Shown here piece after piece: positions 1 through 64,000 of a stretch of 64,000 nucleotides of DNA. The position numbers and the translations under genes are program-made. Source of the stretch: an uncultured bacterium (GTDB lineage: Bacteria > Omnitrophota > Omnitrophia > Omnitrophales > Aquincolibacteriaceae); contig CAYLPP010000003.1 in assembly GCA_964385615.1 (NCBI GenBank), forward strand, positions 11,288 to 75,287. Reading direction: 5' to 3'. How positions within the stretch are numbered: position 1 is the stretch's first letter; each line of letters begins with the position of its first letter. Under the pieces are notes generated by a model. It saw nothing but the letters and a program-made list of their open reading frames with translations, was not told the origin of the DNA and did not search any database.

Positions 1-999
1 ATGATTAGCAATTTCAATCGCCCGACCTTCAAGATTACAGAGATAAACATCGAAAATTGTCATCGGCTTGCCGCTTCGCAGCTGTGGTTCGGCAAGCTCA
101 CCACCCTGAGCCTGTCGAATGGGCATCCCAAGCATTTGATTGAAATCACAGTCATACAGCTTGCCGTCCCAACCGACATTGAGCGTGCTCCTGCACATGA
201 GACCTTCTAAAGTTGCGGGATTGAAACTGTTGACCAAGAGTTCCTGATAGGTTTCGTATTGATTAAGGGCTTGAAGATATTTTGCATACCGCGTAATCGG
301 CATATTCGTAATTGTATAAAGACGGTTAAATACAATGCCCCAATCCTCCTGAAGCCTTTCCTTATAATCCCTCTCGAGCCCCATCTGTTCGGGCGGAAGA
401 TGAGGGCCGACGGGGTTATAAACAAGATTCAAAACAAGGCCGGAATCCCGAGATTCCGGCACGCACCCAGGATCTTGACGATCCTGCGTCCGCAGGCCGG
501 AATTTTCTTTTCCATACCCAAGATTATTCAAAAGCTGAAGCCCTTTGATGGATTCATCGAAAGTTCCTTTTCCACGCTGTTTATCTACATTCTCCTGTAA
601 ATAGCATGGGAGTGATGCGACGATTTCCACCTTGTTATCTGCCATAAACTGGCCGAGATCTTCCTGCCCAGGGAGAAAAAGCACCGTCAAATTACAACGG
701 TCAATGACATGAACTCCAAAATTGCGAGCTTCTGTTACGAAATAACGGAAATTCGGATTCATTTCCGGTGCGCCGCCGGTCAAATCAAGTGTTTTGACAC
801 CTGAATTTCTCATATAAGCGACAACGGCTTCGGCAGTCGTCCGATTCATATTCTCTTTTGTCTTTGTCGGCCCAGCCTCCACATGACAGTGCGCACAGGT
901 TAGATTGCAAAGCTTTCCAAGATTGACCTGTAAAATTTCAACGGGACCTTTGGTCAATCGAGCGCCAGCAGACTTGACTTTATCCTGAAAACTTTCCAT
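1..999 (-). CDS. arsS: radical SAM/Cys-rich protein, ArsS-like (arsenosugar biosynthesis); 3' end beyond window start
   Basis: Hand translation from ATG at 999 reading toward position 1 gives MESFQDKVKSAGARLTKGPVEILQVNLGKLCNLTCAHCHVEAGPTKTKENMNRT... with the CxxxCxxC radical-SAM motif. There is no stop before the window edge, so it is absent from the ORF track, which needs an in-window stop. It sits next to arsM. Confidence 0.7.
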   Translation of the reverse strand, partial: MESFQDKVKSAGARLTKGPVEILQVNLGKLCNLTCAHCHVEAGPTKTKENMNRTTAEAVVAYMRNSGVKTLDLTGGAPEMNPNFRYFVTEARNFGVHVIDRCNLTVLFLPGQEDLGQFMADNKVEIVASLPCYLQENVDKQRGKGTFDESIKGLQLLNNLGYGKENSGLRTQDRQDPGCVPESRDSGLVLNLVYNPVGPHLPPEQMGLERDYKERLQEDWGIVFNRLYTITNMPITRYAKYLQALNQYETYQELLVNSFNPATLEGLMCRSTLNVGWDGKLYDCDFNQMLGMPIRQAQGGELAEPQLRSGKPMTIFDVYLCNLEGRAIEIANH

Positions 1000-1005
1000 T
1001 TTGAT

Positions 1006-2151
1006 TTATCCCCCTATCCTTGAAAGCACGAAGAAACTCCCGGCTGATAGAACTGCTGCTATCGGCAGAGTTAAAAGCCATGCACCAAGAATTGAAGTAA
1101 TCACCTTCCAGTTTGCTTTCCCATTCACAAGCCCAATGCCAAACAATGCCCCGCAGGAAACATGAGTCGTTGAAACCGGCATCCCCCATCCTGAAGCAAA
1201 GATCACAAGAATGGCCGTCACAAGATTCGCGGTAAATCCCTGTCCGTGATTCATCGATGTAATTCTGGTGGAAACAGTTTTGGCCACTTTGCGGGCGCCA
1301 AGAATTCCTCCAATCGCCATAACAGAAGCCACCAAAAACATGTTCCATCGCAGCCCCATAGCTCCAGCAGCGACAAGCAACGCTGCGATTTTGGGTGTAT
1401 CGTTGAGCCCCCGGGCAAAACTGACCGCTCCAGCGCTCAGAAAATGGAGGGAATCAAGGATCGTCTGCGCATTGACGCCCAAAAATTTCCCTTCGTAAAT
1501 CTCAATTGCTTTTGCCTGACAACTGGCTTCATTCCCAACAAAAACTTCCGGGATTTTTATTTCTGAAACAGCCATCGTCTTGCCGTTTTCTAGTCCAAGC
1601 TGTACTAGCGGAATCACTTTCTCTCCCACACAAAGACAACTTTTGCGTGTTATCCCAAGAACCTTTCTTGATTGGTGCATTATGAAATAAATAGAAGCTG
1701 TAAAAATAATAGCCAGAAATGGACTGACAATGAGCGGCATGAAAAAGTTTTTACCAAGGGTATTGAATCCAAGCTGCGTGCCAATCGCCATGAATCCCGC
1801 GCCTACAAGCGAACCTGTAAGCCCGTGAGTGGTTGAAATCGGAATACCGAACCTTGCGGCAAACAGCACAGTTAAGCCTGTTCCAATCGCCACAGCAGCA
1901 AGAAATGCCGGATGGCTGATCAAAATATCGGGAACAAGTCCTTTTCCTGTAAAAGTTTTCACTAAGCGAGTCGCAAGGAAGAATGCCGCACCTGAGCCGG
2001 CAAAAGTTGTCACCGTCGCCCAGCTTAAGGCCTTGCGATAATCCGTAGTTCCGCTTCCAAATAATGTTGCTACACCTTTAAAATTGTCGTTTGCGCCGTT
2101 AGCATAGGCTACAAATAAAACAGCCAATGTAACGCCCAATATCCAGATCAT
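1006..2151 (-). CDS. inorganic phosphate transporter, PiT/PHO4 family
   Basis: Multi-TM protein with a GANDNFKGVATLFGSGT motif typical of PiT. The likely start is ATG at 2149-2151 (MIWILG...), which overlaps the arsM stop as TGATG. The track ORF extends upstream to 2253. Confidence 0.7.
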   Translation of the reverse strand: MIWILGVTLAVLFVAYANGANDNFKGVATLFGSGTTDYRKALSWATVTTFAGSGAAFFLATRLVKTFTGKGLVPDILISHPAFLAAVAIGTGLTVLFAARFGIPISTTHGLTGSLVGAGFMAIGTQLGFNTLGKNFFMPLIVSPFLAIIFTASIYFIMHQSRKVLGITRKSCLCVGEKVIPLVQLGLENGKTMAVSEIKIPEVFVGNEASCQAKAIEIYEGKFLGVNAQTILDSLHFLSAGAVSFARGLNDTPKIAALLVAAGAMGLRWNMFLVASVMAIGGILGARKVAKTVSTRITSMNHGQGFTANLVTAILVIFASGWGMPVSTTHVSCGALFGIGLVNGKANWKVITSILGAWLLTLPIAAVLSAGSFFVLSRIGG

Positions 2152-3326
2152 CAGCAACACCCCCCATCCATACAAACCGATTTCATCGAAGATGGCTTTG
2201 TGTATTTTTTCCCTTTTGTTTCGCGAGCATCGCGTTCTTCGGTTCGTCGGCAATCAAAAGGCTTCGCCTTCGCCAACGGAATATCTTTTGACGGCGGTAC
2301 CAAAATAAATTCGTTCTGATACGGATGCTTTGAATAAATCTGAAATGTCTTATCGCAAACCGCCGTCCGGACTCCGCGCTTCAGCACATGCCCGTCATCA
2401 TCAACAACCTGCTTCCAGGGCCCCTTGTAAATCACTGCCTGATTTCTTTCCCAGCAGGGTCCCTCCTTCCCTTTGTAAGCCGTGATCGTCATGGAACGAA
2501 ATTCAATCCCTTGAACAATACGCCAGGGTCTTTCATCCAGTTTCTCGACTCTGACTCCGTAGAATCCTGCTTCTTCAAAAGCTTTGAGAAATTCTTTTTC
2601 CTGAAAAGCGCCGGAGATGCAGCCGCTCCAGAGTTCCGAGTCTTTCTGAAGTTCTTCGGGAACAAACTCATCTGAAACAATATCCGAAATGGCAACCCGT
2701 CCTCCTTTTTTTAAAACTCGGTGCATCTCGCGGAATAAAGCTTTTTTATCCTCAGAACGAACGAGATTCAGAACGCAGTTTGAAACAACGACATCGATCG
2801 ACTCATCTTCAACGAGCGGCGTGCGCCCTTTCACAAGATCTACGGCATCCTCAAAATGCATGAGATCGTCCACCGAATGAATAGGACTTTTTTTAAGTGT
2901 CTCCTCCAATGCCTCCAAATCGGTTTTTAAATCCTGAATCCGGCCGCGCCGGAACTCCACATTGCTCCAACCTATTCTTCCCGCGATTTTTTTTTCATAC
3001 TTGCGGGCAAGTTCAAGCATCGTGGGATTAAAATCCACACCAATCACTTTTCCTCTAGCCCCGACAACCTGGGAGGCGATGTAACAAATCTTTCCTCCTC
3101 CAGAACCCAAATCAAGCACCGTATCCCCTTCCTTAAGAAAGCGGGATGGATCTCCGCAGCCATAATCTTTCTCAAGGATCTCTTGAGGAATGACCTTGAG
3201 GTATTTGGGATCATAGTTTGTGGGACAGCACAAAGCTTCCTCCCGGACTTTGGCGCCCTGCGCGTAGCGCTCACGGACCGCTTGCTCAATGCTGTGATCC
3301 TTCTTTCCATTATTGGATGCTTTCAT
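2151..3326 (-). CDS. arsM: arsenite S-adenosylmethionine methyltransferase ArsM
   Basis: SAM methyltransferase fold (VLDLGSGGG) with a Cys-rich C-terminus (CMDGGCC) and the conserved CCP..YD N-terminus. It is adjacent to arsS. Confidence 0.8.
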   Translation of the reverse strand: MKASNNGKKDHSIEQAVRERYAQGAKVREEALCCPTNYDPKYLKVIPQEILEKDYGCGDPSRFLKEGDTVLDLGSGGGKICYIASQVVGARGKVIGVDFNPTMLELARKYEKKIAGRIGWSNVEFRRGRIQDLKTDLEALEETLKKSPIHSVDDLMHFEDAVDLVKGRTPLVEDESIDVVVSNCVLNLVRSEDKKALFREMHRVLKKGGRVAISDIVSDEFVPEELQKDSELWSGCISGAFQEKEFLKAFEEAGFYGVRVEKLDERPWRIVQGIEFRSMTITAYKGKEGPCWERNQAVIYKGPWKQVVDDDGHVLKRGVRTAVCDKTFQIYSKHPYQNEFILVPPSKDIPLAKAKPFDCRRTEERDARETKGKKYTKPSSMKSVCMDGGCC

Positions 3327-3330
3327 AAAC

Positions 3331-3933
3331 TCACCTCTCCTTATTCGATATTTTTAGTTCGTCTAAATCTTCCAGCTCAGGAAGCAGACAATGCGAAAGT
3401 TCTTCCTCCCGTGTCCATCCAAGCGTGGCCTTTAACACTTCCGGGGTACTCCAAGGAATATTTTCAAAAAGACTTTCGTGAAACTCCTTACATCCGATCA
3501 GGTAATACCCTCCGTCTTTTGCGGGGCCAATGACAACATCGTAAAATTGAAGATTGTCGAACGCCTTTTCAATCACTTCTTTTTTAAGTCCCAATGTGTC
3601 GCTTCCAAGAGCAATCACGGCACAGGCTTCTTCACCAAAAGATTCCTGAAAAGCCTGTGTCAGACGTTCTCCTAAGTCATTTCCCTTCTGAGCCACATAA
3701 TCGGATGCACCTGACAACCATTCTTTGATTTCACTTTCTTTCTCGGGAGGATCAAACATTACGGTAATTTTGAACTCACTGGCGGTAAGTTCTTGAAGAG
3801 TTCTAAAGCCGCTTTCCGCCAATCCTCGATAGGCGTTGGCCGCAGCTTCATTGCCTATAGACTTCGCAAGGCGAGTCTTGACCTTTCCGGGCTCCGGATA
3901 TTTGACAAAATAAAGGACGCATTTATACGCCAT
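3331..3933 (-). CDS. TIGR04282/DUF2064-family protein (arsenosugar-biosynthesis-associated glycosyltransferase-like)
   Basis: DGGYYLIG and IPWST blocks typical of DUF2064. It is translationally coupled to the downstream GT2. Confidence 0.65.
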   Translation of the reverse strand: MAYKCVLYFVKYPEPGKVKTRLAKSIGNEAAANAYRGLAESGFRTLQELTASEFKITVMFDPPEKESEIKEWLSGASDYVAQKGNDLGERLTQAFQESFGEEACAVIALGSDTLGLKKEVIEKAFDNLQFYDVVIGPAKDGGYYLIGCKEFHESLFENIPWSTPEVLKATLGWTREEELSHCLLPELEDLDELKISNKER

Positions 3934-4642
3934 GGGTCATGACCTTGTACCTTTCTCTGAGGGACTCCAAATCCTCACGGAGGATTTTATACCCAAACAT
4001 AATGCGCATATTTTTCAGGATTTGCTTTAATATCCCGGACTCAAAGTAACGCCGGGAGGAAACCGTAACCTTGTCATCAACGATAGCGATTCTCCCCCGC
4101 TTTGAGAGGCATTCTGAAAACATCAGATCTTCCAGAAACGCGACATCCGGGTAGCCGTGCGCCGCGTCAAAAACCGAACGCTGCGCAAATATGGCGTTTG
4201 AACCGACAAGGCACTTCATCATTCCTAAGTAGAAAGTATTCTGAAAAAATACATAAGAATTCATAATCCAATTTGTCGGGAAATATCTCTTTTTAAACCC
4301 GCCTCCGATGAAACCCTGCCCCAGCTTGTCACGGATACGGTCTACCGCATTGCCCGGCAGCCTCATATCCGCATGCACAAAAAGGAAAATATCCGACTTT
4401 GCCTCAAAAGCTCCCAAATTCATTTGCAGTGCACGGTCCGCATAAGCCGTTTCGAAACATCGGACCGACGAAAAATCCCGCCTGATAATTTCACAGGTGC
4501 CGTCTTTTGATCCACCATCCACGGCTATCACTTCATCCGCGCCAAGCGAAAGAAGATGATTTAGCGTGTCGGCAATAAGATTTTTTTCGTTGACCACCGG
4601 GACAATAATGGCAACGCTTGTTTTTTTGTCCATAGCTCCCAT
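3923..4642 (-). CDS. family 2 glycosyltransferase (TIGR04283-like partner of DUF2064)
   Basis: GT2 N-terminus (VAIIVPVVNE ... VDGGSKDGT) and an 11-bp overlap with the DUF2064 gene. Confidence 0.65.
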   Translation of the reverse strand: MGAMDKKTSVAIIVPVVNEKNLIADTLNHLLSLGADEVIAVDGGSKDGTCEIIRRDFSSVRCFETAYADRALQMNLGAFEAKSDIFLFVHADMRLPGNAVDRIRDKLGQGFIGGGFKKRYFPTNWIMNSYVFFQNTFYLGMMKCLVGSNAIFAQRSVFDAAHGYPDVAFLEDLMFSECLSKRGRIAIVDDKVTVSSRRYFESGILKQILKNMRIMFGYKILREDLESLRERYKVMTHGV

Positions 4643-6006
4643 CCTAAAAGAAAATAGAAAACTCCGTATTCAAATAGCTTCACAAAATTGAACGCTTGTC
4701 GCATCCCTTGATACTCGAAATAAAAATCCAAGTAATAGAAAAAAATAAGCCCTGAGAATAAAAGAAAGGCACGTGATGGCGCAAAAACAAGAAACGGAAA
4801 AACCCAGGTGAAGTACCAGGGATTTCCTGTAGGCGCGAGAAAAAAGAGCCCGGCTATTACAACAAGGCTAGCTTTCAGGAAGGCTTCGACATTTTCCCGG
4901 CTTTTCAACCATTGGATGGTTTGAATTGCGAGCGCTGCAAATAAAATACCCACGGTTGCGCGGCTCAACCACTCCGCGTGGTTCGAAAAAGGTTGCACAG
5001 CCAAGAACCAGACTCTTATCAAACCATAAATTCCTGCGTTAACCTGCCATTCCCCAGCAAATCTTCCGAGCCCTTCAAAAAGCGAGGACCCGGCTGAAGC
5101 AAAGGGTAGATAAAGCCCCGTCAATATGGCACCATAAAGCAGACTCCCTTTCACGACTTCTTTAGGCGCGGTTGCCCAAACCCATACACACAGAAGCGGC
5201 ATCAGGACAATAGGAAACAGTTTTATTCCTGACGCGAGAGCCAAGAACGCAAACGCCCATAAAATCTGCTGTCCGATCACTGCCCATACGGTTAATGTCA
5301 GAAATAAGACTGCAAAAACATCCAGATGAAGGCTGTTAGAAAATTCCTTCAGTACAAGAGGAGACCAGGCATACAGCAAAATCCATTCCTGCCGCAACCC
5401 AAGCTTTTTCAACGAGAATGCCAGCGTTATCAAAATGCTAATCTCAGCCAGAAGGATCATGAAACGCCAGCCATCAAGTTTCCAGGGTGATAAAAATTGT
5501 GCCGTCGCAAAAAGCATCTGCGCTAAGGGTGGATAAATCGTTTTGATACCTGCGTGATTGATTTTTTGAAATGTTTCAATAACTTCCGGCGCTGCTTTCT
5601 CGCCTGGAACCCGCTGGGTCCAGAAAGCCTCTTTCGGGGAATGCTCATAAGGGTTCTCACTCTTCAGAACCGTCTGACCATCCCAGACATAGCGATACGG
5701 GTCCGTTTCTTGAATAAGATTTGAGGGAAGAAACGCGATTCTGCATAGAAGACCAATAAGGAGAATCCAAAAAACAGCTCTCTGGTCACTTTTAAATGCT
5801 CTCGGAAGTCTCCTGACATACTCCAGTGCCGCAAAATAAAGTCCAAAAGTCACGAATTCTAAAATGAGAAACGAAATAATCGGCCGCTGAGCATGTCCCA
5901 TTCCGAAGACAAAGGATTTACTTACCCAGGATACGCCTATCTGCGTAAGAAGGATGAATACCCCAAAAACAAAAATCGGATTTTTTAAAATTCTATTCCA
6001 ATTCAT
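4561..6006 (-). CDS. polytopic membrane protein, putative GT-C-type glycosyltransferase (DUF2029-like)
   Basis: Many TM helices and a glycosylation context. The likely start is MNWNRILKNP at 6006; the track ORF extends to 6108. Confidence 0.4.
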   Translation of the reverse strand: MNWNRILKNPIFVFGVFILLTQIGVSWVSKSFVFGMGHAQRPIISFLILEFVTFGLYFAALEYVRRLPRAFKSDQRAVFWILLIGLLCRIAFLPSNLIQETDPYRYVWDGQTVLKSENPYEHSPKEAFWTQRVPGEKAAPEVIETFQKINHAGIKTIYPPLAQMLFATAQFLSPWKLDGWRFMILLAEISILITLAFSLKKLGLRQEWILLYAWSPLVLKEFSNSLHLDVFAVLFLTLTVWAVIGQQILWAFAFLALASGIKLFPIVLMPLLCVWVWATAPKEVVKGSLLYGAILTGLYLPFASAGSSLFEGLGRFAGEWQVNAGIYGLIRVWFLAVQPFSNHAEWLSRATVGILFAALAIQTIQWLKSRENVEAFLKASLVVIAGLFFLAPTGNPWYFTWVFPFLVFAPSRAFLLFSGLIFFYYLDFYFEYQGMRQAFNFVKLFEYGVFYFLLGWELWTKKQALPLLSRWSTKKILLPTR

Positions 6007-6010
6007 TTTT

Positions 6011-7303
6011 TTATTCCTCACCGGAAATCTGTCCTGATTGGCAAATCTCTGCAAACTGTTTACCGGAATCCCTGATTTTCCGGGATTGAGTCGCGTAATC
6101 AACTTCAATCAAGCCAAACCGGGGCCCATAACCTTCGGCCCACTCGTAATTATCAAGCAAGGACCAGTAGAGATAGCCCATGACTTGGGCTCCTTCTTTC
6201 ATGGCCTTTGCCAATTGAATCAAATGACTTTTGACAAACTCAAAACGCTCTTCATCCCGCTCAAGACAAACACCATTTTCTGTAATAAGAAGCGGCAGCT
6301 TATATTGAGAAAATTCTTTAACCAATTGATAGAGCCCTTGAGGATAAATTTCCCAGGAGAGAAAATTTCTTTTACCAACACTTCTATGATGCTTCAAGGT
6401 GCAAATGTCACCGAAGATCGCCGGGATTTGAAACCCTTCGTTGTGAACAAAATCACGCGTGTAATAATTTAAGCCGACAAAATCAAGCGTCTTTGCCTTA
6501 GGAAGCTGGATACGAAAAAGCCCGGGATAAAAAATTCGCCCGCGGATCAGGGCTTTAATAAAAAGATGATTGAACATTGCATTCCTCAAACTTACCGATA
6601 GCCGGTCTTTCCAGGATTTCGGCGAACACGGCGTAAATATCAGCACATGTTTGGCGATGCCTACTTGAGCGGAAGGGCGTTTGAGCTGACGACTTCCCCC
6701 TTTAATGGTGTCGTAGGCCAGGACATGTCCTTTAAGTAAATGTGACAAGGCTTTCAATGTTTTTTCATAGGACTTTTCTCCGGGAGGCCACTCCCCCATG
6801 AGATAGCCCTTAAAAACATAAGCCACGGGTTCATTGAGAGTGATCCAATACCGGATATGTTCTCCAAGTTCCTCGACTACTTTCCGGACATAGCGTGCAA
6901 ACAAATCAGGCGTTCCTTCAAACAGCCAGCCGCCTTTTTGAGAGAGCCAAACCGGTAATGTGAAGTGGTGTAATGTGACGATGGGTTCAAGCCCAAGGGA
7001 CCGCAGAGATTCAATCACCTCACGGTAATGAATGATGGCTTCATCATTAAACTGGCCTTCATGAGGCTCAATACGGCTCCATTCGAGAGAAAACCGATGG
7101 GCCTTATGATTCAACGATTTTGCCAGAGCAAAATCCTCACGGAACTGATTCCAATGATCACAGGCCTTCCCGGATTTTTCTTTAACCTTTCCGTTTTGCT
7201 CCCACTGCCACCAGTCGTTATTCACGTTATTTCCTTCGACTTGATGCGAAGAAGTCGCGGCACCCCACATAAAGTTTTTAGGAAATTCAAAGTTTGTCGT
7301 CAT
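6011..7303 (-). CDS. GH1 family beta-glucosidase
   Basis: LNEP acid/base and ITENG nucleophile motifs, with the N-terminal FMWGAATSSHQVEG signature. Confidence 0.85.
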   Translation of the reverse strand: MTTNFEFPKNFMWGAATSSHQVEGNNVNNDWWQWEQNGKVKEKSGKACDHWNQFREDFALAKSLNHKAHRFSLEWSRIEPHEGQFNDEAIIHYREVIESLRSLGLEPIVTLHHFTLPVWLSQKGGWLFEGTPDLFARYVRKVVEELGEHIRYWITLNEPVAYVFKGYLMGEWPPGEKSYEKTLKALSHLLKGHVLAYDTIKGGSRQLKRPSAQVGIAKHVLIFTPCSPKSWKDRLSVSLRNAMFNHLFIKALIRGRIFYPGLFRIQLPKAKTLDFVGLNYYTRDFVHNEGFQIPAIFGDICTLKHHRSVGKRNFLSWEIYPQGLYQLVKEFSQYKLPLLITENGVCLERDEERFEFVKSHLIQLAKAMKEGAQVMGYLYWSLLDNYEWAEGYGPRFGLIEVDYATQSRKIRDSGKQFAEICQSGQISGEE

Positions 7304-7311
7304 GGCTATTT

Positions 7312-7623
7312 TTATCCGTTCTTATCCTCACAATTTTCCGGCATCAAAAAATAGGCTTCGATCCCTTGTATGGCTTTCTCCGAATCTTCGCCACGGACTT
7401 CAATACGCAGCCGCGATTTCCACGCAGCCCCCAAAGCCAGCAATCCCAAAATACTCTTCCCATCGACGGCAAGTTCGCCCTTGATGATTTGAATCCTTGA
7501 GCGAAACTGACGCGCAAAAAGAATAAAACGTGTCGCGGTTCTCGCATGTAACCCCAACCGGCATGGCATGGTCACCTCCGTACTCCGCACTGCGCTCACT
7601 TTCTGCGGCACAAGCTCCATCAT
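7312..7623 (-). CDS. ptsH: HPr-family phosphocarrier protein
   Basis: GLHARTATRF active-site His region. The protein is about 100 aa. Confidence 0.7.
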   Translation of the reverse strand: MMELVPQKVSAVRSTEVTMPCRLGLHARTATRFILFARQFRSRIQIIKGELAVDGKSILGLLALGAAWKSRLRIEVRGEDSEKAIQGIEAYFLMPENCEDKNG

Positions 7624-7665
7624 CCACCCCCCTTAGTTGTTCACCTTTTTGCAGGACGGTCCTAT

Positions 7666-8220
7666 TCATACCTTATGTCTGCTTCCGCTTGTTTCCAATT
7701 CAACACCCAGGGCATCCGCGACCCGGTTGATAAAACTGAATAGTGCCACAACGGATGTGGCTTCAAGAATCTCGCTATCGGACCATCCAGCCTCCTTGAG
7801 CCCTACGATGTCCGAATCCGTCACTTTGTAGGCGTTTTTCGTGACCTTCTCCGCATACTCTAACAACCGAAGCGTTTTTTTATCAACCCCGGCCTTTCGA
7901 TAATCTTCTCCAATCGTGTTTGCCATCTCCGGATCGACCCCATACTGCTTCATAAAGTTAACGTGATGCGACAAGCAATAGCCGCATTGATTGATTTTTG
8001 ATGTCAGAGCAGCGATCATTTCCTTTACGGAACGAGGAAGCTTTGTTTCCGCAACCATGATGGTTTGAAAAATTTTCATATGCGCCTCAAAAAGTTCCGG
8101 CCAAATTGAAAAAATCTTCACCACGTTTGGCACAGCGCCCATCTGGCTCTTCATCATGCCGTAAACTTGTCCAATCATTCCTTCCGCTTGATTTTCTTCA
8201 ATAATGGATATACGGTTCAT
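7666..8220 (-). CDS. carboxymuconolactone decarboxylase/AhpD-like peroxidase-related protein
   Basis: CGYCLSHH (CxxCxxH) AhpD core motif. The start at 8220 is preceded by an AGGAGG ribosome-binding site; the track ORF extends to 8262. Confidence 0.6.
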   Translation of the reverse strand: MNRISIIEENQAEGMIGQVYGMMKSQMGAVPNVVKIFSIWPELFEAHMKIFQTIMVAETKLPRSVKEMIAALTSKINQCGYCLSHHVNFMKQYGVDPEMANTIGEDYRKAGVDKKTLRLLEYAEKVTKNAYKVTDSDIVGLKEAGWSDSEILEATSVVALFSFINRVADALGVELETSGSRHKV

Positions 8221-8405
8221 GGTTCCTCCTGATTTAAAAAGGCACTTTAATTTGATGCCCACATTTGGGACAAATCAAAACACGGTATTTCCCTGTAGAG
8301 TCGTTCACCACCCTTTCTTGCAGCACGCCTTCACTCACACAATTCAGGTTCATGCACCCCACTAAACTTATTGGCAGGAGCACAAAAAGTATCCTCAAGC
8401 ATAAG

Positions 8406-9839
8406 TCACGCAAATGGAATCAATCTCCTTGCCAGCTTCGGGAACCATCCCTTGAAGAGCTTTTCACGGTAATACTGATCACACGCCCGTTTCACCGCCT
8501 GTGAAAGCGTCGGGTAAACGTGAATCATTTGAGAAATCTTCGTGATCGGCAGCTTGGCTTTCATGGCGAGAGTAAACTCATGCAAAAGTTCTCCAGCGTG
8601 AGGTCCCAAAAGATGCGCTCCCAAAATCTGGTTCTTCTGATCACAAACCAGTTTGATAAAACCATGCCCTTCGCCCTCGATGATGGCGCGATCCACTTCA
8701 TCAAAACGAAACCGGAAAACTTGCACATTCTTTTCCCCGTATTCTTTCTTAGCTTCAGCTTCCGTCATTCCGACACGGCCAAGCTCGGGATCGCTGTAAG
8801 TGACCCAGGGAACAACGCGATAATCGGCCTTACGGTTCATGAACGGAAAGAGAGCATTCGAGACAACGATTCCTGCCTGATACTCCGCAGTATGCGTAAA
8901 AGGAAAAGGCCCGCATACATCTCCGCAAGCAAAGATATGCTTTTGGTTGGTCCTCATATCCAATCCTACTTTGATTCCTTTTTTATCGTCGTATTCAACA
9001 CCGGCCAGGCTGAGGTTCAATCCATCTACATTGGGGGCTCGGCCAATGGAAATCATGAGTTCTTCGGCTTCAAAATGCTTAATCCCCTCACCAGAGCATT
9101 CCGCCACAACAACTTTTTTACCTTGCGCTGTCTTCTGGATCTCCTTGACCTCGGTGCAGGTGCGGATTTCGATACCTTCCGTTTTAAGAATTTTTTCAAG
9201 ATCATCCGCAAGTTCCTTGTCTTCACGAGGCAGAACCTGCCCCATTTTTTCAATCACGGTGACCTTGGAACCCAAGCGGGCGAAAACCTGTGAAAATTCA
9301 AGACCAATGGGACCTGCACCCAAAATCACGATGGACTGCGGGAGGTGGTCCAGTTTGAGCGCGGTCACATTCGTAAGAGCCCCCGATTCTTTGAGCCCTG
9401 GAATCGGAAGCAGAATCGGACGCGAGCCCGTGGCAATCAGAAACTTGCGGCCTCGAAGCTGACGGTTGCCCACTTCAAATGTATGAGAATCCAGAAAATG
9501 TCCGGTCCCAAAAATAACTTCTACGCCCATTTTACGGAACCGCTCGGGGTCATCATTTTTTCCGATGCGTGCCTGCACGCCGCGCATTCTTTCCATCACT
9601 TTTTTGAAATCCACCTTGTAATCACCTTCGATCCCAAACTCTTCGGAACGCTTAAAAAGAGAGGCGACCTTGGCCGACTGAACCAATCGCTTCGTCGGAA
9701 CACAACCCCAATGCAGGCAATCCCCGCCCAGAGATTCTTTTTCAACAAGCGCCACCTTTGCCCCCAGTTGCGAAGCACCGCTCGCTGTGACAAGCCCTCC
9801 GACTCCGCCTCCGATAATGACCAGATCATACTTTTCCAT
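8406..9839 (-). CDS. class I pyridine nucleotide-disulfide oxidoreductase (dihydrolipoyl dehydrogenase / MerA-like, lacking the C-terminal CC pair)
   Basis: DLVIIGGGVGG FAD motif and a GGDCLHWGCVPTK redox-active disulfide. The start is MEKYDL at 9839. Confidence 0.75.
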   Translation of the reverse strand: MEKYDLVIIGGGVGGLVTASGASQLGAKVALVEKESLGGDCLHWGCVPTKRLVQSAKVASLFKRSEEFGIEGDYKVDFKKVMERMRGVQARIGKNDDPERFRKMGVEVIFGTGHFLDSHTFEVGNRQLRGRKFLIATGSRPILLPIPGLKESGALTNVTALKLDHLPQSIVILGAGPIGLEFSQVFARLGSKVTVIEKMGQVLPREDKELADDLEKILKTEGIEIRTCTEVKEIQKTAQGKKVVVAECSGEGIKHFEAEELMISIGRAPNVDGLNLSLAGVEYDDKKGIKVGLDMRTNQKHIFACGDVCGPFPFTHTAEYQAGIVVSNALFPFMNRKADYRVVPWVTYSDPELGRVGMTEAEAKKEYGEKNVQVFRFRFDEVDRAIIEGEGHGFIKLVCDQKNQILGAHLLGPHAGELLHEFTLAMKAKLPITKISQMIHVYPTLSQAVKRACDQYYREKLFKGWFPKLARRLIPFA

Positions 9840-10506
9840 AACGCGCCCCCTGAATTCGTTTATAAATGGCTGGTAAGAAAGAAATGAGAACAAGCAACAA
9901 ACTTGCGGCAAGAAGATTCAGAAAAGCTTTCTGATTGGCTCCTTGGACGCCCTGCAAAAGAGCATCCGCAAAGTAGGTGTAAATAAAGGTGCCGGGCAGC
10001 ATGCCTAAAAAAGATCCCAAAAAATAATCCCGGTATTTTACCGAAGACAGACCCGCGCCGAAATTCAGTCCATTGAATGGAACAACCGGAATCAGACGCA
10101 GGCGAAAGATGGTCTTGAATCCGGAATTCTGAATTCCTCTATCAAAGTCCGCAAGTTTTCCATTTTTAAGCAATCCTTGAATAAAATCCCGTCCCAAATA
10201 CCGCGCTGTAAAAAAAGCGAGGCTCGCTCCGAAGTTAGCCGCAAGCACGTTATAAACCGTGCCCCAAAATACTCCGAACACTGCACCGCCCGTGAGTGTC
10301 AGCAAAGATCCCGGCAGCGCGATCACGCAACCAATGCCATAGATGAGAATGAAAACAACCGGCCCCCACCATTCCTGTCTTATCGTTTGGAAGAAGGAAA
10401 GGATACTGTCTTTGGAAACAACCTGCGCCAGAGGAGTAAATCGGAAGATGACTCCGGCCATAACGAGGACAGCCATAAAGACAGCAAATTTCAGTTTTTT
10501 ATCCAT
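9826..10506 (-). CDS. DedA/TVP38/TMEM64 family membrane protein
   Basis: SNARE-associated Golgi-protein-like TM pattern. This family is commonly paired with MerA-like flavoproteins. Confidence 0.7.
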   Translation of the reverse strand: MDKKLKFAVFMAVLVMAGVIFRFTPLAQVVSKDSILSFFQTIRQEWWGPVVFILIYGIGCVIALPGSLLTLTGGAVFGVFWGTVYNVLAANFGASLAFFTARYLGRDFIQGLLKNGKLADFDRGIQNSGFKTIFRLRLIPVVPFNGLNFGAGLSSVKYRDYFLGSFLGMLPGTFIYTYFADALLQGVQGANQKAFLNLLAASLLLVLISFLPAIYKRIQGARYGKV

Positions 10507-10807
10507 GCTCCCCCTCCGCCCTAAGAATCACCGCATAATCTTTCAAAATGTTTTTAGCCCGTTGACGGCAGGCCAGCAAATGATCCGGCTGCACCGGTCC
10601 GCCCGCTTCAATCATCGAAACCAGTTCTTGATCGCTCACATCCAGAAGCGCAACGGTTGCCAGGTATTCCCGCTCCTGTTCGGTTTTCATCTGTTTCATC
10701 AATTCTTCCGTTTGAATATTTTCCACAAACCGCATTCTGACAAGCTCAATCAGCTTTTTCATGGGAATCTGGCAATAACAGGTTGTCACCGTAATTTTCT
10801 TTCCCAT
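10499..10807 (-). CDS. small hypothetical protein (about 101 aa)
   Basis: Internal start MGKKITVTTCYCQ with an upstream GGCGGAG ribosome-binding site. The longer track ORF (to 10999) would overlap the DUF547 gene. Confidence 0.35.
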   Translation of the reverse strand: MGKKITVTTCYCQIPMKKLIELVRMRFVENIQTEELMKQMKTEQEREYLATVALLDVSDQELVSMIEAGGPVQPDHLLACRQRAKNILKDYAVILRAEGEHG

Positions 10808-10808
10808 T

Positions 10809-11603
10809 TCAGCTCCGCCTTTCATTGAGACTCCAGTCATAGCTGAGCCACTCCATTTTGGAGTTCCCGGGAATTGAACGGGCAATACTTTCGGGGACAT
10901 ACTTTTTGATGAATGGGACAATCCCTCCAGTTTGTTCAAAGTCCTTCCGGAACCATTTAAAAATCGGTGACAGATAAAGCGTGTTCTTGGACTTGTCATA
11001 TCTGAATTTTTCTGGAGTGGCTAAAAACTGCCTGACTTGATCATCCAACTGCCCGTCCAAAAGCTCCGCACGGTACGGTTCCTCCCGCAGCACAGGACAC
11101 CCAATGGAAGCACAGACCAACGCAAAGTGAATCCTCGGTTCTTTGAATTGCTTTCTCAGAATCTCGTGCTCAATCTTACCAAGACTCGTTTTTTCTCCCA
11201 GCAGCATAAAGACAGGGCGGTCCCAGACATCCGGAATTTGCTGAATGCTGTTTTCAGGAAAAGCCAGGGCTTTCCAATTCAACCCTTTCTTCAAGGGATA
11301 AAATTGGACCACCGACAGAACCGCTCCCACGTTATAAGCATTCAGCCAAAATGCGATCTTTTGCCTCTCTGTCCAGGTTTCATATTCATCTTTTGTAACT
11401 TTCCCTATTACTTGATAGGCGTCAAGCAATCCAACCTGATTCGCCTTTAGCTTCGAATAATTGACCCGTCCTCCACTCGCATATTTATTTAGAAGCTGGT
11501 CCCATAAAGAATACTGATGATCAAAACCCGACGCCCCATAGAGAAAGGTATTTTGTGTTAAAAAAAAGAATGCCATGGTGAGAATAAGGCCTTTACGAAA
11601 CAC
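10809..11603 (-). CDS. DUF547 domain protein
   Basis: IAFWLNAYN block typical of DUF547, with an N-terminal signal peptide. Confidence 0.7.
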   Translation of the reverse strand: MFRKGLILTMAFFFLTQNTFLYGASGFDHQYSLWDQLLNKYASGGRVNYSKLKANQVGLLDAYQVIGKVTKDEYETWTERQKIAFWLNAYNVGAVLSVVQFYPLKKGLNWKALAFPENSIQQIPDVWDRPVFMLLGEKTSLGKIEHEILRKQFKEPRIHFALVCASIGCPVLREEPYRAELLDGQLDDQVRQFLATPEKFRYDKSKNTLYLSPIFKWFRKDFEQTGGIVPFIKKYVPESIARSIPGNSKMEWLSYDWSLNERRS

Positions 11604-11865
11604 GGCTAACCTCCTCCAAGGCTTTGCGGAGAATATGCCCCAATTCCTCAGCTGAAGGAATTCCTACGCTAATCGTTTTATCATTGAACACAAGAGTCGG
11701 TGACATTTTGATGCCTAATGAACTCGCCCTTTGACGTTCCGCGACTATGTTGATTTCTTTGAATGACACCTGCGGGAAATGCTTCAATACGTCCAGAACA
11801 AGCCGGGTCCCGTCTTCACGAACGATGCATCCAGGATGGGTAAACAACTCAAGCATATAAGGCAT
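11593..11865 (-). CDS. thioredoxin-fold/glutaredoxin-like small protein
   Basis: 90 aa with an N-terminal HPGC redox-like motif and a thioredoxin-like length and pattern. Confidence 0.45.
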   Translation of the reverse strand: MPYMLELFTHPGCIVREDGTRLVLDVLKHFPQVSFKEINIVAERQRASSLGIKMSPTLVFNDKTISVGIPSAEELGHILRKALEEVSRVS

Positions 11866-11902
11866 TTCGCCTCCTTCTGCTATAAGTCTACGGTACCGAA
11901 GG

Positions 11903-11928
11903 GAAAAAGAGTGTCAGCTAGCTGACAC
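11903..11928 (-). terminator. rho-independent terminator after the DUF1348 gene
   Basis: Perfect 18-nt palindrome GTGTCAGCTAGCTGACAC (11911-11928). On the minus strand it is followed by TCTTTTTCC. Confidence 0.55.
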
Positions 11929-11958
11929 ATTTTGATTATATTTTGTATTCCGAAGTTC

Positions 11959-12444
11959 TCATGCCACGCATCGACGTTCAGAGGCTTGAATCCGGATGTC
12001 ATTTGCGCTCATATCACGGCGCCGCATCAACCCATCATCCCTGAATTCCCAATGTTCATTACCATGGGTTCTATACCATTGCATTTCATACTCGTCATAC
12101 CATTCGTATTCAAAGCGAACCGAAATTCGATTGTCCGTAAAACACCAAAGTTCCTTTTTAAGCCGATAGTGTTTTTCTTTGTCCCACTTTCGGATCAAAA
12201 ATTTTTTTATTTTATCTCTCCCGGTGAAAAACTCATTCCGGTTGCGCCATTCAGAGTCTTCCGTGTATCCTAGGACAACAATATCCGGACTCCTCGTATT
12301 CCATGCATTTTCAGCAGCTTGCACTTTTGCTCTTGCGGTCTCATAAGAAAAGGGTGGCCTGATGTCAGTCGGTTTAATCGCATCGTAATGGGTCACTTCT
12401 GCCTCCTTCCAGTTGTTGGAGCGCTGGGGCGTATCGTCTAGCAC
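11959..12444 (-). CDS. DUF1348 family protein (NTF2-like)
   Basis: WNTRSPD..VVLGYTEDSEWRNRNEF..GRDKI..FL..KW block pattern characteristic of DUF1348. Confidence 0.65.
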   Translation of the reverse strand: MLDDTPQRSNNWKEAEVTHYDAIKPTDIRPPFSYETARAKVQAAENAWNTRSPDIVVLGYTEDSEWRNRNEFFTGRDKIKKFLIRKWDKEKHYRLKKELWCFTDNRISVRFEYEWYDEYEMQWYRTHGNEHWEFRDDGLMRRRDMSANDIRIQASERRCVA

Positions 12445-12463
12445 AACGACACGCCCCAGCCTT

Positions 12464-13516
12464 TTAGGCTACGTTTTTCCGCATGAATCCCCGGATTTTT
12501 TCAGAAATAAAATCGCCATCTTCTTCTAATGCGAAATGCCCGGTATCAAGCAGATAGAATTCGACATTTTTTAAATCCTTTTTGTATGGATGCGCACCCT
12601 CTGCCGGGAAAATGTGGTCATTCTTTCCCCACACAATCAACGCGGGCGGCTGATATTTGCGGAACTTGGCCTGCCATTCCGGATAGAGAGGTACATTGGT
12701 TCGGTAGTCATAAAACATTGCAAGTTGAATTTCGTTGTTTTCGGGGCGGGTTAAATGCTGTAAGTCAATGTACCAGTTGTCCGGGCTGATTTTTGAGGCA
12801 TCTCGGACTCCATGCGTATATTGCCACTTTAAACCATCCGGCGCATGAAAACCCTCCAATGCCTTTCCATTCTCAGCCGTCCTTTCACTCCAATACTTCT
12901 TTAAAGGAATCCAAAAATCACGGAGACCTTCCTCGTAGGCATTTCCGTTTTGAATAATCAACGCCTCAACTTTTTTGGGATTCTTCGAAAAAATCCGAAA
13001 CCCTACCGGCGCCCCATAATCCATCACATAGATACTGAATTTTTCAATACCTAATTTATCAAGAAATCCGTCTACAAGATTGGCCATATTGTCAAAGGTG
13101 TATTCGAAATCTGCCATGGGCGGCTGTTCACTTCTCCCATATCCTGGATAATCAGGCGCGATGAGATGAAATTCATCGGATAAATCTTTAATTAGATCTC
13201 GAAACATATGCGAAGAAGTCGGATATCCATGCAACAAAAGGATTGTAGGTGCACCTTTCGGCCCTGCTTCGCGGTAAAAAATCTCCACACCGTTAACTTC
13301 AACTGTCTTGTAGCGCACCTGACTTACAGATGCAGCCGTATCGCCAACAACCACCTCCGCATCACTCCCGGCAACGACTTTGGCACTTTGACCAGAAGGT
13401 GCTGTTGCCGCAGGCGCCGCCCAAACAGGCAACGCGCAAGTCATCGCGATCAGCAGCCCCCACATGGCTCCTATCAATTTTTTGTCTTTTAGTAAATTCC
13501 CTTTTTTATTTTTCAT
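12464..13516 (-). CDS. secreted alpha/beta hydrolase (epoxide hydrolase/haloalkane dehalogenase-like)
   Basis: Signal peptide, HGYPTSSHMF oxyanion region and an alpha/beta-hydrolase length. Confidence 0.7.
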   Translation of the reverse strand: MKNKKGNLLKDKKLIGAMWGLLIAMTCALPVWAAPAATAPSGQSAKVVAGSDAEVVVGDTAASVSQVRYKTVEVNGVEIFYREAGPKGAPTILLLHGYPTSSHMFRDLIKDLSDEFHLIAPDYPGYGRSEQPPMADFEYTFDNMANLVDGFLDKLGIEKFSIYVMDYGAPVGFRIFSKNPKKVEALIIQNGNAYEEGLRDFWIPLKKYWSERTAENGKALEGFHAPDGLKWQYTHGVRDASKISPDNWYIDLQHLTRPENNEIQLAMFYDYRTNVPLYPEWQAKFRKYQPPALIVWGKNDHIFPAEGAHPYKKDLKNVEFYLLDTGHFALEEDGDFISEKIRGFMRKNVA

Positions 13517-13536
13517 CGCATTTTTCTCCTTTGTTG

Positions 13537-13558
13537 TATACAGACAAGTTTGTCCTAC
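13537..13558. promoter_or_regulatory. putative TetR operator, site A (upstream of the hydrolase gene)
   Basis: TATACAGACAAGTTTGTCCTAC with inverted arms GACAA/TTGTC. It is 20/22 identical to site B at 14201. Confidence 0.45.
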
Positions 13559-13579
13559 TCGTAGGCAAAAAAAAGGACC

Positions 13580-14185
13580 CTACTTCCCACCGTCCAAAAT
13601 TTCTTTGACAGTCTTTCGGACTGCCTCTATTGGCCAGATTTCATTAAAATTCTGACTCGAAACAATCGCCCCTTCAAACATCACATAAATCGCCTGGGCC
13701 ACCTCCTTCACTTTCAGTTTTTTGTGCTTATTACTGGTTTCATGGAGCTCCTTCACCATTTCTTCAATTTCTGCCTGCAAAGCCTTTTTGTGCTGACGAA
13801 CCTCTTCTCGAATTCTGCTTTTTGAATCCGGGACCTCTGAAGCTATGTTCAAAAAGGCACATCCGCGGAAATCACAGCTCTTCATCCACTCAAGCAGATA
13901 ATCAAAAAGCCCCAAAATGCGGCTCTCCGGATTCTTGATTGATTTTATCTTCTCTCTGAGCCATCCCATCCAGGCATCGTGACGCTGCCTTAAATATTCC
14001 ACACAAAGCGATTCTTTTGACGGGAAGTAGTAATAAAACGTGTTTTTTGCAACATTCGATTCGGCAATCACCTGATTAATTCCTGTGGCAAGATAGCCTT
14101 GTGCATAAAACAACCTTTTGGCCGTCTCAATGATACGCTGCCTAGCTTCACTGGCTTCTTTTAACCGCGGAGTCTTTGTGTTCAT
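13580..14185 (-). CDS. TetR/AcrR family transcriptional regulator
   Basis: TetR helix-turn-helix near the N-terminus (RIIETAKRLFYAQGYLATGINQVIAESNVAKNTFYYYFPSKESL). The start is MNTKTPRL at 14185. Confidence 0.7.
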   Translation of the reverse strand: MNTKTPRLKEASEARQRIIETAKRLFYAQGYLATGINQVIAESNVAKNTFYYYFPSKESLCVEYLRQRHDAWMGWLREKIKSIKNPESRILGLFDYLLEWMKSCDFRGCAFLNIASEVPDSKSRIREEVRQHKKALQAEIEEMVKELHETSNKHKKLKVKEVAQAIYVMFEGAIVSSQNFNEIWPIEAVRKTVKEILDGGK

Positions 14186-14200
14186 GTGAAAATCGTAATC

Positions 14201-14222
14201 TATACAAACAAGTTTGTCTATA
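14201..14222. promoter_or_regulatory. putative TetR operator, site B (own promoter)
   Basis: TATACAAACAAGTTTGTCTATA, 16 bp upstream of the tetR start, with ACAAAC/GTTTGT inverted arms. Confidence 0.45.
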
Positions 14223-14271
14223 TCTATTTTTTCTAAAACCAGCTCAGTTGGGTCGGGCGCTGTTAAGTCAA

Positions 14272-14970
14272 TCAAACGGAAAGGGATTGAATAGCTTTAA
14301 GGTCTTTGACCGTTATTGATTTACCGGTAAATTCGATAAGGTTTTTGGCACGAAAATCACTGAGAGCCTCGGTGAGCGTAGGCCGGGCTGACCCAATCAA
14401 ATTAGCCAAATCCTGATGAGTCAGCGGAAGGTTAATCTTAATAGCAGAGCCAACCGGCTCTCCAAATTCATGGGTGAGTTCGATAAGAAGCCCTGCAAGG
14501 CGCTGAGGGATGGATCGAAAAATCAGATTTTCTAAGCGATTTTCAATGACTTTGCGCCTGAATCCGATCAGCTTACTGAGCTGGATTCCAAGCTTGGGCT
14601 TCATTTCCATCATCTGCATTAAATTTTCACGGCGAAGGACACATATGAGCAGATCGCTATGCGCTTCGGCTTGCGTATCACGAGTTGTCTCTCCCATGAC
14701 TTCCAGCTCACCAAAAATCTCGCCTGGCTTTAAAAATGCGAGCGTCAACTCCCGGCCATCAGGGGTCACTTTGGAAATCTTCACGACGCCTTTTTTAAGC
14801 AGATAAATGCTTTTCCCTGGCTCGCCCGGAAGATAAATGGTTTCCTTCTTGCGAAAGGATTTTTCAACTACCATCTTGGCCATCTGTTCCATGTCTTCCT
14901 TAGACATCCACTTGAACAGATTGACCTGCTTGAGATACCAGATTTTTGCCGTGGCTGATGTGGTTGTCAT
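14272..14970 (-). CDS. Crp/Fnr family transcriptional regulator
   Basis: cNMP-binding beta-roll (GEIFGELE) plus a C-terminal HTH (THQDLANLIGSARPTLTEAL). Confidence 0.8.
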   Translation of the reverse strand: MTTTSATAKIWYLKQVNLFKWMSKEDMEQMAKMVVEKSFRKKETIYLPGEPGKSIYLLKKGVVKISKVTPDGRELTLAFLKPGEIFGELEVMGETTRDTQAEAHSDLLICVLRRENLMQMMEMKPKLGIQLSKLIGFRRKVIENRLENLIFRSIPQRLAGLLIELTHEFGEPVGSAIKINLPLTHQDLANLIGSARPTLTEALSDFRAKNLIEFTGKSITVKDLKAIQSLSV

Positions 14971-15148
14971 AGGTGATAAAGATTATAGGTCAAACCCGCT
15001 TATTCTAAAACCTCTTATTTTTCGATATTTAGAGTTTTCAGGGTAGAGTCTAGTGGCCCCGGCACTAATCCGGTTTTTTTCAGAGCCACTATACTCCCTC
15101 CTATCTACGAGAGACTGCAGGTAGAATATATATCGAATTTTGATTAAT

Positions 15149-15577
15149 TTACTCTAGGTGTTTTGTAATTAAGGCGCTCATGTCCTTAAACCCCTGATCA
15201 GCCGTAAACTTCTCCTGAACTTTTTGCTGACTGTCTAGCAAAAGAATAAATCCTGTCCCCTGGTTTTCCTCGATAATCGGCGATATTCCGAGCGCGGCTC
15301 CCAAAAGTTGGGACTGATGGCGCGTCGTCGAATTCGTGAAATCCATCTGAACAAAAAGTACCGGCTTCTGATCAAACTTGTTACGAAGATCTTCAAAGAC
15401 AGGCCCCATCTTCTTACAACTCCCGCACCAATCCGCGTGAAATTTAACGGCAATTAACTTGGGGGTTGAAGCTTCATTCGCAGCAAAAGAAGCTACTGAG
15501 AATAGACCAGCCGCTGTTAAAAAAAGCAGTGAAAAGAGAAAGAACGTTTTTGGAAAAAAGCTGTTTTTCTTAATCAT
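15149..15577 (-). CDS. secreted thioredoxin-family protein
   Basis: WCGSC active site after a signal peptide. The start is MIKKNSFF. Confidence 0.7.
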   Translation of the reverse strand: MIKKNSFFPKTFFLFSLLFLTAAGLFSVASFAANEASTPKLIAVKFHADWCGSCKKMGPVFEDLRNKFDQKPVLFVQMDFTNSTTRHQSQLLGAALGISPIIEENQGTGFILLLDSQQKVQEKFTADQGFKDMSALITKHLE

Positions 15578-15668
15578 TTTGTTATCTCCTGTATTTTTTT
15601 GGTTGTACATAATTAAATTACTAAAGTGTTTTTACAGCCTCCTTTCCGCAAATTGCTTTTCTAAAAAA

Positions 15669-17870
15669 TCATTCTTTACGAAGCAGTTTCTGAAGCGTTT
15701 CAATGTCTTTCGCTGGAAAATCGCAGACATAATCCTTGCACACATAGGCAGTCGGTTTGCCGTCGATCATATTCTGCCTTTCAATAAAAGGCGACAAAGC
15801 TTCGATTTTTTTAGCTTCTTTCGGCTCCGTTGGATGCAATGCGGTTACTTTATTAGGGATGAATTTCTCATAAACTGTTTGAATCATGGCCCGCACTCCT
15901 GAATCATTTCTATCGCCCGCGATCACAATCTCGCGGGAAGGCCCGATGGCAAAATCAAGAGCGATTAACATTTGAGGATACCCGGCCGGAAATTTATCAA
16001 GGTCAGCGGAAAAGGCATCCAATGTTGTCCGGGCCCGGTCCTCTATCTGCCGATCCATCGTCAAACGCCCGACACGAAGCAGGGACAATGTCGCTACGGA
16101 ATTACCTGACGGAATAGCACCGTCATAGAGCTCTTTGCTTCTAGCGATCAACTTCTCAGCGTCCTTGCCCGTTAAGAAGAACCCCCCACCGGCTTCATCC
16201 CAAAATAAACGAGACATGTCCTTAAGAAAGAATTGGGCTTCCTCTAAGTACCGAGGTTCAAAAGTAGCTTCATAGAGATCGATAAGACCATGTGTGAAAA
16301 AGGCATAATCTTCGATAAACCCAGGGATCGCAACCTCGCCATCGCGGTAGCGATGCATCAGGCGGCCATCTTTCCGTTTCATTTTCTCAAGCAGGAAATT
16401 GGCTGCCTTTTGCGCGGCATCAGCGTAGCGGGGTTCGTTTAAAACCCGCGAACCAAAGGCAAGACTTGAAATCATAAGCCCGTTCCAATCGGTTAGGACT
16501 TTATCATCAAGATGAGGCCGCAATCTTTTAGACCGGAGATCAAAAAGAATTTGTTTGGATTCATTTAAAACAACTTCTAGTTCAGAAGGAGTTTTCTCAA
16601 ACCGTTGCGAAGTCTCCTCCTGAGAACGCTCCAGGTACAAAATGTTTCTGCCTTTAAATTCTCCATGGGGGTCTTGCAGTACATTTCCATTGGGCCCGAC
16701 ATTAAAATAAAAATTAAAAATAGCCGCCTTTTCCTTACCAAGAGCTTCGACGATTTCAGCATGAGACCAAATATAAAACGCCCCCTCGGATTTCTTTTTT
16801 GGCTGCGCTGGATCAGAGGCGCTGTCCGCATCCTCGGCAGAATAAAAAGCACCGCTCGGCCCTGTCATATCCCGCAGAACATACTCAAATATCTCACGCG
16901 CAATCCGGGCATACTCTTCTTTGCCAGTCGCTTGGTAGGCTTCGAGGTAGGTCTTGGAAAGAATGGCCTGGTCGTAAAGCATTTTTTCAAAATGAGGGAC
17001 GCGCCATAATTGATCGGTAGAATAGCGGTGAAACCCTCCGCCCAAGTGGTCGTACATGCCGCCCTTGGCCATTTCCTGAAGCGTTTTCTCAACCATTTCC
17101 AGCGCCTGCATATTTCCCGTCCGCTTCCAGTAGCGTAAAAGAAAAGATATCGTATGGCTCCGTGGGAATTTGGGCGCACGGCTGAAACCACCCATTCGCG
17201 AATCAAACTGCGAGCGAAGCTGCTGATAGGCTTTCTCAAGCGTTTTTTCGTCCAGAGCATGACTCATCGCCGCCCTGGCCTGAGCATCTGCACGAACGGC
17301 CTGCGTAATCGATTCACTGGATTCAAGAATTTCTTTTCTTTCGCTTTTCCACTTTTGCGCGATCGTCTGAAGAATGCTTGTAAATCCAGGCCTTCCCCAC
17401 CTATCTTCGGGCGGAAAATAAGTCCCGCCGAAAAAAGGCTTGCGGTCAGGCGTAAGGATAACCGTCATCGGCCATCCCCCTGAGCCAGTCATTGCCGTCA
17501 CCACTTGCATATAAATAGTATCAACATCGGGCCGCTCTTCCCGATCGACTTTGATAGAAACGAAATTATCATTCATAATCTTGGCAATTTCTGGCTTGGC
17601 AAATGATTCCTCTTCCATGACATGACACCAGTGACAGGTGGAGTAGCCAACCGAAAGGAGGATGGGTTTGTCCTCTTCTTTTGCTTTCCGAAAGGCTTCC
17701 TCTCCCCATGGGTACCAGTCCACTGGGTTATGCGCATGCTGCAAGAGATACGGACTTTTTTCATGAACAAGCCGGTTGGTATAGGTTTCTGAATCCGTCG
17801 CTGCGATTCCGTGACCCGCGAAAAATGCAAACAACAAAGCAGAAATTAATGCAATCGCCTTAAAGCGCAT
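15669..17870 (-). CDS. thioredoxin domain-containing protein, YyaL/DUF255 family
   Basis: [17 protein letters not shown]-terminal block of DUF255 plus a C-terminal six-hairpin glycosidase-like region. There is a signal peptide from M at 17870. Confidence 0.75.
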
Positions 17871-18087
17871 ACTGTACCCTTGCGACAATTTGATTGTCTG
17901 TGATTCCATCATTTCAGGATTTTCAACGGTAAGAAACACCAATGGGACACTCCAGAAAAACTCTTCGAGTTTCATAACAAACTCCAATCACAGTCACAGT
18001 TTTTTTGAATCATAAAAGAGAGCTAAAACAGAAAAGCGGCGAGACGGATTATGCCCTTGGCAAAATCCCTTCGCGCTGAAGGAAAGT

Positions 18088-18477
18088 CTAAATGCGGAGG
18101 TTACAGTTTAACTGGAAAAGCGGGAGAGCTAGAGGCGGACCATCCGAAGGCGGTGATAAACCGCTTCGCCTGAAAGAATCAGCCCTAAATGAGAAAAGGG
18201 GTTGCACAAAGATCGGAACGTCAACAATGCGGCCCGCTGGGGGCTGAGGAATTCTAAATGAGGACAAGAAGTCATACGCATCTTTCAGGGAAGCGCATGG
18301 GTGATGCACCTTTTTAATCCGATGCTCGTCCGGGGCTAGGCTCCCTTGGAACAAAAGCTTATCAGGATCAGGCCGGCAATAATCCCATGCCGTCGTAAGT
18401 AGGATAAAAGCAAAAACACCTACAACTCCACAAGCGATGAACTTTTTAGTCATACGATATTGTAATCCTGTCGTCAA
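18088..18477 (-). CDS. hypothetical ORF (doubtful)
   Basis: ORF-track entry with no recognisable motifs. The region may be non-coding (see the finding at 18000-18530). Confidence 0.15.
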   Translation of the reverse strand: MTTGLQYRMTKKFIACGVVGVFAFILLTTAWDYCRPDPDKLLFQGSLAPDEHRIKKVHHPCASLKDAYDFLSSFRIPQPPAGRIVDVPIFVQPLFSFRADSFRRSGLSPPSDGPPLALPLFQLNCNLRI

Positions 18478-18529
18478 AAATCTCCAATCATTTAATTCCT
18501 CATATGTCCGTAAAAAATAAGCAGCCTCT

Positions 18530-19072
18530 CTAGGAACGCACTACATGTGGCCCAACTTCTTTTGGATCATTTGGGTCGTTAATCCGGACTAACTTGCTAT
18601 TCTCATCGAGCATTGTTCGGAATAGAGCTAACTGTCTGGGTTCATCGCCCAAACGGACAACTTCTAATAGACGCCGCAAATGGAAATGCTTTACGATTTC
18701 TACTTCCTGGCTTTCTTTGAGAAAGCTTTGAATAGACTCGGGCAATTCTAACGTCTTTAGGACACGGGCTATATACGACCAGTCTTCACCTGTTATTTCA
18801 GATAATCCCCTGACACTCTTAACACCAGCGGACTGCTGGAGATTGCGGTAAAATTCAGCTTTTTTGAGGGGGAAATTTTCAAGTCGCTTGAGATAGGTCT
18901 GATGTTTTTCCCAGACTCTTTGATTAACAGCTTCCACCGACTCAAGATCTTTGGGGCGTTCCCCGAAAACAAACTGTTGCCGCCGATGTTGGTATTTGCT
19001 ATAAAAAGGCTGTGAGTATTGGAAGATACGCGACTCAAACTGTTGCGTCGCGGGGATCTTCGATGGCCCCAT
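18530..19072 (-). CDS. ParB-like HTH domain protein, copy A of a multi-copy family (3' part of the 506-aa ORF)
   Basis: It shares the WEKHQTYLKRLENFPLKKA and GVKSVRGLSEITGEDWSYIARVLKTLELPESIQSFL blocks with the ORFs at 40120-40815 and 58635-59168. A candidate internal start GGGGAACAAATGGGGCC (ATG at 19072) lies inside the proximal tandem repeat. Confidence 0.55.
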   Translation of the reverse strand: MGPSKIPATQQFESRIFQYSQPFYSKYQHRRQQFVFGERPKDLESVEAVNQRVWEKHQTYLKRLENFPLKKAEFYRNLQQSAGVKSVRGLSEITGEDWSYIARVLKTLELPESIQSFLKESQEVEIVKHFHLRRLLEVVRLGDEPRQLALFRTMLDENSKLVRINDPNDPKEVGPHVVRS

Positions 19073-19156
19073 TTGTTCCCCAGCTGCGAAACTGTGGGAT
19101 TTAAATTGTTGCGTAACAGGGAACTTCGCTGACCCCAATTGTTCCTCTGCTGCGAA
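19037..19156. repeat. two tandem 66-bp repeats upstream/inside copy A
   Basis: Units 19037-19090 and 19103-19156 (...TTGTTGCG..GGGAAC..CCCCA(A/T)TTGTTCC..CTGCGAA). They encode the peptide repeats AAEEQLGSAKFPVTQQFKSHSF and AAGEQMGPSKIPATQQFESRIF. Confidence 0.8.
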
Positions 19157-19159
19157 TCC

Positions 19160-20050
19160 ACAGCCTTCAGTTCCACAAGCTTTTTCGGCTTGAGAAGCGA
19201 CGGAGGCTGAATGGATCTTCGCAGCAGAGGGAACATCCTTGTTCAACGCAACCTCTCCAGATTTATAGGCTTTCGCAGTCGCTTCATTGCAAGCATCGGC
19301 CAATTCAGCCAAAGCGGTATTCCACACTTCGGCATTTTGACCGGCATTAAAAGGGCGTCCAAACAGCCCTATATCCAGCCGCCCAATCCCCTTTTTCTTA
19401 TCAATAATATGACACACAACATAGCTTATGAATCTCGGCAAAAGCATTTTAATTTTATCGGGCTTCCCCTTATACAACCGACAAAAATCCCCGAATAATT
19501 GTAGCGTTTGAATTTGGTCATGCGCGGCACCCGCCTGAGCCCGCTCGGCATTAATTTCCATAGCTATACGCTGCTCCTGTTCAGACAAATCCTTTTCTTC
19601 AATATTTAGAGATTCCAGTTTGTCTTTAACAGAACCCAACTGCGAAATTCCTTTTTCCGCCAATATGTCTACCAGATTAGATACCTGCGTTCTAACATCT
19701 TTGAGTTTTATTTTTACCCGTTCCCAATCTGTCTGTAATTCGTTGATTCTTCCTGCCGTTGACTGATTCGCCGACTGAACCGCATTAGTAATCATTTTGG
19801 AATCGAATTGCAAATTATGAATGAACTCAATAACGGCTCGATCAATTGCCTCAGCGGGCAAATAAATTAATTCGCAATCAATCCCACGTGTTTTATCTGC
19901 CTTCATACATGCATAATAGCGATGAATGTTGCTCCAAGGAAATACCCAAGAATATCCTGGCGGAACACATGAGCAATCCATTCGCCGGAATAAGAAGCTA
20001 ACCCATGATTGAAAATTGTGGCAACAAAAATTCCCGCCATAATGGACCAT
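19160..20050 (-). pseudogene. 5'-truncated large serine recombinase (zinc-ribbon and coiled-coil C-terminal region only), fused in frame to copy A
   Basis: RMDCSCVPPGYSW...RYYACMKADKTRGIDCELIYLPAEAIDRAVIEFI matches the Cx2C...YYxC...C zinc ribbon followed by the I.AE.L..AV helix of large serine recombinases. There is no resolvase catalytic domain upstream, and the frame runs into the UPF0016 gene. Confidence 0.5.
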
Positions 20051-20154
20051 GGCTTTTTAAAGCGTGCGGCCAAAGAAAAGGCTAGAAGCTGGGTTTTATC
20101 TCCCATTTCACTTAAGGCAACGAGAATGAAGGAACTTGCAATGACTTGAATCAT
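19903..20154 (-). CDS. UPF0016 (GDT1/TMEM165) single-repeat membrane protein, possibly truncated
   Basis: EMGDKTQL signature. Only 83 aa, and its 3' 148 nt overlaps the recombinase-remnant frame. Confidence 0.5.
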   Translation of the reverse strand: MIQVIASSFILVALSEMGDKTQLLAFSLAARFKKPWSIMAGIFVATIFNHGLASYSGEWIAHVFRQDILGYFLGATFIAIMHV

Positions 20155-20208
20155 TTAGACTCTTTTTTAAGGTCGAGTCCAAGAAATAATCATACGGCGG
20201 TGATAGTT

Positions 20209-21600
20209 TTATATTTTAAACGTTGTTTGGGTATAAAAGAAATTTGCGTCGTCATTAGCGCCTGTATCTCGTGTAAACGGACCTGCAAAAAAGTGCCCAT
20301 ATCCGATTAAAAGATTGAGGTGTTCTGTTATTTTAATATTGGCTAAGAGATCAAGCTCTTCTCCCAATTGAGTGTTCGCATTTGGATTTGCAGCGCGCAG
20401 GACTCCTCCATTGTCACTGAACCATGGCGATTCCTTAGCATCCAGAAAAAACCAATGAAAATCGGATATGAGTGACAATCGAGAATGAGGCTTAAGTGAA
20501 TTTCCGATCCGAATATCATTTATGTTCTTCAGGCCCACCAAATCCATGAAACCATATTTATCGTGATTGCTTGGGAAAAGATTATCGAATGTATTGAACT
20601 GGCCATCGCTTGGATTCCGGTCTCCTGAAGCGTGATTAAATTCCGCATAAAATCTCGGAGAGGCCCAAACCTTCGCAAAAGTGTAACCTGCTTCCTGATG
20701 GAAAGCCCAAGCCGCAATGCTATCGTGGGCCCGGCTTCCGAACTGAAGCGCATATTCAGTCCCGTAATCAAAATTCCACTTTTTACCTTTGAAGCGATTG
20801 CCCATTGTATATTCTTTTAACTGCCCCAATTCACCCGGACGCTCACCTTGAATTTCATTATTGCGGTCATGCCGAATAAAAAGAAATGTATCTAAAACCT
20901 GATCTTTAAAAGGTTTTAAAGTTGAATACATCCCATAGAGATTATCGTGATGCGCTGCCGTATCTGGTGTATCTTTTCTAACTGAAACCACTTGAGCAAA
21001 AAAAGTATCGAATTGAAACCAATCGCGAGGATGATAGACGGCCTTAACTGCGTCAAAAACGCGCCCGACATTCGACCAATCGGGCGAACCGATAAAACGC
21101 CCGTCACCATAAATCAATTCTTGCCGTCCGACTTTTACCGTCGCCGGTATTTTCTCAAAAGGAGAATCCATTTCTCCAAAGAGCTGCCTGAGATCAAACT
21201 GGTCAGTAAAAGCATTGGTCTTATCAAGGCTGCTCTCGGCAAAGCTGTGGGCCTCCTGCCCCTCTGTAAAAATACGAATCGATTTTGCGTTATCAAACGG
21301 CTTAACTTTCATATCAAGATTCAAACGATTTCTAAAAAGGTTTATCGCATCATCCTCGTAAGTCGAATCATTAAAATTAAAATCGTCCCTGTATTCAAAC
21401 CGGTACCGCGATTCAAGACCCGCCTTCATTTCTATCCTGCCGTTATCAAAGGAGACCGGTTGGACAATGGAGTCTACCCATGACTTTTTTTGAGATCCGA
21501 TTTCTACTGAGGCGAAGGTCTTTGCGCAAAAGGAGATCGTCAGAAAACACAGAAAAATATAAAGAGAAAGTCTTTCGAATAAATCAGTTTTCATAAGCAA
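20209..21600 (-). CDS. alginate export (AlgE-like) family outer-membrane beta-barrel protein
   Basis: Signal peptide, beta-barrel periodicity, a C-terminal aromatic residue and overall similarity to the Alginate_exp family (recalled). Confidence 0.5.
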   Translation of the reverse strand: MLMKTDLFERLSLYIFLCFLTISFCAKTFASVEIGSQKKSWVDSIVQPVSFDNGRIEMKAGLESRYRFEYRDDFNFNDSTYEDDAINLFRNRLNLDMKVKPFDNAKSIRIFTEGQEAHSFAESSLDKTNAFTDQFDLRQLFGEMDSPFEKIPATVKVGRQELIYGDGRFIGSPDWSNVGRVFDAVKAVYHPRDWFQFDTFFAQVVSVRKDTPDTAAHHDNLYGMYSTLKPFKDQVLDTFLFIRHDRNNEIQGERPGELGQLKEYTMGNRFKGKKWNFDYGTEYALQFGSRAHDSIAAWAFHQEAGYTFAKVWASPRFYAEFNHASGDRNPSDGQFNTFDNLFPSNHDKYGFMDLVGLKNINDIRIGNSLKPHSRLSLISDFHWFFLDAKESPWFSDNGGVLRAANPNANTQLGEELDLLANIKITEHLNLLIGYGHFFAGPFTRDTGANDDANFFYTQTTFKI

Positions 21601-21641
21601 ATAAATATAAGTTAAATCTCATGATCTTAATGTGATAAATA

Positions 21642-22205
21642 TCACGTCTTCAAATCCTCTTCAGAATTGATATTGACAAAGAAAGAAGGCTCAGATGGCA
21701 AAGGAATGAGTTTAATCGAGCGAGTTTTTTTAAGAAAAGCTTGCATTGAAAGCTCATTCTTTTTTAACCACTTCTCTGCGCTTTTCTTCAAAGATGAAGG
21801 ATAAATGCCTGGAAAAGGCTGGAATAAGTCATTGCCGGAATCAAAAAGCGTAATTGAAGAATATTGAAATACATTGAGAAGTTTTTCTAATGCTATTTTA
21901 TGAACATAAGGCATATCGCATGTGAGGATCAATAAAGAAGTACGAGGAAATAGACAAGCGGCTGTATAGATTCCCCCAAGCGGTCCTTTATCCGGAATCA
22001 CGTCATTTTCAATCCGGCAATCAAGAAAGGAATAATCCCGTGATGGATTTGCAATAACAATGGGTTCGATTTCCAGACTTTTAAGCAACTGCACTGGTTT
22101 TTCGATCAAACGCTCGCCGTCGATCTCAGCAAGCGACTTGTCAGTGCCGAAGCGCAGGCTTTTGCCACCTGCTAGCACGATTCCTTTAACCACGTTTCGA
22201 TCCAT
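21642..22205 (-). CDS. mobA: molybdenum cofactor guanylyltransferase MobA
   Basis: GIVLAGGKSLRFG...DK N-terminus. Confidence 0.8.
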   Translation of the reverse strand: MDRNVVKGIVLAGGKSLRFGTDKSLAEIDGERLIEKPVQLLKSLEIEPIVIANPSRDYSFLDCRIENDVIPDKGPLGGIYTAACLFPRTSLLILTCDMPYVHKIALEKLLNVFQYSSITLFDSGNDLFQPFPGIYPSSLKKSAEKWLKKNELSMQAFLKKTRSIKLIPLPSEPSFFVNINSEEDLKT

Positions 22206-22629
22206 GAATTACTTCTTCTGAATGAGCGCATGAAATCCAGGATTGTTTGCCATCAGCGTAAATTTCTTTTTTCCAAATGGGAACGTCACATTTTATTAAC
22301 TCGATAACATTCCGGCAGGCCTTGAAGGCTTCATCGCGATGCGCGGAATGAGCTTCGATTACAACCGCAATCTCTCCTATCCCAAGCCAGCCAATGCGGT
22401 GAAGCACACGGATTTCATCAACGCCCGTTTCCTTTTTGACTGCTTCAGCGATTCTCTGGATTTCTTTCTCGGCCATGGGTTCATAACAATCATAGAAGAG
22501 TTTTTGTACTTTGTGGCCGGCATGATGGTTTCGCACTCTTCCTACAAAAAAAGCCGATGCTCCACATGAAGCATTAGGCGATGAAAGAAAATCCTCAAGG
22601 CGAATAGGTTCACGGGTAATAAACTTCAT
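22186..22629 (-). CDS. moaE: molybdopterin synthase catalytic subunit MoaE
   Basis: MoaE length and blocks. It overlaps mobA. Confidence 0.75.
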   Translation of the reverse strand: MKFITREPIRLEDFLSSPNASCGASAFFVGRVRNHHAGHKVQKLFYDCYEPMAEKEIQRIAEAVKKETGVDEIRVLHRIGWLGIGEIAVVIEAHSAHRDEAFKACRNVIELIKCDVPIWKKEIYADGKQSWISCAHSEEVIHGSKRG

Positions 22630-22632
22630 TAA

Positions 22633-22878
22633 TCAACCTCCCGAAACCGGCGGCAATAAAACCAAGGTGTCATTCTCGTTTAAGATGCGATCATCAGCCG
22701 CCCATTCTTCATTGACCGCCTTGTTAAGGGCAAGTCCTCGTAGTTTTTCCGGTCCTGCTTGCCGGCGCAACACTTCCTCTACTTCCCCGACCGATATCTT
22801 TTCTGAGACATTGAGATCCTGACTATCACAACCAAAAATGTCGCGCAATTGAGCAAAGTATAAAACTTTGATTCTCAT
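22633..22878 (-). CDS. moaD: molybdopterin synthase sulfur carrier MoaD
   Basis: 81 aa ending in GG. Confidence 0.75.
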   Translation of the reverse strand: MRIKVLYFAQLRDIFGCDSQDLNVSEKISVGEVEEVLRRQAGPEKLRGLALNKAVNEEWAADDRILNENDTLVLLPPVSGG

Positions 22879-24089
22879 GGCAGTTTATCCACGGCTAATT
22901 GCCGGCCTTTCTTCAGATTTTTATTTCCCGGCGGAACCACAAGAAAACCGTTCGTTTCATGCAATGATGAAATCATGTGAGAACCCTGATACGGAAGCAC
23001 TGAAATGCGATTGTTCTCTTCTAATTTACTTTTAAGAAATAACGTTTTTGCAGAATCACATTTAATGTTTTGCTTCACAAGGACTTTCTGCCTTTCAAGA
23101 AAGGGATTATGAAACCCCATAAGATTGCGGATTGCAGGAAGGACGTATTCGTAGAAACACATGTGGGCACTTGCAGGGTTTCCAGGCAGTCCAAAAATGA
23201 GTTTTGATCCAATCTTACCAAAATAAATTGGTTTGCCAGGCTTCTGGCTTACTTTCCAAAAAAGAGTTTTGACGCCAATTTCTCCAAGAACCGTCTTAGA
23301 AAAATCATAATCACCTACTGAAACGCCTCCGGTAAGTAAAATCAGGTCACTTTTGCGTAAAGCCTGAACGAGCGCCTGACGTAAGACATCTGATTTGTCC
23401 GGAAGTGCTTTTAGAATATGAGGACGAATCCCCAATGAGATTAACGCGGCAAGGAGCATTGGAGAATTACTATCGTAGATTTTTCCAAACGCCAGCTTTT
23501 TTCCCGGCATTACAAGCTCTGAACCTGTTGTGAGAATAGCGACTTTCGGTTTGGCATAAACAGCCACTTTTGTTCTTCCAACTTGCGAGAGAAAAGCAAT
23601 GGTTCCTGAATGAATAGGAATCTTACATAGATCAAGCTGCACGCCTTTTTGGATTTCTTCGCCCTTCTTACGGATATGCCTGCCTTTTTCTATGGGCTCT
23701 GAAATTTTCAAGAATTCATTTTCGACAAGAGCCATTTCCTTTGCAAGGACAGTATCTGCGCCAACCGGAATCGGAGCCCCCGTCATAATGCGTACAGCTT
23801 CTTTGGTTTTCAATTTCTTCGTGGCAGGATCACCCGCTTTCAGCGTGCCAATTATTTTTAAGAATACCGGACTTTTACTTTGATGAGCTTTCAGCGTATC
23901 TTGAGAGTTTAAAGCAAAACCATCCATGGCAGAATTATCCCAATGCGGTAAAGGAATAGGGACTCGAATCTTTTCAGCAAGGATACAACCGAGCGCCTCC
24001 ATTAGCGGAACAGACTCGATGCGTTTAAAACGGCTATTTTTAAGAATGATTTTGTGAGCAACTTCCGGAGAAATCATAAAGCGCTCCAA
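22875..24089 (-). CDS. moeA: molybdopterin molybdotransferase MoeA
   Basis: MoeA domain order with a GGVSVGDYD block. Confidence 0.8.
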   Translation of the reverse strand: MERFMISPEVAHKIILKNSRFKRIESVPLMEALGCILAEKIRVPIPLPHWDNSAMDGFALNSQDTLKAHQSKSPVFLKIIGTLKAGDPATKKLKTKEAVRIMTGAPIPVGADTVLAKEMALVENEFLKISEPIEKGRHIRKKGEEIQKGVQLDLCKIPIHSGTIAFLSQVGRTKVAVYAKPKVAILTTGSELVMPGKKLAFGKIYDSNSPMLLAALISLGIRPHILKALPDKSDVLRQALVQALRKSDLILLTGGVSVGDYDFSKTVLGEIGVKTLFWKVSQKPGKPIYFGKIGSKLIFGLPGNPASAHMCFYEYVLPAIRNLMGFHNPFLERQKVLVKQNIKCDSAKTLFLKSKLEENNRISVLPYQGSHMISSLHETNGFLVVPPGNKNLKKGRQLAVDKLP

Positions 24090-24823
24090 AGAAGCCTGGC
24101 TGCGGCATACATGATAAAAGCGCCGATGACTCTTCTGAGATTGCGTTCAGGGATATGATAAGCGCCAAGCCTTGATCCGATTTGTCCGCCAATAAATACA
24201 GCAAGCATTAAAGGAAGAAGCCCCTGAAAATGCAGGGAACTTTTATGCAAATGCCCTGCAAGAGCCGCGAGTGAATTGACAAAAATAAAAAAGCTCGCTG
24301 AAGCCGCAGCTTCTTTGGCATCAACCCACTGGATCAAAAGGAGCAAAGGGCTCAGAAAAATTCCACCTCCGATTCCGAGCATCCCGGAGAAAAATCCAAT
24401 AATGCCGCCCAACGGAAGACCCAGTATCCAAAACTTTGATGAAGGCTGCACTTTCACTTCCGATTTTCCGCTGATCATCATTCGGATTGCAACCGCCATA
24501 AGAGCCAACCCCAGAAGAATCGAAAAGGCTTGCTTGGAAATAGGGATTCGGCCGCCCAAGTAGGCCATAGGAATGGAAAAGATAACGAAAGGCAGAATTT
24601 TTTTAAACTCAAAATGGCCTGCTTTAAAAAATTGCCAAAAGGCTGTTCCGCTTACGACAAGATTGCAGATTAAGGCAATAGGCGGAATATCGAGATAGGA
24701 ATATCCGGTTAAGATAAGAACAGCAAGGTAGGACGAACCGCCGCCAAATCCCATAATCGAATAAACAACCGCAACAAGAAAAAAAAGAACAATCGTAAGC
24801 GGAGCCACGCCAAATAACATCAA
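24074..24823 (-). CDS. TauE/SafE (DUF81) family sulfite-exporter-like membrane protein
   Basis: Two-repeat TM protein with GGG-rich motifs, embedded in the Moco operon. Confidence 0.65.
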   Translation of the reverse strand: MMLFGVAPLTIVLFFLVAVVYSIMGFGGGSSYLAVLILTGYSYLDIPPIALICNLVVSGTAFWQFFKAGHFEFKKILPFVIFSIPMAYLGGRIPISKQAFSILLGLALMAVAIRMMISGKSEVKVQPSSKFWILGLPLGGIIGFFSGMLGIGGGIFLSPLLLLIQWVDAKEAAASASFFIFVNSLAALAGHLHKSSLHFQGLLPLMLAVFIGGQIGSRLGAYHIPERNLRRVIGAFIMYAAARLLWSAL

Positions 24824-25722
24824 TGTCCCATTCCTTTCATCATTCCATACCCGTGAAGAATCGCTGGAAAAATCGCATTGAGCGTTTCCTCTGTTCCTTT
24901 AGAAGATCCTGGAAGATTCACAATCAAAGTGTTTCCTTTTTGTCCTGCGAGGCCGCGGGAAAGCATGGCATAAGGAGTTCTTTTCTGGCCATATGCGCGT
25001 CCTGCTTCCATAATTCCGGGGATCTCGCGCTCAATGACTTCGCGCGTGGCTTCAACGGTCACATCACGCGGCCCGAGTCCGGTCCCGCCGGTTGTCAAAA
25101 TGAGCTGCACTTTTTCATCACACATTTTTTTCAGTTCCTTGACAATGCGTTCTTTTTCATCCGGCAAAATCGTGTAGCGGGGCTCAATGCCAAAGCTTTT
25201 TAATCTTCCCTGAATCACCTTTCCGGATTTGTCCTCCCGCTTTCCCTGGGAAGTCCCGTCCGAAGTCACAATGATTGCGGCAGAGAAACCTTTCGGAATT
25301 CTTTCAATAAAGTCGCTTTTCCCTCCGCGCTTTGAAATCAGTTTGGTGGATACAATTTCAAGTTCAACATCGAGCGGCTTGAGCATATCGTAAAGCGTCA
25401 GCGCCGCGACCGAAGCCGCAGTAAGCGCTTCCATTTCAACGCCAGTCTTGGCAACTGTTGAAGCGGAGGCTGTGAAGGTGACTGAATCATTGCCCAATTC
25501 ATATTCGACCTCCACATAATCGAGCGGCAACGGATGGCAAAAGGGTATAATCTCTCCTGTTTTCTTCGCCGCCGAAATTCCCGCAATGCGGGCTACGACA
25601 AGCGCATCTTTTTTTGGCAGATCATTTGATTTTAACCGGCGAATCGCCGTGGGCGTTGTACGAAGCGTGCTTTGCGCCAAGGCTGTCCGTAAGGTTTCGA
25701 TTTTGTCTGAAACTGATTTCAC
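24820..25722 (-). CDS. moaC: bifunctional MoaC / MogA(MoaB) protein
   Basis: N-terminal MoaC blocks followed by a MogA-type domain (TTGGTGLGPRD). Confidence 0.75.
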   Translation of the reverse strand: MKSVSDKIETLRTALAQSTLRTTPTAIRRLKSNDLPKKDALVVARIAGISAAKKTGEIIPFCHPLPLDYVEVEYELGNDSVTFTASASTVAKTGVEMEALTAASVAALTLYDMLKPLDVELEIVSTKLISKRGGKSDFIERIPKGFSAAIIVTSDGTSQGKREDKSGKVIQGRLKSFGIEPRYTILPDEKERIVKELKKMCDEKVQLILTTGGTGLGPRDVTVEATREVIEREIPGIMEAGRAYGQKRTPYAMLSRGLAGQKGNTLIVNLPGSSKGTEETLNAIFPAILHGYGMMKGMGH

Positions 25723-25723
25723 T

Positions 25724-26722
25724 TTATCCCCCTATTTTCCGGATCGCCGGGCCTGCGCCACGCACGGTTTCTTCAGAAACGTCAAAAGGTTTATTGCGGA
25801 AAGCATTGCCTGCCGGTTTAATCCTTACCGCTTCGCGAATAGCTGTCTCAATGGCTTCATCTGGTGCATTCTCGCGCAAAAGTTGTTTGATCGGAACTTG
25901 GACATCTGAAAAAAGACAGGGCCGAATATTGCCGTCCGCGGTCAAACGGATACGCGAGCACTGATCGCAAAATGATTCTGTAAGCGAACCGATAAATCCC
26001 ACTCTTCCTTTACCAGAAAGCAAGCGAAAGGTTTGAGCGGGCGCATCGTCCCGCGGAATTTCTTCGAGTTCAAAGTGTTCCTGGACAATACTCCGGATTT
26101 TAGCAATCGGAAAAACAAGATCCGGCCGCCAGGCCTCGCCGCAAAGCGGCATAAATTCAAGAAATCTCACATCAAGCGGCCAATCTTTAGCAAGACCCAC
26201 AAACTCAAGAATCTCATCGCGCGTGAGGCCACGAAGTGCAACCATATTCAGTTTTACAGGAAATCCTATTTTGAGTGCGAGAAACACAGCCTGCATGACC
26301 TCTCGAAAAGCATTAACCAAAGTCACTTCATGGAAACGTTTTTCATTCATGCTGTCGAGACTAATATTAATGCGGTCAAGACCCGCTTCTTTTAAAGATT
26401 CAAGCATCGGAGCAAGACGGCTAGCATTTGTTGTAATGGAAACGTCTTTTGTGCCTGCGCTTTTTAAGGATTGAATGATCTCCGCGATATCTTCTCGAAG
26501 AAGCGGTTCTCCACCCGTGAGGCGGACCTTTTCTATTCCAAGTGAGTTTGCGATACGGACGAAGCGAACGATTTCATGCCGCGTTAAATAATGAGAAGGC
26601 GGTAGAATGGGAATAGACGAAGTCGTGCAGTAAGTGCAACGAAAATTACAAAGTTCGGTAAGCGATATGCGCAAAGAACGCACCCGCCTGCCGAAAGAAT
26701 CGAACAATCTTTCGGGTTTCAT
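25724..26722 (-). CDS. moaA: GTP 3',8-cyclase MoaA (radical SAM)
   Basis: LTELCNFRCTYC radical-SAM motif and a C-terminal second-cluster Cys motif. The start is MKPERL at 26722 with a GGAG ribosome-binding site. Confidence 0.85.
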   Translation of the reverse strand: MKPERLFDSFGRRVRSLRISLTELCNFRCTYCTTSSIPILPPSHYLTRHEIVRFVRIANSLGIEKVRLTGGEPLLREDIAEIIQSLKSAGTKDVSITTNASRLAPMLESLKEAGLDRINISLDSMNEKRFHEVTLVNAFREVMQAVFLALKIGFPVKLNMVALRGLTRDEILEFVGLAKDWPLDVRFLEFMPLCGEAWRPDLVFPIAKIRSIVQEHFELEEIPRDDAPAQTFRLLSGKGRVGFIGSLTESFCDQCSRIRLTADGNIRPCLFSDVQVPIKQLLRENAPDEAIETAIREAVRIKPAGNAFRNKPFDVSEETVRGAGPAIRKIGG

Positions 26723-26730
26723 GGATCTCC

Positions 26731-26880
26731 TTGGCAATTCATCCCTCAATTTAAGGGAATCGGCTGGCTGCACCGTTTCCGGTGAAGCCCCGTTCTGGGA
26801 GCCATAGCGTGCATGCTTTAGGCTATCAGAATCGGAGAATTCAAAATTAATATTGAAATTTATTATAAGTTAATTTTTTC
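26731..26880 (-). ncRNA. candidate Moco (molybdenum cofactor) riboswitch in the moaA leader
   Basis: About 150-nt leader upstream of the Moco operon. On the minus strand it carries GGGCTTCACCG-GAAA-CGGTGCAGCC, a 10-bp stem with one mismatch capped by a GNRA tetraloop, and a duplicated CCGATTC element. No consensus check was possible. Confidence 0.3.
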
Positions 26881-26900
26881 TATTTAAAAGGCTTTTGTGT

Positions 26901-27818
26901 CTATGCAACTTGTGAATGAGCGTCGTTCCAGCGCCAGCGGTTGTGCATCCAGAGCGTCCAATCTTCAGGACGTTTCATGATTTCTTGTTGAAGATGCCTC
27001 ATATAATTCTGGGTGTTGGCCAGGATATCGGCTTTAGTGTCATGTGTTTGCTTTAAAGGAAAAGGATCTCCGAAAACAAGAACGGATTTTTTATTTTCTT
27101 TCCGGTAAAAAAAGGCAGGGATGACCGCGGAATCATATTTTAAAGCTAAGACAGCCGGCAAAGATGAAGTCGCGGCTTTCTGCCCGAAAAAATCGGGCCA
27201 CACGGCTCCTTTTTTCGCATGTTCATCAATCAGCATTGCAATCACCTGATTTTGTTTCAATAAGCGCACACATTTTTGAACTGCCCCTTCTTTGTTGATC
27301 GTTTTTAGCCCGGTTAACCCGCGTAAACGTTTGATGTATTGATCTACAAAAGTATTTTTATGTGGTTTACCGATGGCATGGAGAGGAATGCCTTTGGCGG
27401 CAGCCGCAACTCCGGCCAATTCCCAATTCCCAAAATGGGAAACAACGAGAATTACTCCCTTCCCTCGACTAAGAGCTCGCCAAACATTTTCCTCACCTTC
27501 AATTTCAATGTAAGCGGCCGGCCTTTTTGAAATAATCGGCAAGCGGATAAATTCGAAAATGACTTTGATCATATTTTGCATAGAGCCACGGCCAATCCTT
27601 TGGATTTCCTTTTCAGATTTTTTGGGAAATGCTTGATGCAAATTCCGCGTACAAAATTCCCGTCTGCGTTTACGCAGATAAAGAAGAGAGCCAATCCCTT
27701 CTGCGAGGCGTGCAGAAGTAACGCCGCTTAGACGATTAACGACAACCGTGAGGGTGCGGAAGAAAAGATAGCTCAGGTAAGAAGTAAGTTTAGCGGGTTG
27801 TTGTTCAGTAGTATGCAT
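26901..27818 (-). CDS. lysophospholipid/lipid A acyltransferase (LpxL/HtrB-like)
   Basis: SHFGNWE HX4E acyltransferase motif. Confidence 0.7.
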   Translation of the reverse strand: MHTTEQQPAKLTSYLSYLFFRTLTVVVNRLSGVTSARLAEGIGSLLYLRKRRREFCTRNLHQAFPKKSEKEIQRIGRGSMQNMIKVIFEFIRLPIISKRPAAYIEIEGEENVWRALSRGKGVILVVSHFGNWELAGVAAAAKGIPLHAIGKPHKNTFVDQYIKRLRGLTGLKTINKEGAVQKCVRLLKQNQVIAMLIDEHAKKGAVWPDFFGQKAATSSLPAVLALKYDSAVIPAFFYRKENKKSVLVFGDPFPLKQTHDTKADILANTQNYMRHLQQEIMKRPEDWTLWMHNRWRWNDAHSQVA

Positions 27819-27858
27819 AGATGACTCCGATCCATTTGTCAGTTACACATAAATCAAT

Positions 27859-28503
27859 TTAAAGGCTTTGACTTGGCGCAATATAAAAAAGCATCCCAAA
27901 AAAATGAGCCATACTTCCACAAATCACAAAAAGATGCCATAACGTGTGATGGTAGGGAAGTTTCTTCCACGCATAGAAAATGGTTCCAAAAGTATAGGCA
28001 AGTCCCCCGATCAGGAGCCATAGAATGAGCCCCTTCTCGCAAGACTGAGTTAATGGTTTGATTGCGATCACAACTAGCCAGCCCATGATCAGGTATAAAA
28101 GAATGGACAGAATCTTGAACCGCTCTATTGCAAAAGCATGCAAACAAATGCCTAACAGTGCCATACCCCAAATGATCCCAAAGAGTGACCAACCCCATGC
28201 TCCGCGTAGAATAACTAGTGCAACAGGCGTGTAACTACCGGCAATAAGAAGATAAATACTGCTATGGTCGAGAATTTTCAAAACACGCTTTGCAGCATCA
28301 TGCGTAATGCTGTGATAGAGCGTGGACACCAGATATAAGATAATGAGAGTTGCTCCAAAAATACTAAGGCTCGTGACCGCCCGAACACTTCCCACAGTGG
28401 CCGATACAACAAGGAGAATAACAAGCCCTGCAATACTTAATAGAGTCGCAATACCATGAGTAATACTATTCGCAATTTCTTCTTCACGCGTTTGGATTCG
28501 CAT
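27859..28503 (-). CDS. hemolysin III / PAQR family membrane protein
   Basis: Seven TM helices with the HxxxH and HHT motifs of YqfA/Hly-III. The start is MRIQTREEE at 28503. Confidence 0.7.
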   Translation of the reverse strand: MRIQTREEEIANSITHGIATLLSIAGLVILLVVSATVGSVRAVTSLSIFGATLIILYLVSTLYHSITHDAAKRVLKILDHSSIYLLIAGSYTPVALVILRGAWGWSLFGIIWGMALLGICLHAFAIERFKILSILLYLIMGWLVVIAIKPLTQSCEKGLILWLLIGGLAYTFGTIFYAWKKLPYHHTLWHLFVICGSMAHFFGMLFYIAPSQSL

Positions 28504-29392
28504 TTTCACCCCGTTTCCCCGCTTCAATAACAATTCTATTTTTGCCCGTACGTTTCGCTTCAAGGAGATTCCGGTCCGCCATTTCGACAAGCATGGAAAC
28601 ATCGGAATCTTGCGTATCATCAAGTGAAAACAGTCCAAAACTCGCCGAGAAGGCGTTCAAAGTGCCTATCACATTTTTATAATACTGATTAATCGTTTCC
28701 TGAACTCGTTTAGCAACCAAGTTTGCATCATTTAATCGTGTCTCGGGGAAAATCACTAAAAATTCATCTCCGCCATATCTTCCCGTAATATCGATCTTCC
28801 GCGTACTCTTTTCCAGGATTCGGGCAAAGGTACGCAATACGCGGTCGCCTATGCAATGTCCATAATTGTCATTAATCTGCTTAAGATTATCGATATCTAC
28901 CATCATGACGCACAAATGCCGGCTATAGCGACGGGCACGCTCCAATTCCTTATCAAGCTCTGTAATGATATGCCGGCGGTTGTAAATACCGGTTAATTCA
29001 TCCGTGCGGGATTCCTCTTCTAAAATAGCATTCCATTCTTTTTGTTTGGTGATGTCCTGCCAAACTCCTATAAAATGGCTGATCTCACCACGGGGAGCTT
29101 TTATGGGCCCAATCGAGATGAGTTCCCAATAAAGGCGGCCGTCTTTTCGTTTATTACACAGTTCTCCGGTCCAGACCTTTCCGGCAAGAATTGTCATCCA
29201 TAATTCTTCATAAACGGAAACCGGTGTTTTCTTTGCGGATAATATCCGAGGACTCTTCCCGATCAATTCCTCTCGTTCATATCCGGAAAGTTCCAAAAAT
29301 CTCTGATTCACATACACAATGATCGCCTCCCGGTTTGTAATCAAAACCGGAACGGGTGCGAAATTCATTGCTTCGGCGAAAAGATTGTCCAT
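28484..29392 (-). CDS. PAS domain-containing diguanylate cyclase (GGDEF)
   Basis: PAS region followed by RYGGDEF. Confidence 0.85.
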   Translation of the reverse strand: MDNLFAEAMNFAPVPVLITNREAIIVYVNQRFLELSGYEREELIGKSPRILSAKKTPVSVYEELWMTILAGKVWTGELCNKRKDGRLYWELISIGPIKAPRGEISHFIGVWQDITKQKEWNAILEEESRTDELTGIYNRRHIITELDKELERARRYSRHLCVMMVDIDNLKQINDNYGHCIGDRVLRTFARILEKSTRKIDITGRYGGDEFLVIFPETRLNDANLVAKRVQETINQYYKNVIGTLNAFSASFGLFSLDDTQDSDVSMLVEMADRNLLEAKRTGKNRIVIEAGKRGENANPNA

Positions 29393-29436
29393 AACTTGTT
29401 AAGCCGCCTTACCAAAGCATACTTTCGTCCGATTTT

Positions 29437-29691
29437 TTAATCATCAATTGAAAGCGCGTTAAATTCCGGGTGATTGCGCTGGCAGATTTTGATGAGCTCC
29501 TCTGCAAGCCTTGCATGCATTCGTTCTTCGCCTACAAGGCTTCTCAAAAGAGGCACTGATTCATCCTCTCTGCCAAAATCTTCAAGCAATTCATCGACGA
29601 CTTCTTGATAGCTCCAGGCAGCCTGCTCCTCATTTCGTTTGATCTTTTCAAACCGGAGCATCCAGAGCGTCTTTAAGAATTCGTTTTTCAT
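29437..29691 (-). CDS. hypothetical small protein (possible ferritin-like ExxH)
   Basis: 84 aa, acidic, with an EERMHARLAEE block. Its start is coupled to the stop of the upstream ORF. Confidence 0.35.
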   Translation of the reverse strand: MKNEFLKTLWMLRFEKIKRNEEQAAWSYQEVVDELLEDFGREDESVPLLRSLVGEERMHARLAEELIKICQRNHPEFNALSIDD

Positions 29692-30014
29692 GGAATTTTT
29701 TTTCCTAAATTAGTGATAATCTGTTTCAGGATCTCTTTATGCCTTTTGCTATCCTCTGAGAGTTTTTTAAGGATTTGCAAGACTCGCTCTTTATCGTCGT
29801 TTTTAAAAAAAATGAGTTCTTCATGGTTCTGATAAAGAGTCGAGAACAGACTAATCCCGATATCCTCTTCTTCAATCTCATGCAAAAGTTTATTAATAAG
29901 TTCTTCTATTCTCTCTTTTCGCATGGATACTCCCAATGTCCCAATTCCTAACTGACCCAAAGAATCTTTATCCTGGAAGCCCAAACGCTTAATCATAAAT
30001 TCGCTGCCAAACAT
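29688..30014 (-). CDS. hypothetical small protein
   Basis: 108 aa, charged and alpha-helical. It overlaps the next gene by 4 bp. Confidence 0.35.
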   Translation of the reverse strand: MFGSEFMIKRLGFQDKDSLGQLGIGTLGVSMRKERIEELINKLLHEIEEEDIGISLFSTLYQNHEELIFFKNDDKERVLQILKKLSEDSKRHKEILKQIITNLGKKIP

Positions 30015-30032
30015 TACTAAACAGGTTTAAAA

Positions 30033-30461
30033 TCAAAAGGTTTTCTTTTTCGAATCCGACATCATTTGTTCAAGCGATGTCTTACTAAGCTCATTAATGA
30101 AATTTTGTTTCATTCTTTTCCAAACCGGATGAATGGGGCATGGGGACTTATCTTTACAGTGTGGAAGCCCCATCACACAACGATCATAAGCATGATCGCC
30201 ATCGATGATTCTTACGATCTGAAGAACCGTTATTACGCCCGGATCCGCTTTCAACCGATATCCTCCCCCGGGTCCTCTTACTGTTTTTAAAATGTCGCCG
30301 TGGACTAGGCGTTGGAATCCCTTGCGAGTAAAAGACTCAGGCACACCTGCCTCCCGGCAAGCGTCTTCCACGCGGAAGCCTTCTCCTTTTGCCGTTTCTA
30401 GACCACAAACTAATGCACGGAGGGTATATTCACAATTCTTAGAATAAAGAGAAAACATCAT
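30033..30461 (-). CDS. Rrf2 family transcriptional regulator (NsrR/IscR-like, three Cys)
   Basis: GPGGGYRL block plus C-x-C-x-C ligands (CVMGLPHCKDKSPC). It lies immediately downstream of nirK. Confidence 0.75.
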   Translation of the reverse strand: MMFSLYSKNCEYTLRALVCGLETAKGEGFRVEDACREAGVPESFTRKGFQRLVHGDILKTVRGPGGGYRLKADPGVITVLQIVRIIDGDHAYDRCVMGLPHCKDKSPCPIHPVWKRMKQNFINELSKTSLEQMMSDSKKKTF

Positions 30462-30473
30462 CAGCTCCTATTT

Positions 30474-30499
30474 AATACTGGACTTTATTGTCCACTATT
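30474..30499. promoter_or_regulatory. 10-6-10 imperfect palindrome upstream of the Rrf2 gene
   Basis: AATACTGGAC-TTTATT-GTCCACTATT (one mismatch), 13 bp upstream of the start codon. Confidence 0.4.
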
Positions 30500-30605
30500 A
30501 GGAGGGATGATGTCAAGGGCCTAAATTATGGCGAATAAGGATACGTGGAAAATCAAGGTCGCCGGCTATTTGAGGGCAGGTAAATTCGGGTGGGAATCCT
30601 GCACT

Positions 30606-31649
30606 TCAGGGGTGGACTAAACAGCCTTTACACGGCGTAGCATCACCTTTTGCGACATAAATATCATGGCGGGGTTCTCCATCGACTTGTAAATAGCCGA
30701 CAGCTCCTTTTTCGATTCGGAAAATTGCATGGTCTACCAAAGTGTAAGTTCCCGGCACTTCTAATTGAAATTCAACAGCTGTAGCGCCGCCTGACGGCAC
30801 GAGGGTGGTTTGAATGCTATGCGCGGGAGGATCAACAAGATCTCCTTCTCGATAAACACTATCAAAAATTTCGCCGATCACATGAAACGATGAAATAAGG
30901 TTCGGCCCTGCATTGCCAAAATAAATCCGGATGCGTTCACCGGTCTTGGCTTTAAGCGCTCCATCTCCAGTTAGCGAATTCATACGGCCGTTAAACACTA
31001 CGAACTTCGGATGCTCTTTAAGTCCTTCTTCATGGGAAAAATCCAAAACATCCTGCCCTTGCGCTGGTTCTTTTGCATAGATTTCGCTTTGCAGAACATA
31101 AAACTCACGATCCACTTTAGGAAGACCTTTTTCGGGCTCAACCAAAATTAATCCATACATTCCATTAGCAATGTGGTCCATGACAGGCGGCGCAGCACAG
31201 TGATAAATGAAAAGGCCGGGATGAAGCAATTTGAACCAAGCCATTCCTTCCATATCGGTAGTTGCGGTAGTCACAGGTGCGCCGCCGCCCGGACCTGTGA
31301 CTGCATGAAAATCCACATTATGCGGCATACCGCTCTTATCTCTATTGGTTAATTCCACCTGAAGCGTATCCCCTACTCTTGCGCGGATAAATGGACCTGG
31401 TACATGCCCATTAAAGGTCCAAAATTTATATTTGGTGCCGCCATTAATCGGTTTAATTTCTGAAGTCGCGTCTAAATGAACGCGAACAATAGCCGGCTTC
31501 TTTCGTGCAATTGGAGGAGGAACTTCCGGCGCAAAAGTAAGGATCGCATCTTCCCTAAGAGGTGCGTGGGAAGCTCTCGAATCTGAGGGCATAAAAATAA
31601 AATTGAACAAAACGATTGAAACAATGGCAACTGCTTTATTTTTTGTCAT
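30606..31649 (-). CDS. nirK: copper-containing nitrite reductase NirK
   Basis: HNVDFHAVTG and YHCAAPPVMDHIANGM type-1/type-2 Cu ligand blocks, with a signal peptide from M at 31649. Confidence 0.8.
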   Translation of the reverse strand: MTKNKAVAIVSIVLFNFIFMPSDSRASHAPLREDAILTFAPEVPPPIARKKPAIVRVHLDATSEIKPINGGTKYKFWTFNGHVPGPFIRARVGDTLQVELTNRDKSGMPHNVDFHAVTGPGGGAPVTTATTDMEGMAWFKLLHPGLFIYHCAAPPVMDHIANGMYGLILVEPEKGLPKVDREFYVLQSEIYAKEPAQGQDVLDFSHEEGLKEHPKFVVFNGRMNSLTGDGALKAKTGERIRIYFGNAGPNLISSFHVIGEIFDSVYREGDLVDPPAHSIQTTLVPSGGATAVEFQLEVPGTYTLVDHAIFRIEKGAVGYLQVDGEPRHDIYVAKGDATPCKGCLVHP

Positions 31650-31681
31650 TATATTTTTCTTGTGATTCCATATCAGCATTT

Positions 31682-33016
31682 TCAATTTTGCCGAGGGGAT
31701 TTACCGGATTTCAAATCCGCAACTCTTTTTTTGGCTTCCTCATGGCACCGCTCATACTCTTCCGCATCAATAGTTCTAAATAAGGGAGCCGAAACGTGGA
31801 AGAACCAGCAAGCGGCAGCGGCCAGCCAAAAGAGAGCTGAAACAGCTAAAAACGAAAAGTAAAAAGATGGGAAAAAAACTGAAACGACTCTGAGGACAAG
31901 CGTCGCACCCAGGGCAACCGCAATGGCGCTAAGCGGCCAGGCGTTTTTCTTTAAAGCAGACGACATTCCTCCATGGCTAAAGATCACCATAATCGAAACT
32001 GCAAAGGTCATGAGCGCATAGCCTCCGATAAAAATGACATGCAGCATGGCCGTACGGAAAGAAGGAAAAAACGCAAGCAGCCAATGGCCTAAAAAAACCA
32101 TCCAAAAAGAGGCCCAAAGCAACCGCACAAAAGGATCTTGAACAAGAGGTTTGGGATTGATCGTCCGCGTTGGAATATAAATCGCGCTTACAATAAATGC
32201 CCGCAAGAAGTAAGCTAATTTTGAAAAATCTAATCCTTCTAAAATAAAGCTAAAAAGCAATAGCCCGCCAAGAAACAAATAAGTGAAGACTTTTTTGACG
32301 CGAATGCGCTTCTGGTCCTTTTGATCTCCTACGATAAACTCCGGCTTATAAACACCCATGAGCCTGGGACCAAGGAACGCTCCTACTCCGAGCACGAGTG
32401 ACAAAAGAAACCCCTGGTCCATAAATAATTTTCCTATTTTCAAAAATACGGGCGTCGAAATTACTTTGTGAGTCTCGCGCAAAACCATAAGGGTTCCCGC
32501 AATACCCTGCGCGAGAGCAATCGGAATCCAAATAAACTCAACTGGCGGTTGAACAGAATGGTCTTTTCTCTTAAATCTTTTGAAAGCAAAAATTGCGAGA
32601 GAAATCATCCAGCCCAAAAAACACAATCTCCCCAGCGTCCAATGATTCGAGAGATAAAAAATAGGAATTAAGCCTATCCAGACCAAAAAAATTAAAAGCT
32701 CCACAGCAGATGCTGGAGGAGCTGAAGCAAAGCGAGGCATTGCAGTCAAAAGAAAACCGAGGACAAAAGAACCCATATAGACTTGAATCTGGATCGAGGC
32801 ATGGAAAAGAGCGGAATAATGCGGAATCCACCCCATTGCATAAAAAAACCAGTGGCTAATCCCGAGGACTCCGCCAAGAACCGCGAGAGGAAAAAAAATC
32901 CGGTAAGGTTCTTCTGCGATCCGTTTAAGAATACCGAAACTTTTATTTTGCAATTTTTTTAAAACCGCCTTGGACAAGATAATGGAGCATGCCTGCAAAA
33001 GTAACCGTCCATACAA
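31682..33016 (-). CDS. nnrS: NnrS family heme-copper membrane protein
   Basis: EEPYRIFFPLAVL...HWFFYA N-terminal signature and 12 TM helices. It is a paralog of 53016-54326. Confidence 0.65.
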   Translation of the reverse strand: MYGRLLLQACSIILSKAVLKKLQNKSFGILKRIAEEPYRIFFPLAVLGGVLGISHWFFYAMGWIPHYSALFHASIQIQVYMGSFVLGFLLTAMPRFASAPPASAVELLIFLVWIGLIPIFYLSNHWTLGRLCFLGWMISLAIFAFKRFKRKDHSVQPPVEFIWIPIALAQGIAGTLMVLRETHKVISTPVFLKIGKLFMDQGFLLSLVLGVGAFLGPRLMGVYKPEFIVGDQKDQKRIRVKKVFTYLFLGGLLLFSFILEGLDFSKLAYFLRAFIVSAIYIPTRTINPKPLVQDPFVRLLWASFWMVFLGHWLLAFFPSFRTAMLHVIFIGGYALMTFAVSIMVIFSHGGMSSALKKNAWPLSAIAVALGATLVLRVVSVFFPSFYFSFLAVSALFWLAAAACWFFHVSAPLFRTIDAEEYERCHEEAKKRVADLKSGKSPRQN

Positions 33017-33983
33017 AAATCGGAAGATAAACGAAATAACGCGGAATGAACATGAGGAAATCGAGCTGGAAAACTTCGGCGAGCTTGTAGGTGCAGGTCA
33101 CATACATTCCGAGCGGAAAAACAATGCCCCAATATTGCGGATCATAAGTAAGCGGTTCTTTTTTATAGCCATGCCGCCAGAAACCTAAAATGAAAAGCGT
33201 AGGAATCCACCAAGTGCATGCGGACCAGAAAAAAAGCGTAAATCCTTTTAAGAAAGGTTCAAGCTGTTGCAGAAAATTCCAGTGGCCGGAATTTTCTACC
33301 AGCCTTACTCCGGCAAGCGTGGTAATTGCAACGGCTCCCATGTTGATCCAATAAGGCGGCGTTAGTGCTTTTGCTTCCACATTCACAAACATAAGGCGGT
33401 AAAAAATAATTGAAATAATAAGCAGATAAAGCATGCTTCCTAACAAGTACAGGCATAGACACAGAAAAAGGACAGGAGCAGCGCTCACCGAAAGAACCGT
33501 TTTTGTAAGCAAAGCTCCAAGAACGGAAAGAGATTGAGTGGCTACAATCGCCAAAAGCCAGGCTCCATTAATTCCCGTTTCAAGAGTGGGTTTGGGCGAA
33601 CGCACTGTGGCAGCCGTAAAAAAGACATACATTACAATAAACCAAAGCGCGAGGCTTATTTGCCATAACACTAAAGCAACTTTGGCGGCAGAAGCCAAGA
33701 GCAAAAATTGAACGCCAAGAATACAGGAGCCGGCAACAAGTGTAAAAAATCCCGGACCTCGGGCATGATCCGTTAAATCGCGGAAGAGACGTTGAGGGAA
33801 AAGGGTCAGCCTCAAAATCGTTAAAACAGCGAGAATGAGATAATTGACCACATTAATTTTAAAAAGTAGATAGGCAATAAAATTAATTTTTAACAGAAAA
33901 GTGGCTATGGAAACAATGCCAGTAGCCATCACTAAAGCAAAATAACCGGGGAAAAGATTTTCAATAAATTTGGGCTTAGTCAA
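32943..33983 (-). CDS. TDT (TehA/SLAC1/Mae1) family anion transporter
   Basis: Ten-TM protein of about 346 aa consistent with the TDT family (recalled). Confidence 0.45.
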   Translation of the reverse strand: MTKPKFIENLFPGYFALVMATGIVSIATFLLKINFIAYLLFKINVVNYLILAVLTILRLTLFPQRLFRDLTDHARGPGFFTLVAGSCILGVQFLLLASAAKVALVLWQISLALWFIVMYVFFTAATVRSPKPTLETGINGAWLLAIVATQSLSVLGALLTKTVLSVSAAPVLFLCLCLYLLGSMLYLLIISIIFYRLMFVNVEAKALTPPYWINMGAVAITTLAGVRLVENSGHWNFLQQLEPFLKGFTLFFWSACTWWIPTLFILGFWRHGYKKEPLTYDPQYWGIVFPLGMYVTCTYKLAEVFQLDFLMFIPRYFVYLPIFVWTVTFAGMLHYLVQGGFKKIAK

Positions 33984-33990
33984 AGGGATT

Positions 33991-34239
33991 TTACCTCGAG
34001 TCTTTCTCGCTTGAAGTTACATTTAATGCCGTCGTGAAAGCCATAAAACCACAGCATAGAAGTGCAATACCGCTTAAGATTATTGCGCCTATCAGGTGGG
34101 ATGTTTTCCCTTCCAGATAGGATTCCATCGCTGAAAATAAAATCCATATTTGAGTGAAAATGGCCCCCAAACTCAGAATGAGACAGACATTTTCAATCAT
34201 CTGAGCGTTTTCGTTGTACCTATCTCTAAATTTCATCAA
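33991..34239 (-). CDS. small membrane protein, hypothetical
   Basis: 82 aa with two TM helices, in an operon with the Rieske gene. Confidence 0.35.
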   Translation of the reverse strand: MMKFRDRYNENAQMIENVCLILSLGAIFTQIWILFSAMESYLEGKTSHLIGAIILSGIALLCCGFMAFTTALNVTSSEKDSR

Positions 34240-34781
34240 TCCCCAATTTGTCCTTCGATTCCAGCAAAGAAAACACCTTCCTTTCGGACATCAAGTTTGA
34301 TGCGAGGAAGCGGCCGTTCAGGAGGCCCATAAAGCACATCGCCTGTTTTCACATTAAAAGCACCGTGGTGGCAAGGGCATACGAGTTTCGATTCGCTTTT
34401 TTTCCAAATCACCGGGCATTGCAAATGAGTGCATTTTTGAGAATATGCCACGTATTCATTTTCAGAAAGACGCACCAAGATCACTGGCCCTTTGTCTTCG
34501 GGCAGACTAAAAACGTACGAGCCGCCGACTTCAATATCTTCCGAGCCTAAAATACGGAATTCTTTGATCGGATGGATGCGATGCCACAAACTTTTTATGA
34601 AAACTCCAATCGTCCCGGTGAAAAGGCCTAACGAGACAAGGAAGAGAAAACGGATAAAATCTCTTCGTGCGATATGCGTATCCTGAGCGACATCAACTGG
34701 AAAATCATCTGCCCACTTCGGATGATTTTTTTGCTTTATATCGTTTGATGCATTTTTTTCATCGCCCATTAAATCACCCAT
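34236..34781 (-). CDS. Rieske [2Fe-2S] protein, membrane-anchored
   Basis: CTHLQCPV...CPCHHGAF (CxH...CxxH) plus an RRDFIRFL Tat-like/TM anchor. Confidence 0.8.
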
Positions 34782-35392
34782 GGATCAGATTCTCCCAAAT
34801 CGTTGTGACTTATAAAGTCCAAAACATCGAGAGAAATTTCCGAATCTTCTTCTGCGGTCATGATGTAAACCTTGGTTGTGATCTTTTGGCGGCCAAACCA
34901 GAATTGATTCGTCGGTTTATTTTTGCGCGTCTTTTCAATTTCGGAACGCGGCCCGAAATAAAGCGCCTGCGAAGGACATACGGTTGCGCACATGGGCTTT
35001 TGTCCGATTGATGTGCGGTCATAACACATGTCGCATTTCAACATTTGCGCGGATTCCTCATATATATGAGGAACTCCAAAAGGACAAGCGACCTGGCAAT
35101 TGGAGCAGCCAATACAGCGAGGATTTAAAGAGGACTGTACGACACCGTCTTCCGTACGTTTGATTGCATCAGCGGGACATACAGCCGCACAAGACGGAAG
35201 ATCGCAATGCATGCAAATAGTAGGCGCTGTCTTTACGGATTGCGACCGGTCAAAGGTATCCAAATGAATCATCGGAACTCCGCGATGAGTCGCGCATTCC
35301 GCACAAGCCGCCATGCAGGCTTTACAACCGATACAGCGCTGTGGATCTACAAAAAAATCCATTTCTTCGTGGAGCGGATCACGAATGGGCAT
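34769..35392 (-). CDS. 4x[4Fe-4S] ferredoxin subunit (DmsB/NrfC/HybA-like)
   Basis: Four CxxCxxCxxxCP-type motifs. Confidence 0.8.
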
Positions 35393-37565
35393 TTTCTACC
35401 TTCTCGATTTTTACAGCACTAAATTTAAATTCGGGAATCTTTGAAAGCGGGTCTAGCGCCCTTTGAGTCAACCGGTTGGCTGATTTCTCGCCCGGCCAAT
35501 GATAAGGAATGAAAATAGTATCAGGCCGGATGGTCTTAACGACTTTTGCTTTTAGCGTGATGCTTCCTCTTCGTGAAGTGATCTTCACAAGCTCGCTTTC
35601 CCGAATCTTATATTTTTGAGCAAGCTGCGGATGCAATTCGACATAGGGTTCCGGACATTGCTCTGTCAGAAAGCCAATACGACGGGTCTGTGTTCCAGAT
35701 AAATACTGGAAAATCACACGGCCGGTTGTGAGGCATATCGGGTATTCTTCATTGATCTCATCTGCGGAAGGCCGGTATTCCACAGGATTGAAACGGGCCT
35801 TCCCATCGGGATGAGCAAACTTGCCGTTTTCAAATAACCGCGGTGTCCCAGGATGATCGAGTGTGGGACAGGGCCAAAAAATCCCCATATTCTTTTCAAT
35901 TTTTTCATAAGTAATTCCATAATAATTAACGGGACTGCCATTTGAAGCAACGCGCAGTTCATTGAAAATGTCTTCCGCGCATGAATAATTGAAATATTTC
36001 TTTTTATCAAGTCTCTCCGCTAAATCTAAAAAAATATGCCAATCGATTTTCGCTTCTCCCGGCGCTTTAACCGCCTGACGGATTCTGACGACTCTTCCCT
36101 CCGCAGTGGTGGCCGTACCTTCGTCTTCTTCGTGCAAAGAACCGGGAAGAATAATGTCTGCGTATTGAGCGGTTTCACTCATGAAGAAATCAATAGCGAC
36201 ATAAAATTCAAGCTTCTTAAGCGCTTCTTCGGTAAATTGAGTATCGGGAAGGCTTACAAGCGGATTGAAGCATATCGAAAGTAATCCTTTAATTTCTCCG
36301 GCATGAATGGCATTCATGATTTCCTGCGCGGACAAGCCCTTGCCTGGCAGGTCTTTTTCATCAATGCCCCAAATATCCGCGATATATTTTCGGTGTTCAG
36401 GATTGGTAATATCGCGATTTCCCGGAAGCTGATCGCATTTATGGCCGTGTTCTCGTCCGCCTTGGCCGTTGCCTTGTCCTGTAATCGTTCCATAACCACA
36501 GCCCGGCTTTCCGATCCGCCCACTTGCAAGCACAAGATTAATACAGGATAGAACGTTATCCACGCCCTTCGTGTGATGCTCAATGCCACGGGCATGAAGC
36601 AACATGCTACGCTTTGCTTCTCCCCACCATTCTGCTGCAATCCGAATATTTTTTGCTGGCACTCCCGTTATCTTCTCGCATTTTTCAGGCGTATAAGAGG
36701 AAACAGCTTTTTTTACTTCTTCAAAACCTACGGTGTGATTACGAATAAATTCCTCATCCACTTTTCCATTCTGGATCATCAGATTGAGCATCGTATTAAA
36801 GAGATGCGCATCCGTTCCAGGACGGACAGGAAGAATTAAATCAGCAGTGCGGGCAATCGGGGTAATGCGAGGATCTACAATAATGAGTTTTGCGCCTCGG
36901 TCCCGCGCGCGCCATATGTAATCTGTCGTGATCGGAGAGCATTCCGAAACGTTCGTTCCTGCGCATAAAATCAAATCCGTTTCCAGAATATCTGCCCAGG
37001 AATTTGCGGCGCGGTCAACGCCAAATGCCTTTTTATTGCCGGTGCCGGCAGAAACCATGCAAAGCCGGCCGTTATAATCGAGATTCTTGGTTTGCAATGC
37101 GACTCGCGCCCACTTACCGATTAAGTAAGACTTTTCATTCGTAAGCGAAACACCCGATAAAACTGCGAAACTGTCTTTGCCATATTGCTGTTGGATTTTT
37201 TTAATTGCGGTAATGACCCGATCATAAGCGTTATCCCAGCTTATGCGCTCATAGCCAATGCCCGGCTTATTTTCTAAAGGATAAAGCAGACGATCCGGAT
37301 GATTGCCCTGCATGTAACGCTTCACGCCTTTAGGGCATAACTTCCCTTCATTAAATGGGAAATCTTCCCAGGGATCAAAGCCAATGACCTGATTGTTTTT
37401 TACTTTGAGTTCAATCCCGCATCCCTGTCCACAAAAGCAACAATGAGTTTTAACACGAGCATCCGGCTCTTCTCCCGCGCTATCCCAGCCTCCAGGCGGC
37501 TCAAAATTGAGATGCGGACCGAACTGCTCAAAAATCTTTTCTTTTGAGATAGGTAAATTAGCCAT
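35379..37565 (-). CDS. molybdopterin oxidoreductase catalytic subunit, Nas/Nap/NarB-type (nitrate reductase-like), cytoplasmic
   Basis: N-terminal [10 protein letters not shown]...KLCPKG [4Fe-4S] site. The [10 protein letters not shown] block has the CM.SA-type Mo-ligand Cys context of Nap/Nas enzymes. No Tat signal. 728 aa. Confidence 0.7.
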
Positions 37566-38646
37566 GATGCGTTTCCTGTTTCATGTGTTCACGGTCAAAC
37601 TGTCCAGCAAGATCTCGGTGCTGAATCCACATTAAAAGCCGTCTCCGGCACAAAGGACATAAATCCTGCACACTTGGAGATTCCTTCGATTGATACTGAA
37701 AACCGATTTCCGCAAGCGACTCTTTAACATCCTTCGCTTGAATCGTGCTAGTAAAAGGTGCAGAGCATTTGGCGCAGGCAACCGTTTCACCCAATTTCTT
37801 TTGCTGAATATAAACCGACGCACCAAGCTGAGAGCCTCTTTGAAAAATATGAAAAAATTTTCCAAAGGGTAAATAAACTAAGAAAATAACAACCGTAAAA
37901 CAGTGAACCGTAGACAGAACCCGGTAATGCTGGCCTCCGAGAAATCGATTGCTAAAGGTGAGAAACAATCCCGTAATGGCTACCGCGAAGAGAATAAGAA
38001 GCGGAAGCATATCATGAATAAAGTTTTGATTCGCGACATTATCCGGATGCGTGATACGCCGTGTAAAGGCCATCACAGTTCCAAGAATAACCAGAACTGA
38101 AGATAAGTTGAGGGCGTTGAAGAAGAAAAAGCCAATCAGATCGTCAGGATGAAATTGAATCTGTGGGAAGCCAAATGCATAAACTTGGTAAAGTTCTGGA
38201 TGATGGGGAACCGTTTCAAAATGAAGCCAGCCGAAAACAAGAGGAAATGTCACAGCAAATGCCAGCATCGTTCCCCATGCCAGAGTGAAATGCATCAGCC
38301 AGCGGTAGAAACCTCGGTTTTGAATAAAACGCTGTAAAATGACTTGTTGGAAGAACGTTTTGAAGACCGCGGCAAGCTGTTCCAACACATGCGGTGCAAA
38401 TAAAAGCGTAGCGCTTCGCTTCCATAATCTGCGCGTGGGAGGCCGGTCTAACCAAACTGTGTAGCGATAAACAACTCCCATGAGAGCAAATAGCGTCGCG
38501 AATAAATAAGGAACGAGCGCCGCGTCAAAATAAAGCAACCTTCGAGATCCAACAAGAACCAAGACGCTTAGAAGTCCGCTCGCTAAAATTCCGTTGAGAA
38601 GTCCCCTCTTATGAAGTTTTACGCTCTGTAATCTCATGCTTCCCAA
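37558..38646 (-). CDS. NarI/DsrM/HdrE-like di-heme cytochrome b membrane subunit with a C-terminal Cys-rich tail
   Basis: Five or more TM helices, a [13 protein letters not shown] block resembling the NarI-family PFSKL.H motif, and C-terminal CAKC...CPLC. Confidence 0.5.
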
Positions 38647-38652
38647 TATGCT

Positions 38653-39069
38653 TTAGGCCGCGGCAATATTCAAGCTTTTTTGATGCCGAACATGATGAGA
38701 ATGCGGCGGTAGTTTTTCTTTTAAATCGTCGGTGATTTGACTTTCTATAGCCTGAGCTTCGAAATCCTCGAAGTCTTCATGGAATTTCTTTTTTACACCC
38801 ATCTTCGTTAATTCATAATGGAATGTGGGAGCAAGCCCTTGTTGCTGCAAACACGCCTTAACGCAGGCAAGCGGACAGCCATCAATCCCAATAATGACTT
38901 CAGCGTTTTTTGCTTTTTGCACGAGCGGGGATACGCTGCCTCCCACTCCCGCGATACAGGACATTTCAGCAATTCCTCTGCGGTCCAGTCCAATAGCAAT
39001 GCGATTCGCCATTTGCGCCGCAGAAGAACATCCCGAACAAGAATAGACAAGAACTTTGCTATTTTTCAT
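38653..39069 (-). CDS. DGC domain metal-binding protein
   Basis: CSGCSS and IGIDGCPLAC blocks typical of the DGC domain. The start ATG overlaps the upstream stop as ATGA. Confidence 0.55.
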   Translation of the reverse strand: MKNSKVLVYSCSGCSSAAQMANRIAIGLDRRGIAEMSCIAGVGGSVSPLVQKAKNAEVIIGIDGCPLACVKACLQQQGLAPTFHYELTKMGVKKKFHEDFEDFEAQAIESQITDDLKEKLPPHSHHVRHQKSLNIAAA

Positions 39070-39548
39070 CTGTGATGTGCGCCGCAACAAGTCTCATACC
39101 TCTCCGCCGGTATGGTTTCCATCGCAAGAAAAATCTGTGCGGCTTCCCTTTCTGTAATCAATTGATCGATCGCAGGGTAAAGAACCTGCTCTTCTTTATG
39201 ATTATGGGCCTCTAAGATTTCAACGAGCATTTCTTCATCGTCATCACTAGATGGATCGGCTTTTCTGACCTTTTCATGAATACGGTCGAGCAATGCCCCA
39301 ATGCGGCGGTGTTCTTCACGCATCACAAATGTAGGACCGCCTTGGCTGGTGCCGGACTTTTTTTCAAAAAGAGGAAAGAGAACGTCCTCTTCCCAAACAA
39401 TATGCCGTTTGAGCCCTTTAAAGAAGACCTTAAAATGCTGTTTTGCTTCGGGGAAGGATTCTCTTTTAAGCTCTTGAAAACTTGCGAAGGCCGCATCAAG
39501 ACGATTATGATCTGCTTCAAAATATTGAGTAACGATATTTTTTACCAT
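39066..39548 (-). CDS. hemerythrin HHE cation-binding domain protein (NO-stress-type di-iron protein)
   Basis: H..EE..LFP repeats. It is about 70% identical to 50833-51315 and directly downstream of an Rrf2 gene. Confidence 0.7.
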   Translation of the reverse strand: MVKNIVTQYFEADHNRLDAAFASFQELKRESFPEAKQHFKVFFKGLKRHIVWEEDVLFPLFEKKSGTSQGGPTFVMREEHRRIGALLDRIHEKVRKADPSSDDDEEMLVEILEAHNHKEEQVLYPAIDQLITEREAAQIFLAMETIPAERYETCCGAHHR

Positions 39549-39551
39549 TGT

Positions 39552-39986
39552 TTAATCCCCTTTATGAATTTTATGCAGAGAATGCTTACCGTTCTTTCTT
39601 AAATCCGACAGAGTTGTGGTTTTCAGAAGAGTTATGTACCGGCCCGAAATGTCAGCCCATTTATGATGCAATGTGCATGGATTGCTGTCCGAGCAAGAAG
39701 CTCTGCCCATAATACAGCGCTCCCACTTTCCCACCTGCTCAACAGGCTCGATAATGTCATATAAAGTGACTTTTTCAGGCTCCTTTACTAATCGAAAACC
39801 GCCGCCTAATCCCTTTTGAGATTCCACAATGCCCGCTCTGCAAAGAGACTGAAGCAGCTTACTCAGATAATTTGCCGGCGCCTTTAATTGCTTGGCAATC
39901 TGTATCGCTCCAGCGTATTTGCTTTCCGGTAGCTCGGAGAGTGCCATCAAAGCCCGAATCGCAAGCGTTCCTGTTTTACTAATCAT
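39552..39986 (-). CDS. Rrf2 family transcriptional regulator (three Cys)
   Basis: GLGGGFRL block plus CIMGRASCSDSNPC. Confidence 0.75.
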   Translation of the reverse strand: MISKTGTLAIRALMALSELPESKYAGAIQIAKQLKAPANYLSKLLQSLCRAGIVESQKGLGGGFRLVKEPEKVTLYDIIEPVEQVGKWERCIMGRASCSDSNPCTLHHKWADISGRYITLLKTTTLSDLRKNGKHSLHKIHKGD

Positions 39987-39994
39987 TTTAGGAT

Positions 39995-40016
39995 AATAGC
40001 ATGTCTATATGCTATT
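39995..40016. promoter_or_regulatory. 8-6-8 perfect palindrome upstream of the Rrf2/hemerythrin operon
   Basis: AATAGCAT-GTCTAT-ATGCTATT, 9 bp upstream of the Rrf2 start. Confidence 0.45.
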
Positions 40017-40119
40017 TAAAAGAGTTTTTTGCTTTCTTTTTAGATGATCCTTCTAGGCAAACGAGTAGGAAGAGCGCAGCATTAAATGTCCCTGCGTGCG
40101 ATCAGGAAATGACTCTGTC

Positions 40120-40647
40120 TTATATTTTGGATAAGAATCCAAGAGAATCGGCTTTTAAGAGGTGGGACTCCACTAACTCATCAAGCATTGTTCGAAATCG
40201 AGCTAACTGGCTGGATTCATCGCCTAAGCGAACAATTTCTAGTAGCCGCCGCAAATGAAACTGTTTTACGATTTCCGCATTCTGATTTTCTTTGAGAAAG
40301 TTTCGAACAGACTCGGGCAGTTCTAACGTCTTAAGAACACGGGCAATGTAAGACCAATCTTCTCCTGTTAATTCTGATAAGGCTCGGACGCTTTTAACTC
40401 CAGTAGTTTCTCGAAGCTTACGGTAATAGGCAGCTTTCTTTAAGGGGAAGTTTTCTATTCTTTTGAGGTACGTCTGGTGCTTTTCCCAGATCCTCTTGTC
40501 GATAGAGTGAACGTCGGTCAAATCTTCCGGGCGCTCTCCAAAAACTATCTGTTGTCGGCGATTGTTGAAGATGCTATAAAACGCTTGGGAAAATTTAAAA
40601 ACACGGGTCTGCGCCTTATTCACGCAGAGTAACCGCGCGGGCCCCAT
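40120..40647 (-). CDS. ParB-like HTH domain protein, copy B (track ORF extends to 40815)
   Basis: Shared blocks with copies A and C. The candidate start GAGGAACAAATGGGGCCC (ATG at 40647) lies inside the proximal tandem repeat. The longer ORF's N-terminus is encoded by repeats and hairpins. Confidence 0.55.
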   Translation of the reverse strand: MGPARLLCVNKAQTRVFKFSQAFYSIFNNRRQQIVFGERPEDLTDVHSIDKRIWEKHQTYLKRIENFPLKKAAYYRKLRETTGVKSVRALSELTGEDWSYIARVLKTLELPESVRNFLKENQNAEIVKQFHLRRLLEIVRLGDESSQLARFRTMLDELVESHLLKADSLGFLSKI

Positions 40648-40735
40648 TTGTTCCTCGCCTGCGAATACGCGAGATTTTAAGCCACTAGAAATATTCGCGT
40701 GGAGTAACTGCGAGGACCCCATTTGTTCTGACGAA
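40621..40735. repeat. two tandem ~65-bp repeats at the 5' end of copy B
   Basis: Units near 40621-40665 and 40694-40735 share ...GAGTAAC.GCG.GG.CCCCATTTGTTC... with the copy A repeats. Confidence 0.75.
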
Positions 40736-40755
40736 CCGAAGGAGTAAAACTCCAC

Positions 40756-40794
40756 GTTTTTGATACGCACTGCTATAGAGTGCGTATCAAAAAC
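40756..40794. promoter_or_regulatory. 16-bp perfect inverted repeat between copy B and the divergent XRE gene (candidate operator)
   Basis: GTTTTTGATACGCACT-GCTATAG-AGTGCGTATCAAAAAC. Confidence 0.45.
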
Positions 40795-40976
40795 ACGGTT
40801 CGTTGAGGGTAACATGAGGACCCGTCAAAAGGGACTAGAACCATAGTAGCAGCTATCTCCGCTTTTCCTCTCCTTTTAGTTAGTCGCCGACAAGTTCGCA
40901 TAAAGTTTCTTAACCTCCGAGCATACCCATGTGACGTCAGCCGGTCGGAGGAAAAGAACGGATATTTGGACTCATA

Positions 40977-41171
40977 GTGAGAAAACTACGAGAGCAGAAG
41001 GGTTTTACCCAGGAATCCTACGCGGATCACCTCGGGATTGACCGCAGCTATGCGGGGCGCATTGAGCGCGGAGAAGCCTCCGTTACCCTGCATAAGATTG
41101 GGCTTATTGCAAAGAGCTTTGGCATGAGCAAGTGGGAACTCCTCAAAGAAGTTGAGAATAAAGCAGTCTAA
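40977..41171 (+). CDS. XRE-family (Cro/CI-type) HTH transcriptional regulator
   Basis: GTG start, then (M)RKLREQKGFTQESYADHLGIDRSYAGRIERGE: a typical XRE HTH of about 64 aa. Confidence 0.65.
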   Translation: MRKLREQKGFTQESYADHLGIDRSYAGRIERGEASVTLHKIGLIAKSFGMSKWELLKEVENKAV

Positions 41172-41276
41172 ACGTTTTAACCTTCCTCGCTTGCCTTATT
41201 TACCTTCCAAGGACTGATACTTCACTCATGCGCTCTATTTGATCCCATTGTTCACCTGCAGTGAATCCGAACTCGT

Positions 41277-41789
41277 CTAACTACCGATGGCTCGTTTAAC
41301 CTCAATCAATTCCCTTACACGGATTGAAGCAAGTCCGCGGATCGGAAAATGCATCAGATAAGCTCTGACATTCCTGATATTTTTTTGCCATCCATATTCA
41401 CATTGCTTGGAACCTTGAAATAGATTGTAGGTGACTTTACCTATAAAGCAAATAACTTGGGGCTTGTGCATTTGTATCATTCTTAATACACGTTTTATGC
41501 CGGACCGCCCTTCGTCTTTTCTGAGCATAGTCACATCGATCGTAGGCCTATTCACCAAATTCATAAAATTTAATTCATATTTCTGTAGGAATTTTTTATC
41601 GTAAATATTCTTGAGAGACTCGTCGCACTTGAGATTGCTTTCAAGTTCATTCAGAAGACCGGCTCTATTCAACAAATACCAAAACATTTTGTTGTTTGAA
41701 AAAGGCACACCTCTTCGGTATGAACCCGGATGGGGGTTAATTCCCACAAACAGGATTTTTGCATTTTTCGATATTTTATATTTGATCAT
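41277..41789 (-). CDS. mismatch-specific uracil-DNA glycosylase (MUG/TDG family)
   Basis: ILFVGINPHPGS and NNKMFW blocks resembling the MUG GINPG...NRFW motifs. The start is MIKYKIS. Confidence 0.55.
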   Translation of the reverse strand: MIKYKISKNAKILFVGINPHPGSYRRGVPFSNNKMFWYLLNRAGLLNELESNLKCDESLKNIYDKKFLQKYELNFMNLVNRPTIDVTMLRKDEGRSGIKRVLRMIQMHKPQVICFIGKVTYNLFQGSKQCEYGWQKNIRNVRAYLMHFPIRGLASIRVRELIEVKRAIGS

Positions 41790-41823
41790 GACAACTTTCC
41801 GGTGACAAAACGAATCGTTTGGG

Positions 41824-43185
41824 TTATTTCTGTACGGGATCAACGATCAGGCGTGCCGCGCGGTCGTAACGAATATAATCCCAGAGCCAATTAATAAAAG
41901 CAACGACACGATTACGAAAACCGACCAGTGACATTAAATGAAACAAAACCCATATTAGCCAAGCTGCTGCGCCGTGAGATTTCAAAAATTTTAATTCTAC
42001 AACCGCCCGGTTGCGTCCGACTGTGGCCATAACGCCATAATCCTTATAAACAAAGGGTTTCATTTCTTGTTTCATCAACAGCCTCTTGAAATTTTTGGCT
42101 AACATTGTCGCCTGCTGAATCGCCACAGGAGCCAACATCGGATGACCTTTAGGAAACTGCTCGGAAACCATGGCTGCCGTATCCCCAATTGCAAAAATAT
42201 CTTCACAGCCTTCTACTCTGTTAAATCGATCAACCTTAAGCCTGTTGGAAGAAGTAAACTGTTTTGAATCCAGTCCCTGAATTTCGTTTCCCATAACGCC
42301 GGCAGCCCAGATCACAATTTTCGAATACAGTTGCTTCCCATTTGAGAGCTTCAATATTTCCCCATCATAAGATTCAACCTTCACATTCAACTCTATATTG
42401 ACCTTTAATTTCTTCAAAGATAGCTCCGCAAAACGCGACGCCTGCTCCGACAACGTTTTGAACAAACGGTCTTGCATATCGATAATATAAATTTGCATTT
42501 GATCAATGTTCAGCTCAGGGTAATCTCTGGGGAAGATATCTTTTTTTAATTCCCCGAAAGCTCCTGCTAATTCGACTCCCGTAGGCCCGCCCCCGACAAT
42601 GACAATGTTCATCAATCTTTCTTTTCTCTTTTTATTATCCGTCAGGAGAGCCTGCTCAAACCTTTTCAAAATCAGATTTTTCAGGTTCACAGCCTCGGGA
42701 ACACCTTTCATATCAATGGCATTGCGCTTCATATCCTCAAGCCCAAAAAAATTCGTGCGGGCGCCGGAAGCAATCACTACATAATCGAATGAAATAATAC
42801 CAATCGATGTTTCCAGGAAGTGCTGAACAGAATTAATCTTAAATACTTCCGCCATCCGAAAGAAAAGATTGTCCTGCTTGTGGAAAATCTCGCGGAACGG
42901 AGAGGCAATTGACGGCGGTTCCATGGCAGAGGTCGCCACCTGATATAAAAGCGGTTGGAAAGTATGATAATTATTCTTGTCAATCAGAACAACCTGAACG
43001 TCTGTGTTTCTTAACCTCTTAGCCAGCTCAAGGCCTCCAAATCCCCCGCCAATAATAACGACTCTTGGTTTGCCGATGTCCGGAAGATTGGGCGATATCT
43101 CTTCGGGACAGCTGTCGAATTCTTCACAACGGTTCTTAAGGGACGGCATCAAATCGTCTTGTTTTTTCATGATAAGCTCTGTCAC
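41824..43185 (-). CDS. ndh: type II NADH:quinone oxidoreductase (NDH-2)
   Basis: Two GxGxxG Rossmann motifs (VVIIGGGFGG, IVIVGGGPTG) and a C-terminal membrane-anchor helix. Confidence 0.75.
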   Translation of the reverse strand: MTELIMKKQDDLMPSLKNRCEEFDSCPEEISPNLPDIGKPRVVIIGGGFGGLELAKRLRNTDVQVVLIDKNNYHTFQPLLYQVATSAMEPPSIASPFREIFHKQDNLFFRMAEVFKINSVQHFLETSIGIISFDYVVIASGARTNFFGLEDMKRNAIDMKGVPEAVNLKNLILKRFEQALLTDNKKRKERLMNIVIVGGGPTGVELAGAFGELKKDIFPRDYPELNIDQMQIYIIDMQDRLFKTLSEQASRFAELSLKKLKVNIELNVKVESYDGEILKLSNGKQLYSKIVIWAAGVMGNEIQGLDSKQFTSSNRLKVDRFNRVEGCEDIFAIGDTAAMVSEQFPKGHPMLAPVAIQQATMLAKNFKRLLMKQEMKPFVYKDYGVMATVGRNRAVVELKFLKSHGAAAWLIWVLFHLMSLVGFRNRVVAFINWLWDYIRYDRAARLIVDPVQK

Positions 43186-43427
43186 TGCTGACGCTTTTTT
43201 GATGGGTGATTTATTTTATCGAGTTTTCTGAGCGCTGAGCCTTTGTGCATGGCCAAATGATCGGTCTTGTCACTCTTAATCAAATATTGCGGTGTCTCCT
43301 TTGAAGCGTGGACCATATACCCCTTGAATTTGATAGGCGATGCAATCTTTTTCTTGATCGTTCCCCGAACGTATCCGGCTTCCGAATTCCACTCCACATG
43401 ATCTCCAATTTTAAATTTCTTGATCAT
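43182..43427 (-). CDS. DUF2945 (HVA1/Tudor-like) family small protein
   Basis: KFKIGDHVEWNSEAGYVRGTI block. Confidence 0.5.
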   Translation of the reverse strand: MIKKFKIGDHVEWNSEAGYVRGTIKKKIASPIKFKGYMVHASKETPQYLIKSDKTDHLAMHKGSALRKLDKINHPSKKRQQ

Positions 43428-44029
43428 CTTTTTTTGCCGCCTTTGACACCACGCCTATTTGCGTAGGATCGCTTCTTTGTAAGTTGTTTTGGTTTTGATA
43501 ACCCCTTCAGATTATCCGAGGGATACCAAATCTTCGTTCCTTTCACCGCGATCCAAGGTGTCAATTTGTGAGGGCTAGCATTTTTTAAATTCATGATGTG
43601 CCGCACTTCCCATCCACGCACAGTCAGCGCATCGGCGATCAAAGAGCGATGGCAACGCCAGGGAACCGCCTCGGCGCACATGATCGCGACACGGCGCGTC
43701 TTCGCCAGAGATAAAAGCCTTTTTAACCCCTGCCGGAACTGCAAGGTTTGCATATAATCCGCATATCCCCGGAACGAAGCATTTCGCCAGCCCGTATTCA
43801 CTGAATTCGATATCGTTTTCCGTAAACCTCCTAAACCGGAGAGATGCTGGTAGCGTATATCGCTTAAAGCCAGTTCAGCGGGAAGCAACTCTTTGTTGAA
43901 TTGAGGATTGTGCCGTGAGCGTGGAATGGTACGGACATCCACCAGCATTCTGATTTGATACGCCTCCAAAAGACGAATGAACTCCAATACCGGTGAAGTG
44001 GAGTGCCCGATGGTAAAAATCTCTTTCAT
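43424..44029 (-). CDS. DUF488 family protein
   Basis: TIGHS...LVDVRTIPRS N-terminal block. Confidence 0.5.
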   Translation of the reverse strand: MKEIFTIGHSTSPVLEFIRLLEAYQIRMLVDVRTIPRSRHNPQFNKELLPAELALSDIRYQHLSGLGGLRKTISNSVNTGWRNASFRGYADYMQTLQFRQGLKRLLSLAKTRRVAIMCAEAVPWRCHRSLIADALTVRGWEVRHIMNLKNASPHKLTPWIAVKGTKIWYPSDNLKGLSKPKQLTKKRSYANRRGVKGGKKR

Positions 44030-44032
44030 AAA

Positions 44033-46768
44033 CTATGACCTCGCTAGATCCAAAGAGAAAATAACTTTATCGTCCGATTCCCCGATTATGGCGAAATTAA
44101 GTTTTTCGAAAATCTTTCTCATGACAATATTATCCATCAGCATTTCAGCCGCAACCGTTGCGACGCCTTCCTTTTTCGCGATATCGGTGACGAGACTCAG
44201 AAGCTTTTCTCCGATACCTTGATTCTGATTTTGATCGTTTACGATCATTGAAAATTTGGCGGCGTCTCCTTGAGTTTTAGTTAAACGCGCTACGGCTAAA
44301 ATCTCATTTTTTGACTCTTGAGATTCAACAACCAGAGCAATTTGTCGGTCGTAGTCGTTGTAACACACGCGTGAAAGACGGTCATGGGCAACGCGTTCGG
44401 TCAAGCCGATGCTTTTAAAATACCGCCGCCGTACGGTCTTTTCAGATAACGCACGGTGAAAATTTACCAGAGAAGGCTCATCTTCGGGTCGGATGGGCCG
44501 AATGACAACGGACAATCCGTTTTTTGTTGTCCACCGGTAAATATATTCAGACGGATAGGGCCGGATCGCCGGGCGCGGAAGTTTATTGTCCGGCATGTTC
44601 TGCTCGTGAAGCACGATTCGTGCATCCAAGGCAATCATCTCTTCCCCTGAAACCAACAAAGGATTGATGTCGATCTCCCGGATCCGTGGATGTTCGAGCA
44701 CTAACCGTGAAAATTTCACGAGGATATCCGAAAGTTTTTCAAGGTTGACCGACGGCTGCCCTCTGACTCCGGTTAATGCTTTAAAGATGCGTGTTTTCTC
44801 GATTAATTGCCGGGCAAGCGTGGCATTAAGCGGCGGCAATGCAAGGGCGTAGTCTTTCATAACCTCTACGAGCTGACCTCCGGCTCCGAACGCAATAACC
44901 GGACCGAATTGTGGGTCGGCCGAGCTTCCAAGCAGAAGTTCATAGCCGTTCCGATCAATCATCCGCTGGACCGATACGCCTTGAAACGAATCTTCTCCTT
45001 TTAAAGAAACAACCGAGGAACGGATCGCCTTAAACGCGGCGCGTGTTTCCTCCGCCGTTTGGAGATTTAAGCGTACCCCGCCGACATCCGTCTTGTGAGT
45101 AATCGTCAAAGAGAAAAGCTTAAGGACTACGGGATAGCCGATATGTTCTGCAATCTTGACAGTTTCGTTCTCATCATGGGCAATAATTGTTTCAACCGCC
45201 GGAATCCCGTAATGGGTCAGGATTTTTTTAGCTTCATCCTCAGTTAAAACATTTCTGCCTGATTCTTGGATAAGCCGGATGAGATTTGCGGTATCCAAAC
45301 GAAGAGCGCTGTCTAAATTTCCGGATGAAGCAGGCGTTTGATAAAGCAGATCAAGGCCATGCTGATATTTCCACATATAATTGAACATCTGAGCTGCCTG
45401 ATCCGGATAATCCGAAACAGGAATTCCCGCTTTCGTTAGAAATGGGATTCCTTTGGATGTCTCGACCCCTCCCATCCAACTCGCAAGAACGGGTTTTTGA
45501 TTCGACTTAAGGCGCTCTGAAAGGAGTTCGGCAGTCTTTGCAGGATCCGTCATTGACTGAGGCGTAAGGATCACGAGAAGAGCATCCGTTGTTTCATCGC
45601 CGGCAAGAATCTCAGTCGCCTGGGCATAGCGCTCAGGGCCGGCATCTCCCAAGATATCAACGGGGTTTCCGTGACTCCAATGCGGCGGAAGGAGCTTATC
45701 AAGGGAACTTATCGTACTCGGCGAAAGTTCCGCGAGCTTGCCGCCTCCTTCTATTAAGCTGTCGGTCGCCAGAACACCGGGGCCGCCCGCATTGGTAAGA
45801 ATCGAAAGCCGCGGACCGCGCGGACGCAGCTGTTTGGCCAGAATATTCGCCAAATGAAAAAGTTCCCCGATATTTTTGACACGGATAACGCCCGCCCGTT
45901 CAAACGCAGCATTTAATACTTCATCACTGCCGGCCAGCGAACCTGTGTGAGAAGCCGCGGCTTTGGCAGCGGCTTCCGTCCGGCCCGCTTTAAGGATAAT
46001 AATGGGTTTGCAGAGAGAAACCTCTCGTGCCGCAGACATAAACGAACGCGCGTCTCCAACCGATTCCATATAAATCAGAATACTTTTCGTCTTCGGATCA
46101 TTGCCCAAATAATCAATCAGGTCCCCCCAGTTCACGTCCAGCATCGAACCCAATGAAACGAAAGAGCTGAAACCCACACGGGCCCCAAAACTCCAATCTA
46201 GGATCGCCGTGCATAAAGCGCCGCTTTGACTTAAAAATGCAACGCTCCCCGGTTTGGCCATGCGGTCCGCGAACGTCGCGTTGAATTGCATGTGCGGGTT
46301 CATCACTCCAAGACAATTAGGCCCGATGATACGGACGCGCCCCCGGGCGGCCTTAAGCACTTGCCGTTCGAGCTCCGCTCCAGGCGCTCCCAGCTCTTTG
46401 AAGCCGGCTGAAATAATAATTGCGGACCTGATTCCGGCCGCAGCGCATTCGGCGATGAGGTCCGGCACGGTCTGCGAAGGCGTGACAATCACAGCAAGAT
46501 CTGGTTTTTCTGGTATCCCGGCAATGGACTGATAGGCAGGCACTCCGCAAACAGCGGTTCTCTTGGGATTGACCGGATAAACCTTCCCCTTAAATAAGGA
46601 GACAAGATTGTTGGTAAGCGTAAAGCCGACACTGTGCGGCTTCTCTGTCGCTCCGATAATGGCAACGGAATTAGGTTTAAAGAAAGCGTCGAGAGCGTGT
46701 GAACCAAGACGCCAAATATCGTGTGCCGGGTCTCGGAGAATTGATTGGCTTTTGATTTTTTGAGTCAT
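44033..46768 (-). CDS. bifunctional ADP-forming acetyl-CoA synthetase-like / GNAT protein acetyltransferase (Pat-like)
   Basis: CoA-binding and succinyl-CoA-synthetase-like ATP-grasp domains followed by a C-terminal GNAT. 911 aa. Confidence 0.75.
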
Positions 46769-46849
46769 GATAAATCTTTTTATCCTCTAGCTAAACTATC
46801 TATAAACTCAAATGATTGAATCCCTCAGGAGAAATTTGTAACGATTCAA

Positions 46850-46880
46850 AGGTGCGAGTCGATTTGCCCCGCACCTTTTT
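46850..46880. terminator. hairpin terminator-like element downstream of the FNR-like gene
   Basis: AGGTGCG-13 nt-CGCACCT followed by TTTTT on the plus strand, flanked by AAAGG on the other side (possibly bidirectional). Confidence 0.35.
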
Positions 46881-46973
46881 GCGTAATCTCGATTCTTACG
46901 CCACTTGTTCCATATCCATTGGCAAACCCGCTTCTTTCCATAATCAAACTTAAACATATAATTTCTTGGGTTT

Positions 46974-47675
46974 TTAATAGTTACTTTCGTCATATCCCGG
47001 AAACCAGTCTTGCTTGATACTGACTCCGAGTTCGCGTAAATTCGCGCCAATACTTTCCACCATAGGCTCTGGACCAGATAAATAAACAATTTGATTTTTC
47101 GATTGAGGCGCAAGCTCTAATATCTTTTCTGCTGAAATTGGCTCACCGACGATACTATTGAGAACAAATTCCGGATGATCTTGTTCCAGTAACCGGAACT
47201 CATTCTCAAACGGAATTTCGCTTGTACGGTTAAAATATAAAAGCGTGGCGTTAAGCGGCTTTCCCACGGCCTTTCGTTCAAGCAGGATGCTTCGAAAAGG
47301 CGTTACGCCAATACCTCCCGCGACGAGCACAACTCTTTCACTCTCCTTCTCTTCCCAAATAAAATCTCCGCTGAGACCGTACACCTGCATTTCATCGCCT
47401 AATTTCAAGGCATTGAGCGCCTGTTTGAACTTACTTTTGGATATCCGCGTCGAGATATTGATCGTCCCTTCACTTGGGGCTGAAGCGATGGTAAACCAGC
47501 GTTGATTTTCTTCTTTGGTAACTCCTGCCCGTGGCAGCACACAAGCCTGGCTCTGTCCGGCAATCCAAACAAGTCCTCCGGTTTCAAATATAAATGTCCG
47601 GATATTTCCAGCCTCTTTCCGCGAAGAGATGAGTTTCAATGTTCTTGTTTTTTGCTTTTCGTTCATCAAGGTCAT
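46974..47675 (-). CDS. FAD/NAD(P)-binding oxidoreductase (ferredoxin-NADP reductase-like)
   Basis: RWFTIASAP (RxYS-like FAD site) and LVAGGIGVTPF NAD(P) motifs. Confidence 0.65.
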   Translation of the reverse strand: MTLMNEKQKTRTLKLISSRKEAGNIRTFIFETGGLVWIAGQSQACVLPRAGVTKEENQRWFTIASAPSEGTINISTRISKSKFKQALNALKLGDEMQVYGLSGDFIWEEKESERVVLVAGGIGVTPFRSILLERKAVGKPLNATLLYFNRTSEIPFENEFRLLEQDHPEFVLNSIVGEPISAEKILELAPQSKNQIVYLSGPEPMVESIGANLRELGVSIKQDWFPGYDESNY

Positions 47676-47796
47676 AAATTCTCCTTAATATTTTTTGTTT
47701 GTTTCGGAGGTTGAAACGATTCCGGGCATCCACGCACCCGCAATCAATCCTCTTGTTCCGGGTTTCACGGCAACCGGAATAATATGCCCCCACAGG

Positions 47797-49722
47797 TCAT
47801 TCTGCGGGTGTTTTCGAAGCTGTGCCGTATCCCGTTTCCGATTCGCAGATACAGCCTTCTTCCCCTTTACTGCTTTTCGATAACTTTCCGCAATTGGAAC
47901 AGAACACCGGATCACCTTGCTCGTTCTGTAAAGGTTGGTAAGAAGGGCCTCGGACGCCCTTCGATAATTCCTTTGTGCCGCAAGGACTGATTTTATGAAT
48001 GCAATCTTTGATTTGCTGAATGGTGCCAAGCCGGAGTACTTGTCCCGCTAATTTTTCTGCGTCTTCTATCGTCGTTGAGCGTATCGCGTTCTTAATCTCC
48101 AGTATTTCTCCAGGATTTACACTGAAATTACGATATCCAAGTCCTAACAAAAGTTCTGTGTACAAGGGATTGCCTGCGATTTCACCGCAAATAGAAATGC
48201 TCTTGCTCTTCTCCTTTGCCGCGGACGCAATTGAGGCAAGTACTTGCAGCATCGCGGGATGAAGCGGCTCGTAATAGACCGCGACCCCGCTGCTAGTCCG
48301 GTCTGCGGTCAAAAGGTACTGCACTAAATCGTTTGTACCAATACTGAAATAATCGATTTCCTCGGCTAATTGCCCGGCCATAATTGCCGCTGCCGGAGTC
48401 TCGATCATCGCACCGACAGGAATATGGGGATTGAACGGCAGGCCTTCGGATGCCAAACTCTTTTTTGCGGCTTTAATAGCAGCTTTTGCCGCATGCAAAT
48501 CTTCCACGCCTCCCACCATCGGAATGAGAATAGAAACGGAGTGAGTCGCGCTTAGCCGAAGAATGGCCCGAAGCTGCGTGAGTAAAATCTGAGGATGTTT
48601 TATCAATAACCTTATTCCCCGGCACCCAAGCGAGGGGTTTGCCTCGAATGGAAGTGGAAAATAGGGAAGACGCTTATCGCTTCCGAGATCCAACACCCGT
48701 ATCACCATCTCCCCCGGCTTAATGCGATCTGCAGTATTCCTGTAAATTTGATATTGCTCTTCCTCAGAGGGAAAGTGATCCTGAACCAGAAAAACAAATT
48801 CGGTCCGGTACAGGCCCACTCCATCTGCATTCAATGCCTTTGCTGCGACCGCGTCGGCTGATTTTCCGATATTCGCACAGAGCTTAATGAGGGTTCCGTC
48901 TCGCGTCTCCGCCGGTAAGGCAATCAAACTTTTCAAAACGGCGTTATGGGCTTGAAGATCTGCCTCGAGACGGTCATATTCGCGTTGAATGGAAGGAGCC
49001 GGATTAATAAAGACCCGGCCTGAAAAACCATCTGCGATTAGGGAATCACCTGTTCGGATTTTTTCCGTGGCAGATGCGGTATGGATGAGCAACGGAACGC
49101 CTCCTGCCCGTGCCAAAATAGTGGCGTGTGCCGTTTGTCCGCCTTCTTCAATAATCAATCCTCGGATAGCACGGCTGCTCAGTTGCGCCACGATGGAAGG
49201 AAGCAGTTCACGCGCAACTAGGACGCTTCCGTCAGGAAGAAGAGGTATTTTAGGAAGTTCACTTTTGACGAGAATGTCATGCAACCGCTTCCCGACGTCT
49301 CGTAAATCCGCAGCGCGATCGCGGAAAAAGGGATCTTCCATTTGCACAAACAATAACGCAAGCTTGTCAATCGCTTGCTCCAAAGCAGTTTCCACGTTAA
49401 TAAGCTGCGTGAGACAGAGGACGCTGACCTCCTCGCGCAGCAAAGGGTCATGCAAAAGTTGAATATGTGCCCCGAAAATGGAAGCTTCTTTTTCTCCAAT
49501 AGTTTCCCGGACTTTTTTTTGTAAATTCAACAACTCATTTTCCGCTTCAGAAATTGCAGCATCAAACTTTTGAAGCTCCTTCTGCGTGTCGTCTTTGCTA
49601 ATAGCTCGTCTCGGCGCAATGCCAAGATCACCACAGGTACATACAAAGGCCGCTCCACGAGCCAAACCAGGTGAAGCCGCCTCGCCTACAATCATCGCGG
49701 AAGATTTTGCGTTCACAGTCAT
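47797..49722 (-). CDS. ptsI: phosphoenolpyruvate-protein phosphotransferase (PTS enzyme I) with a ~60-aa Cys-rich C-terminal extension
   Basis: GGQTAHATILARAGGVP phospho-His region and the FSIGTNDLVQY PEP-binding block. The tail reads CIHKISPCG...CSNCG...GCIC. Confidence 0.75.
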   Translation of the reverse strand: MTVNAKSSAMIVGEAASPGLARGAAFVCTCGDLGIAPRRAISKDDTQKELQKFDAAISEAENELLNLQKKVRETIGEKEASIFGAHIQLLHDPLLREEVSVLCLTQLINVETALEQAIDKLALLFVQMEDPFFRDRAADLRDVGKRLHDILVKSELPKIPLLPDGSVLVARELLPSIVAQLSSRAIRGLIIEEGGQTAHATILARAGGVPLLIHTASATEKIRTGDSLIADGFSGRVFINPAPSIQREYDRLEADLQAHNAVLKSLIALPAETRDGTLIKLCANIGKSADAVAAKALNADGVGLYRTEFVFLVQDHFPSEEEQYQIYRNTADRIKPGEMVIRVLDLGSDKRLPYFPLPFEANPSLGCRGIRLLIKHPQILLTQLRAILRLSATHSVSILIPMVGGVEDLHAAKAAIKAAKKSLASEGLPFNPHIPVGAMIETPAAAIMAGQLAEEIDYFSIGTNDLVQYLLTADRTSSGVAVYYEPLHPAMLQVLASIASAAKEKSKSISICGEIAGNPLYTELLLGLGYRNFSVNPGEILEIKNAIRSTTIEDAEKLAGQVLRLGTIQQIKDCIHKISPCGTKELSKGVRGPSYQPLQNEQGDPVFCSNCGKLSKSSKGEEGCICESETGYGTASKTPAE

Positions 49723-49743
49723 AGTAAAATCCCTACTCTTCTC

Positions 49744-50097
49744 TTATTTTACTTTAATTTTCTCAAGAACCTGTTTTAAGACCATAGCATTATTGTGCTT
49801 GATGTCATGAGCCGCGTAAATGAACGTCATTGTCTTTCCTGAGAATTTTATTTTCAATTGCTTTAAAGCCTCTTTGCGCGCCTTCAATTCTTCGAGATAA
49901 CGGGTACGGAATAGATTCCATTTTGCAGGATCATGGCCGAACCATTTTCTTAATTGCCGGCTGGGTGCAATTTCCTTCGACCATTCGTGTATATCCGCCC
50001 GCTTGCGGGAAATGCCTCTTGGCCATAATCGATCCACTAATACCCGTACACCATCTTTTCTCTCAGGATTTTCATAAACACGCTTTAGCTTGATCAT
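49744..50097 (-). CDS. DUF488/YeaO family protein
   Basis: MIKLKRVYE..GVRVLVDRLWPRGISR N-terminus. Confidence 0.6.
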   Translation of the reverse strand: MIKLKRVYENPERKDGVRVLVDRLWPRGISRKRADIHEWSKEIAPSRQLRKWFGHDPAKWNLFRTRYLEELKARKEALKQLKIKFSGKTMTFIYAAHDIKHNNAMVLKQVLEKIKVK

Positions 50098-50118
50098 AAG
50101 ATTTCTCCTACCGGCTGT

Positions 50119-50829
50119 TTAGAGGCTGTCGCTTGCCCCCAGCGAGTATTCCAAAATGGCTTCGGCATGGATCTGCGTTGTGTCGTAAAGAGGCCGCAAA
50201 CTATCCTCGGGTTGGATCAAAAGAGATAATTCTGTACATCCGAGGATCGTCGCCTCAACGCCTTTTTTTTCCAAGTCCGAAATGATTGTTTTTGCCGCTT
50301 CCCGGGACTCCGGACGAATGACACCATGAGAAAGCTCTTCCCAAATAATACGGTCCAGCTCACGGCGCTGGAGCTCATCCGGCACAAGCGTTTCGATGCC
50401 GCATGAATTGAAATGTTTTTGAAAAAACCCGAATTCCATAGTGAGTTTTGTCCCAAGGAGAGCCACTTTTCTGCGGCCATCCCGGGTAAGAGCCTCAGCG
50501 GTCGCGTCCATAATTGTTAAAATTTTAAGCGGACTTTTATCACGGATCTTGTCGTAAGCATTATGCGGAGTGTTGGCAAGAATTGCCGCAAAGTCAGCCC
50601 CACCTCTCTTTAGACGATCCAAAGATTCCAAAAGAGTGACGGCAACACCTTCCCAATCATTTTCTTCGAAAAGCTTAATGAGTATCTGAAGATTTAAACT
50701 TTGAATCGTGATCTCCGGAAAATTCAATTTACCGAAGCGCCGGTTGTATTCACGACAAAGAAATTGGTAGTAGTGCACCGTCGATTCGGGACTGAGACCG
50801 CCGATTAGACCGATTCGTTTCATAACCAC
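50119..50829 (-). CDS. aspartate/glutamate racemase family protein
   Basis: IGLIGGLSPEST N-terminus and a C-terminal ILGCTE block. Confidence 0.75.
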   Translation of the reverse strand: MVMKRIGLIGGLSPESTVHYYQFLCREYNRRFGKLNFPEITIQSLNLQILIKLFEENDWEGVAVTLLESLDRLKRGGADFAAILANTPHNAYDKIRDKSPLKILTIMDATAEALTRDGRRKVALLGTKLTMEFGFFQKHFNSCGIETLVPDELQRRELDRIIWEELSHGVIRPESREAAKTIISDLEKKGVEATILGCTELSLLIQPEDSLRPLYDTTQIHAEAILEYSLGASDSL

Positions 50830-50832
50830 TCC

Positions 50833-51315
50833 CTAATGATGTCCGCCGCAGCAAGTTTGATAGCGCTCCGCAGGTATGTTTTCCATCGCAAGAAACGCTC
50901 CGGCAACCTCTTCTTCGGACAAGAACTTGTCTATAGCAGGATAAAGCACTTGTTCTTCTTTCTGGTTGTGCCCTGCCAAAATTCCAAGAAGTACTTGCTC
51001 ATCCTCTTCGCTTGAGGAATCCGCTCTGCGCACTTTGTCATGAATGCGCTCAAGAGCAGCTCCGATTTGACGATGCTCTTCACGCATCACAAAAGTCGGT
51101 CCGCCGGCCTTCATACCCGACTTTTGTTCAAATGCGGGGAATAAAACATCTTCTTCCCAGATGATATGGCGCTTGAGGCCGTTGTTGAAGCTTTTAAAAT
51201 AAGCTTTAGCTTCGGCCATGGATTCTTTCTTTTTATTCTGGAATTGTTTAAATAATGAATCCAACCTGCTGTGGTCCGCTTCAAAATATTGAGCAATGGT
51301 ATTTACCGTTTTCAT
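50833..51315 (-). CDS. hemerythrin HHE cation-binding domain protein (paralog of 39066-39548)
   Basis: Same length (160 aa) and roughly 70% identical to 39066-39548. H..EE..LFP motifs. Confidence 0.7.
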   Translation of the reverse strand: MKTVNTIAQYFEADHSRLDSLFKQFQNKKKESMAEAKAYFKSFNNGLKRHIIWEEDVLFPAFEQKSGMKAGGPTFVMREEHRQIGAALERIHDKVRRADSSSEEDEQVLLGILAGHNQKEEQVLYPAIDKFLSEEEVAGAFLAMENIPAERYQTCCGGHH

Positions 51316-51348
51316 GCAATCCTCCGAGGATAGTCGATTCCTGTTAAT

Positions 51349-51717
51349 TTAAGAACCGAATGTGAGCAAAAAAACGCATTCCGTATGAGCTTTAACACGG
51401 TGCGTAATACTTTGATGAAGCATCAGGATCTGTCCTTTTTTCAAAGTTTCGGTTTGTGCGTCCGTTCCGAATTCCAATTCTCCTTCCAGCACTTGTACAC
51501 TAATCGGATGATTCGCTTTATGCGGTTCTAGGCTAGCGCCCTCATGAAGAGCGACAATCACCATCCGCAGTCCGGCTCCCATATTTAAAGTAATGGAATT
51601 CTTCTCCGTGTTCTTCCAAGTTTCTTCATTTTTAAGTCTGGTAATCAATTCTTGAATTTCAAATGTCAAAAGCGGTGCATCAAGAATCCTTTGCTCGCGT
51701 TTCTCGGAATTAACCAT
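51349..51717 (-). CDS. cupin domain protein
   Basis: Small beta-barrel with cupin His motifs. The start is MVNSEKREQ at 51717 with an AGGAGG ribosome-binding site. Confidence 0.5.
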   Translation of the reverse strand: MVNSEKREQRILDAPLLTFEIQELITRLKNEETWKNTEKNSITLNMGAGLRMVIVALHEGASLEPHKANHPISVQVLEGELEFGTDAQTETLKKGQILMLHQSITHRVKAHTECVFLLTFGS

Positions 51718-51780
51718 GTCTCGCCTCCTTGGTAAACCTACGACACGTTTACAGTCAATAAAACCTTGCATTTTTTAAAT

Positions 51781-51797
51781 ATGTATTTAAAATACAT
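51781..51797. promoter_or_regulatory. NsrR-box-like palindrome in the divergent promoter (cupin/hemerythrin <-> nsrR-AOX-nnrS-norZ)
   Basis: ATGTATTT-A-AAATACAT, matching the remembered NsrR consensus AAGATGyATTTTAAATrCATCTT. It is 44 bp upstream of the Rrf2 GTG start. Confidence 0.6.
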
Positions 51798-51840
51798 GTA
51801 TAAGCTATCACGCTTTACGGCCGCTCACAAGGAGATATTC

Positions 51841-52269
51841 GTGCGAATCACTTATTTTTCGGACTATTCATTAAGGGTGCTGATTTACTTAGGAGTTAAA
51901 GACGAAAAGGCATCGATTGCAGAAATTAGCAGAGCTTTCGCAATTTCTAAAAACCACTTGATGAAAGCAGTTCATAATCTGGTTCAGTTAGGTTATGTCA
52001 ATTCAATGCGTGGAAAGTCAGGCGGAATTGTTTTGGCGCAATCACCCCAATCAATCAATTTGGGTGAGATCATTCAAAAACTTGAGCCCGATATGGATAT
52101 TGTTGAGTGCTTTAACCGAAAAAATGATTCTTGCGCCATCGCGATCACCTGCCGGCTCAAAGGAGCTTTTCAGGAAGCAACTATGGCCTTTTTGAAAACC
52201 TTAAATAAATATTCGCTTGCCGATCTCATACAAAACAAAACGGAACTCAAACGTTTGATTATGCAATAA
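51841..52269 (+). CDS. nsrR: Rrf2 family NO-sensing repressor (NsrR-like)
   Basis: GTG start, then VRITYFSDYSLRVLIYLG... with three Cys (CFNRKNDSCAIAITC) and an NsrR-box immediately upstream. The track ORF begins at an upstream ATG at 51766 that lies over the box. Confidence 0.7.
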   Translation: MRITYFSDYSLRVLIYLGVKDEKASIAEISRAFAISKNHLMKAVHNLVQLGYVNSMRGKSGGIVLAQSPQSINLGEIIQKLEPDMDIVECFNRKNDSCAIAITCRLKGAFQEATMAFLKTLNKYSLADLIQNKTELKRLIMQ

Positions 52270-52309
52270 TCATCTTGAGCGCAAACACCCATTATGATGA
52301 AGGATTTAC

Positions 52310-53044
52310 ATGGATCTCATAAACTTAAGTAAGATGAAGTCGAGTGAAGAGCTTAAAAGAGAGCAGCAGGTAACGCTTGAAACTCCCAGAAGGCGTTATG
52401 GACTCCTCGCCCGCCTTCTTTTCCTCTTCATGGATCTTTTCTATGGAAAGAAGCGCACATTTTCAAAATTCAAAGTCCTGGAAGTGATTGCCCGCGTCCC
52501 CTATCAGGCATGGGAACACGTGGCCTATATCGCCATGACGCATACCTATGCAATGCCGGATTTTGCCCGCCGGATTTTTGATTTCCTAAAAGAAGCTCGC
52601 GAACAGCAGGATAATGAGCAATGGCATCTGCTCATTCTCGAAGAATTAACTCAGAAAGAGAACGTGCCGGAGAACTTTTTCCGCTTTAGAATCCTTCCGC
52701 AGTTTATGGCGTTTTTCTATTACCATGTTAGCTGGCTTCTCTATGTCATGAAGCCTTCTTGGAGTTATGGGCTCAATGCTGACTTTGAAGATCACGCCGA
52801 ACACGAGTACATGTTGTTCGTCCAGGAGAACACTGAATTTGAGAATAAACCCTTTACAAGCGACTTTAGAGAAGATTATGGTTTTTACGCGAATCTCGGC
52901 GACCTTTTTCGCCGCATCGGCGTCGATGAACGCATGCATAAGATAGAAAGCTTAGAGAGAGCAACCCATGCCCGATTCTCTCTGCCTCACAATGTCGGCA
53001 AAGAAGAACCAACGGATGGCGGTAAACTTCATGAACGTCCTTAA
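52310..53044 (+). CDS. alternative oxidase-like di-iron carboxylate protein (AOX/PTOX family)
   Basis: Four E / ExxH blocks (LEVIARVP, ILEELTQKE, DFEDHAEHEY, DERMHKIE) resembling the AOX LET.AGVP / LEEA.NE / EEEA.H.Y / DEA.HR motifs. Confidence 0.45.
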   Translation: MDLINLSKMKSSEELKREQQVTLETPRRRYGLLARLLFLFMDLFYGKKRTFSKFKVLEVIARVPYQAWEHVAYIAMTHTYAMPDFARRIFDFLKEAREQQDNEQWHLLILEELTQKENVPENFFRFRILPQFMAFFYYHVSWLLYVMKPSWSYGLNADFEDHAEHEYMLFVQENTEFENKPFTSDFREDYGFYANLGDLFRRIGVDERMHKIESLERATHARFSLPHNVGKEEPTDGGKLHERP

Positions 53045-54326
53045 TATTTCCCGTTGGTTCAAATCGGCAGCCGAAGAACCCTATAGAATTTTCTTTCCTC
53101 TCGGCATCCTGTGGGGAATAGTCGGAATAAGTCATTGGTTCTTTTATGCCCTCAAATGGATTCCCACCTATTCCATGCAGCTTCACTCGGCAATCCAAAT
53201 ATCGGGTTACATGGGTTGTTTCATTGCCGGGTTTCTTTTGACAGCGATGCCCCGGTTTGCTTCAGCGCCGTCCGCTTCTCTGCAAGAATTTTTAACTTTT
53301 TTAGTTTTAGTCAATGCGGCGCCGGTCCTTTACCTACTGCATGAATGGGCCTATGCGCGGTTTTGTTTTGCAACCTGGCTTCTTATGCTCATTTTTTTTG
53401 CCGCCCGTCGATTTCTGAAGGAAAAAAGTGTCGAAATCGAATCGCCGGTCGAGTTCGTATGGATTCCCGCGGCCCTTTTAAATGGCTTATTGGGCGTACT
53501 CTTAATGACAGGAGCCGACGCTCATCTGCTCTCGGGTGCGGCTGGTAAAATAGGAAAACTTTTATCGGAGCAGGGCTTTCTTCTCAGCATTGTTCTTGGT
53601 GTCGGCAGTTTTCTAGGACCGCGGCTCATGGGCACTTTTCGCCCTTCCTTTCAAACCATTCGAGACATAAAAATCCGGAAATCTCAAAGAAGAAATGCTC
53701 TTTACTACCACGCAGCTGCGGCTTTTTGTCTTTTACTGACTTTTTTTCTTGAAGGAACAGGCCGCCTAGGCACCGCTTTCTTTGCGCGCGCATTCATTAT
53801 CGGTTTGATTTATGTTCATTCGCGCACCCTCGTTTTAAAGCCGCCTGCAAAAGATCAATTTGTGAAATTGCTTTGTATTTCGTTTTGGATGATTTTTATC
53901 GGGCATCTCAGCCTCATCTTTTTTCCGGCTTATCGAGCCACTTTGCTGCACGTCACTTTCCTGGGAGGTTATTCTTTAATGACATTTGCCATTGCGACGA
54001 TGGTTATTTTTAGCCATGGCGGACAAATGGCGGATTTAAAACAAGCCATTTGGCAGCTTCCTGCGCTTGGAGCCCTTCTCGCCTTAGCGCTTTGTTTAAG
54101 AATTGCGGCTATTTTCTTTCCGGAATCTTTTTTTACTTTTTTGGGGGCAGCATCTGCATGCTGGCTCTTTGCCGCAGCTTTGTGGCTCATTTTTATATTC
54201 AAACCCATTTTTAAGTTTCCTTCTTCAAAGGAAGAGTTCGAACGCTGCCACGAAGAGGCTAAAGAACGGGTTGCCGCCTTGAGATCCGGGCAGCCGCTCA
54301 ATCAAATAAAACCACAGGAGAGTTAA
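53016..54326 (+). CDS. nnrS: NnrS family protein (second paralog)
   Basis: EEPYRIFFPLGILWGIVGISHWFFYA, TAMPRFASAP and a C-terminal ERCHEEAKERVAALRSGQ block shared with 31682-33016. The start was chosen at an internal ATG; the track ORF starts at 52968. Confidence 0.65.
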   Translation: MAVNFMNVLNISRWFKSAAEEPYRIFFPLGILWGIVGISHWFFYALKWIPTYSMQLHSAIQISGYMGCFIAGFLLTAMPRFASAPSASLQEFLTFLVLVNAAPVLYLLHEWAYARFCFATWLLMLIFFAARRFLKEKSVEIESPVEFVWIPAALLNGLLGVLLMTGADAHLLSGAAGKIGKLLSEQGFLLSIVLGVGSFLGPRLMGTFRPSFQTIRDIKIRKSQRRNALYYHAAAAFCLLLTFFLEGTGRLGTAFFARAFIIGLIYVHSRTLVLKPPAKDQFVKLLCISFWMIFIGHLSLIFFPAYRATLLHVTFLGGYSLMTFAIATMVIFSHGGQMADLKQAIWQLPALGALLALALCLRIAAIFFPESFFTFLGAASACWLFAAALWLIFIFKPIFKFPSSKEEFERCHEEAKERVAALRSGQPLNQIKPQES

Positions 54327-56600
54327 ATGAATTACAAAAGATTATGGCTATGTTTCGGTGCAGTGATCATCTTTTCCTTTTCCATACTCGGATACTTCGG
54401 GCGTGAAATTTACCGTCAAGTTCCGCCTATCCCCAAACAAGTCACCACCGCAAGCGGACATTTGCTCTTTACCGGCGAGGATATACAAGACGGCCAGAAT
54501 GTTTGGCAATCAATCGGCGGGCAGGAATTGGGATCCATCTGGGGACATGGTGCTTACGTTGCTCCCGATTGGTCCGCTGACTGGCTGCATCGTGAGGCCC
54601 AATATCTTGTCAATACATGGGCTCAAAAAGATTTTGGGAAAGATTTTGAGGCACTCGACACAGAAAAACAAGCCATGTTGAAAGCCCGTTTGGAAAAAGA
54701 ACTCCGCACCAATACCTATGATCCTAAAACCGGACAACTGACGGTTTCTGAGATAAGAGCTGAGGCCATTGATGCGGTCAGCCGCCATTACGCGTCTCTT
54801 TTCATGAATGATCCCGCGCTTGAAAAAACACGCGAAGCTTACGCCATGGCTCGAAATACGATTAAAGACCCGGCTCGAATGCCCAAACTTAACTCTTTTT
54901 TCTTTTGGACGGCATGGGCATGCGGAACCACCCGTCCCGGTACCGATGTTACGTACACAAATAACTGGCCTGCCGATGAACTGGTCGGTAATCGTCCCAC
55001 ACCGTCCCTTATCCTCTGGACCGGATTTAGCGTCATTCTTCTGTTGGCGGGAATCGCGCTTCTTGCGTCCTACTATGCTGCAAATCGGGACGAGCCGCAT
55101 GCTCAAAGGGAAATCCCCGAAAATGATCCCCTGCTGGGTCTCGCTCCTACGCCCTCAATGAAAGCCACGCTTAAATACTTTTGGGTTGTCATGGCCTTAA
55201 TTGTTGTGCAAGTTCTCTTAGGTGCCATCACTGCACACTATGGTGTCGAGGGAAGCGGATTTTACGGGATTCCCCTTGCAAAGTGGCTGCCCTATTCGGT
55301 CACGAGAACCTGGCACATTCAACTTGCGATTTTTTGGATTGCGACCTCTTGGCTTGCCACAGGTCTTTTTATTGCTCCCGCCGTTTCAGGACATGAACCT
55401 AAATTTCAACGCTTGGGAGTCAACTTTCTATTTCTGTCGCTTCTTGTAATTGTCGTCGGCTCTCTTGCCGGTGAATGGTTCGGCGTCATGCAAAAGCTTG
55501 GATTTGTCTCCAATTTTTGGTTTGGTCATCAGGGATATGAATATGTAGATCTTGGCCGATTCTGGCAGGCTTTTCTTATTGTCGGACTTTTTTTATGGCT
55601 CGGTTTGATGGTCCGTGCCATTTGGCCAGCCCTCCAAAGAAAAAGCGAAAGCAGACATCTGCTTTTTCTTTTTTTGATTTCCTCAGCCGCCATCGCTCTT
55701 TTCTACGGAGCAGGACTTATGTGGGGGCACCGCACCAATCTTGCGATCGCTGAATATTGGCGCTGGTGGGTCGTTCATCTCTGGGTGGAAGGATTCTTTG
55801 AAGTCTTCGCAACCGTGGTCATTGCCTTTTTATTTGTGCGAATGGGACTTCTCGGTGTAAAAATCGCGACCGCAACCGTTCTCTTTTCGACAAATGTTTT
55901 TCTTACGGGTGGAATTATCGGAACCTTTCATCACCTTTATTTTACGGGAACCCCCATCGCAGTACTTGCCCTGGGCGCTACCTTTAGTGGCTTGGAAGTG
56001 GTCCCTCTTATTTTAATCGGGTTTGAGGCTTACCATAATCTTCGCTTATCGCGAGCACGGCCATGGGTTCAGGCTTATAAATGGCCGATCTATTGTTTCA
56101 TCGCCGTCTCTTTTTGGAACCTGGTCGGCGCTGGCCTTTTTGGCTTTTTAATCAACCCGCCGATTGCACTTTATTATATGCAGGGTCTCAACACCACGGC
56201 CGTTCATGGTCATACCGCTTTGTTCGGCGTTTATGGGATGCTCGGCATCGGCCTAATGCTCTTTGTTTTAAAAGGATTAGCGGGCCATAAACCATGGAAA
56301 GAAGGCACTCTTCGTTTTGCATTCTGGTCGATCAATATCGGTCTCGCGTTAATGGTTCTTCTGAGTTTGCTGCCCATCGGACTCGCTCAAACGTTTGCGA
56401 GTGTAAAGTATGGATTATGGTATGCCCGCTCATCGGAGTTTATGCAGAATCCCTGGCTGCATAACATTCGCTGGATGCGTATGATCGGCGATACTCTTTT
56501 TGCCCTGGGGACGCTTGCGCTGGGATGGTTCGTTGTAGGGTTAAAAACCGGCTGGTCCTTTAAAAATCAAGAAAACGCAGTTAATTCTAAGGGCTACTAA
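54327..56600 (+). CDS. norZ: quinol-dependent nitric oxide reductase (qNor/NorZ large subunit)
   Basis: 757 aa with the N-terminal WGHGAYVAPDWSADWLHRE block and 14 TM helices of a heme-copper oxidase core. Confidence 0.8.
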   Translation: MNYKRLWLCFGAVIIFSFSILGYFGREIYRQVPPIPKQVTTASGHLLFTGEDIQDGQNVWQSIGGQELGSIWGHGAYVAPDWSADWLHREAQYLVNTWAQKDFGKDFEALDTEKQAMLKARLEKELRTNTYDPKTGQLTVSEIRAEAIDAVSRHYASLFMNDPALEKTREAYAMARNTIKDPARMPKLNSFFFWTAWACGTTRPGTDVTYTNNWPADELVGNRPTPSLILWTGFSVILLLAGIALLASYYAANRDEPHAQREIPENDPLLGLAPTPSMKATLKYFWVVMALIVVQVLLGAITAHYGVEGSGFYGIPLAKWLPYSVTRTWHIQLAIFWIATSWLATGLFIAPAVSGHEPKFQRLGVNFLFLSLLVIVVGSLAGEWFGVMQKLGFVSNFWFGHQGYEYVDLGRFWQAFLIVGLFLWLGLMVRAIWPALQRKSESRHLLFLFLISSAAIALFYGAGLMWGHRTNLAIAEYWRWWVVHLWVEGFFEVFATVVIAFLFVRMGLLGVKIATATVLFSTNVFLTGGIIGTFHHLYFTGTPIAVLALGATFSGLEVVPLILIGFEAYHNLRLSRARPWVQAYKWPIYCFIAVSFWNLVGAGLFGFLINPPIALYYMQGLNTTAVHGHTALFGVYGMLGIGLMLFVLKGLAGHKPWKEGTLRFAFWSINIGLALMVLLSLLPIGLAQTFASVKYGLWYARSSEFMQNPWLHNIRWMRMIGDTLFALGTLALGWFVVGLKTGWSFKNQENAVNSKGY

Positions 56601-56753
56601 ATTGATTGATATCCTGCGTCTCATTCTATGAATGGGGCGCAGGATAAGTAACTCTTACTTCAAACTTAAAGTTAAAGCTGCAAAGATTATTTCCAGACTA
56701 AACACAACATCTTTTTAAATGATTCATTTTATGATAATATTTTTCTCTAAATT

Positions 56754-58604
56754 ATGAACGCTGTCCCCTCGGAAGAACCCAACATGGAAGGCTTACCCGT
56801 TTCACCAACGTTGAATCCATCACTTCAACGTACAAAGATTACTCCACATTTATCACATCTCAAACCTCGGATCCTGTTGATTTGTCTCTACGCCATTGTC
56901 ATCGGTGCCTTAGCGGCTTTGGCCGCTTATGGATTAACACTTCTCATTTCGCTCATTACTAATCTGTCATTTTATGGGCATTTTTCTACTCGTCCCGTAT
57001 CCCCGGCCGGGCATCCGTTAGGTTTCTTTGTGATTTTTGTTCCGGTCATTGGCGCTCTGATTATCGGGCTCATGGCTCGTTATGGTTCCACGGGCATACG
57101 AGGTCATGGCATTCCGGAAGCTATGGAACGTGTCCTCCTGCATGAAAGCAAAATTCCAATACGTCTTACGTTTCTTAAACCTTTATCCGCCGCTATTTCC
57201 ATAGGAACCGGTGGGCCTTTCGGGGCAGAAGGTCCCATCATAGCAACGGGCGGTGCATTAGGGTCGCTTTGGGGCCAACTCGCCAAAATCACAGATCACG
57301 AACGCCGCACTCTTCTTGCTGCGGGTGCGGCTGCCGGTCTTGCAGCAACTTTCGCGAGTCCGGTAGCTTCCGTCTTGCTGGCGATTGAGCTTCTCTTGTT
57401 TGAATACCGAGCCCGTTCTATTATTCCGGTTGCCTTAGCGGCAATTACCGCACAAGCCGTAAGACTCCTTTATTTTGGCACCGGCCCAGTTTTCCCCATG
57501 GAAAACGTGATCGCTCCAGACGGAACGTCCTTTCTTATCTATGGAGTGATTGGGATTATCATCGGATTTGTTTCTGTTGGTTTAACCAGACTTGTTCACT
57601 CAGTTGAAAACCTGTTTGAAAAAATTCCCATCCATTGGATGTGGCATCCCGCGATTGGCGCGCTCGCTGTAGGACTCGTCGGATACTTTGATCCGCGTGT
57701 TTTTGGTGTCGGTTACCATTACATTGAGCAAACCTTAAACGGTGAGCTTTTAGGGAAAGCTTTACTTGTTTTAGGCCTCGTCAAATTTATTACTTGGACA
57801 ATTTATGTAGGAAGCGGGACTTCCGGAGGGACACTCGCGCCTATGTTTATTATGGGCGGAGCTTTAGGGACAGCTCTGGGTCTGCTTGCAGAAAAGTTTT
57901 TCCCAGGAATTGGCATAGACCATCGCATCGCGGCCTTGGTTGGCATGGCCGGAATTTTCACAGGAGCCTCGCGAGCCTTTTTAGCATCCGTTGTTTTAGC
58001 GCTAGAAACAACCCATCAGCCTTTAGCTTTTATTCCTGTTTTTACAGGATGCGCGGCTTCCTATCTAGTTTCGTGTCTTACGATGTCAACCTCTATCATG
58101 ACCGAGAGCATGACTCGTCGCGGAATTCGTGTGCCCGAAGGTTTTGGGACAGAATCTATGGCCCATGTTCGCGTTAAGGATTACGCGACCTATCCAGCCA
58201 TTGTTCTTAGGCAAGATCAAACGATTGAAGAAACCCGCCCGTGGCTAAACTCGAATAAACCTGAAACGCAGCATCATTTCTATCCACTCGTAGATCACCA
58301 AAATAGAATTGTAGGCTCTATTTCCCGCGCAGAACTCTGGCGTAAGGATATCTCTCTTGACCTGCCGTTAAAAGCCTTGTCCCACAGCGCACCTATCTGC
58401 ATTCGTGAAAGCGATACGCTTCAAGCTGCTATGGATCTCATGGCAAAAAATAAGATTTCACAGTTGTCTGTAGTGGAGAAGAAGAACTCTTCCGTTGTTT
58501 TGGGATTGATTACCTGGAATGATATTTTCAAAGCCTACTCGGCGCAATCTTACAAAGACCATCGCATCAAACGAACCCTTCGAAACCGGACTCATAAGAA
58601 ATAA
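56754..58604 (+). CDS. ClC family chloride channel/antiporter with C-terminal CBS pair
   Basis: GHGIPE and GTGGPFGAEGP selectivity-filter-like blocks, with a CBS region at the C-terminus. Confidence 0.75.
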   Translation: MNAVPSEEPNMEGLPVSPTLNPSLQRTKITPHLSHLKPRILLICLYAIVIGALAALAAYGLTLLISLITNLSFYGHFSTRPVSPAGHPLGFFVIFVPVIGALIIGLMARYGSTGIRGHGIPEAMERVLLHESKIPIRLTFLKPLSAAISIGTGGPFGAEGPIIATGGALGSLWGQLAKITDHERRTLLAAGAAAGLAATFASPVASVLLAIELLLFEYRARSIIPVALAAITAQAVRLLYFGTGPVFPMENVIAPDGTSFLIYGVIGIIIGFVSVGLTRLVHSVENLFEKIPIHWMWHPAIGALAVGLVGYFDPRVFGVGYHYIEQTLNGELLGKALLVLGLVKFITWTIYVGSGTSGGTLAPMFIMGGALGTALGLLAEKFFPGIGIDHRIAALVGMAGIFTGASRAFLASVVLALETTHQPLAFIPVFTGCAASYLVSCLTMSTSIMTESMTRRGIRVPEGFGTESMAHVRVKDYATYPAIVLRQDQTIEETRPWLNSNKPETQHHFYPLVDHQNRIVGSISRAELWRKDISLDLPLKALSHSAPICIRESDTLQAAMDLMAKNKISQLSVVEKKNSSVVLGLITWNDIFKAYSAQSYKDHRIKRTLRNRTHKK

Positions 58605-58619
58605 CCCTTGGTTATTTCT
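58597..58619 (+). terminator. hairpin at the ClC stop codon (weak terminator)
   Basis: AGAAATAACC-CTT-GGTTATTTCT, a 10-bp stem containing the TAA stop, followed by an AT-rich tract but no clean T-run. Confidence 0.3.
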
Positions 58620-58634
58620 TAAAGATTAAATTAA

Positions 58635-59168
58635 TTAAATTTCGGCAAGGGATTTATTCAAATGGCCTTCGAATTCATCAAGCATTGCTCGGAATTGCGC
58701 TAACTGGCTAGGTTCATCCCCCAACCGCACAATTTCTACGAGACGCCTCAAATGGAAATGCTTTACAATTTCTGGCTGCTGGTTATCTTTAAGAAAGCTT
58801 TGAATAGAATCAGGTAATTCCAACGTCTTAAGTACCCGGGCAATAGAAGACCAATCTTCACCTGTAATTTCGGAAAGACCACGAACGCTTTTGATGCCAG
58901 ATGATTCTTGTAGGTCTCGGTAATAAGCAGCCTTTTTCAGGGGGAAGTTTTCGAGCCTTTGTAGATAGGTTTGGTGCTTCTGCCAAACTTTTTGATCGAC
59001 AGTTTCAACATCGCTAAGCTCTTTTGGTCGTTCCCCAAAAATAATCTGCTGGCGGCGATGTTGGTAGATGCTATAGAATGCCTGCGTATACTTAAAAGTA
59101 CGCACCTCGCGTGAATCGTCGAGGGTAAGATAAAGGACCCCATATGTAACCACGAACCCAACCTCCAA
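58635..59168 (-). CDS. ParB-like HTH domain protein, copy C (5' end apparently frameshifted relative to A and B)
   Basis: Shared blocks FKYTQAFYSIYQHRRQQ...LKTLELPDSIQSFLKDNQ...LRRLVEIVRLGDEP. The conserved ATGGGG start element is out of frame here. The predicted Met is encoded by a hairpin. Confidence 0.5.
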   Translation of the reverse strand: MEVGFVVTYGVLYLTLDDSREVRTFKYTQAFYSIYQHRRQQIIFGERPKELSDVETVDQKVWQKHQTYLQRLENFPLKKAAYYRDLQESSGIKSVRGLSEITGEDWSSIARVLKTLELPDSIQSFLKDNQQPEIVKHFHLRRLVEIVRLGDEPSQLAQFRAMLDEFEGHLNKSLAEI

Positions 59169-59243
59169 GGTTGGGTTCTATTGATTAAAGCTGACTCTGA
59201 GTTTAATCAAATTCCCCTTATTCACTCAGAGTAACGGGACGAC

Positions 59244-59278
59244 CTGATGCCGGAACGCGAATACGCTCCCGGCATCAG
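59244..59278. other. 10-bp perfect stem hairpin in the copy C / arsP spacer
   Basis: CTGATGCCGG-15 nt-CCGGCATCAG with no adjacent T-run. Two further hairpins sit at 59158-59174 (CCAACCT-CCA-AGGTTGG) and 59195-59231 (CTCTGAGT-21 nt-ACTCAGAG). Confidence 0.5.
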
Positions 59279-59583
59279 CGTTTCTAAATCATTGACTCCC
59301 CGCTTCCGGCTCCTGACTCTGTCTTCGAGAATCAATAATGATATTGGCAAGGCCCTGGATCAGACTCTGCATGCGTTCTTCATGTAAGTTCGGTGCAGGA
59401 ATTTGAGGGATTTATTTGTAAATCGGGGTATGTTTCAGGCGGACAGCTTTTACTTCAAAGGTCCATTGTTTACGACGTTTTTTTCATTTTTTCTCCTTTA
59501 TCTTTTCTGATCATTTTATTCGCTCTGCAAAATAGCAAATCAATTTAAATCTTACAGCTAAAAATTCCAGGCATGCGGTTTAT

Positions 59584-60525
59584 CTAAAAAAGAAAGTTAA
59601 ACAAATATCCCGTAAAAATAATAGCCAGAGTAGTCACGCCAAAAAAAATAGCGATAAGCGGTAATCGTATCACCCTTCTGAGCATGATGGCTTCGGGTAA
59701 GCTTAGCCCCACAATTGCCATGGTAAACGCAAGGGCAGTTCCAATCGGGACTCCTTTTTGGAATAGAACCACGGCAATTGGCACAATCGCCGCGCAGCTG
59801 CCATACATCGGCACACCAAGAAGGGTTGCGATCGGCACAGAAAAAATTCCGGCCTTATTCAGAATCGATTGAATTGCTTCTTGAGGAATGTAATTATGGA
59901 TAATGGCTCCAACTCCGACTCCAACTAATACCCACACCCAGATTTTATGCACGATCGATTTTGCTTCATTCAAGCCGAATGCTATCCGTTTTAACATGCC
60001 TCCGTGGAAAGACTTTTCACTGGCAAGAGTCCCTTCCGTTAAATCAGTCACAAGGTATTTCTCCAAATGCAAGGCACCCAAAATAGCGCCGATCACCACC
60101 CCGATCAATATGCCGCTCAACACATACGCAGCGGTAATTTCACCCCCAAAAAATCCGAGCATCAAAACGATGAGGTATTCATTAATCAACGGCGATGTAA
60201 TTAGAAATGAGAAAGCAACGCCGAGAGGAATCCCAGCCCGGAGAAAGCTGATAAAAATCGGGATTGAGGAACAAGAACAAAAAGGCGTTACAGCCCCAAA
60301 AATCGAAGCATAGAGGTAACTACTCTTCTTCGAACTGAGCCACCCGCGAAGTTTTTGTTGCGGTATGAAGGTTCTTAAAAAACCAATGGCTGTGATCATT
60401 CCAAAAAGAAGCAGTATGATTTTTATTGAATCATAAATAAAAAAATCAACAACTCCGCCCAATTTGGATTCGGGCGTAAACTTCAATACGGAATAAACCA
60501 GCCAATCGACAATTACTTGCAGCAT
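59584..60525 (-). CDS. arsP: DUF318 permease, ArsP-like organoarsenical efflux permease
   Basis: [10 protein letters not shown] motif with the vicinal Cys pair characteristic of ArsP. Eight to ten TM helices. It sits in the ars operon. Confidence 0.65.
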
Positions 60526-60713
60526 GAGCTCGAATCCGAAGCGCTTTTATCATCTCCGCCACAGCACGGTTTACTTTTAGATTTTTCTTCCATTTTTTTA
60601 TCCAGCTTGTCTATAAGATTTCCAAAGAAACCTTTTTTCTTAGGTTTTTCATCCCGCTTCTCTTTTTCCATAAATCCCCCTTCTAAACTTTCTGTTTGAT
60701 CGTCGAAACCCAC
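60513..60713 (-). CDS. small Lys/Glu-rich protein with two vicinal Cys pairs
   Basis: ...[22 protein letters not shown]-terminus. It lies between arsC and arsP and overlaps both. Confidence 0.4.
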
Positions 60714-61120
60714 TTTTCGATCATTTCATTTATTGCATCACGAACCCGGCGCGTTTTATCTAACTTTTCTTCCCAAGTCCCTTGAAAGGACGACGGATCT
60801 TCAAAGCTCCATTGTAATTTCTGCAAAGCCCCCGGGTAAATCGGGCATCTTTCACTACTTGCCTGATCACAAACAGCTATGACATAGTTGTAAGTCCTGC
60901 CTTGTCTGAAGAGATCAAACGCTCCCTGCGTTTTCTTCCCAGAGATATCAATCCCGATTTCATTCATAGCAGCAACAGCAAGAGGATTTAATACTCCGGG
61001 CTCCAAACCAGCGCTTTGCACATCAAAAGCGTCTCCGCCCAAGCGATTAAGAAGTGCCTCTGCCATCTGACTTCTAGCAGAATTATGCACGCAAACAAAC
61101 AGAACTCTGATTTTATCCAT
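60683..61120 (-). CDS. arsC: arsenate reductase ArsC (LMW-PTP/thioredoxin-coupled type)
   Basis: [14 protein letters not shown]-loop and a downstream Cys in [10 protein letters not shown]. Confidence 0.8.
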
Positions 61121-61565
61121 TCGGAATACTCCTTTCGAGATTAGGCGCGAATCGCCCCGTTTGAGCTACCACTTTAAATTTATCCAAGATCAGGTCGCGA
61201 ACTTTTCTGAATTCGCTCAGCACTTCTTCCGTTATTTCCTTATCGTGCGGCGGATCAGGAAAAGGCCAGTGCAAGCGAGTGGTGCCTCCCGGAAAAATTG
61301 GGCAGGATTCTTTGGCGTTATCACACACCGAAATCACATAGTCGATTTTTTGCCCCGTAAATTCGTCAACGTGCTTGGAGCGATGCCCCGAAATATCGAT
61401 CCCGATTTCTTTCATCACCTTAATGGCCGTTTCATTCACCTTGGAAGGTTTGGTTCCGGCGCTAAAGACTTCAAACTTATCGCCTCCATAATGCCTCAAA
61501 ATTCCCTCAGCCATTTGCGACCTGCATGAGTTTCCAGTGCAAAGAATTAAAACTTTTGTTTTCAT
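61113..61565 (-). CDS. arsC: second LMW-PTP-type arsenate reductase paralog
   Basis: [14 protein letters not shown]-loop and [10 protein letters not shown]. The start is MKTKVLIL at 61565. Confidence 0.75.
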
Positions 61566-61566
61566 A

Positions 61567-62628
61567 TCAGCAGCATCCTTTTGTTTTCTTGATTTCCATA
61601 TTGATGAAATACTTTTTTTGAATCCAAAATGCCACATTCACAAGAGCAATCATGGCCGGCACTTCAACCAGGGGGCCAATCACGGCAGTAAACGCCTGGC
61701 CTGAGTTCACACCAAAAACCGCAATAGCCACAGCAATCGCGAGTTCAAAGTTATTGCTCGCCGCAGTAAATGACAGCGTGACGGATTTACCGTAGTCTGC
61801 ACCTGCTTTTTTCCCCATATAAAAACTAATCCCGAACATTACAACGAAATAAATAAGCAGTGGAATCGCGATCCTGACAACGTCCATCGGAATTTGAACA
61901 ATGTAATTCCCCTTCAAACTAAACATAACAACAATCGTAAGAAGAAGCGCAATGAGCGTTATAGGGCTGATTTTTGAGAGGAATTTATTTTCATACCAAT
62001 CATTGCCTTTTATCTTAACGAGACTAAAGCGTGTAAGCATCCCTGCAAAGAATGGAATCCCGAGATAAATAAAAACGCTTTCCGCAATCTGCCCCATGGA
62101 AACATGAACCGTAAAACTTTCGAATCCAAACAGCCGGGGAAGGAACGTAATAAAGAAGTAAGCATAAATACTGTAAAAGAGAATTTGGAAAATACTGTTA
62201 AAAGCCACTAGGCCCGCGGCGTATTCCGTATCCCCGTCTGCAAGTTTGTTCCATACGATCACCATGGCAATACAGCGCGCCAGCCCGATGAGAATCAAAC
62301 CTGTCATATAGGCCGGGTTGTCTCTCAAAAAAAGTATCGCGAGCCCAAACATTAAAACCGGACCAATAATCCAATTTTGAATCAGGCTCAAGGAAAGGAT
62401 TTTCCAGTCTTTGAAAACATCCCCTAATTCTTCATAGCGCACTTTGGCAAGCGGCGGATACATCATCAGGATCAGTCCGATTGCGATGGGAATATTCGTT
62501 GCGCCAACCTGGAAGGAATTGATTACCTTTTCAACGCCGGGAATGAAGTGGCCTATGGACACGCCTAATGCCATTGCGGTGAATATCCAAAGAGTAAGAT
62601 AACGGTCTAAAAACGATAACTTTTTCAT
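61567..62628 (-). CDS. acr3: ACR3 family arsenite efflux transporter
   Basis: Ten TM helices with the GLARCIAM conserved Cys block. Confidence 0.85.
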
Positions 62629-62677
62629 CGCGGCCCTTTCATATTTGTCTATGCAGATATATTAGAATCAAAAAAAA

Positions 62678-63031
62678 TTATTTACTGCAACAAGCTACGA
62701 GTTTCTTTTTCTTGTGATTCAACGCGGAAAGATCCCGGCATAACTCATCCACCTGCGAAGCACTTCCGCATAAGCCCTGAATAAACGGCCGAAAGATCTT
62801 TGCCCCATGCTCGGATAGCCGGTAATACATCCAGAGTCCTTGCTTCCGCCCCACAACAAGACCCGACTTGCGTAAATAGCTGAAGTGCCGTGATACCTTG
62901 GACTGCGGCTCACCGAGAACTCGCATCACATCGCAAACACACAATTCCCCTTCGCTTAGAAGGTTAAGAATCCTGAGCCGCGTTTCGTCAGAAAAAGCCC
63001 TGAATATGCGTTTTGTATCTTTAAGTTTCAT
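62678..63031 (-). CDS. arsR: ArsR/SmtB family metalloregulator
   Basis: ELCVCDV metal site inside a winged helix-turn-helix. Confidence 0.8.
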   Translation of the reverse strand: MKLKDTKRIFRAFSDETRLRILNLLSEGELCVCDVMRVLGEPQSKVSRHFSYLRKSGLVVGRKQGLWMYYRLSEHGAKIFRPFIQGLCGSASQVDELCRDLSALNHKKKKLVACCSK

Positions 63032-63174
63032 AGCCTAATTGTATTTGCTTAACCACATATAGTCAAGGCTCTCATTCAGAGGCATTTATTTGCTTAGATT
63101 CAATCCATTATCCAGTCCGTCCGTTTGTAGGCAGTTACTCTGATCGAATTTCAGCTAAAATTTCTCTAACCTAA

Positions 63175-63330
63175 AAGAGGCGGAAGCAAAGTCCTTAAAA
63201 TCTTCGCAATATGGGACCAATCCTCACCCGTAAGCTCAGATAGTCCCCTGACGCTTTTTACCCCGGTGGATTACGGAGAAATTTTTCACCACGGAATTAT
63301 TCGCGGGGAGTAACCGCAAGGACCCATCTC
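63175..63330 (-). pseudogene. degenerate fragment (copy D) of the ParB-like repeat family
   Basis: 63196-63250 aligns with copy C 58841-58895 (it encodes ...VKSVRGLSELTGEDWS...). 63285-63320 (CGCGGGGAGTAACCGCAAGGACCC) resembles the 5' tandem-repeat unit. There is no intact ORF. Confidence 0.5.
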
Positions 63331-63411
63331 CTTCTCATAAAAAACCGGCCGCCCGCCGGGGTTAACCCATGCGGACGGCCGGCAATCGCTCCCTGCGGTA
63401 AGTCTGCCTTT

Positions 63412-64000
63412 TTATTGAATCGGGATCGACCTGGCAGCAGGAGCTGTGGCGGGATCGGGTTGAAGCTTGGGCATGGTGATGGTCAGCACACCCTCTTCGT
63501 ATTTTGCGGTAATAGCCTCCGTTTTGACGTTGGCAGGAATCGGCAGCGCCCTCTGAAACGTGCCGTAGCTTCTCTCAAACATCTGCATTCCGTTCGGGTC
63601 TGACGCCTGTTTTTCATATTTTCTTTCTCCTGAGACCGTAAGCGCGTTTTCAGTAATGTTCAGATTGATGCGTTCTTTTTCCATGCCCGGGAGATCAACC
63701 TTGACCACATACTTGTCATTGAGTTCCTGAACATCCATACGGGGAGAAATCATCCCCGCCCCGTTTGTGAATCCCGCGGGACTGGACATCATGCTCCGCT
63801 GAAACATCCGGTGCATCTGCTGCATCATCCGGTCCATTTCCAAAAACGGATTACTCCAGGTGTCTTCCATGCCGAAACCGGCATTCCAGGGATCAGAAGC
63901 GTTCGAAACTTGCGGTGTCTGATTCTGTTTTACGGAAACACTGGAAGTCTGCGCGTGCGCCGCGCTTTCCCCGCTAAGCATCAGAAGAAATGTGAGTGCC
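63412..64000 (-). CDS. Hsp20/alpha-crystallin family protein (5' end beyond window)
   Basis: Alpha-crystallin domain (VKVDLPGMEKERINL..., GVLTITMPK). The frame stays open upstream of the in-window ATG at 63981 and reads like a signal peptide (ALTFLLMLSG). Confidence 0.7.
   Translation of the reverse strand, partial: ALTFLLMLSGESAAHAQTSSVSVKQNQTPQVSNASDPWNAGFGMEDTWSNPFLEMDRMMQQMHRMFQRSMMSSPAGFTNGAGMISPRMDVQELNDKYVVKVDLPGMEKERINLNITENALTVSGERKYEKQASDPNGMQMFERSYGTFQRALPIPANVKTEAITAKYEEGVLTITMPKLQPDPATAPAARSIPIQ

What the first reader, a model, noticed from the sequence alone, without database searches (positions are those of the whole stretch)
34236..39090. Nas/Nap-type molybdoenzyme wired to a Rieske protein, a 4x[4Fe-4S] ferredoxin and a NarI-like cytochrome b: an unusual membrane-linked cytoplasmic nitrate-reductase-like complex
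The catalytic subunit (35379-37565) has the N-terminal Cx2Cx3C...C [4Fe-4S] site and an [10 protein letters not shown] block typical of the Cys-ligated Nap/Nas/NarB nitrate reductase lineage. It is not NarG-sized and has no Tat signal, so it should be cytoplasmic. It is nevertheless co-transcribed with a membrane-anchored Rieske protein (RRDFIRFL anchor, CxH...CxxH), a DmsB-like tetra-cluster ferredoxin, a NarI/DsrM-like multi-haem b membrane protein with an extra CxxC...CxxC tail, and a DGC metal-binding protein. The Rrf2 and hemerythrin genes lie upstream, and TDT, nnrS and nirK lie downstream. Canonical Nas enzymes take electrons from NADH or ferredoxin. Canonical membrane nitrate reductases are NarGHI or NapAB. 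A Rieske/cyt b input module on a Nas-type enzyme is not a textbook architecture. It could represent a quinol-driven cytoplasmic nitrate reductase (or chlorate/other oxyanion reductase) feeding nirK and qNor. It lies only 9 kb from a complete Moco operon.
Basis: partly seen in the sequence, partly recalled or inferred. Interest (0 to 1): 0.7.

Follow-up and report, generated by a model that had tools for sequence, protein, structure and literature searches.

The report
Uncharacterised membrane-bound Nas-type nitrate reductase cassette
This Omnitrophota operon encodes a five-gene, membrane-anchored nitrate reductase built from an "assimilatory-type" catalytic subunit, and the same cassette occurs in at least eight bacterial phyla, where I found no study of it and where it is annotated as assimilatory or generic.

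Summary
On the minus strand, 33991-38646 encodes five translationally coupled genes:
- a NarI-fold membrane protein;
- a 728-aa NasC-like molybdoenzyme (Cx2Cx3Cx27C site, Cys-Met Mo-ligand motif, no signal peptide);
- a four-cluster ferredoxin;
- a bc-type Rieske protein with a twin-arginine signal-anchor;

The cassette is conserved, with 63-86% catalytic-subunit identity, in Omnitrophota, Armatimonadota, Acidobacteriota, Bacteroidota, Actinomycetota, Pseudomonadota and Deinococcota. Bacillota carry it at 48%.

An anion transporter gene (NarK-type MFS, TDT or HPP) lies within 8 kb in 53 of 64 loci. NirB lies within 8 kb in none.

The catalytic subunit groups with NirB-linked NasC enzymes (100% bootstrap), not with formate dehydrogenase, NapA or AioA.

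My best reading is a NarGHI-like, quinol-linked dissimilatory nitrate reductase. Its active site would face the cytoplasm, with an added periplasmic Rieske centre. Here it would feed NirK and qNor.

The orientation is inferred, not shown. Export of the whole complex on the Rieske Tat signal, as in arsenite oxidase, remains a live rival.

The DGC gene and the CxxC tail are not core features. No paper describing this system turned up in ten full-text searches.

The parts
37558..38646 (-). NarI-fold membrane subunit (362 aa, six predicted helices, cytoplasmic C-terminal domain of about 95 aa)
35379..37565 (-). Catalytic molybdopterin subunit, NasC-like (728 aa), no signal peptide
   Evidence: Pfam PF04879, PF00384 and PF01568. 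NCBIfam NasC 859 bits, below the 1100 cut-off. Groups with NirB-linked NasC at 100% bootstrap. Keeps 5 of 6 Nas/Nap signature columns.
37335..37442 (-). [4Fe-4S] (FS0) binding motif C42-x2-C45-x3-C49-x27-C77 of the catalytic subunit
37044..37073 (-). Mo-ligand block [10 protein letters not shown] (Cys169-Met170), as in Nas and Nap; formate dehydrogenases have Cys/Sec-His here
34769..35392 (-). Four-cluster ferredoxin subunit (207 aa, DmsB/FdnH/NarH class), no signal peptide and no TM helix
   Evidence: Pfam Fer4_11. PDB best hit FdnH 1kqf_B. Four Cys groups in 69 of 69 orthologues.
34236..34781 (-). Rieske [2Fe-2S] subunit (181 aa) with an N-terminal Tat signal-anchor
   Evidence: Pfam Rieske. 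PDB best hits are the Thermus bc Rieske, b6f Rieske and AioB. 66 of 66 orthologues have CxHxxC and CxCH.
34644..34670 (-). Twin-arginine motif ARRDFIRFL, followed by the hydrophobic anchor at 34596-34649
   Evidence: A [STA]RR[DEQK][FL] motif occurs in 64 of 66 orthologues, with basic residues after the h-region.
34368..34433 (-). Rieske cluster boxes CTHLQC...CPCH, the bc1/b6f/Aio type with the disulfide cysteines
33991..34239 (-). DUF6755 small two-helix membrane protein, the fifth core gene
   Evidence: Pfam DUF6755 at E 2.3e-5, below the cut-off. PGAP annotates the Deinococcus counterpart as a DUF6755 family protein. A homologous small hydrophobic ORF follows the Rieske gene in about 63 of 65 loci, with a conserved QxW motif and no conserved His.
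32943..33983 (-). TDT/SLAC1-family anion transporter, an accessory gene; probably moves nitrate or nitrite (inferred)
   Evidence: Pfam SLAC1. A TDT homologue lies within 8 kb of the cassette in 13 other loci. 53 of 64 loci have a TDT, NarK-type MFS or HPP gene within 8 kb.
31682..33016 (-). NnrS (haem-copper membrane protein of NO-responsive regulons), same transcription direction
   Evidence: Pfam NnrS. NnrS lies near the cassette in 9 other loci.
30606..31685 (-). Copper nitrite reductase NirK, the last gene of the co-directional run
   Evidence: TIGR02376 at 314.5 bits, above the 296.3 cut-off.
38653..39986 (-). Upstream lineage-specific genes: DGC-domain protein (38653-39090), hemerythrin (39066-39548) and an Rrf2 regulator (39552-39986)
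   Evidence: Pfam. DGC was absent from the other loci. An Rrf2 gene is present in 21 loci and a hemerythrin gene in about 10.

Best explanation
Genes 33991-38646 encode one membrane complex that reduces nitrate to nitrite.

**Proposed layout and electron path.**
- The NasC-like molybdoenzyme and the four-cluster ferredoxin sit on the cytoplasmic face of a NarI-fold haem-b protein, as NarG and NarH sit on NarI.
- Quinol is oxidised at the outer face.
- Electrons cross the membrane through the haem(s).
- They then pass along the ferredoxin clusters to the [4Fe-4S] cluster and the Mo-bisPGD cofactor, where nitrate is reduced.
- This layout would conserve energy as NarGHI does.

**The extra subunits.**
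- The Rieske protein is inserted by the Tat pathway with its [2Fe-2S] domain outside, held by its signal-anchor beside the membrane subunit and the small DUF6755 protein.
- The Rieske domain either forms part of the outer quinol-oxidising site, where the second His of NarI's distal haem is missing, or it is an entry or exit point for periplasmic electron carriers.

**Substrate and product flow in this organism.**
- The TDT transporter moves nitrate in and/or nitrite out.
- In other lineages a NarK-type or HPP transporter would do this.
- Nitrite is handed to periplasmic NirK, and NO is handed to qNor.

**What is shown and what is inferred.**
- Shown: gene content, motifs, fold, phylogenetic position, conservation and gene context.
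- Inferred: that the five proteins form one complex, that quinol is the donor, which way the active site faces, and what the Rieske centre does.
For: **Catalytic subunit.**
- It falls in the nitrate-reductase lineage. It scores best against NasC (859 bits), ahead of Fdh-alpha (637), NapA (297) and AioA (173).
- It forms a 100%-bootstrap clade with NirB-linked NasC enzymes.
- It has the Cys-Met ligand motif and keeps 5 of 6 Nas/Nap signature columns.

**Conservation of the cassette.**
- The cytb, MopB, Fer4 and Rieske genes co-occur in 54 of 61 loci of at least 12 kb.
- Those loci span seven phyla, and Bacillota also carry the cassette.
- A DUF6755-like gene follows the Rieske gene in about 63 of 65 loci.
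- In the window the genes overlap by 4-14 nt.

**Membrane subunit.**
- It has the NarI fold and the NarI orientation.
- Both ligands of the cytoplasmic-side haem (H119, H266) and one distal ligand (H248) are invariant.
- The cytoplasmic C-terminal domain is conserved.
- From established knowledge, NarI-family proteins (NarI, DsrM, HdrE, TmcC, QmoC, EtfD) serve cytoplasmic Fe-S partners.

**Signals and transporters.**
- Neither MopB nor Fer4 carries a signal peptide.
- 53 of 64 loci have a NarK-type MFS, TDT or HPP transporter gene within 8 kb. PGAP annotates the Deinococcus gene as a nitrate/nitrite transporter.

**Dissimilatory rather than assimilatory context.**
- 0 of 64 loci have NirB nearby.
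- Neighbouring genes include Rrf2 (21 loci), NnrS (9) and CRP-family regulators (8).
- The window adds NirK, two NnrS genes, qNor, NDH-2 and Moco biosynthesis genes.

**Rieske subunit.** 64 of 66 orthologues have the Tat motif, all have the disulfide-type cluster boxes, and the c-region is basic.
Against: - There are no experimental data for any member of this family.
- The Tat-bearing Rieske subunit is just what a hitch-hiking periplasmic molybdoenzyme would need, as in AioBA.
- In the Armatimonadota gene order, Fer4 stays next to Rieske and MopB stays next to cytb. That could mean Fer4 contacts Rieske directly, which a cytoplasmic Fer4 could not do.
- The fourth haem ligand is not conserved, so a complete two-haem wire across the membrane is not assured.
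- The transporters could equally import nitrite made outside the cell.
- No subunit fusion that would fix the topology was found.
- My tree is a 24-sequence neighbour-joining tree, and monophyly of the cassette clade within the NasC group has only 31% support.
Confidence: 0.5

Rival explanations
1. Periplasmic orientation. The folded MopB-Fer4-Rieske trimer is exported by Tat on the Rieske signal-anchor, as AioA hitch-hikes on AioB. Nitrate is then reduced outside the cytoplasm. The membrane protein acts only as a quinol dehydrogenase that feeds the Rieske centre. Functionally this would be a Nap or pNar analogue.
For: - The Tat motif is conserved in 64 of 66 Rieske orthologues, which also have disulfide-type cluster boxes.
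- The Rieske protein resembles AioB.
- The Nas clade is reported to be the closest relative of AioA, which has a Rieske partner (PMC7331816).
- Fer4 and Rieske stay adjacent in both gene orders.
- In this organism NirK is periplasmic, so no nitrite export would be needed.
- In haloarchaeal pNar, a Rieske and cytochrome b module is proposed to feed an outward-facing nitrate reductase (PMC7754194).
Against: - The invariant ligands of the cytoplasmic-side haem and the conserved cytoplasmic domain of the membrane subunit would have no job.
- From established knowledge, NarI-family proteins are known with cytoplasmic Fe-S partners.
- Nitrate/nitrite transporter genes accompany 53 of 64 loci, which is typical of nar operons and not of nap operons.
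- No MopB orthologue has acquired a Tat signal of its own.
Confidence: 0.25
2. An assimilatory nitrate reductase that draws electrons from the membrane rather than from NAD(P)H or ferredoxin. Nitrite would go to a nitrite reductase encoded elsewhere. The linkage to NirK in this window would be incidental.
For: - The closest characterised relatives are assimilatory NasC enzymes.
- Many hosts, such as Mucilaginibacter, Chitinophaga and Deinococcus, are aerobes not known as nitrate respirers (my own knowledge).
- Heylen and Keltjens read the B. bataviensis trio as an alternative assimilatory system (PMC3475470).
- JGI annotates members as assimilatory.
Against: - 0 of 64 loci have NirB within 8 kb, whereas the classical NasC relatives sit next to nirB or nirBD.
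- The neighbouring genes are of the NO and denitrification type: Rrf2, CRP-family regulators, NnrS, hemerythrin and NirK.
- A five-subunit membrane complex with a Rieske centre is elaborate for assimilation alone.
Confidence: 0.15
3. The substrate is not nitrate but another oxyanion such as chlorate, iodate, selenate or arsenite. Alternatively the complex runs oxidatively, like arsenite oxidase.
For: - It scores below the NasC curated cut-off (859 against 1100).
- 28 columns are invariant in the cassette clade and differ from all reference enzymes, including H324, H330, H375 and C377.
- Both known Rieske-partnered MopB enzymes, Aio and Idr, act on other oxyanions (PMC10100899).
- TDT family members carry tellurite, sulfite and dicarboxylates (my own knowledge).
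Against: - It has the Cys-Met ligand and 5 of 6 nitrate-reductase signature columns.
- Genes annotated as nitrate/nitrite transporters, and HPP genes, are adjacent.
- NirK, NnrS and qNor lie in the window.
- AioA-type features (a 3Fe-4S site and no Cys ligand) are absent.
Confidence: 0.07

Closest known systems
NarGHI respiratory nitrate reductase (E. coli 1Q16)
   Same: - A three-tier layout: a MopB catalytic subunit with an N-terminal FS0 cluster, a four-cluster ferredoxin and a NarI-fold membrane haem protein.
- H248 and H266 align with NarI H187 and H205.
- The predicted topology is the same.
- Nitrate/nitrite transporter genes are linked.
   Different: - The catalytic subunit is a 728-aa Cys-ligated Nas-type enzyme, not a 1,200-aa Asp-ligated NarG (narG HMM 76 bits against a 1084 cut-off).
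- The ferredoxin is of DmsB/FdnH size.
- The membrane subunit has an extra N-terminal helix, a periplasmic beta-sheet, a 95-aa cytoplasmic domain and only 3 of the 4 haem His residues.
- It has extra Rieske and DUF6755 subunits.
- No narJ gene is in the operon.
NasC-type assimilatory nitrate reductase (B. subtilis NasC with NasB; NirB-linked NasC of Paenibacillus, Skermanella and Mycobacterium)
   Same: - It is the nearest sequence relative (42-48% identity) and forms a 100%-bootstrap clade with it.
- It has the same FS0 and Cys-Met motifs, a similar size and no signal peptide.
   Different: - Classical NasC is soluble, takes electrons from NAD(P)H through NasB or NirB (with a NirD-type Rieske ferredoxin in some), and sits next to nirB.
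- This clade instead has a membrane subunit, a four-cluster ferredoxin and a Tat-anchored bc-type Rieske protein.
- It was not found beside nirB in any of 64 loci.
Arsenite oxidase AioBA and iodate reductase IdrBA
   Same: A signal-less MopB of the Nas/Nap/Fdh super-clade is paired with a small bc-type Rieske subunit that carries the Tat signal. The Rieske protein matches AioB at E 2e-10.
   Different: - AioA has a [3Fe-4S] site and no protein ligand to Mo (26% identity; arsenite_ox_L 173 bits against a 359 cut-off).
- Aio and Idr have no four-cluster ferredoxin and no membrane haem subunit, and they are soluble in the periplasm.
Haloarchaeal pNar (NarGH with the NarB Rieske protein and NarC cytochrome b), and the Caldithrix abyssi nap cluster with Rieske and cytochrome b genes
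   Same: A Rieske protein and a b-type cytochrome are encoded with a nitrate reductase and are proposed to link it to quinol.
   Different: - Those systems use bc-type cytochrome b, and catalytic subunits (NarG or NapA) that carry their own Tat signals and face outward.
- Here the cytochrome has the NarI fold and the catalytic subunit is Nas-type without a signal.
Tmc, Hmc and DsrMKJOP transmembrane redox complexes of sulfate reducers
   Same: A NarI-like haem-b subunit connects a periplasmic redox subunit to a cytoplasmic Fe-S subunit. The membrane protein gives weak HMM hits to TmcC, DsrM and QmoC.
   Different: The periplasmic partner there is a multihaem cytochrome c and the cytoplasmic partner is a CCG-domain HdrD-like protein. 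Those complexes have no molybdoenzyme and no Rieske protein.

Membership tests
NasC/NasA assimilatory nitrate reductase | MopB with an N-terminal Cx2Cx3C...C [4Fe-4S] site and a Cys ligand to Mo (Cys-Met motif) | tested here: met
   C42, C45, C49 and C77; NGRLC169M170
NasC/NasA assimilatory nitrate reductase | Scores above the curated family cut-off (NCBIfam NF047855) | tested here: not met
   859 bits against a cut-off of 1100
NasC/NasA assimilatory nitrate reductase | Linked to an assimilatory nitrite reductase or an NAD(P)H/ferredoxin donor (nirB/nirBD, nasB, nirA) | tested here: not met
   0 of 64 loci have a NirB homologue within 8 kb, whereas the classical relatives do. Only nirB was searched for, and whole genomes were not examined.
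NarGHI | NarG-type catalytic subunit (about 1,200 aa, Asp ligand) | tested here: not met
   TIGR01580 75.9 bits against 1084; 728 aa; Cys ligand
NarGHI | NarI-type dihaem membrane subunit with four His ligands | tested here: inconclusive
NarGHI | Four-cluster NarH-type ferredoxin | tested here: inconclusive
   Four Cys groups are present, but the narH HMM gives 41.7 bits against 524. The best matches are HybA, DmsB and FdnH.
Nap (periplasmic nitrate reductase) | NapA with its own Tat signal, plus a NapB/NapC c-type cytochrome or NapGH | tested here: not met
   NapA HMMs give 287-297 bits against cut-offs above 900. MopB has no RR motif. No protein of the operon has a CxxCH motif.
Aio/Idr (Rieske-partnered MopB) | Small Rieske subunit carrying the Tat signal | tested here: met
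Aio/Idr (Rieske-partnered MopB) | Catalytic subunit with a [3Fe-4S] site and no amino-acid ligand to Mo | tested here: not met
   It has four Cys in FS0 and a Cys ligand. arsenite_ox_L gives 172.7 bits against 359.
Rieske/cytochrome b (bc1, b6f) complexes | bc-type Rieske protein with disulfide-type cluster boxes and a Tat anchor | tested here: met
   CTHLQC...CPCH. The best PDB hits are bc and b6f Rieske proteins.
Rieske/cytochrome b (bc1, b6f) complexes | bc-type cytochrome b with Qo and Qi sites | tested here: not met
   There is no Pfam hit. The fold is NarI/EtfD-like, not cytochrome b/b6.
This conserved five-gene cassette (unnamed) | cytb, MopB, Fer4, Rieske and DUF6755 genes together, with MopB at least about 48% identical to other members | tested here: met
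Any of the above | Nitrate reductase activity, the electron donor and the sidedness of the active site | not testable with these tools
   This needs biochemistry, genetics or a multimer structure.

The most novel reading that the evidence does not exclude
The complex would be a Q-cycle-like, bifurcating quinol oxidase. At an outer site shared by the Rieske centre and the NarI-fold protein, one electron of quinol goes to the Rieske cluster and on to periplasmic acceptors, which here would be NirK through a carrier. The other electron is driven through haem b across the membrane to the cytoplasmic Nas-type nitrate reductase. That would couple two denitrification steps in one energy-conserving machine. 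It would also be a living intermediate between Nas enzymes and the Rieske-partnered Aio/Idr enzymes.
Probability: 0.1. Interest if true: 0.9.

Novelty: new variant of a known kind. Interest (0 to 1): 0.66.

Why it matters
**A further class of nitrate reductase.** If the reading is right, bacteria have a widespread class of membrane-bound nitrate reductase besides Nar, Nap and Nas. It would be assembled from a Nas-type catalytic subunit, a NarI-type anchor and a Rieske centre.

- Current pipelines call the catalytic subunit 'assimilatory nitrate reductase' or 'molybdopterin oxidoreductase family protein'.
- They call the haem subunit 'MFS transporter'.
- Metagenomic nitrogen-cycle budgets would therefore file these organisms under assimilation, or miss them. 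The groups affected are Omnitrophota, Armatimonadota, Holophagae, many Bacteroidota, Deinococcus and some Bacillota.

**A challenge to a published statement.** Wells et al. state that no member of the Nas/Aio/Nap/Fdh clade is associated with the canonical four-cluster electron-transfer subunit or membrane-anchor subunit (PMC7331816). This cassette appears to contradict that.

**A testable system.** The cassette occurs in cultured, genetically tractable hosts, so it can be used to ask how Rieske partners were recruited to molybdoenzymes.

Tried and rejected
1. **Formate dehydrogenase.** The best solved-structure matches are FdhF-type enzymes. I rejected this reading because no Nas structure appeared among the PDB hits to compete with them, the ligand motif is Cys-Met and not Cys/Sec-His, and the tree puts the protein with NasC.
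2. **Natural fusions that would fix the topology.**
   - None occurs among the 80 loci.
   - None occurs among the top 120 Rieske homologues.
   - The longer entries among the Fer4 representatives that I read look like frameshifted or chimeric gene calls from high-GC contigs.
   - An apparent cytb-MopB fusion in L007 was a bug in my script; a stop codon is present.
3. **DUF6755 as the missing haem ligand.** It has no conserved His.
4. **CxxC...CxxC tail as an essential redox centre.** Three of the four Cys are absent in Bacteroidota, Fimbriimonadaceae and some Omnitrophota.
5. **Promoter and terminator scan.** Counts were no higher than in shuffled sequence.
6. **Structure prediction with sequences taken from loci.** I repeated it with database homologues.
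7. **Literature.** Ten full-text searches found no paper on this cassette. The only relevant items were the 2012 remark on B. bataviensis and the analogies with pNar and Caldithrix.
8. **First bootstrap script.** It timed out and I rewrote it.

Full report
**1. What is in the sequence**

Between 39986 and 30606 the minus strand carries eleven co-directional ORFs. They are separated by gaps of at most 7 nt or overlap one another:

| Coordinates | Gene |
|---|---|
| 39552-39986 | Rrf2 regulator |
| 39066-39548 | hemerythrin |
| 38653-39090 | DGC-domain protein |
| 37558-38646 | 362-aa membrane protein |
| 35379-37565 | 728-aa molybdopterin oxidoreductase |
| 34769-35392 | 207-aa ferredoxin |
| 34236-34781 | 181-aa Rieske protein |
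| 33991-34239 | 82-aa membrane protein |
| 32943-33983 | TDT/SLAC1 transporter |
| 31682-33016 | NnrS |
| 30606-31685 | NirK |

- NirK passes its curated cut-off (314.5 against 296.3 bits).
  - C42-x2-C45-x3-C49-x27-C77 and NGRLC169M in the molybdoenzyme;
  - four complete Cys groups in the ferredoxin;
  - ARRDFIRFL, a hydrophobic stretch, and CTHLQC...CPCH in the Rieske protein;
  - CAKC...CPLC in the tail of the membrane protein.
- The wider window holds:
  - Moco biosynthesis genes at 21642-26773;
  - an NDH-2 gene at 41824-43185;
  - a second NnrS gene followed by a qNor gene at 52968-56600.
- Database names for the close homologues place the organism in Candidatus Omnitrophota.

**2. It is a conserved cassette, not a local accident**

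- A scan of one genome per GTDB species found 572 relatives of the catalytic subunit. The 80 best are 65-93% identical.
- In 54 of the 61 loci of at least 12 kb, homologues of the membrane protein, the molybdoenzyme, the ferredoxin and the Rieske protein all lie within 8 kb.
- Two gene orders dominate:
  - cytb-MopB-Fer4-Rieske, in 41 loci;
  - Fer4-Rieske...cytb-MopB, in 19 loci, mostly Armatimonadota.
- A small hydrophobic ORF homologous to the window's 82-aa protein follows the Rieske gene in about 63 of 65 loci. It has a conserved QxW motif.
- PGAP names the Deinococcus counterpart a 'DUF6755 family protein'. The window protein itself matches Pfam DUF6755 only weakly. The core is therefore five genes, and the finding's range misses the fifth.
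- Hosts are:
  - Omnitrophota;
  - Armatimonadota (Fimbriimonadaceae, Chthonomonadales, Capsulimonas);
  - Acidobacteriota (cultured Geothrix species, Holophagaceae);
  - Bacteroidota (cultured Mucilaginibacter and Chitinophaga);
  - Acidimicrobiia;
  - Hyphomicrobium;
  - Deinococcus, on megaplasmids at 62-63% identity;
  - Brevibacillus laterosporus, at 48% identity.
- The DGC gene was not found beside the cassette anywhere else. A hemerythrin gene was found in about ten loci and an Rrf2 gene in 21.

**3. The catalytic subunit**

- NCBIfam ranks NasC first, at 859 bits, which is below the 1100 cut-off. Fdh-alpha follows at 637 bits, haloarchaeal NasA at 377, NapA at 297, AioA at 173 and NarG at 76.
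- Among solved structures the best matches are cytoplasmic formate dehydrogenases (521 bits), ahead of NapA (332 bits). No Nas structure appeared among the hits.
- I built a 24-sequence neighbour-joining tree (698 columns, 200 bootstraps). The annotated reference sequences came from plasmid records.
  - The cassette proteins and the NirB-linked NasC enzymes of Paenibacillus, Skermanella and Mycobacterium form a clade with 100% support.
  - That clade is separate from NasA/NapA, AioA and FdhF.
  - Monophyly of the cassette group inside that clade is weakly supported (31%).
- Identity to the window protein is as follows:

| Reference group | Identity |
|---|---|
| cassette members | 63-84% |
| classical NasC | 42-48% |
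| FdhF | 32-37% |
| NapA | 29-31% |
| AioA | 26% |

- The ligand block reads RLCM in the cassette, R(F/L/H)CM in every Nas and Nap reference, CH or CQ in the formate dehydrogenases, and PAY in AioA.
- Six columns are invariant in the Nas and Nap references and absent from Fdh, FdnG and Aio. The cassette keeps five of them.

**4. The membrane subunit**

- Pfam finds nothing. NCBIfam gives weak hits to QmoC, TmcC, TcuB and DsrM.
- An AlphaFold2 model built on 36 homologues has a mean pLDDT of 87.6.
- A profile of 23 orthologues hits NarI in the PDB at E = 0.008. The alignment puts H248 and H266 on NarI H187 and H205, with the same 18-residue spacing and the PFxK/RLxH motif.
- The positive-inside rule and this alignment give the NarI orientation:
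  - helices 3-6 correspond to NarI helices II-V;
  - the roughly 95-residue C-terminal domain is cytoplasmic;
  - the beta-sheet at residues 141-165 is periplasmic (inference).
- Three His residues are invariant across phyla: H119, H248 and H266.
- By position they are both ligands of the cytoplasmic-side haem and one ligand of the outer haem (inferred).
- The counterpart of NarI H66 is missing. H142 could substitute in Omnitrophota, but other phyla have Q, R, N or Y there.
- Of the four tail cysteines only C291 is invariant.

**5. The Rieske and ferredoxin subunits**

- The closest solved relatives of the Rieske domain are the Thermus bc-complex Rieske protein, b6f Rieske proteins and AioB.
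- All 66 orthologues have the CxHxxC and CxCH boxes. These include the two cysteines that form the disulfide in bc-type proteins.
- 64 of 66 orthologues have a [STA]RR[DEQK][FL] motif, for example SRREFARF, SRREFFKF and TRREFTKF. A Gly/Ala/Ser-rich hydrophobic stretch follows, and then basic residues.
  - From established knowledge of Tat substrates, this is the pattern of a Tat signal-anchor with a Sec-avoidance c-region, as in bc1 Rieske proteins and AioB.
  - Brevibacillus has DRRGFMKTM.
- An unusual conserved N-tail, KWxxDFP, precedes the RR motif in 47 of 66 orthologues. On this topology it would stay in the cytoplasm.
- After the second cluster box the sequence is CPCHHGAF. It lacks the Ser and Tyr that raise the potential in bc1 Rieske proteins. 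From my own knowledge of those proteins, this suggests a moderate potential of the kind seen in menaquinol-linked systems.
- The ferredoxin has four Cys groups in 69 of 69 orthologues. It has no signal peptide and no TM helix.
- No protein of the operon has a CxxCH motif.

**6. Gene context**

- Of 64 loci of at least 12 kb, 53 carry a homologue of a NarK-type MFS, a TDT/SLAC1 or an HPP transporter within 8 kb, often directly adjacent.
- In Deinococcus the cassette is followed by a gene that PGAP names 'nitrate/nitrite transporter'.
- HPP proteins are known nitrite transporters of cyanobacteria and chloroplasts (my own knowledge).
- No locus has a NirB homologue nearby. The classical NasC relatives sit next to nirB or nirBD.
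- Recurrent neighbours are Rrf2 (21 loci), NnrS (9), CRP-family regulators (8) and hemerythrin (about 10). NirK occurs once outside the window.

**7. Most likely mechanism**

I read the five genes as one complex built like NarGHI. The details are in the Best explanation section. In short:
- MopB and Fer4 sit on the cytoplasmic face of a NarI-fold haem protein.
- Quinol is oxidised at the outer face.
- Electrons cross the membrane to reduce nitrate inside.
- A transporter supplies nitrate and removes nitrite.
- In this organism NirK and qNor take the pathway on to N2O, and NDH-2 supplies quinol.

The arguments for a cytoplasmic active site are indirect:
- the family habit of NarI-like proteins, which serve cytoplasmic Fe-S partners;
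- the invariant ligands of the inner haem, and the conserved cytoplasmic domain;
- the absence of any signal peptide on MopB or Fer4 in any lineage;
- the linked transporters.

The Rieske domain should be outside. Two roles fit, and I cannot separate them:
- it is part of the outer quinol site, standing in for or assisting a distal haem that lacks one ligand;
- it is a port to periplasmic carriers, as TmcA or DsrJ is for the NarI-like TmcC or DsrM.

**8. The main rival**

The main rival is that MopB-Fer4-Rieske is exported as a unit on the Rieske Tat signal, as AioA is exported with AioB.
- It explains the Tat motif and the persistent Fer4-Rieske adjacency.
- It suits a periplasmic NirK.
- It leaves the inner haem and the cytoplasmic domain without a function, and it makes the transporters less necessary.
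- I put it at about 0.25, against 0.5 for the cytoplasmic model.
- I found no natural fusion that would decide between them, and the tools cannot model multimers.

**9. Comparison with known systems and novelty**

- The complex works most like NarGHI. It is not a member of that family: NarG-type features were tested and not met.
- Its catalytic subunit is a relative of NasC, but it fails the curated cut-off and lacks the assimilatory gene context.
- It shares the Tat-Rieske partner with Aio and Idr, but not their active site.
- It shares the idea of a Rieske and cytochrome b feed with haloarchaeal pNar (PMC7754194) and with the Caldithrix nap cluster (PMC5317091). Its cytochrome, however, is NarI-type and not bc-type.
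- The only earlier mention I found is one paragraph on Bacillus bataviensis. It notes a 729-aa nasC linked to an Fe-S protein and a Rieske protein, as a possible alternative assimilatory system (PMC3475470).
- Reviews of the DMSO-reductase family state that the Nas/Aio/Nap/Fdh clade lacks the four-cluster and membrane-anchor partners (PMC7331816).
- Ten full-text searches gave nothing else. Subscription-only literature was not searchable, so prior description cannot be excluded.
- I rate it a new variant of a known kind. The modules are familiar, the combination is new, it is widespread, and it has not been studied experimentally.

**10. Verdict**

Nas-type, membrane-linked, unusual and probably dissimilatory all hold.
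- DGC and the Cys tail are peripheral, and a fifth subunit was missed.
- Interest is 0.66.

Noticed in passing
window 52968-56600 (+): A second NnrS gene (52968-54326) is directly followed by a quinol-type nitric oxide reductase (54327-56600; NorB cytochrome-c-like domain plus COX1). With NirK, this gives the window a nitrate-to-N2O gene set but no nosZ.
   Followed up: partly
window 41824-43185 (-): A type II NADH dehydrogenase (Pyr_redox_2 plus NDH2_C) lies about 2 kb upstream of the operon. It is a plausible source of quinol.
   Followed up: no
window 21642-26773 (-): A Moco biosynthesis cluster (MobA, MoaE, MoeA, MoaC/MoaB, MoaA) has a TauE/SafE-family anion exporter gene (24074-24823) embedded in it.
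   Followed up: no
L084 7889-9001 and L085 7774-8886 (Deinococcus megaplasmids); P0152, P0199, P0204, P0205: NCBI annotation names the NarI-fold haem subunit of this cassette 'MFS transporter'. JGI names it variously 'nitrate reductase gamma subunit', 'NNP family transporter' or 'cytochrome c553'. This looks like a systematic misannotation.
   Followed up: partly
L084 7699-7896, L085 7584-7781: In Deinococcus a 65-aa hypothetical ORF overlaps the start of the haem-subunit gene, in the position where the window has the DGC gene. It may be a further small subunit or a leader.
   Followed up: no
window 40752-40798 (-): A 20-bp-stem perfect palindrome with a 7-nt loop lies inside the 5' part of the unassigned ORF 40120-40815, just upstream of the operon's Rrf2 gene. 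It could be a terminator or an operator.
   Followed up: no
window 38653-39090 (-): The DGC-domain protein is encoded inside the operon here but was not found beside the cassette in any of the other loci examined, including Omnitrophota loci with 77-84% identical catalytic subunits.
   Followed up: partly
window 35379-37565 (-), residues 1-41; Rieske residues 22-28 (34698-34718): Two conserved N-terminal tails have no known role: LPxSxExLxxQFGPxLNxxPPGGW before the Fe-S site of the catalytic subunit, and KWxxDFP before the Tat motif of the Rieske protein. They could be docking or chaperone-binding elements.
   Followed up: partly
window 56754-58604 (+) and 61567-62628 (-): A ClC-type chloride channel/exchanger homologue and an SBF-family (bile acid/arsenite-type) symporter lie near the qNor gene. 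They are further anion transporters in the same neighbourhood.
   Followed up: no
L021 1847-6718: One Fimbriimonadales locus carries, upstream of the cassette, a second and distant set of MopB (23-27% identity), Fer4 and Rieske homologues. This hints at a related but distinct Rieske-partnered molybdoenzyme.
   Followed up: no

Follow-up and report, generated by a model that had tools for sequence, protein, structure and literature searches.

The 64,000-nt stretch of DNA analyzed here (the window) appears to carry an NsrR-type switch on a divergent promoter region that would govern NO consumption within a truncated denitrification pathway, together with separate circuits built on two further Rrf2 regulators, Rrf2#2 and Rrf2#3; we put the probability of this explanation as a whole at roughly 85%. 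It draws on direct observations of sequence, family membership, ligand residues, gene neighborhood and operator conservation. The original prediction had placed three Rrf2 paralogs in the window, each behind a palindrome of its own, and this was borne out: all three predicted operators (Table 1) are real conserved elements.

Table 1. Features of the NsrR locus, the Rrf2#2 unit and the Rrf2#3 locus.
Feature	Position	Strand	Support
Asp/Glu racemase, 3 nt after hemerythrin 1	50119-50829	-	PF01177, TIGR00035
Hemerythrin (HHE) di-iron protein 1, 160 aa, downstream of cupin	50833-51315	-	PF01814, 71.7 bits
Small cupin, 122 aa, divergent from NsrR box	51349-51717	-	Cupin_2, 25.7 bits, just under cutoff
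Putative sigma-70 promoter of nsrR operon: TTGCAT (51766-51771), 16-nt spacer, TAAAAT (51788-51793)	51766-51793	+	arrangement conserved in three loci
Predicted NsrR operator, ATGTATTT-A-AAATACAT	51781-51797	.	exact 8-1-8 palindrome
nsrR (Rrf2#1), 142 aa, GTG start preceded by AAGGAG	51841-52269	+	PF02082, 121 bits
AOX-like membrane di-iron protein, 244 aa	52310-53044	+	PF01786, 36.9 bits (cutoff 22.7)
nnrS paralog 2 (NnrS2)	ORF 52968-54326; start probably ATG 53016 or 53031	+	PF05940, 104 bits
Quinol-dependent NO reductase (qNor/NorZ), 757 aa	54327-56600	+	PF22085, PF00115
Rrf2#2 operator AAATAGCATATAGACATGCTATTA; palindrome AATAGCAT-N6-ATGCTATT at 39995-40016	39994-40017	-	family PWM
Rrf2#2, 144 aa, Cys3His type, first gene of 11-gene unit	39552-39986	-	PF02082, 104 bits
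Rest of Rrf2#2 unit	30606-39548	-	Pfam, NCBIfam
Unit: hemerythrin 2	39066-39548	-	68% identical to hemerythrin 1
Unit, next in order: DGC-domain protein, QmoC/DsrM-like membrane protein		-	
Unit: NasC-like Mo subunit	35379-37565	-	
Unit, next in order: 4Fe-4S subunit, Rieske protein		-	
Unit: 82-aa membrane ORF	33991-34239	-	
Unit, next in order: SLAC1/TehA channel		-	
Unit: NnrS1	31682-33016	-	
Unit: NirK, last gene	30606-31685	-	TIGR02376, 314 bits, above cutoff
Rrf2#3 operator AATACTGGAC-TTTATT-GTCCACTATT (N6 spacer), one mismatch between arms	30474-30499	.	conserved block
Rrf2#3, 142 aa, Cys3His type	30033-30461	-	PF02082, 91 bits

NsrR operator and promoter

The 123-bp gap between the leftward cupin–hemerythrin pair and the rightward nsrR–AOX-like–nnrS–qNor genes holds the palindrome ATGTATTTAAAATACAT, with sequence and coordinates as first described, which extends to an imperfect 14-1-14 repeat (51775-51803). 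Symmetry alone is not significant, as about one perfect 8-1-8 palindrome is expected by chance per 64 kb and two are present; three things do stand above chance, namely how well the box fits the NsrR matrix, its place directly upstream of nsrR and its conservation in orthologous loci. Of the NsrR consensus published as gATGyAT-N5-ATrCATc (PMC1274295), the box fits the ATGyAT-N5-ATrCAT core but has T...G in place of the flanking G...C. At nsrR loci of other genomes, a match with at most 4 mismatches was found within 250 nt upstream in 35 of 80 cases, compared with 1% of background windows, and the same motif precedes nsrR orthologs from Proteobacteria to Bacillota. On a PWM built from such nsrR-upstream sites (consensus TAAGATGTATTTAAAATACATCTTA), the box reached 29.1 bits, the next-best site in the window 6.0, and the maxima of 200 shuffles a mean of 9.9 and at most 25.6, all below the box, in a test that is partly circular because its sites were chosen by resemblance to the window's own palindrome. 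This circularity touches neither the published consensus nor the TAAG/CTTA flanks that emerged. Moreover, the box is identical or near-identical in the orthologous loci L001, L168 and L169, where its flanks have diverged. The original assignment to NsrR is upheld by these comparisons, and the element is, by its sequence, a canonical NsrR operator.

The -10 hexamer of the putative nsrR-operon promoter forms the center of the box, an arrangement also present, without change, in L168, with a 17-nt spacer in L001 and as TTGTGT-16-TATAAT in L169. A simple promoter scan did not list this promoter, because its -35 element fits 3 of 6 positions only. A leftward cupin promoter was sought in the divergent region and not located, so we infer co-regulation of the cupin–hemerythrin pair only from geometry and conserved divergence.

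The NsrR-type regulator and its neighbors

The best NCBIfam model for Rrf2#1 was NsrR (128.9 bits), ahead of RirA (106.6 bits); since the score lies under the equivalog cutoff of 182, orthology rests on best hit and context rather than on a curated threshold. The best PDB match was S. coelicolor NsrR (5N07), and identity amounted to 37-38% with E. coli NsrR and 25% with IscR. In 19 relatives, D8, C90, C98 and C104 are kept without exception, giving Asp8 and three Cys as in NsrR. On all the sequence criteria at hand, Rrf2#1 would qualify as an NO sensor of the NsrR type.

We consider it very improbable that the palindrome is an AT-rich promoter element or chance repeat and Rrf2#1 a RirA/IscR-like regulator of iron or Fe-S status, lying beside NO genes by accident. 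Such a reading could appeal to the chance frequency of perfect palindromes, the overlap of the box with a -10-like TAAAAT, the RirA score and the NsrR score under its curated cutoff. However, the letters of the box, not its symmetry alone, fit the NsrR matrix better than all 200 shuffles, the motif recurs before nsrR orthologs across phyla from Proteobacteria to Bacillota, and the box stays invariant between diverged flanks. NsrR also ranks above RirA and IscR in every comparison, and the neighbors are all NO-related, with no iron uptake or Fe-S assembly genes among them.

The rightward genes had been read as a three-Cys Rrf2 (GTG at 51841), an AOX-like protein, an NnrS paralog and qNor, and all of these have Pfam support. 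In the AOX-like protein, E58, E103-xx-H106, E160, Y167 and E207-xx-H210 show no variation across 25 members of the family, and the di-iron ligand set is complete. This small family counts 751 cluster representatives at E<=1e-3; neither an NCBIfam model nor a PDB sequence match was found for the protein, and its gene adjoins nsrR in four loci (L001, L168, L172, L173). The nnrS2 gene overlaps the end of the AOX-like gene, and its product is 50% identical to NnrS1 and 72% to the L001 ortholog. The qNor start abuts the nnrS2 stop; qNor matches the Alcaligenes xylosoxidans qNOR 6QQ5 over its full length (876 bits) and retains the HLWVEGFFEVF, GTFHHLYF and HGHTALFG motifs.

The leftward cupin and hemerythrin were likewise confirmed, the cupin having 122-aa orthologs in the same position in L001, L168, L169 and L172-L174; its domain scores just under the Pfam cutoff. 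Hemerythrin 1 matched the YtfE/RIC and DnrN models weakly and only in part, and a hemerythrin behind the cupin is conserved in L001, L168 and L169. The Asp/Glu racemase gene is possibly co-transcribed with it; present in L168 and absent from L001 and L169, it is no core member. Gene order in L001 is the same as in the window, L168 has nsrR–AOX without qNor and L169 has nsrR–qNor, and the divergent cupin–hemerythrin pair occurs in all three. Published members of NsrR regulons include nnrS, dnrN/ytfE, norB and aox (PMC1274295). Taken with the operator, this neighborhood supports the predicted autoregulated nsrR–AOX-like–nnrS–qNor operon with its divergent pair.

Proposed mechanism and pathway

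Of the explanation as a whole, the parts that we infer are binding to DNA, the type of cluster, the response to NO and the sign of regulation. As long as NO is absent, the NsrR ortholog encoded by the first gene would, in its [4Fe-4S] form, bind the box, whose center coincides with the rightward -10 hexamer, block RNA polymerase and repress its own operon (nsrR and the genes for the AOX-like di-iron quinol oxidase, NnrS and the quinol-dependent NO reductase); the same binding would most likely repress the divergent cupin–hemerythrin pair too. NO would nitrosylate the cluster and take NsrR off the DNA, inducing NO-consuming and NO-tolerant functions. Members of the family can also activate, as does Thermus NsrR (PMC5748679).

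The NsrR unit would form the part of a truncated denitrification pathway that consumes NO; the part that produces it would be the 11-gene unit, which encodes a NasC-like cytoplasmic nitrate reductase complex, an anion channel, NnrS1 and NirK. This unit is predicted to sit behind a different repressor, Rrf2#2, with Cys3His ligands and its own operator, and Rrf2#3, a lineage-restricted Cys3His Rrf2, may autoregulate from a third operator. Together, the two units would read better as a truncated chain from nitrate to N2O than as duplicated defense; the window showed no nosZ.

It is conceivable, though doubtful, that the NsrR operon is a stress-defense island apart from respiration, in an organism that is no denitrifier and uses qNor, AOX and NnrS only to detoxify exogenous NO. 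qNor is found in non-denitrifying pathogens, and L168 dispenses with it. The NsrR regulons of non-denitrifiers are also detoxification regulons (PMC1274295). Against this, the window contains a NirK that reaches equivalog score and a NasC-like nitrate reductase complex, one subunit of which is a membrane protein that interacts with quinol; an anion channel and Mo-cofactor biosynthesis are encoded too. An endogenous NO source would thus be located 12-20 kb away.

The Rrf2#2 family

The second Rrf2 was described as lying behind AATAGCAT-N6-ATGCTATT beside a hemerythrin paralog about 70% identical to the first, close to the 68% measured here. Its operator scored 31.9 bits on the family PWM and is the sole strong site in the window (next distinct site 11.1; largest shuffle maximum 17.1), and GCATATAGACATGCTATTATCCT is identical in L081. 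The genes of the unit overlap or abut all along, in an order kept in L081 save for nnrS–nirK. The best NCBIfam models of Rrf2#2, SUF regulator and IscR, both remained far under cutoff, and C91, C98, C104 and H107 are invariant in 28 relatives.

The family operator TAATCGCAT-N6-ATGCGATTA, which precedes both the regulator gene and the gene that follows it, was found in about 60 of 76 non-redundant upstream regions, with the second copy, between regulator and next gene, in about 42 loci. No further family site of at least 20 bits was found in 368 kb except one at -119 in L159. The next gene encodes a hemerythrin (28), NnrS (9), qNor/COX1 (8), cytochrome c (4), ScdA_N (2) or NirK (2) in about 53 of 59 loci, and the family occurs without a link to NsrR in Planctomycetota, Zixibacteria, Bdellovibrionales and others. 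Rrf2#2 is a member of a widespread, unannotated family with invariant Cys3His, which appears dedicated to NO-handling genes. The question whether all three Rrf2 proteins sense NO can be answered in part: Rrf2#1 qualifies as described above, and Rrf2#2, though not an NsrR, probably senses NO or another N-oxide. Nitrite, O2 or redox state are candidate signals that suit the gene neighborhood equally well as NO. We regard this family as the interesting lead, the NsrR switch itself being ordinary.

The idea of two duplicated NO-defense modules fared less well. It would have each Rrf2 repressor, hemerythrin and NnrS arise by duplication and make all three regulators NsrR-type NO sensors of diverged DNA specificity, which is unlikely. 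Every unit does open with an Rrf2 gene behind a palindrome, and the hemerythrins (68%) and NnrS proteins (50%) are paralogous, the only such pairs between the units. Yet the Rrf2 proteins share only 21-26% identity and belong to differing subfamilies with different best models: Rrf2#1 is NsrR-type (Asp and three Cys), as expected, whereas Rrf2#2 and Rrf2#3 have IscR-like Cys3His ligands and are placed nearer IscR and the SUF regulator by the present data. The independence of the Rrf2#2 family from NsrR in other groups marks an old separate lineage, not a local duplicate, and a nitrate reductase complex and NirK, both missing from the NsrR unit, dominate the second one.

Comparison with known systems

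A comparative reconstruction of NsrR regulons in Proteobacteria and Bacillota, with E. coli, Neisseria and B. subtilis among them, was given by Rodionov et al. 2005 (PMC1274295). The window shares with them an Rrf2 repressor with three C-terminal Cys, the palindrome ATGyAT-N5-ATrCAT over a promoter, an autoregulatory site upstream of nsrR, and nnrS, di-iron dnrN/ytfE-type and norB targets. It differs in its host, an uncultured bacterium with named relatives in Candidatus Omnitrophota, in having all targets at one divergent promoter region, in the absence of hmp and hcp from the window, and in a regulator only 37-38% identical to that of E. coli. Unlike YtfE/RIC, the hemerythrin has no ScdA N-domain, and its partner is a small cupin.

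The aox gene of Vibrio fischeri is listed as an NsrR regulon member (PMC1274295). Here too an AOX-family di-iron quinol oxidase is found under an NsrR box, but it is a distant AOX relative, predicted to be co-transcribed with nsrR, nnrS and qNor, whereas the Vibrio gene stands alone. Dunn et al. reportedly described NO-resistant respiration of the V. fischeri AOX in 2010. An AOX under an NsrR box presumably keeps quinol oxidation going while NO poisons haem-copper oxidases.

In the nic cluster of Thermus thermophilus, NsrR occurs with NsrS (ScdA-like) and NsrT (cupin-2) (PMC5748679). Both loci have an NsrR-family regulator among nir/nor genes and, next to a small cupin, a protein related to RIC, for which a role in servicing Fe-S or iron centers has been proposed. 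The Thermus operator CTTGACCNNGGTCATGG is unrelated, its NsrR is both activator and repressor, and the cupin partner is a 65-aa ScdA fragment, in contrast to the full HHE hemerythrin domain of the window.

IscR of E. coli is a [2Fe-2S] Rrf2 regulator with Cys92/98/104 and His107 as ligands. Rrf2#2 and Rrf2#3 resemble it in the Cys3His pattern, with the His aligned to H107, and in predicted autoregulation from palindromic operators. They differ in overall identity (only about 25%), in score (61 and 56 bits against an equivalog cutoff of 207.55), in Cys spacing (C-X6-C, C-X5-C in IscR) and in neighbors, which are N-oxide genes and never isc/suf; the Rrf2#2 operator differs as well.

The third Rrf2 lies, as predicted, at 30033-30461 behind AATACTGGAC-N6-GTCCACTATT, downstream of NirK and NnrS1. 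Its C-X6-C-X5-C-X2-H motif aligns with IscR C92/C98/C104/H107. With only about 27 relatives at E<1e-20, the sole named one being Candidatus Omnitrophota, its family is lineage-restricted on present matches. The block AATAGTGGAyAATAAAGTCCAnTATT is conserved before its orthologs in L081, L165 and L166, with TTGACA upstream in each, and the operator, ATAGTGGAC...GTCCAnTAT, may resemble an IscR type-1 site.

Rrf2#1 and its assignment to NsrR

Rrf2#1, the regulator of the flagged operon, begins at a GTG codon preceded by AAGGAG seven bases before. Its winged-helix domain was recognized by PF02082 (residues 6-132), and TIGR00738 scored 113.8 bits against a cutoff of 73.3. The best NCBIfam model was NsrR (NF008240), at 128.9 bits, under the equivalog cutoff of 182, followed by RirA (106.6 bits) and IscR (50 bits). 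Since NF008240 is built largely on proteobacterial sequences, the sub-cutoff score weakens strict orthology rather than functional analogy. The best solved relative was S. coelicolor NsrR (5N07); D8, C90, C98 and C104 of Rrf2#1, invariant in 19 relatives, correspond in alignments to the cluster ligands of 5N07 and are also matched in E. coli NsrR. Over the full length, Rrf2#1 is 37-38% identical to E. coli NsrR, compared with 25% for E. coli IscR. The sole named member of its own clade (61-77% identical) is a Candidatus Omnitrophota, and the nearest proteins outside it, at ~50%, come from Bacillaceae, Marinobacter and Halomonas and are NsrR orthologues.

Features of the two gene units and their surroundings, in window coordinates
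Feature	Position	Strand	Remarks
Hemerythrin 1	50833-51315	-	Pfam
Asp/Glu racemase	50119-50829	-	Pfam
Cupin, 122 aa	51349-51717	-	Pfam
NsrR operator	51781-51797		ATGTATTTAAAATACAT; core ATGTAT-TTAAA-ATACAT
Rrf2#1 (nsrR)	51841 (start)	+	Pfam, 121 bits
AOX-like protein	52310-53044	+	PF01786, 36.9 bits (cutoff 22.7)
NnrS2	52968-54326 (ORF)	+	likely start 53016 or 53031; Pfam
qNor	54327-56600	+	NorB_cytochrome_c-like PF22085 and COX1 PF00115
Inverted repeat	56611-56645		ATCCTGCG-N19-CGCAGGAT
CLC chloride channel	56754-58604		
DUF488 proteins (two)	43424-44029; 49744-50097	-	
Rrf2#2	39552-39986	-	palindrome AATAGCAT-N6-ATGCTATT at 39995-40016
Nitrate-reductase-like complex	34236-38646	-	
82-aa predicted membrane protein	33991-34239	-	between Rieske and SLAC1 genes; no family; conserved in L081 (13721-13966)
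NirK	30606-31685		TIGR02376, 314.5 bits (cutoff 296.3)
Rrf2#3	30033-30461	-	palindrome AATACTGGAC-N6-GTCCACTATT at 30474-30499
108-aa protein	29688-30014	-	no family
Diguanylate cyclase	28484-29392	-	PAS-GGDEF
MoaA	25724-26773	-	
MoaC-MoCF fusion	24820-25722	-	
MoeA	22875-24089	-	

The NsrR box and the putative nsrR promoter

The NsrR box lies in the 123-bp gap between the leftward cupin gene and the rightward nsrR, and forms the core of an imperfect 14-1-14 inverted repeat (51775-51803). It agrees with the published NsrR consensus gATGyAT-N5-ATrCATc (Rodionov et al. 2005, PMC1274295) at 12 of 12 core positions, bearing out the match claimed in the original prediction; the sequence and coordinates of the palindrome and the gene set around it were likewise reproduced when the sequence was re-read and searched with Pfam. 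The symmetry of the palindrome alone is no more than chance would give, and it is the sequence content that counts: perfect 8-1-8 palindromes occurred twice in the window against ~1 expected per shuffled window. The other one, CATGAATGGCATTCATG (36302-36318), falls within the Mo-subunit gene.

To analyze the wider occurrence of the box, we used 80 loci encoding Rrf2#1 relatives, one genome per species (GTDB). A match with at most four mismatches was present within 250 nt upstream of the nsrR relative in 35 of them, compared with 1% of 3118 background windows. The symmetrised position weight matrix (PWM) built from 32 of these 35 sites has the consensus TAAGATGTATTTAAAATACATCTTA, whose TAAG/CTTA flanks were absent from the seed. 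On this matrix the window box scored 29.1 bits and the next-best position in the 64 kb 6.0 bits, while the maxima of 200 shuffles averaged 9.9 bits, the largest being 25.6. Neither the mismatch search nor the PWM scan revealed a further NsrR box in the window; by that criterion, therefore, nirK, hemerythrin 2 and nnrS1 are not NsrR targets.

Comparison of the window with three orthologous nsrR loci (L001, L168 and L169) gave four intergenic regions in which the box hardly varies, if at all, while its flanks differ. A putative nsrR promoter was assigned from conservation across these four loci and was not called by a simple sigma-70 scan. It consists of a -35-like TTGCAT (TTGTGT in L169), followed after 16-17 nt by a -10 hexamer that falls precisely on the midpoint of the box (TAAAAT in the window, TATAAT in L169). 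As the natural reading of this geometry, we infer repression by occlusion of the -10. A promoter for the leftward cupin gene was also sought, and none could be placed with confidence; as the cupin start codon is only 46-75 nt from the box across the four loci, the leftward promoter must overlap or abut it.

We hypothesize, with a probability of roughly 85%, that NsrR, carrying a [4Fe-4S] cluster as expected from its family, would occupy this box and repress the rightward operon, that the same binding would probably repress the leftward cupin-hemerythrin pair, and that NO would cause NsrR to leave the box. Every component of the flagged operon has precedent in NsrR regulons, and the operon is a textbook case of its kind. 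With it, both the NsrR box and the control of AOX-type oxidases by NsrR are extended to a poorly studied uncultured lineage.

Gene content of the NsrR unit

In L001, whose regulator is 68% identical to Rrf2#1, the gene order is exactly that of the window: hemerythrin, cupin, box, nsrR, AOX-like gene, nnrS, qNor and CLC channel. L168 (regulator 73% identical) carries hemerythrin, two small ORFs, cupin, box, nsrR and the AOX-like gene with nothing beyond, and L169 (66%, Omnitrophota) carries hemerythrin, cupin, box, nsrR and qNor. These orders leave the divergent cupin-hemerythrin pair together with nsrR as the constant core; the AOX-like gene, nnrS and qNor are interchangeable cargo of the unit.

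The qNor is a single chain of ~750 aa, with an N-terminal NorC-like domain devoid of the haem c site and a NorB haem-copper-oxidase core. Residues 3-741 align to the Alcaligenes xylosoxidans qNOR 6QQ5 (876 bits), and the motifs HLWVEGFFEVF, GTFHHLYF and HGHTALFG are intact, the His/Glu motifs being identical to those of 6QQ5. An NO-dismutase-like variant was considered and rejected, since every catalytic His and Glu motif matches the solved qNOR. The inverted repeat after qNor starts 10 nt past the stop codon and has no T-run; it is followed by the CLC channel gene, which comes after qNor in both the window and L001.

Across 25 sequences of the AOX-like family, E58, E103-xx-H106, E160, Y167 and E207-xx-H210 are invariant, comprising the AOX di-iron ligands and a Tyr seven residues past the third Glu. 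We take this E/ExxH/E/ExxH plus Tyr pattern to be that of the alternative oxidases (trypanosomal AOX numbering). No NCBIfam model was matched, nor did the PDB sequence search return a match, solved AOX structures included; the ligand pattern is decisive for naming the protein a putative AOX-type di-iron quinol oxidase. The family is small, with 751 cluster representatives among 1.84 billion, and its gene accompanies nsrR in only one of the 80 GTDB loci, so the pairing is specific to this clade. NsrR control of aox is known in Vibrio fischeri, and nnrS, dnrN/ytfE and norB are published regulon members (PMC1274295).

Hemerythrin 1 matched only the HHE di-iron half of the YtfE/RIC models (residues 26-94; 45-50 bits against cutoffs of 205-254), and no ScdA_N domain was detected in it by Pfam or NCBIfam; the protein is thus RIC-related, though no RIC equivalog. 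In the nic cluster of Thermus, too, a small cupin, NsrT, sits beside an NsrR-family gene, together with the ScdA-like NsrS (PMC5748679). Both hemerythrins of the window end in ...ERYxTCCG(G/A)HH (C-termini at 50833-50862 and 39066-39095). This CCG(G) tail is similar to 'DfCCgG', a motif that RIC proteins carry in their ScdA N-domain (PMC5748679), and could represent a minimal or permuted RIC N-domain. Of the two DUF488 proteins in the window, one is of the 'active N3a' and one of the 'inactive N3i' type, and the latter adjoins the hemerythrin/racemase genes in L001 and L168 as well.

Rrf2#2 and a widespread regulator family

The more useful outcome of the analysis is the Rrf2#2 family, in which one operator defines a widespread, unannotated group of Rrf2 proteins tied to NO-handling genes. 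Rrf2#2 is ~25% identical to both NsrR and IscR, and its ligand motif is C-X6-C-X5-C-X2-H, with C91, C98, C104 and H107 invariant in 28 relatives. Its best PDB match was 7ZPN, for which the literature search found no paper. Relatives, many at ~50% identity, occur in Planctomycetota (Gemmataceae), Zixibacteria, Bdellovibrionales, the FCB group, Omnitrophota relatives and metagenome-assembled genomes, annotated merely as 'Rrf2 family protein' or 'IscR'.

The family was sampled at 80 metagenome loci, giving 76 non-redundant upstream regions. About 60 of the 76 contain TAATnGyATAATGACATGyGATTA, i.e., the 9-6-9 palindrome TAATCGCAT-N6-ATGCGATTA, located 8-25 nt before the start codon and overlapping a TATAAT with TTGACA 17 nt upstream. 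A second copy was found in ~42 distinct loci (within L083-L161), 410-525 nt past the regulator start and between the regulator and the next gene, where it usually reads GATAAT instead of TATAAT. Across 368 kb, just one other site reached 20 bits; it lies in L159, 119 nt before the regulator. The recognition helix and wing are the most conserved peptides of the family.

NO-handling genes adjoin the regulator in ~90% of sampled loci. In 59 non-redundant loci, the gene following it encoded hemerythrin (28), NnrS (9, seven of them fused to DUF1858), qNor/COX1 (8), NorC-like cytochrome c (4), ScdA_N (2) or NirK (2). In the Gemmataceae locus L084, the regulator comes after narGHJ-like genes and before NnrS-DUF1858. 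The literature search, whose coverage was incomplete, returned no description of the family or its operator, nor of a Cys3His Rrf2 beside qNor or hemerythrin.

The window operator (39994-40017) scored 31.9 bits on the family matrix and stands alone, as the window scan yielded no other strong site and no additional operator (next distinct site 11.1 bits; largest shuffle maximum 17.1). Hemerythrin 2 begins 3 nt past Rrf2#2, so that one operator suffices here. At the 5' end of the window gene (39986-40020), 6 nt separate TATTAT from the ATG, a Shine-Dalgarno sequence is lacking, and the transcript appears leaderless. In L081, a locus with relatives of both Rrf2#2 and Rrf2#3, TTGAAA-16-TATTAT stands 7 nt before the ATG. 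In most other members of the family, a normal Shine-Dalgarno sequence is present and the -10 falls within the left half of the operator.

We lean toward Rrf2#2 being a repressor responsive to an N-oxide-related or redox signal, and less so toward NO as the specific ligand. The fuller proposal, to which we give an even chance, is that Rrf2#2 belongs to a widespread, unannotated Rrf2 subfamily and senses NO or another N-oxide through an Fe-S cluster independently of NsrR; the genome would then have two such sensors, this one and a true NsrR, each in control of one hemerythrin and one NnrS paralogue. If confirmed as a sensor, the family would be a new class of regulator in N-oxide networks, and operator plus Cys3His Rrf2 would provide a simple sequence rule for predicting NO-responsive genes in many uncultured phyla.

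The nitrate-reductase-to-NirK unit

Between 39986 and 30606 every gene overlaps or abuts the next, the 82-aa membrane ORF included. The unit opens with Rrf2#2, hemerythrin 2, a DGC-domain protein and a QmoC/DsrM-like membrane protein, continues with a NasC-like molybdoenzyme, a 4Fe-4S subunit and a Rieske protein, and ends with the 82-aa ORF, a SLAC1/TehA channel, NnrS1 and NirK, all on the minus strand. The original prediction had treated this cluster as one of two duplicated NO-defence modules, a view we dropped: it is a contiguous nitrate-reductase-NirK unit, and the Rrf2 proteins are 21-26% identical pairwise. The paralogy noted there was otherwise accurate, the hemerythrins being 68% identical (~70% had been claimed) and the two NnrS proteins 50%.

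NirK contains two cupredoxin domains and an N-terminal signal-like segment. The NasC-like molybdoenzyme scored 859 bits, under the model cutoff, and has no Tat signal. In the nitrate-reductase-like complex, this cytoplasmic Mo subunit is accompanied by a DmsB/HybA-like 4Fe-4S subunit, a membrane-anchored Rieske protein (RRDFIRF motif) and the QmoC/DsrM-like membrane protein, which has a Cys-rich C-terminus. The arrangement is kept in L081, where the membrane, Mo and FeS subunits are 87-93% identical and the Rieske protein 76%. To our knowledge, this unusual layout fits none of the known Nar, Nap and Nas layouts. Mo-cofactor genes (22875-26773) lie beyond the denitrification genes, which fits a Mo-dependent nitrate reductase nearby.

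Together with qNor, the unit is predicted to convert nitrate via nitrite and NO to N2O; a nosZ gene was not seen in the window. The gene set points to an organism capable of reducing nitrate as far as N2O, a capacity that bears on N2O emission by Omnitrophota-like bacteria. On balance we favour a division in which, within a truncated denitrification chain, the NsrR unit is the arm that consumes and tolerates NO and Rrf2#2 gates the arm that produces it. If Rrf2#2 is indeed a second Fe-S sensor beside NsrR, this genome would lend itself to the question of what a cell gains from two NO sensors that differ in their ligand sets; one sensor might gate NO production and the other NO removal.

Upstream of the Rrf2#2 operon, L081 encodes a large serine recombinase, an OLD-family nuclease/ATPase and an HsdM methylase (1-7856), and the window a 231-aa protein with a weak ParB-like match (40120-40815). 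The nnrS-nirK pair is absent from L081. The nitrate/nitrite cluster may be mobile or modular.

Rrf2#3 and comparison of the three regulators

Close relatives of Rrf2#3 number only ~27, the sole named one being from Omnitrophota. Its operator block AATAGTGGAyAATAAAGTCCAnTATT, with TTGACA upstream, is conserved in L081, L165 and L166, while the neighbouring genes vary: nirK in the window, SLAC1/HlyIII in L081, and a faint hemerythrin with radical-SAM genes in L166. A 45%-identical relative lies directly upstream of nosZ-nosD-nosF-nosY-nosL in L167 (7001-14332), without the Rrf2#3 operator. Scanning the window for this operator gave a single one-mismatch core match (21461-21476) inside a coding region, which was treated as chance.

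Rrf2#2, Rrf2#3 and the palindrome of each lie where the original prediction had placed them, and its three distinct operators were all confirmed as conserved elements across related loci. The recognition helices, SKNHLMKAVHNL (Rrf2#1), PANYLSKLLQSL (Rrf2#2) and PESFTRKGFQRL (Rrf2#3), differ at most positions, which is consistent with three separate operators. The question with which that prediction closed, whether all three are NO sensors with diverged DNA specificity, proved its productive part, and the answer is mixed: operators and helices differ and Rrf2#1 is NsrR by sequence, but Rrf2#2 and Rrf2#3 share the Cys3His pattern, whose His aligns with IscR His107, and they match the SUF regulator and IscR models best, though far under cutoff (on the IscR model TIGR02010, 61 bits for Rrf2#2 and 56 bits for Rrf2#3 against 207.55). 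Neither qualifies as IscR: besides these scores, the neighbours of both are NO/N-oxide genes, not isc/suf.

Downstream of Rrf2#3 (28484-30014) are genes for the 108-aa protein and the diguanylate cyclase. The presence of the latter hints at a possible link between N-oxide/redox sensing and c-di-GMP.

Follow-up and report, generated by a model that had tools for sequence, protein, structure and literature searches.

An arsenic resistance operon as probable cargo of a decayed integrative element in an Omnitrophota tandem array

The window analysed here, a 64-kb stretch of an Omnitrophota contig, carries an ars operon (59584-63031) flanked by copy C (58635-59168) and by decayed fragment D (63157-63334) of a repeated gene, with all of these features on the minus strand. 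Upstream of the operon there is a sigma-70-like promoter (63038-63066, TTGACT-17-TACAAT), recognized by consensus match only, with 10 of 12 positions in agreement. The first gene, arsR (62678-63031), encodes an ArsR/SmtB metalloregulator (Pfam HTH_5, 6e-17; NCBIfam HTH_metalloreg, 90.6 bits for a cut-off of 55), and is followed by acr3 (61567-62628), for an arsenite efflux transporter (NCBIfam TIGR00832, 457.9 bits for a cut-off of 282.8), and by two arsC genes of the low-molecular-weight phosphatase type. The first of these (thioredoxin type; 61113-61565; Pfam LMWPc, 1e-22) has arsC_pI258_fam as its top NCBIfam match, whose 142 bits fall short of the equivalog cut-off of 174, and the second (60683-61120; LMWPc, 2.5e-15) reaches 111 bits with this model, also under the cut-off. 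The last gene, arsP (59584-60525), encodes an ArsP_1-family permease (PF03773, 6.7e-60), and lies 415 bp from copy C, which a preliminary description of this DNA had placed directly beside it. At the opposite end, an hsp20 gene (63412-63981, Pfam HSP20) converges with the array. The GC-rich palindromes to the right of D, previously described as following it, are the intrinsic terminator of this gene, followed by a T run (63345-63385, minus strand, terminator scan), and form part of the DNA flanking the array.

The repeated gene codes for a protein of about 150-180 amino acids with a ParB/Noc-type helix-turn-helix (HTH) domain, and has four copies in the window. Its interpretation as an insertion sequence was ruled out, as what is repeated is a ParB-HTH gene and its pseudogene, without a transposase. 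Three copies, all on the minus strand, are intact, namely, copy A (18530-19072), which shares one open frame with a recombinase remnant; copy B (40120-40647), whose ATG lies in frame within an attachment (att) core; and copy C, a 177-aa open reading frame that probably starts at the GTG at about 59109 (MRTFKY...), the codon from which its ortholog in contig L014 is called. Copy C is 77% and about 75% identical in DNA sequence to the copies at 18603-19012 and 40175-40600. The dN/dS values of the intact copies, 0.10-0.16, denote purifying selection, and their dS values of 1.4-2.2 denote saturated synonymous divergence and an ancient split. The ParB-type DNA-binding domain is common to the repeat product and to ParB, Noc, KorB and SopB proteins, with a profile match to Noc (E 0.001) and Foldseek matches to the DNA-binding domains of Noc, Spo0J and KorB at a probability of about 1.0. 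Unlike these proteins, however, the product is only 150-180 aa long; it has no recognizable N-terminal CTPase (ParB/Srx) domain as found in ParB, with only a beta-hairpin predicted at that position in the structural model, and its gene lacks the partner ParA of ParB systems. Matches to Pfam HTH_ParB fall under the gathering threshold, which counts against the explanation that we favor below. The family comprises 247 members, and those relatives placed in named genome assemblies come from Omnitrophota MAGs or uncultured bacteria. The role of the protein could be att-site binding, directionality or regulation.

The operon is indeed bracketed by same-orientation copies, as the preliminary description had proposed, and the homology of fragment D is significant. 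Its local alignments score 53, 49 and 41, compared with 19 ± 2 for 300 dinucleotide shuffles (z = 16, 12.5 and 9.8), and none of the 300 shuffles reached these scores. In agreement with this, blastn of 63030-63420 against the window recovered a coding block at 63206-63280 (E 2.6e-7 to copy A and 1.4e-4 to copy C) and a unit at 63294-63325 (E 1e-5 to the B unit), and tblastn gave 69% identity over 38 aa (E 3e-10). The identity of the block to copy C is 75% (40/53) and not the 80% or so estimated earlier. Frame 0 of the minus strand reads EMGPCGYSPRI, two stop codons, TGVKSVRGLSELTGEDWSHIAKILRTL and a further stop, and D is therefore a pseudogene (63157-63270, by tblastn, translation and alignment z), with an internal deletion of about 170 nt, stop codons and a 3' truncation, that keeps only about 115 nt of the ParB-HTH gene.

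Each ParB-like copy starts at a site of about 65 bp with the core ATGGGG. An nhmmer profile of this att-type site, built from non-window sites only, matched four junctions in the window, all on the minus strand, and nothing else in it significantly. Junctions B and C hold full sites (E around 1e-13), D the right half only, and A the left half plus the core. First, at junction C, where the ars unit meets the next one, a complete site (59108-59173, E 8.5e-13) consists of left arm GGTTCGTGGTTAC, core ATATGGGG and right arm TCCTTTATCTTACCCTCGACGA, and beyond it lie a conserved hairpin, GATGCCGGGAGCG...CGTTCCGGCATC, and a partial att right arm (together 59212-59278, minus strand; profile match at 59216-59240, E 0.04). 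Three hairpins had been described to the left of arsP as unrelated; they are instead conserved junction parts, since the first (59154-59178) overlaps the left arm, the other two correspond to the hairpin and partial arm, and the segment 59100-59277 has counterparts in L014 (9501-9678, 89% identity) and in L006 (7384-7740, about 72% identity). A frameshifted small-ORF remnant (59316-59468, minus strand; YPDLxINPxNS...EERxxxxxxGLAxIIIDS) matches a 67-aa ORF of L002 by tblastn (E 1e-5) and L001, L002, L006, L005 and L014 by tblastx. This small ORF precedes the recombinase gene in intact elements; its remnant shows where the ars unit ends on the 3' side, the recombinase gene itself having been deleted there. 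Second, junction B (40600-40956) contains a degenerate recombinase C-terminus (tblastn, 35% identity, E 1e-8 to 2e-9) and then two complete sites (40686-40750 and 40612-40677, E 1.5e-13 and 1.7e-13). Third, junction A (19058-19167) has two left arms with cores (19119-19167 and 19058-19102, E 5.5e-5 and 3.7e-6). Fourth, the distal junction of the ars unit (63294-63334, minus strand; repeat family D4) retains the right, ParB-side half with a truncated core, GAGATGGG/TCCTTGCGGTTACTCCCCGCGAATA, and matches model positions 36-67 only (E 2e-6), its recombinase-side half being replaced by flanking DNA. Of 11 sites, only about 4 show clear dyad symmetry, which also counts against our favored explanation.

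No intact large serine recombinase (LSR) gene is present in the window, where the only copy, at A (19127-20050, minus strand), is 5'-truncated and encodes the C-terminal 300 or so residues, with a Zn-ribbon and coiled-coil region. It is about 88-89% identical to the intact P0002 and 71% to P0003. Its full-length homologs have Resolvase, Recombinase and Zn_ribbon_recom domains, and their genes run exactly up to tRNA-His(GTG), which is oppositely oriented. Other Omnitrophota contigs show one att half abutting the 3' end of the LSR gene beside tRNA-His, with the left arm and core adjoining this tRNA gene in four of them (L001, L002, L014 and L018), and the second half, together with the ParB-like gene, bordering on unrelated chromosomal sequence. 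In L018, as at D, the latter junction comes right after a flanking-gene terminator, which directly precedes the core. At B and C, as well as in L005, L006, L014 and L018, the ParB gene comes after a remnant of either the recombinase C-terminus or the small ORF. Cargo varies: katG-dps-lysR lies between two ParB copies in L005, and a TonB-receptor gene, exbBD and tonB in L006, while L014 and L018 have single units beside tRNA-His, with an ApbE block and kdpFABC-kdpDE as cargo. In L017, the family recombinase sits at the end of a T4SS/relaxase element. 'Empty' units of 60-130 bp are strung between cores in L002, L006, L018 and at B in the window. The anatomy of these loci, the separation of the two att halves between different neighbors and the recurrence of the pattern in other genomes are direct observations. 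Neither an empty site nor another copy of the ars unit was encountered, and of the 80 closest metagenomic Acr3 loci not one has ParB-like or LSR flanks, which counts against the explanation that we favor.

In our view, the ars operon was likely carried as cargo by an integrative element that has since decayed and lost its recombinase, a module resembling a cis-mobilizable element (CIME; about 59145-63330), and the window is likely filled by at least four units of one family arranged head to tail. Intact members are integrative elements, at least one of them conjugative, and end in the small ORF and the LSR gene, whose 3' end runs into the attachment site, with the 5' end of the small ParB-type HTH gene on the other side. 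Their chromosomal target in related Omnitrophota would be the CCA end at the very 3' terminus of tRNA-His, and integration would leave the recombinase-side arm next to the tRNA gene and the ParB-side arm next to the DNA formerly 3' of it. As the 64-kb window contains no tRNA gene, attachment of this array to tRNA-His is extrapolated from the other genomes. The array may have formed by repeated integration at one locus, followed by deletion of recombinase and transfer genes, with internal junctions that would be attP-like (unit end, core, next unit's ParB gene); both the order of events and catalysis by the LSR are what we infer. The ars unit would extend from the D core (about 63326) to the C core (about 59145), that is, 4.2 kb, with D as the remnant of its own ParB gene, and C as the gene that opens the next unit (C, CLC channel, qNOR, onward to 40.8 kb) and not the second arm of one element. 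We place the distal end of the array at the half-site of D, next to the hsp20 terminator, with the ars unit as the outermost one seen. Of the earlier suggestion of a composite transposon or recombination-delimited island, the transposon is not supported, among other reasons for want of a transposase, and an island delimited by a pair of att-type sites of an LSR element family is supported. Two further points weigh against this explanation. Units A-B and B-C are about 20 kb each, with many housekeeping-like genes, such as those for molybdenum-cofactor synthesis, and part of this 'cargo' may be chromosomal DNA trapped by rearrangement. In addition, recombination of attP with hybrid sites is not known for canonical LSRs, whose reaction therefore does not by itself account for such arrays.

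The bracketing of the operon by direct repeats also fits a composite transposon, in which C and D, as mobile-element copies, transpose the ars genes between them. This is extremely improbable, and already contradicted by a repeat that encodes a ParB-type HTH protein rather than a transposase and by the divergence between C and D (75% over 53 nt, with no more than eight consecutive identical bases); D is only a 115-nt pseudogene fragment, the intact copies are saturated with synonymous changes, and neither IS terminal inverted repeats nor target-site duplications were seen. Very improbable, too, is an island maintained by RecA homologous recombination, in which the ars block is lost or amplified by loop-out between its two flanking repeats, C and D, in the same orientation. 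Efficient RecA recombination generally needs about 20-30 nt of identity, and the repeat copies fall below this, with a longest exact match of 8 nt between C and the short D remnant and of at most 18 nt between any two copies.

A third alternative denies that anything here is or was mobile, and sees the ParB-HTH genes as resident paralogous host transcription factors heading stress-response gene blocks, with the conserved upstream palindromes as their operators. Each block does have such a gene on its 5' side, in most cases with the same orientation as the block, and the genes are under strong purifying selection; the structural matches include KorB-like HTH proteins, which are repressors, and neither a circular form nor an empty site was observed. 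We nevertheless regard this as quite unlikely, as it leaves unexplained the site half fused to the LSR 3' end and tRNA-His in four contigs, the other half staying with the ParB gene, and the recombinase and small-ORF remnants before each copy; moreover, cargo at the same tRNA-His locus is unrelated between genomes, and some of it is on the opposite strand (CLC channel and qNOR in the window, katG in L005). At the other extreme, the array could be an active platform, in which a resident or incoming LSR still acts in trans to excise, shuffle and capture the units that lack a recombinase, with the cassette-borne ParB-HTH protein as a required accessory or directionality factor. Such activity would agree with the complete, strongly conserved att sites at B and C despite the loss of recombinases, with selection on ParB genes in recombinase-less units, and with the strings of 'empty' units. 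It would also agree with the break of an independent assembly in the D core, where the Logan contig L100 stops right at ...GAGATGGG; this is weak evidence, and low coverage may account for the break, as a Logan contig nearby has a length of only 1.2 kb. Given that the sole LSR of the window is truncated, that D is a half-site with a dead ParB gene and that the ars unit turned up nowhere else, present-day shuffling is unlikely.

The array proposed here has several known counterparts. Staphylococcal cassette chromosome (SCC) composite islands (SCCmec, pseudo-SCC, ACME, and SCC with ars or cad) are LSR-dependent cassettes stacked at one site, with short direct repeats between cassettes, many of which have no recombinase genes, and with resistance or stress cargo. 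However, their target is rlmH/orfX rather than the tRNA-His 3' end, no ParB-HTH gene heads their cassettes, and the recombinase described here is not a Ccr ortholog (NCBIfam CcrB, 72.7 bits for a cut-off of 900). Integron cassette arrays resemble the window as one-directional strings of small cargo units, some very short and 'empty', separated by imperfectly palindromic recombination sites, but our array has no IntI tyrosine recombinase, its sites are not attC, its units have their own promoters, regulators and multigene operons, and there is no evidence of single-strand recombination. Tandem arrays of tRNA-gene islands (Islander/TIGER, PMC4383910) share the tRNA 3'-end locus, the arrangement in series, and cargo that differs between genomes at the same tRNA. 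They differ in that, according to Islander (PMC4383910), tyrosine integrases alone were known to target tRNA genes, and in that the junction repeat here comprises only about 10-15 bp of identity plus putative protein-binding arms; the crossover appears to be at the very CCA end, so that the units are not each tagged by a long displaced piece of the tRNA gene.

ICESt1/ICESt3-related islands of Streptococcus thermophilus arise by tandem accretion of ICE/IME-derived elements and CIMEs (reviewed in PMC5704250). As we propose for our array, integration there is site-specific at one chromosomal site, decay removes integration and transfer genes while att is kept, and new arrivals build up a series of elements that are joined head to tail through attP-like junctions and carry adaptive genes. 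In contrast with those islands, which use tyrosine integrases, the elements described here have a large serine recombinase and an Omnitrophota host, each unit keeps a conserved ParB-HTH gene abutting att, and mobility is putative. Our best reading of the window is a CIME-like tandem accretion of decayed integrative elements.

The preliminary description placed the ars operon between same-orientation copies C and D of a repeat, and this arrangement was borne out. Copy C is a 177-aa ORF (58635-59168, minus strand), and a whole-window repeat search, together with blastn, revealed two further long copies, A (18603-19012) and B (40175-40600), with DNA identities of 75-79%. Fragment D proved genuine by blastn, tblastn and a shuffle test: its coding block and its upstream unit match the repeat family with E 2.6e-7 and E 1e-5, respectively (blastn); its translation shows 69% identity over 38 residues (tblastn, E 3e-10); and its local alignments to A, B and C have z = 16, 12.5 and 9.8, respectively, with scores above those of all 300 dinucleotide shuffles (0/300 reached them), so the significance of this alignment, on which the proposed bracketing depended, also held. 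The minus-strand frame of D, EMGPCGYSPRI...TGVKSVRGLSELTGEDWSHIAKILRTL, is broken by stops. From these alignments and the interrupted frame, therefore, D is a pseudogene that has lost ~170 nt internally and whose 3' end is truncated.

The repeat is a gene and not an insertion sequence. Its product, of 150-180 aa in the window, is 66-71% identical among copies A, B and C, all of which match HTH_ParB from Pfam with 16.5-19.5 bits, below the gathering score of 22.6. A profile built from 47 members of the family hits Noc (E 0.001) and Spo0J in their HTH DNA-binding domain, and the top Foldseek matches of an AlphaFold model (pLDDT 82) are only ParB/Noc/KorB/SopB DNA-binding domains (probability ~1, E 3.5e-3). 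The N-terminal CTP-binding ParB/Srx domain is absent: there is no Pfam ParBc match, and the predicted model has only a beta-hairpin before the helical domain. The ParB-like family comprises 247 members of ~150-230 aa, none of them annotated; those relatives placed in named genome assemblies come from Omnitrophota MAGs or uncultured bacteria, and none was found in the viral contigs searched. Compared in pairs, A, B and C give dN/dS values of 0.10-0.16 and dS values of 1.4-2.2; the three copies are old genes under selection that arrived separately, not recent duplications.

The genes between C and D were assigned by reading the region 58000-64000, listing its ORFs and searching Pfam and NCBIfam. 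All lie on the minus strand, namely, arsR (62678-63031; ArsR/SmtB, 90.6 bits vs an NCBIfam cut-off of 55, with Pfam support), acr3 (61567-62628; NCBIfam Acr3 equivalog, 457.9 bits vs a cut-off of 282.8), two LMWP-type arsC copies (61113-61565 and 60683-61120; best match arsC_pI258_fam for both, under the equivalog cut-off) and an ArsP_1-family permease (59584-60525; Pfam). Thus, the ArsR repressor, the Acr3 efflux pump and the arsenate reductase required of an ars operon are all present. Between arsC and the permease, the ORF listing includes a 66-aa ORF (60513-60713, minus strand) with a Lys-rich middle and a Cys-rich tail, which has no Pfam or NCBIfam match and is called in a shorter, 52-aa version in the Logan contig L101; its product may be a small protein, part of the operon, that binds metals or arsenic. 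The base composition of the ars unit, with a GC content of 43.6% vs 45.4% for the window, is not diagnostic.

Copy A is continuous, in a single open frame, with the last ~300 residues of a large serine recombinase (LSR). Within the window, this fragment and a degenerate remnant at B are the only LSR sequences. Full-length homologues of the remnant at A exist on other contigs, the closest being P0002 (89% identity) and P0003 (71%), and precomputed Pfam assignments give Resolvase, Recombinase and Zn_ribbon_recom domains in homologues P0002-P0019. The reading frames of these full-length homologues continue into translated tRNA sequence: on their contigs, the end of the LSR gene coincides exactly with the 3' end of tRNA-His(GTG), the tRNA being in the opposite orientation. 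Adjacency to tRNA-His was observed for the family in four comparison contigs (L001, L002, L014 and L018), and in L002 the unit described upstream of the window copies in the preliminary description also lies between recombinase and tRNA-His. The 64-kb window holds no tRNA gene, and attachment of its array to tRNA-His is extrapolated from these four contigs. In intact elements, the recombinase is preceded by a 67-aa ORF (YPDLxINPxNS...EERLxxxxxGLAAIIIDS), hereafter the small ORF. At least some intact family members are conjugative, because the P0017 recombinase is the last gene of an element that encodes TrbI, a VirB11-type ATPase, a relaxase and a coupling protein (contig L017).

Additional sequences of interest were recorded around these loci. 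Right after P0017 (L017, 11803-14728) there are a second, convergent LSR, a MerR/HTH_17 excisionase-like gene and a tyrosine integrase, so that this single locus holds a stack of several integrative elements unrelated to one another. At L018 19500-19790, a copy of the tRNA-His 3' end, 21 nt long (TGGGGTGATCGACGGGATTTG), is fused to GCGCC...GGTCGGCCA and lies ~270 nt ahead of the intact gene, and similar tRNA-fragment-like sequences also occur upstream of ParB-like genes in L008 (~9860) and L009 (~3500). These fragments suggest a second, different element family with its putative crossover inside the T-loop of tRNA-His. On the 5' side of the tRNA, L018 19790-20200 carries three tandem copies of ~105 nt, each with the 5' part of tRNA-His and its upstream region (..CAACTGAGCTACGACCACCATAATTTTTATATC..).

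By aligning all junctions, we derived an att-type site of ~65 bp, which consists of a left arm (TTCG(C/T)-N3-9-(G/T)(A/T)AC), a core (A(A/T)ATGGGG) that is the reverse complement of the ...CCCCA end of tRNA-His, and a right arm (NCC-N5-6-TTAC(T/C)C-N3-4-CGAA). The 5' end of the ParB-HTH gene overlaps this site, and in many copies its ATG lies inside the core. Left arm and core adjoin tRNA-His in L001, L002, L014 and L018; in L018, core, right arm and ParB gene adjoin unrelated DNA, immediately past the point where a neighbouring transporter gene has its terminator; and internal junctions have both halves together. Such a distribution of halves is the one expected for site-specific integration.

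A profile built from nine non-window sites only, including sites beside intact LSR genes and tRNA-His, matched exactly four junctions in the window, all on the minus strand, and its search of the whole 64 kb gave no further significant match. Full sites were found at junctions B (40612-40677, E 1.5e-13, and 40686-40750, E 1.7e-13) and C (59108-59173, E 8.5e-13), left arm plus core at junction A (19058-19102, E 3.7e-6, and 19119-19167, E 5.5e-5), and the right arm only at junction D (63294-63325, E 2e-6). In D, the intrinsic terminator of the convergent hsp20 gene takes the place of the missing left arm, and, because the same layout is seen at the outer junction of L018, D is best read as the probable outer end of the array. 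Symmetry between arms is significant or near-significant in 4/11 sites (p 0-0.07), as in L006_1377, where TTCGCAACAGAGGAAC faces TTCGCACAGAGTAAC, and is absent where the arms differ in subtype; their status as LSR att sites is supported, assigned from context rather than from symmetry.

Other features of these sites deserve mention. The hsp20-carrying Logan contig L100 (SRR16481187), whose positions 2880-2898 correspond to window 63326-63345, ends exactly at ...GAGAAGGAGATGGG, the predicted core of D, which hints at an assembly-graph branch created by alternative arrangements, or simply at low coverage; this Logan assembly is fragmentary, its contigs with hsp20 and arsC being just 2.9 and 1.2 kb long. 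In A-type copies (19058-19072; L005 15016-15050), the first ParB-like codons, ATGGGGC[CG][AG]TCGAAGATCCCCGCGAC, resemble the reverse-complemented 3' half of tRNA-His with its T-loop deleted, and this suggests that the A-type arm derives from a tRNA fragment formerly in attP. Mimicry of the tRNA as a property of the right arm was rejected, since the T-arm sought there was not convincing in any site, only the arm of the A/L005 type resembling the tRNA-His 3' half. At junctions A (18530-20050) and B (40120-40815), both on the minus strand, the frame is open across the att sites and joins recombinase remnant and ParB-like gene into one ORF, of 506 aa at A. Such a fusion across attP was discarded as a general rule: the frame is kept at A and B, not in L005, and in copies of the C/L014 type the core ATG does not share the frame of the ParB body.

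The att sites also account for the spacer between copy C and arsP, whose three hairpins had been taken as unrelated. They are instead conserved, window 59100-59277 being 89% identical to L014 9501-9678 and ~72% identical to L006 7384-7740. Hairpin 1 shares sequence with the left arm of the att site at C, and hairpins 2 and 3 correspond to a conserved stem-loop and part of a right arm. The hairpin-like appearance arises where the right arm of an att site faces the left arm of the site that follows. A structured RNA, or a single-strand site like integron attC, was considered for the upstream hairpins given their conserved loops and varying stems, and was rejected as there is no Rfam match. Upstream of the three hairpins, the small ORF survives as a frameshifted remnant at 59316-59468; at B, the corresponding position is taken by degenerate remains of the recombinase C-terminus, and the same is true of L005, L006, L014 and L018. 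The ars unit therefore extends between the cores of D (~63326) and C (~59145), with copy C heading the next unit. Its order is ParB pseudogene, ars operon, small-ORF remnant (the recombinase being deleted) and att site, and between its two sites there are only arsR, acr3, two arsC, the 66-aa ORF, the ArsP_1 permease, the D pseudogene and the frameshifted small-ORF remnant. Thus, integrase and transfer genes are missing, and the flanking att sites are related to those of family elements, as in cis-mobilizable elements (CIMEs).

The same architecture recurs with other cargo. Two ParB copies enclose katG-ferritin-lysR in L005 and a block of TonB-receptor, exbBD and tonB in L006, while single units adjoining tRNA-His carry ApbE and FMN-binding genes in L014 and kdpFABC-kdpDE in L018. 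The tRNA-side neighbours are syntenic in L001 and L014 (Peptidase_S11, glycoamylase, Cu-oxidase_4), and Peptidase_S11 is present in L018 before the locus ends. The other units of the window contain molybdenum-cofactor synthesis genes, a molybdopterin oxidoreductase, a multicopper oxidase, two NnrS and two hemerythrin genes, an Rrf2 regulator, qNOR and a CLC channel. The hemerythrin genes (39066-39548 and 50833-51315, minus strand) share DNA stretches of 85-86% identity, recorded as repeat families D5 and D8 with a spacing of 11764, and the NnrS genes (31682-33016 and 52968-54326) lie in different array units; thus, NO-stress cargo is duplicated between neighbouring units. A search for the ars unit elsewhere gave 80 Acr3 loci in metagenome contigs (71-80% identical), none with ParB-like, LSR or small-ORF flanks, and so no second copy of the ars unit, a result that is little informative because Acr3 is too widely conserved. 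An empty site was not found via hsp20 orthologues, the closest hsp20 relative being just 51% identical, so that no syntenic comparator was available.

The preliminary description offered a composite transposon or a recombination-delimited island, and only the latter stands, as a unit flanked by att-type sites. A composite transposon would have a transposase and near-identical, complete flanks with terminal inverted repeats, whereas Pfam and NCBIfam searches of A, B and C give only the weak HTH_ParB match and no transposase, the modelled fold matches ParB/Noc/KorB, and D is a pseudogene fragment of ~115 nt with 75% identity to C over 53 nt. No exact match between C and D exceeds 8 nt, and homologous recombination as the delimiting mechanism is excluded because of this. 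A serine recombinase with stacked cargo recalls SCC and its Ccr recombinases, but the scores against CcrB (72.7 bits) and CcrC (61.8 bits) are under the NCBIfam cut-off of 900 for each, and the target is tRNA-His, not rlmH (orfX). An integron was rejected as well, the recombinase being of the serine type and not IntI, and no Rfam or attC-like family match being found in 58500-64000.

The best explanation is tandem accretion of decayed integrative elements, with the ars block as a CIME-like unit. According to this explanation, elements of an LSR family with attB at the tRNA-His 3' end would integrate repeatedly, accrete in tandem and then decay, and the ars block would remain as one unit of the resulting array. 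One weak point of tandem accretion is that array formation is not predicted by canonical LSR site-selectivity; in addition, some genes of the ~20-kb units may be chromosomal ones that became trapped. The array matches the accretion-and-decay model of ICE/IME/CIME tandems (PMC5704250), and functionally it resembles SCC composite islands. It differs in that its recombinase is a serine recombinase and not a Ccr orthologue, a tRNA gene is targeted, and a ParB-HTH gene is kept beside the att site in each unit. According to the authors of Islander, writing in 2014, serine integrases were not known to target tRNA genes (PMC4383910).

It is tempting to speculate, with considerable reserve, that Omnitrophota possess a serine-recombinase platform for cassette accretion at tRNA-His, whose function would be intermediate between that of SCC islands and that of integrons. 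In it, small recombinase-less units, each with att site, ParB-HTH gene and adaptive operon (ars, katG-dps-oxyR, kdp, TonB uptake or NO detoxification), would be captured, stacked and possibly re-mobilised in trans, the cassette ParB-HTH protein acting as an att-binding accessory or directionality factor. If true, it would offer a clear example of specialisation on a tRNA gene by a family of large serine integrases. The results point to an LSR family with a defined, short and conserved attB at tRNA-His, and such pairs of integrase and att site are candidate tools in genome engineering. The ParB-HTH gene conserved at the att site represents an unannotated family, for which recombination control is a candidate role.

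For the organism, these results explain the position of its ars operon between two copies of an unusual repeat: the operon is one of a long stack of adaptive modules gained by horizontal transfer, others of which carry genes for nitrate, nitrite and NO handling, for molybdenum-cofactor synthesis and for a CLC channel. The same architecture brings catalase, potassium-uptake and TonB modules to other genomes of the phylum, and therefore it looks like a main route of niche adaptation in a lineage without genetic tools.
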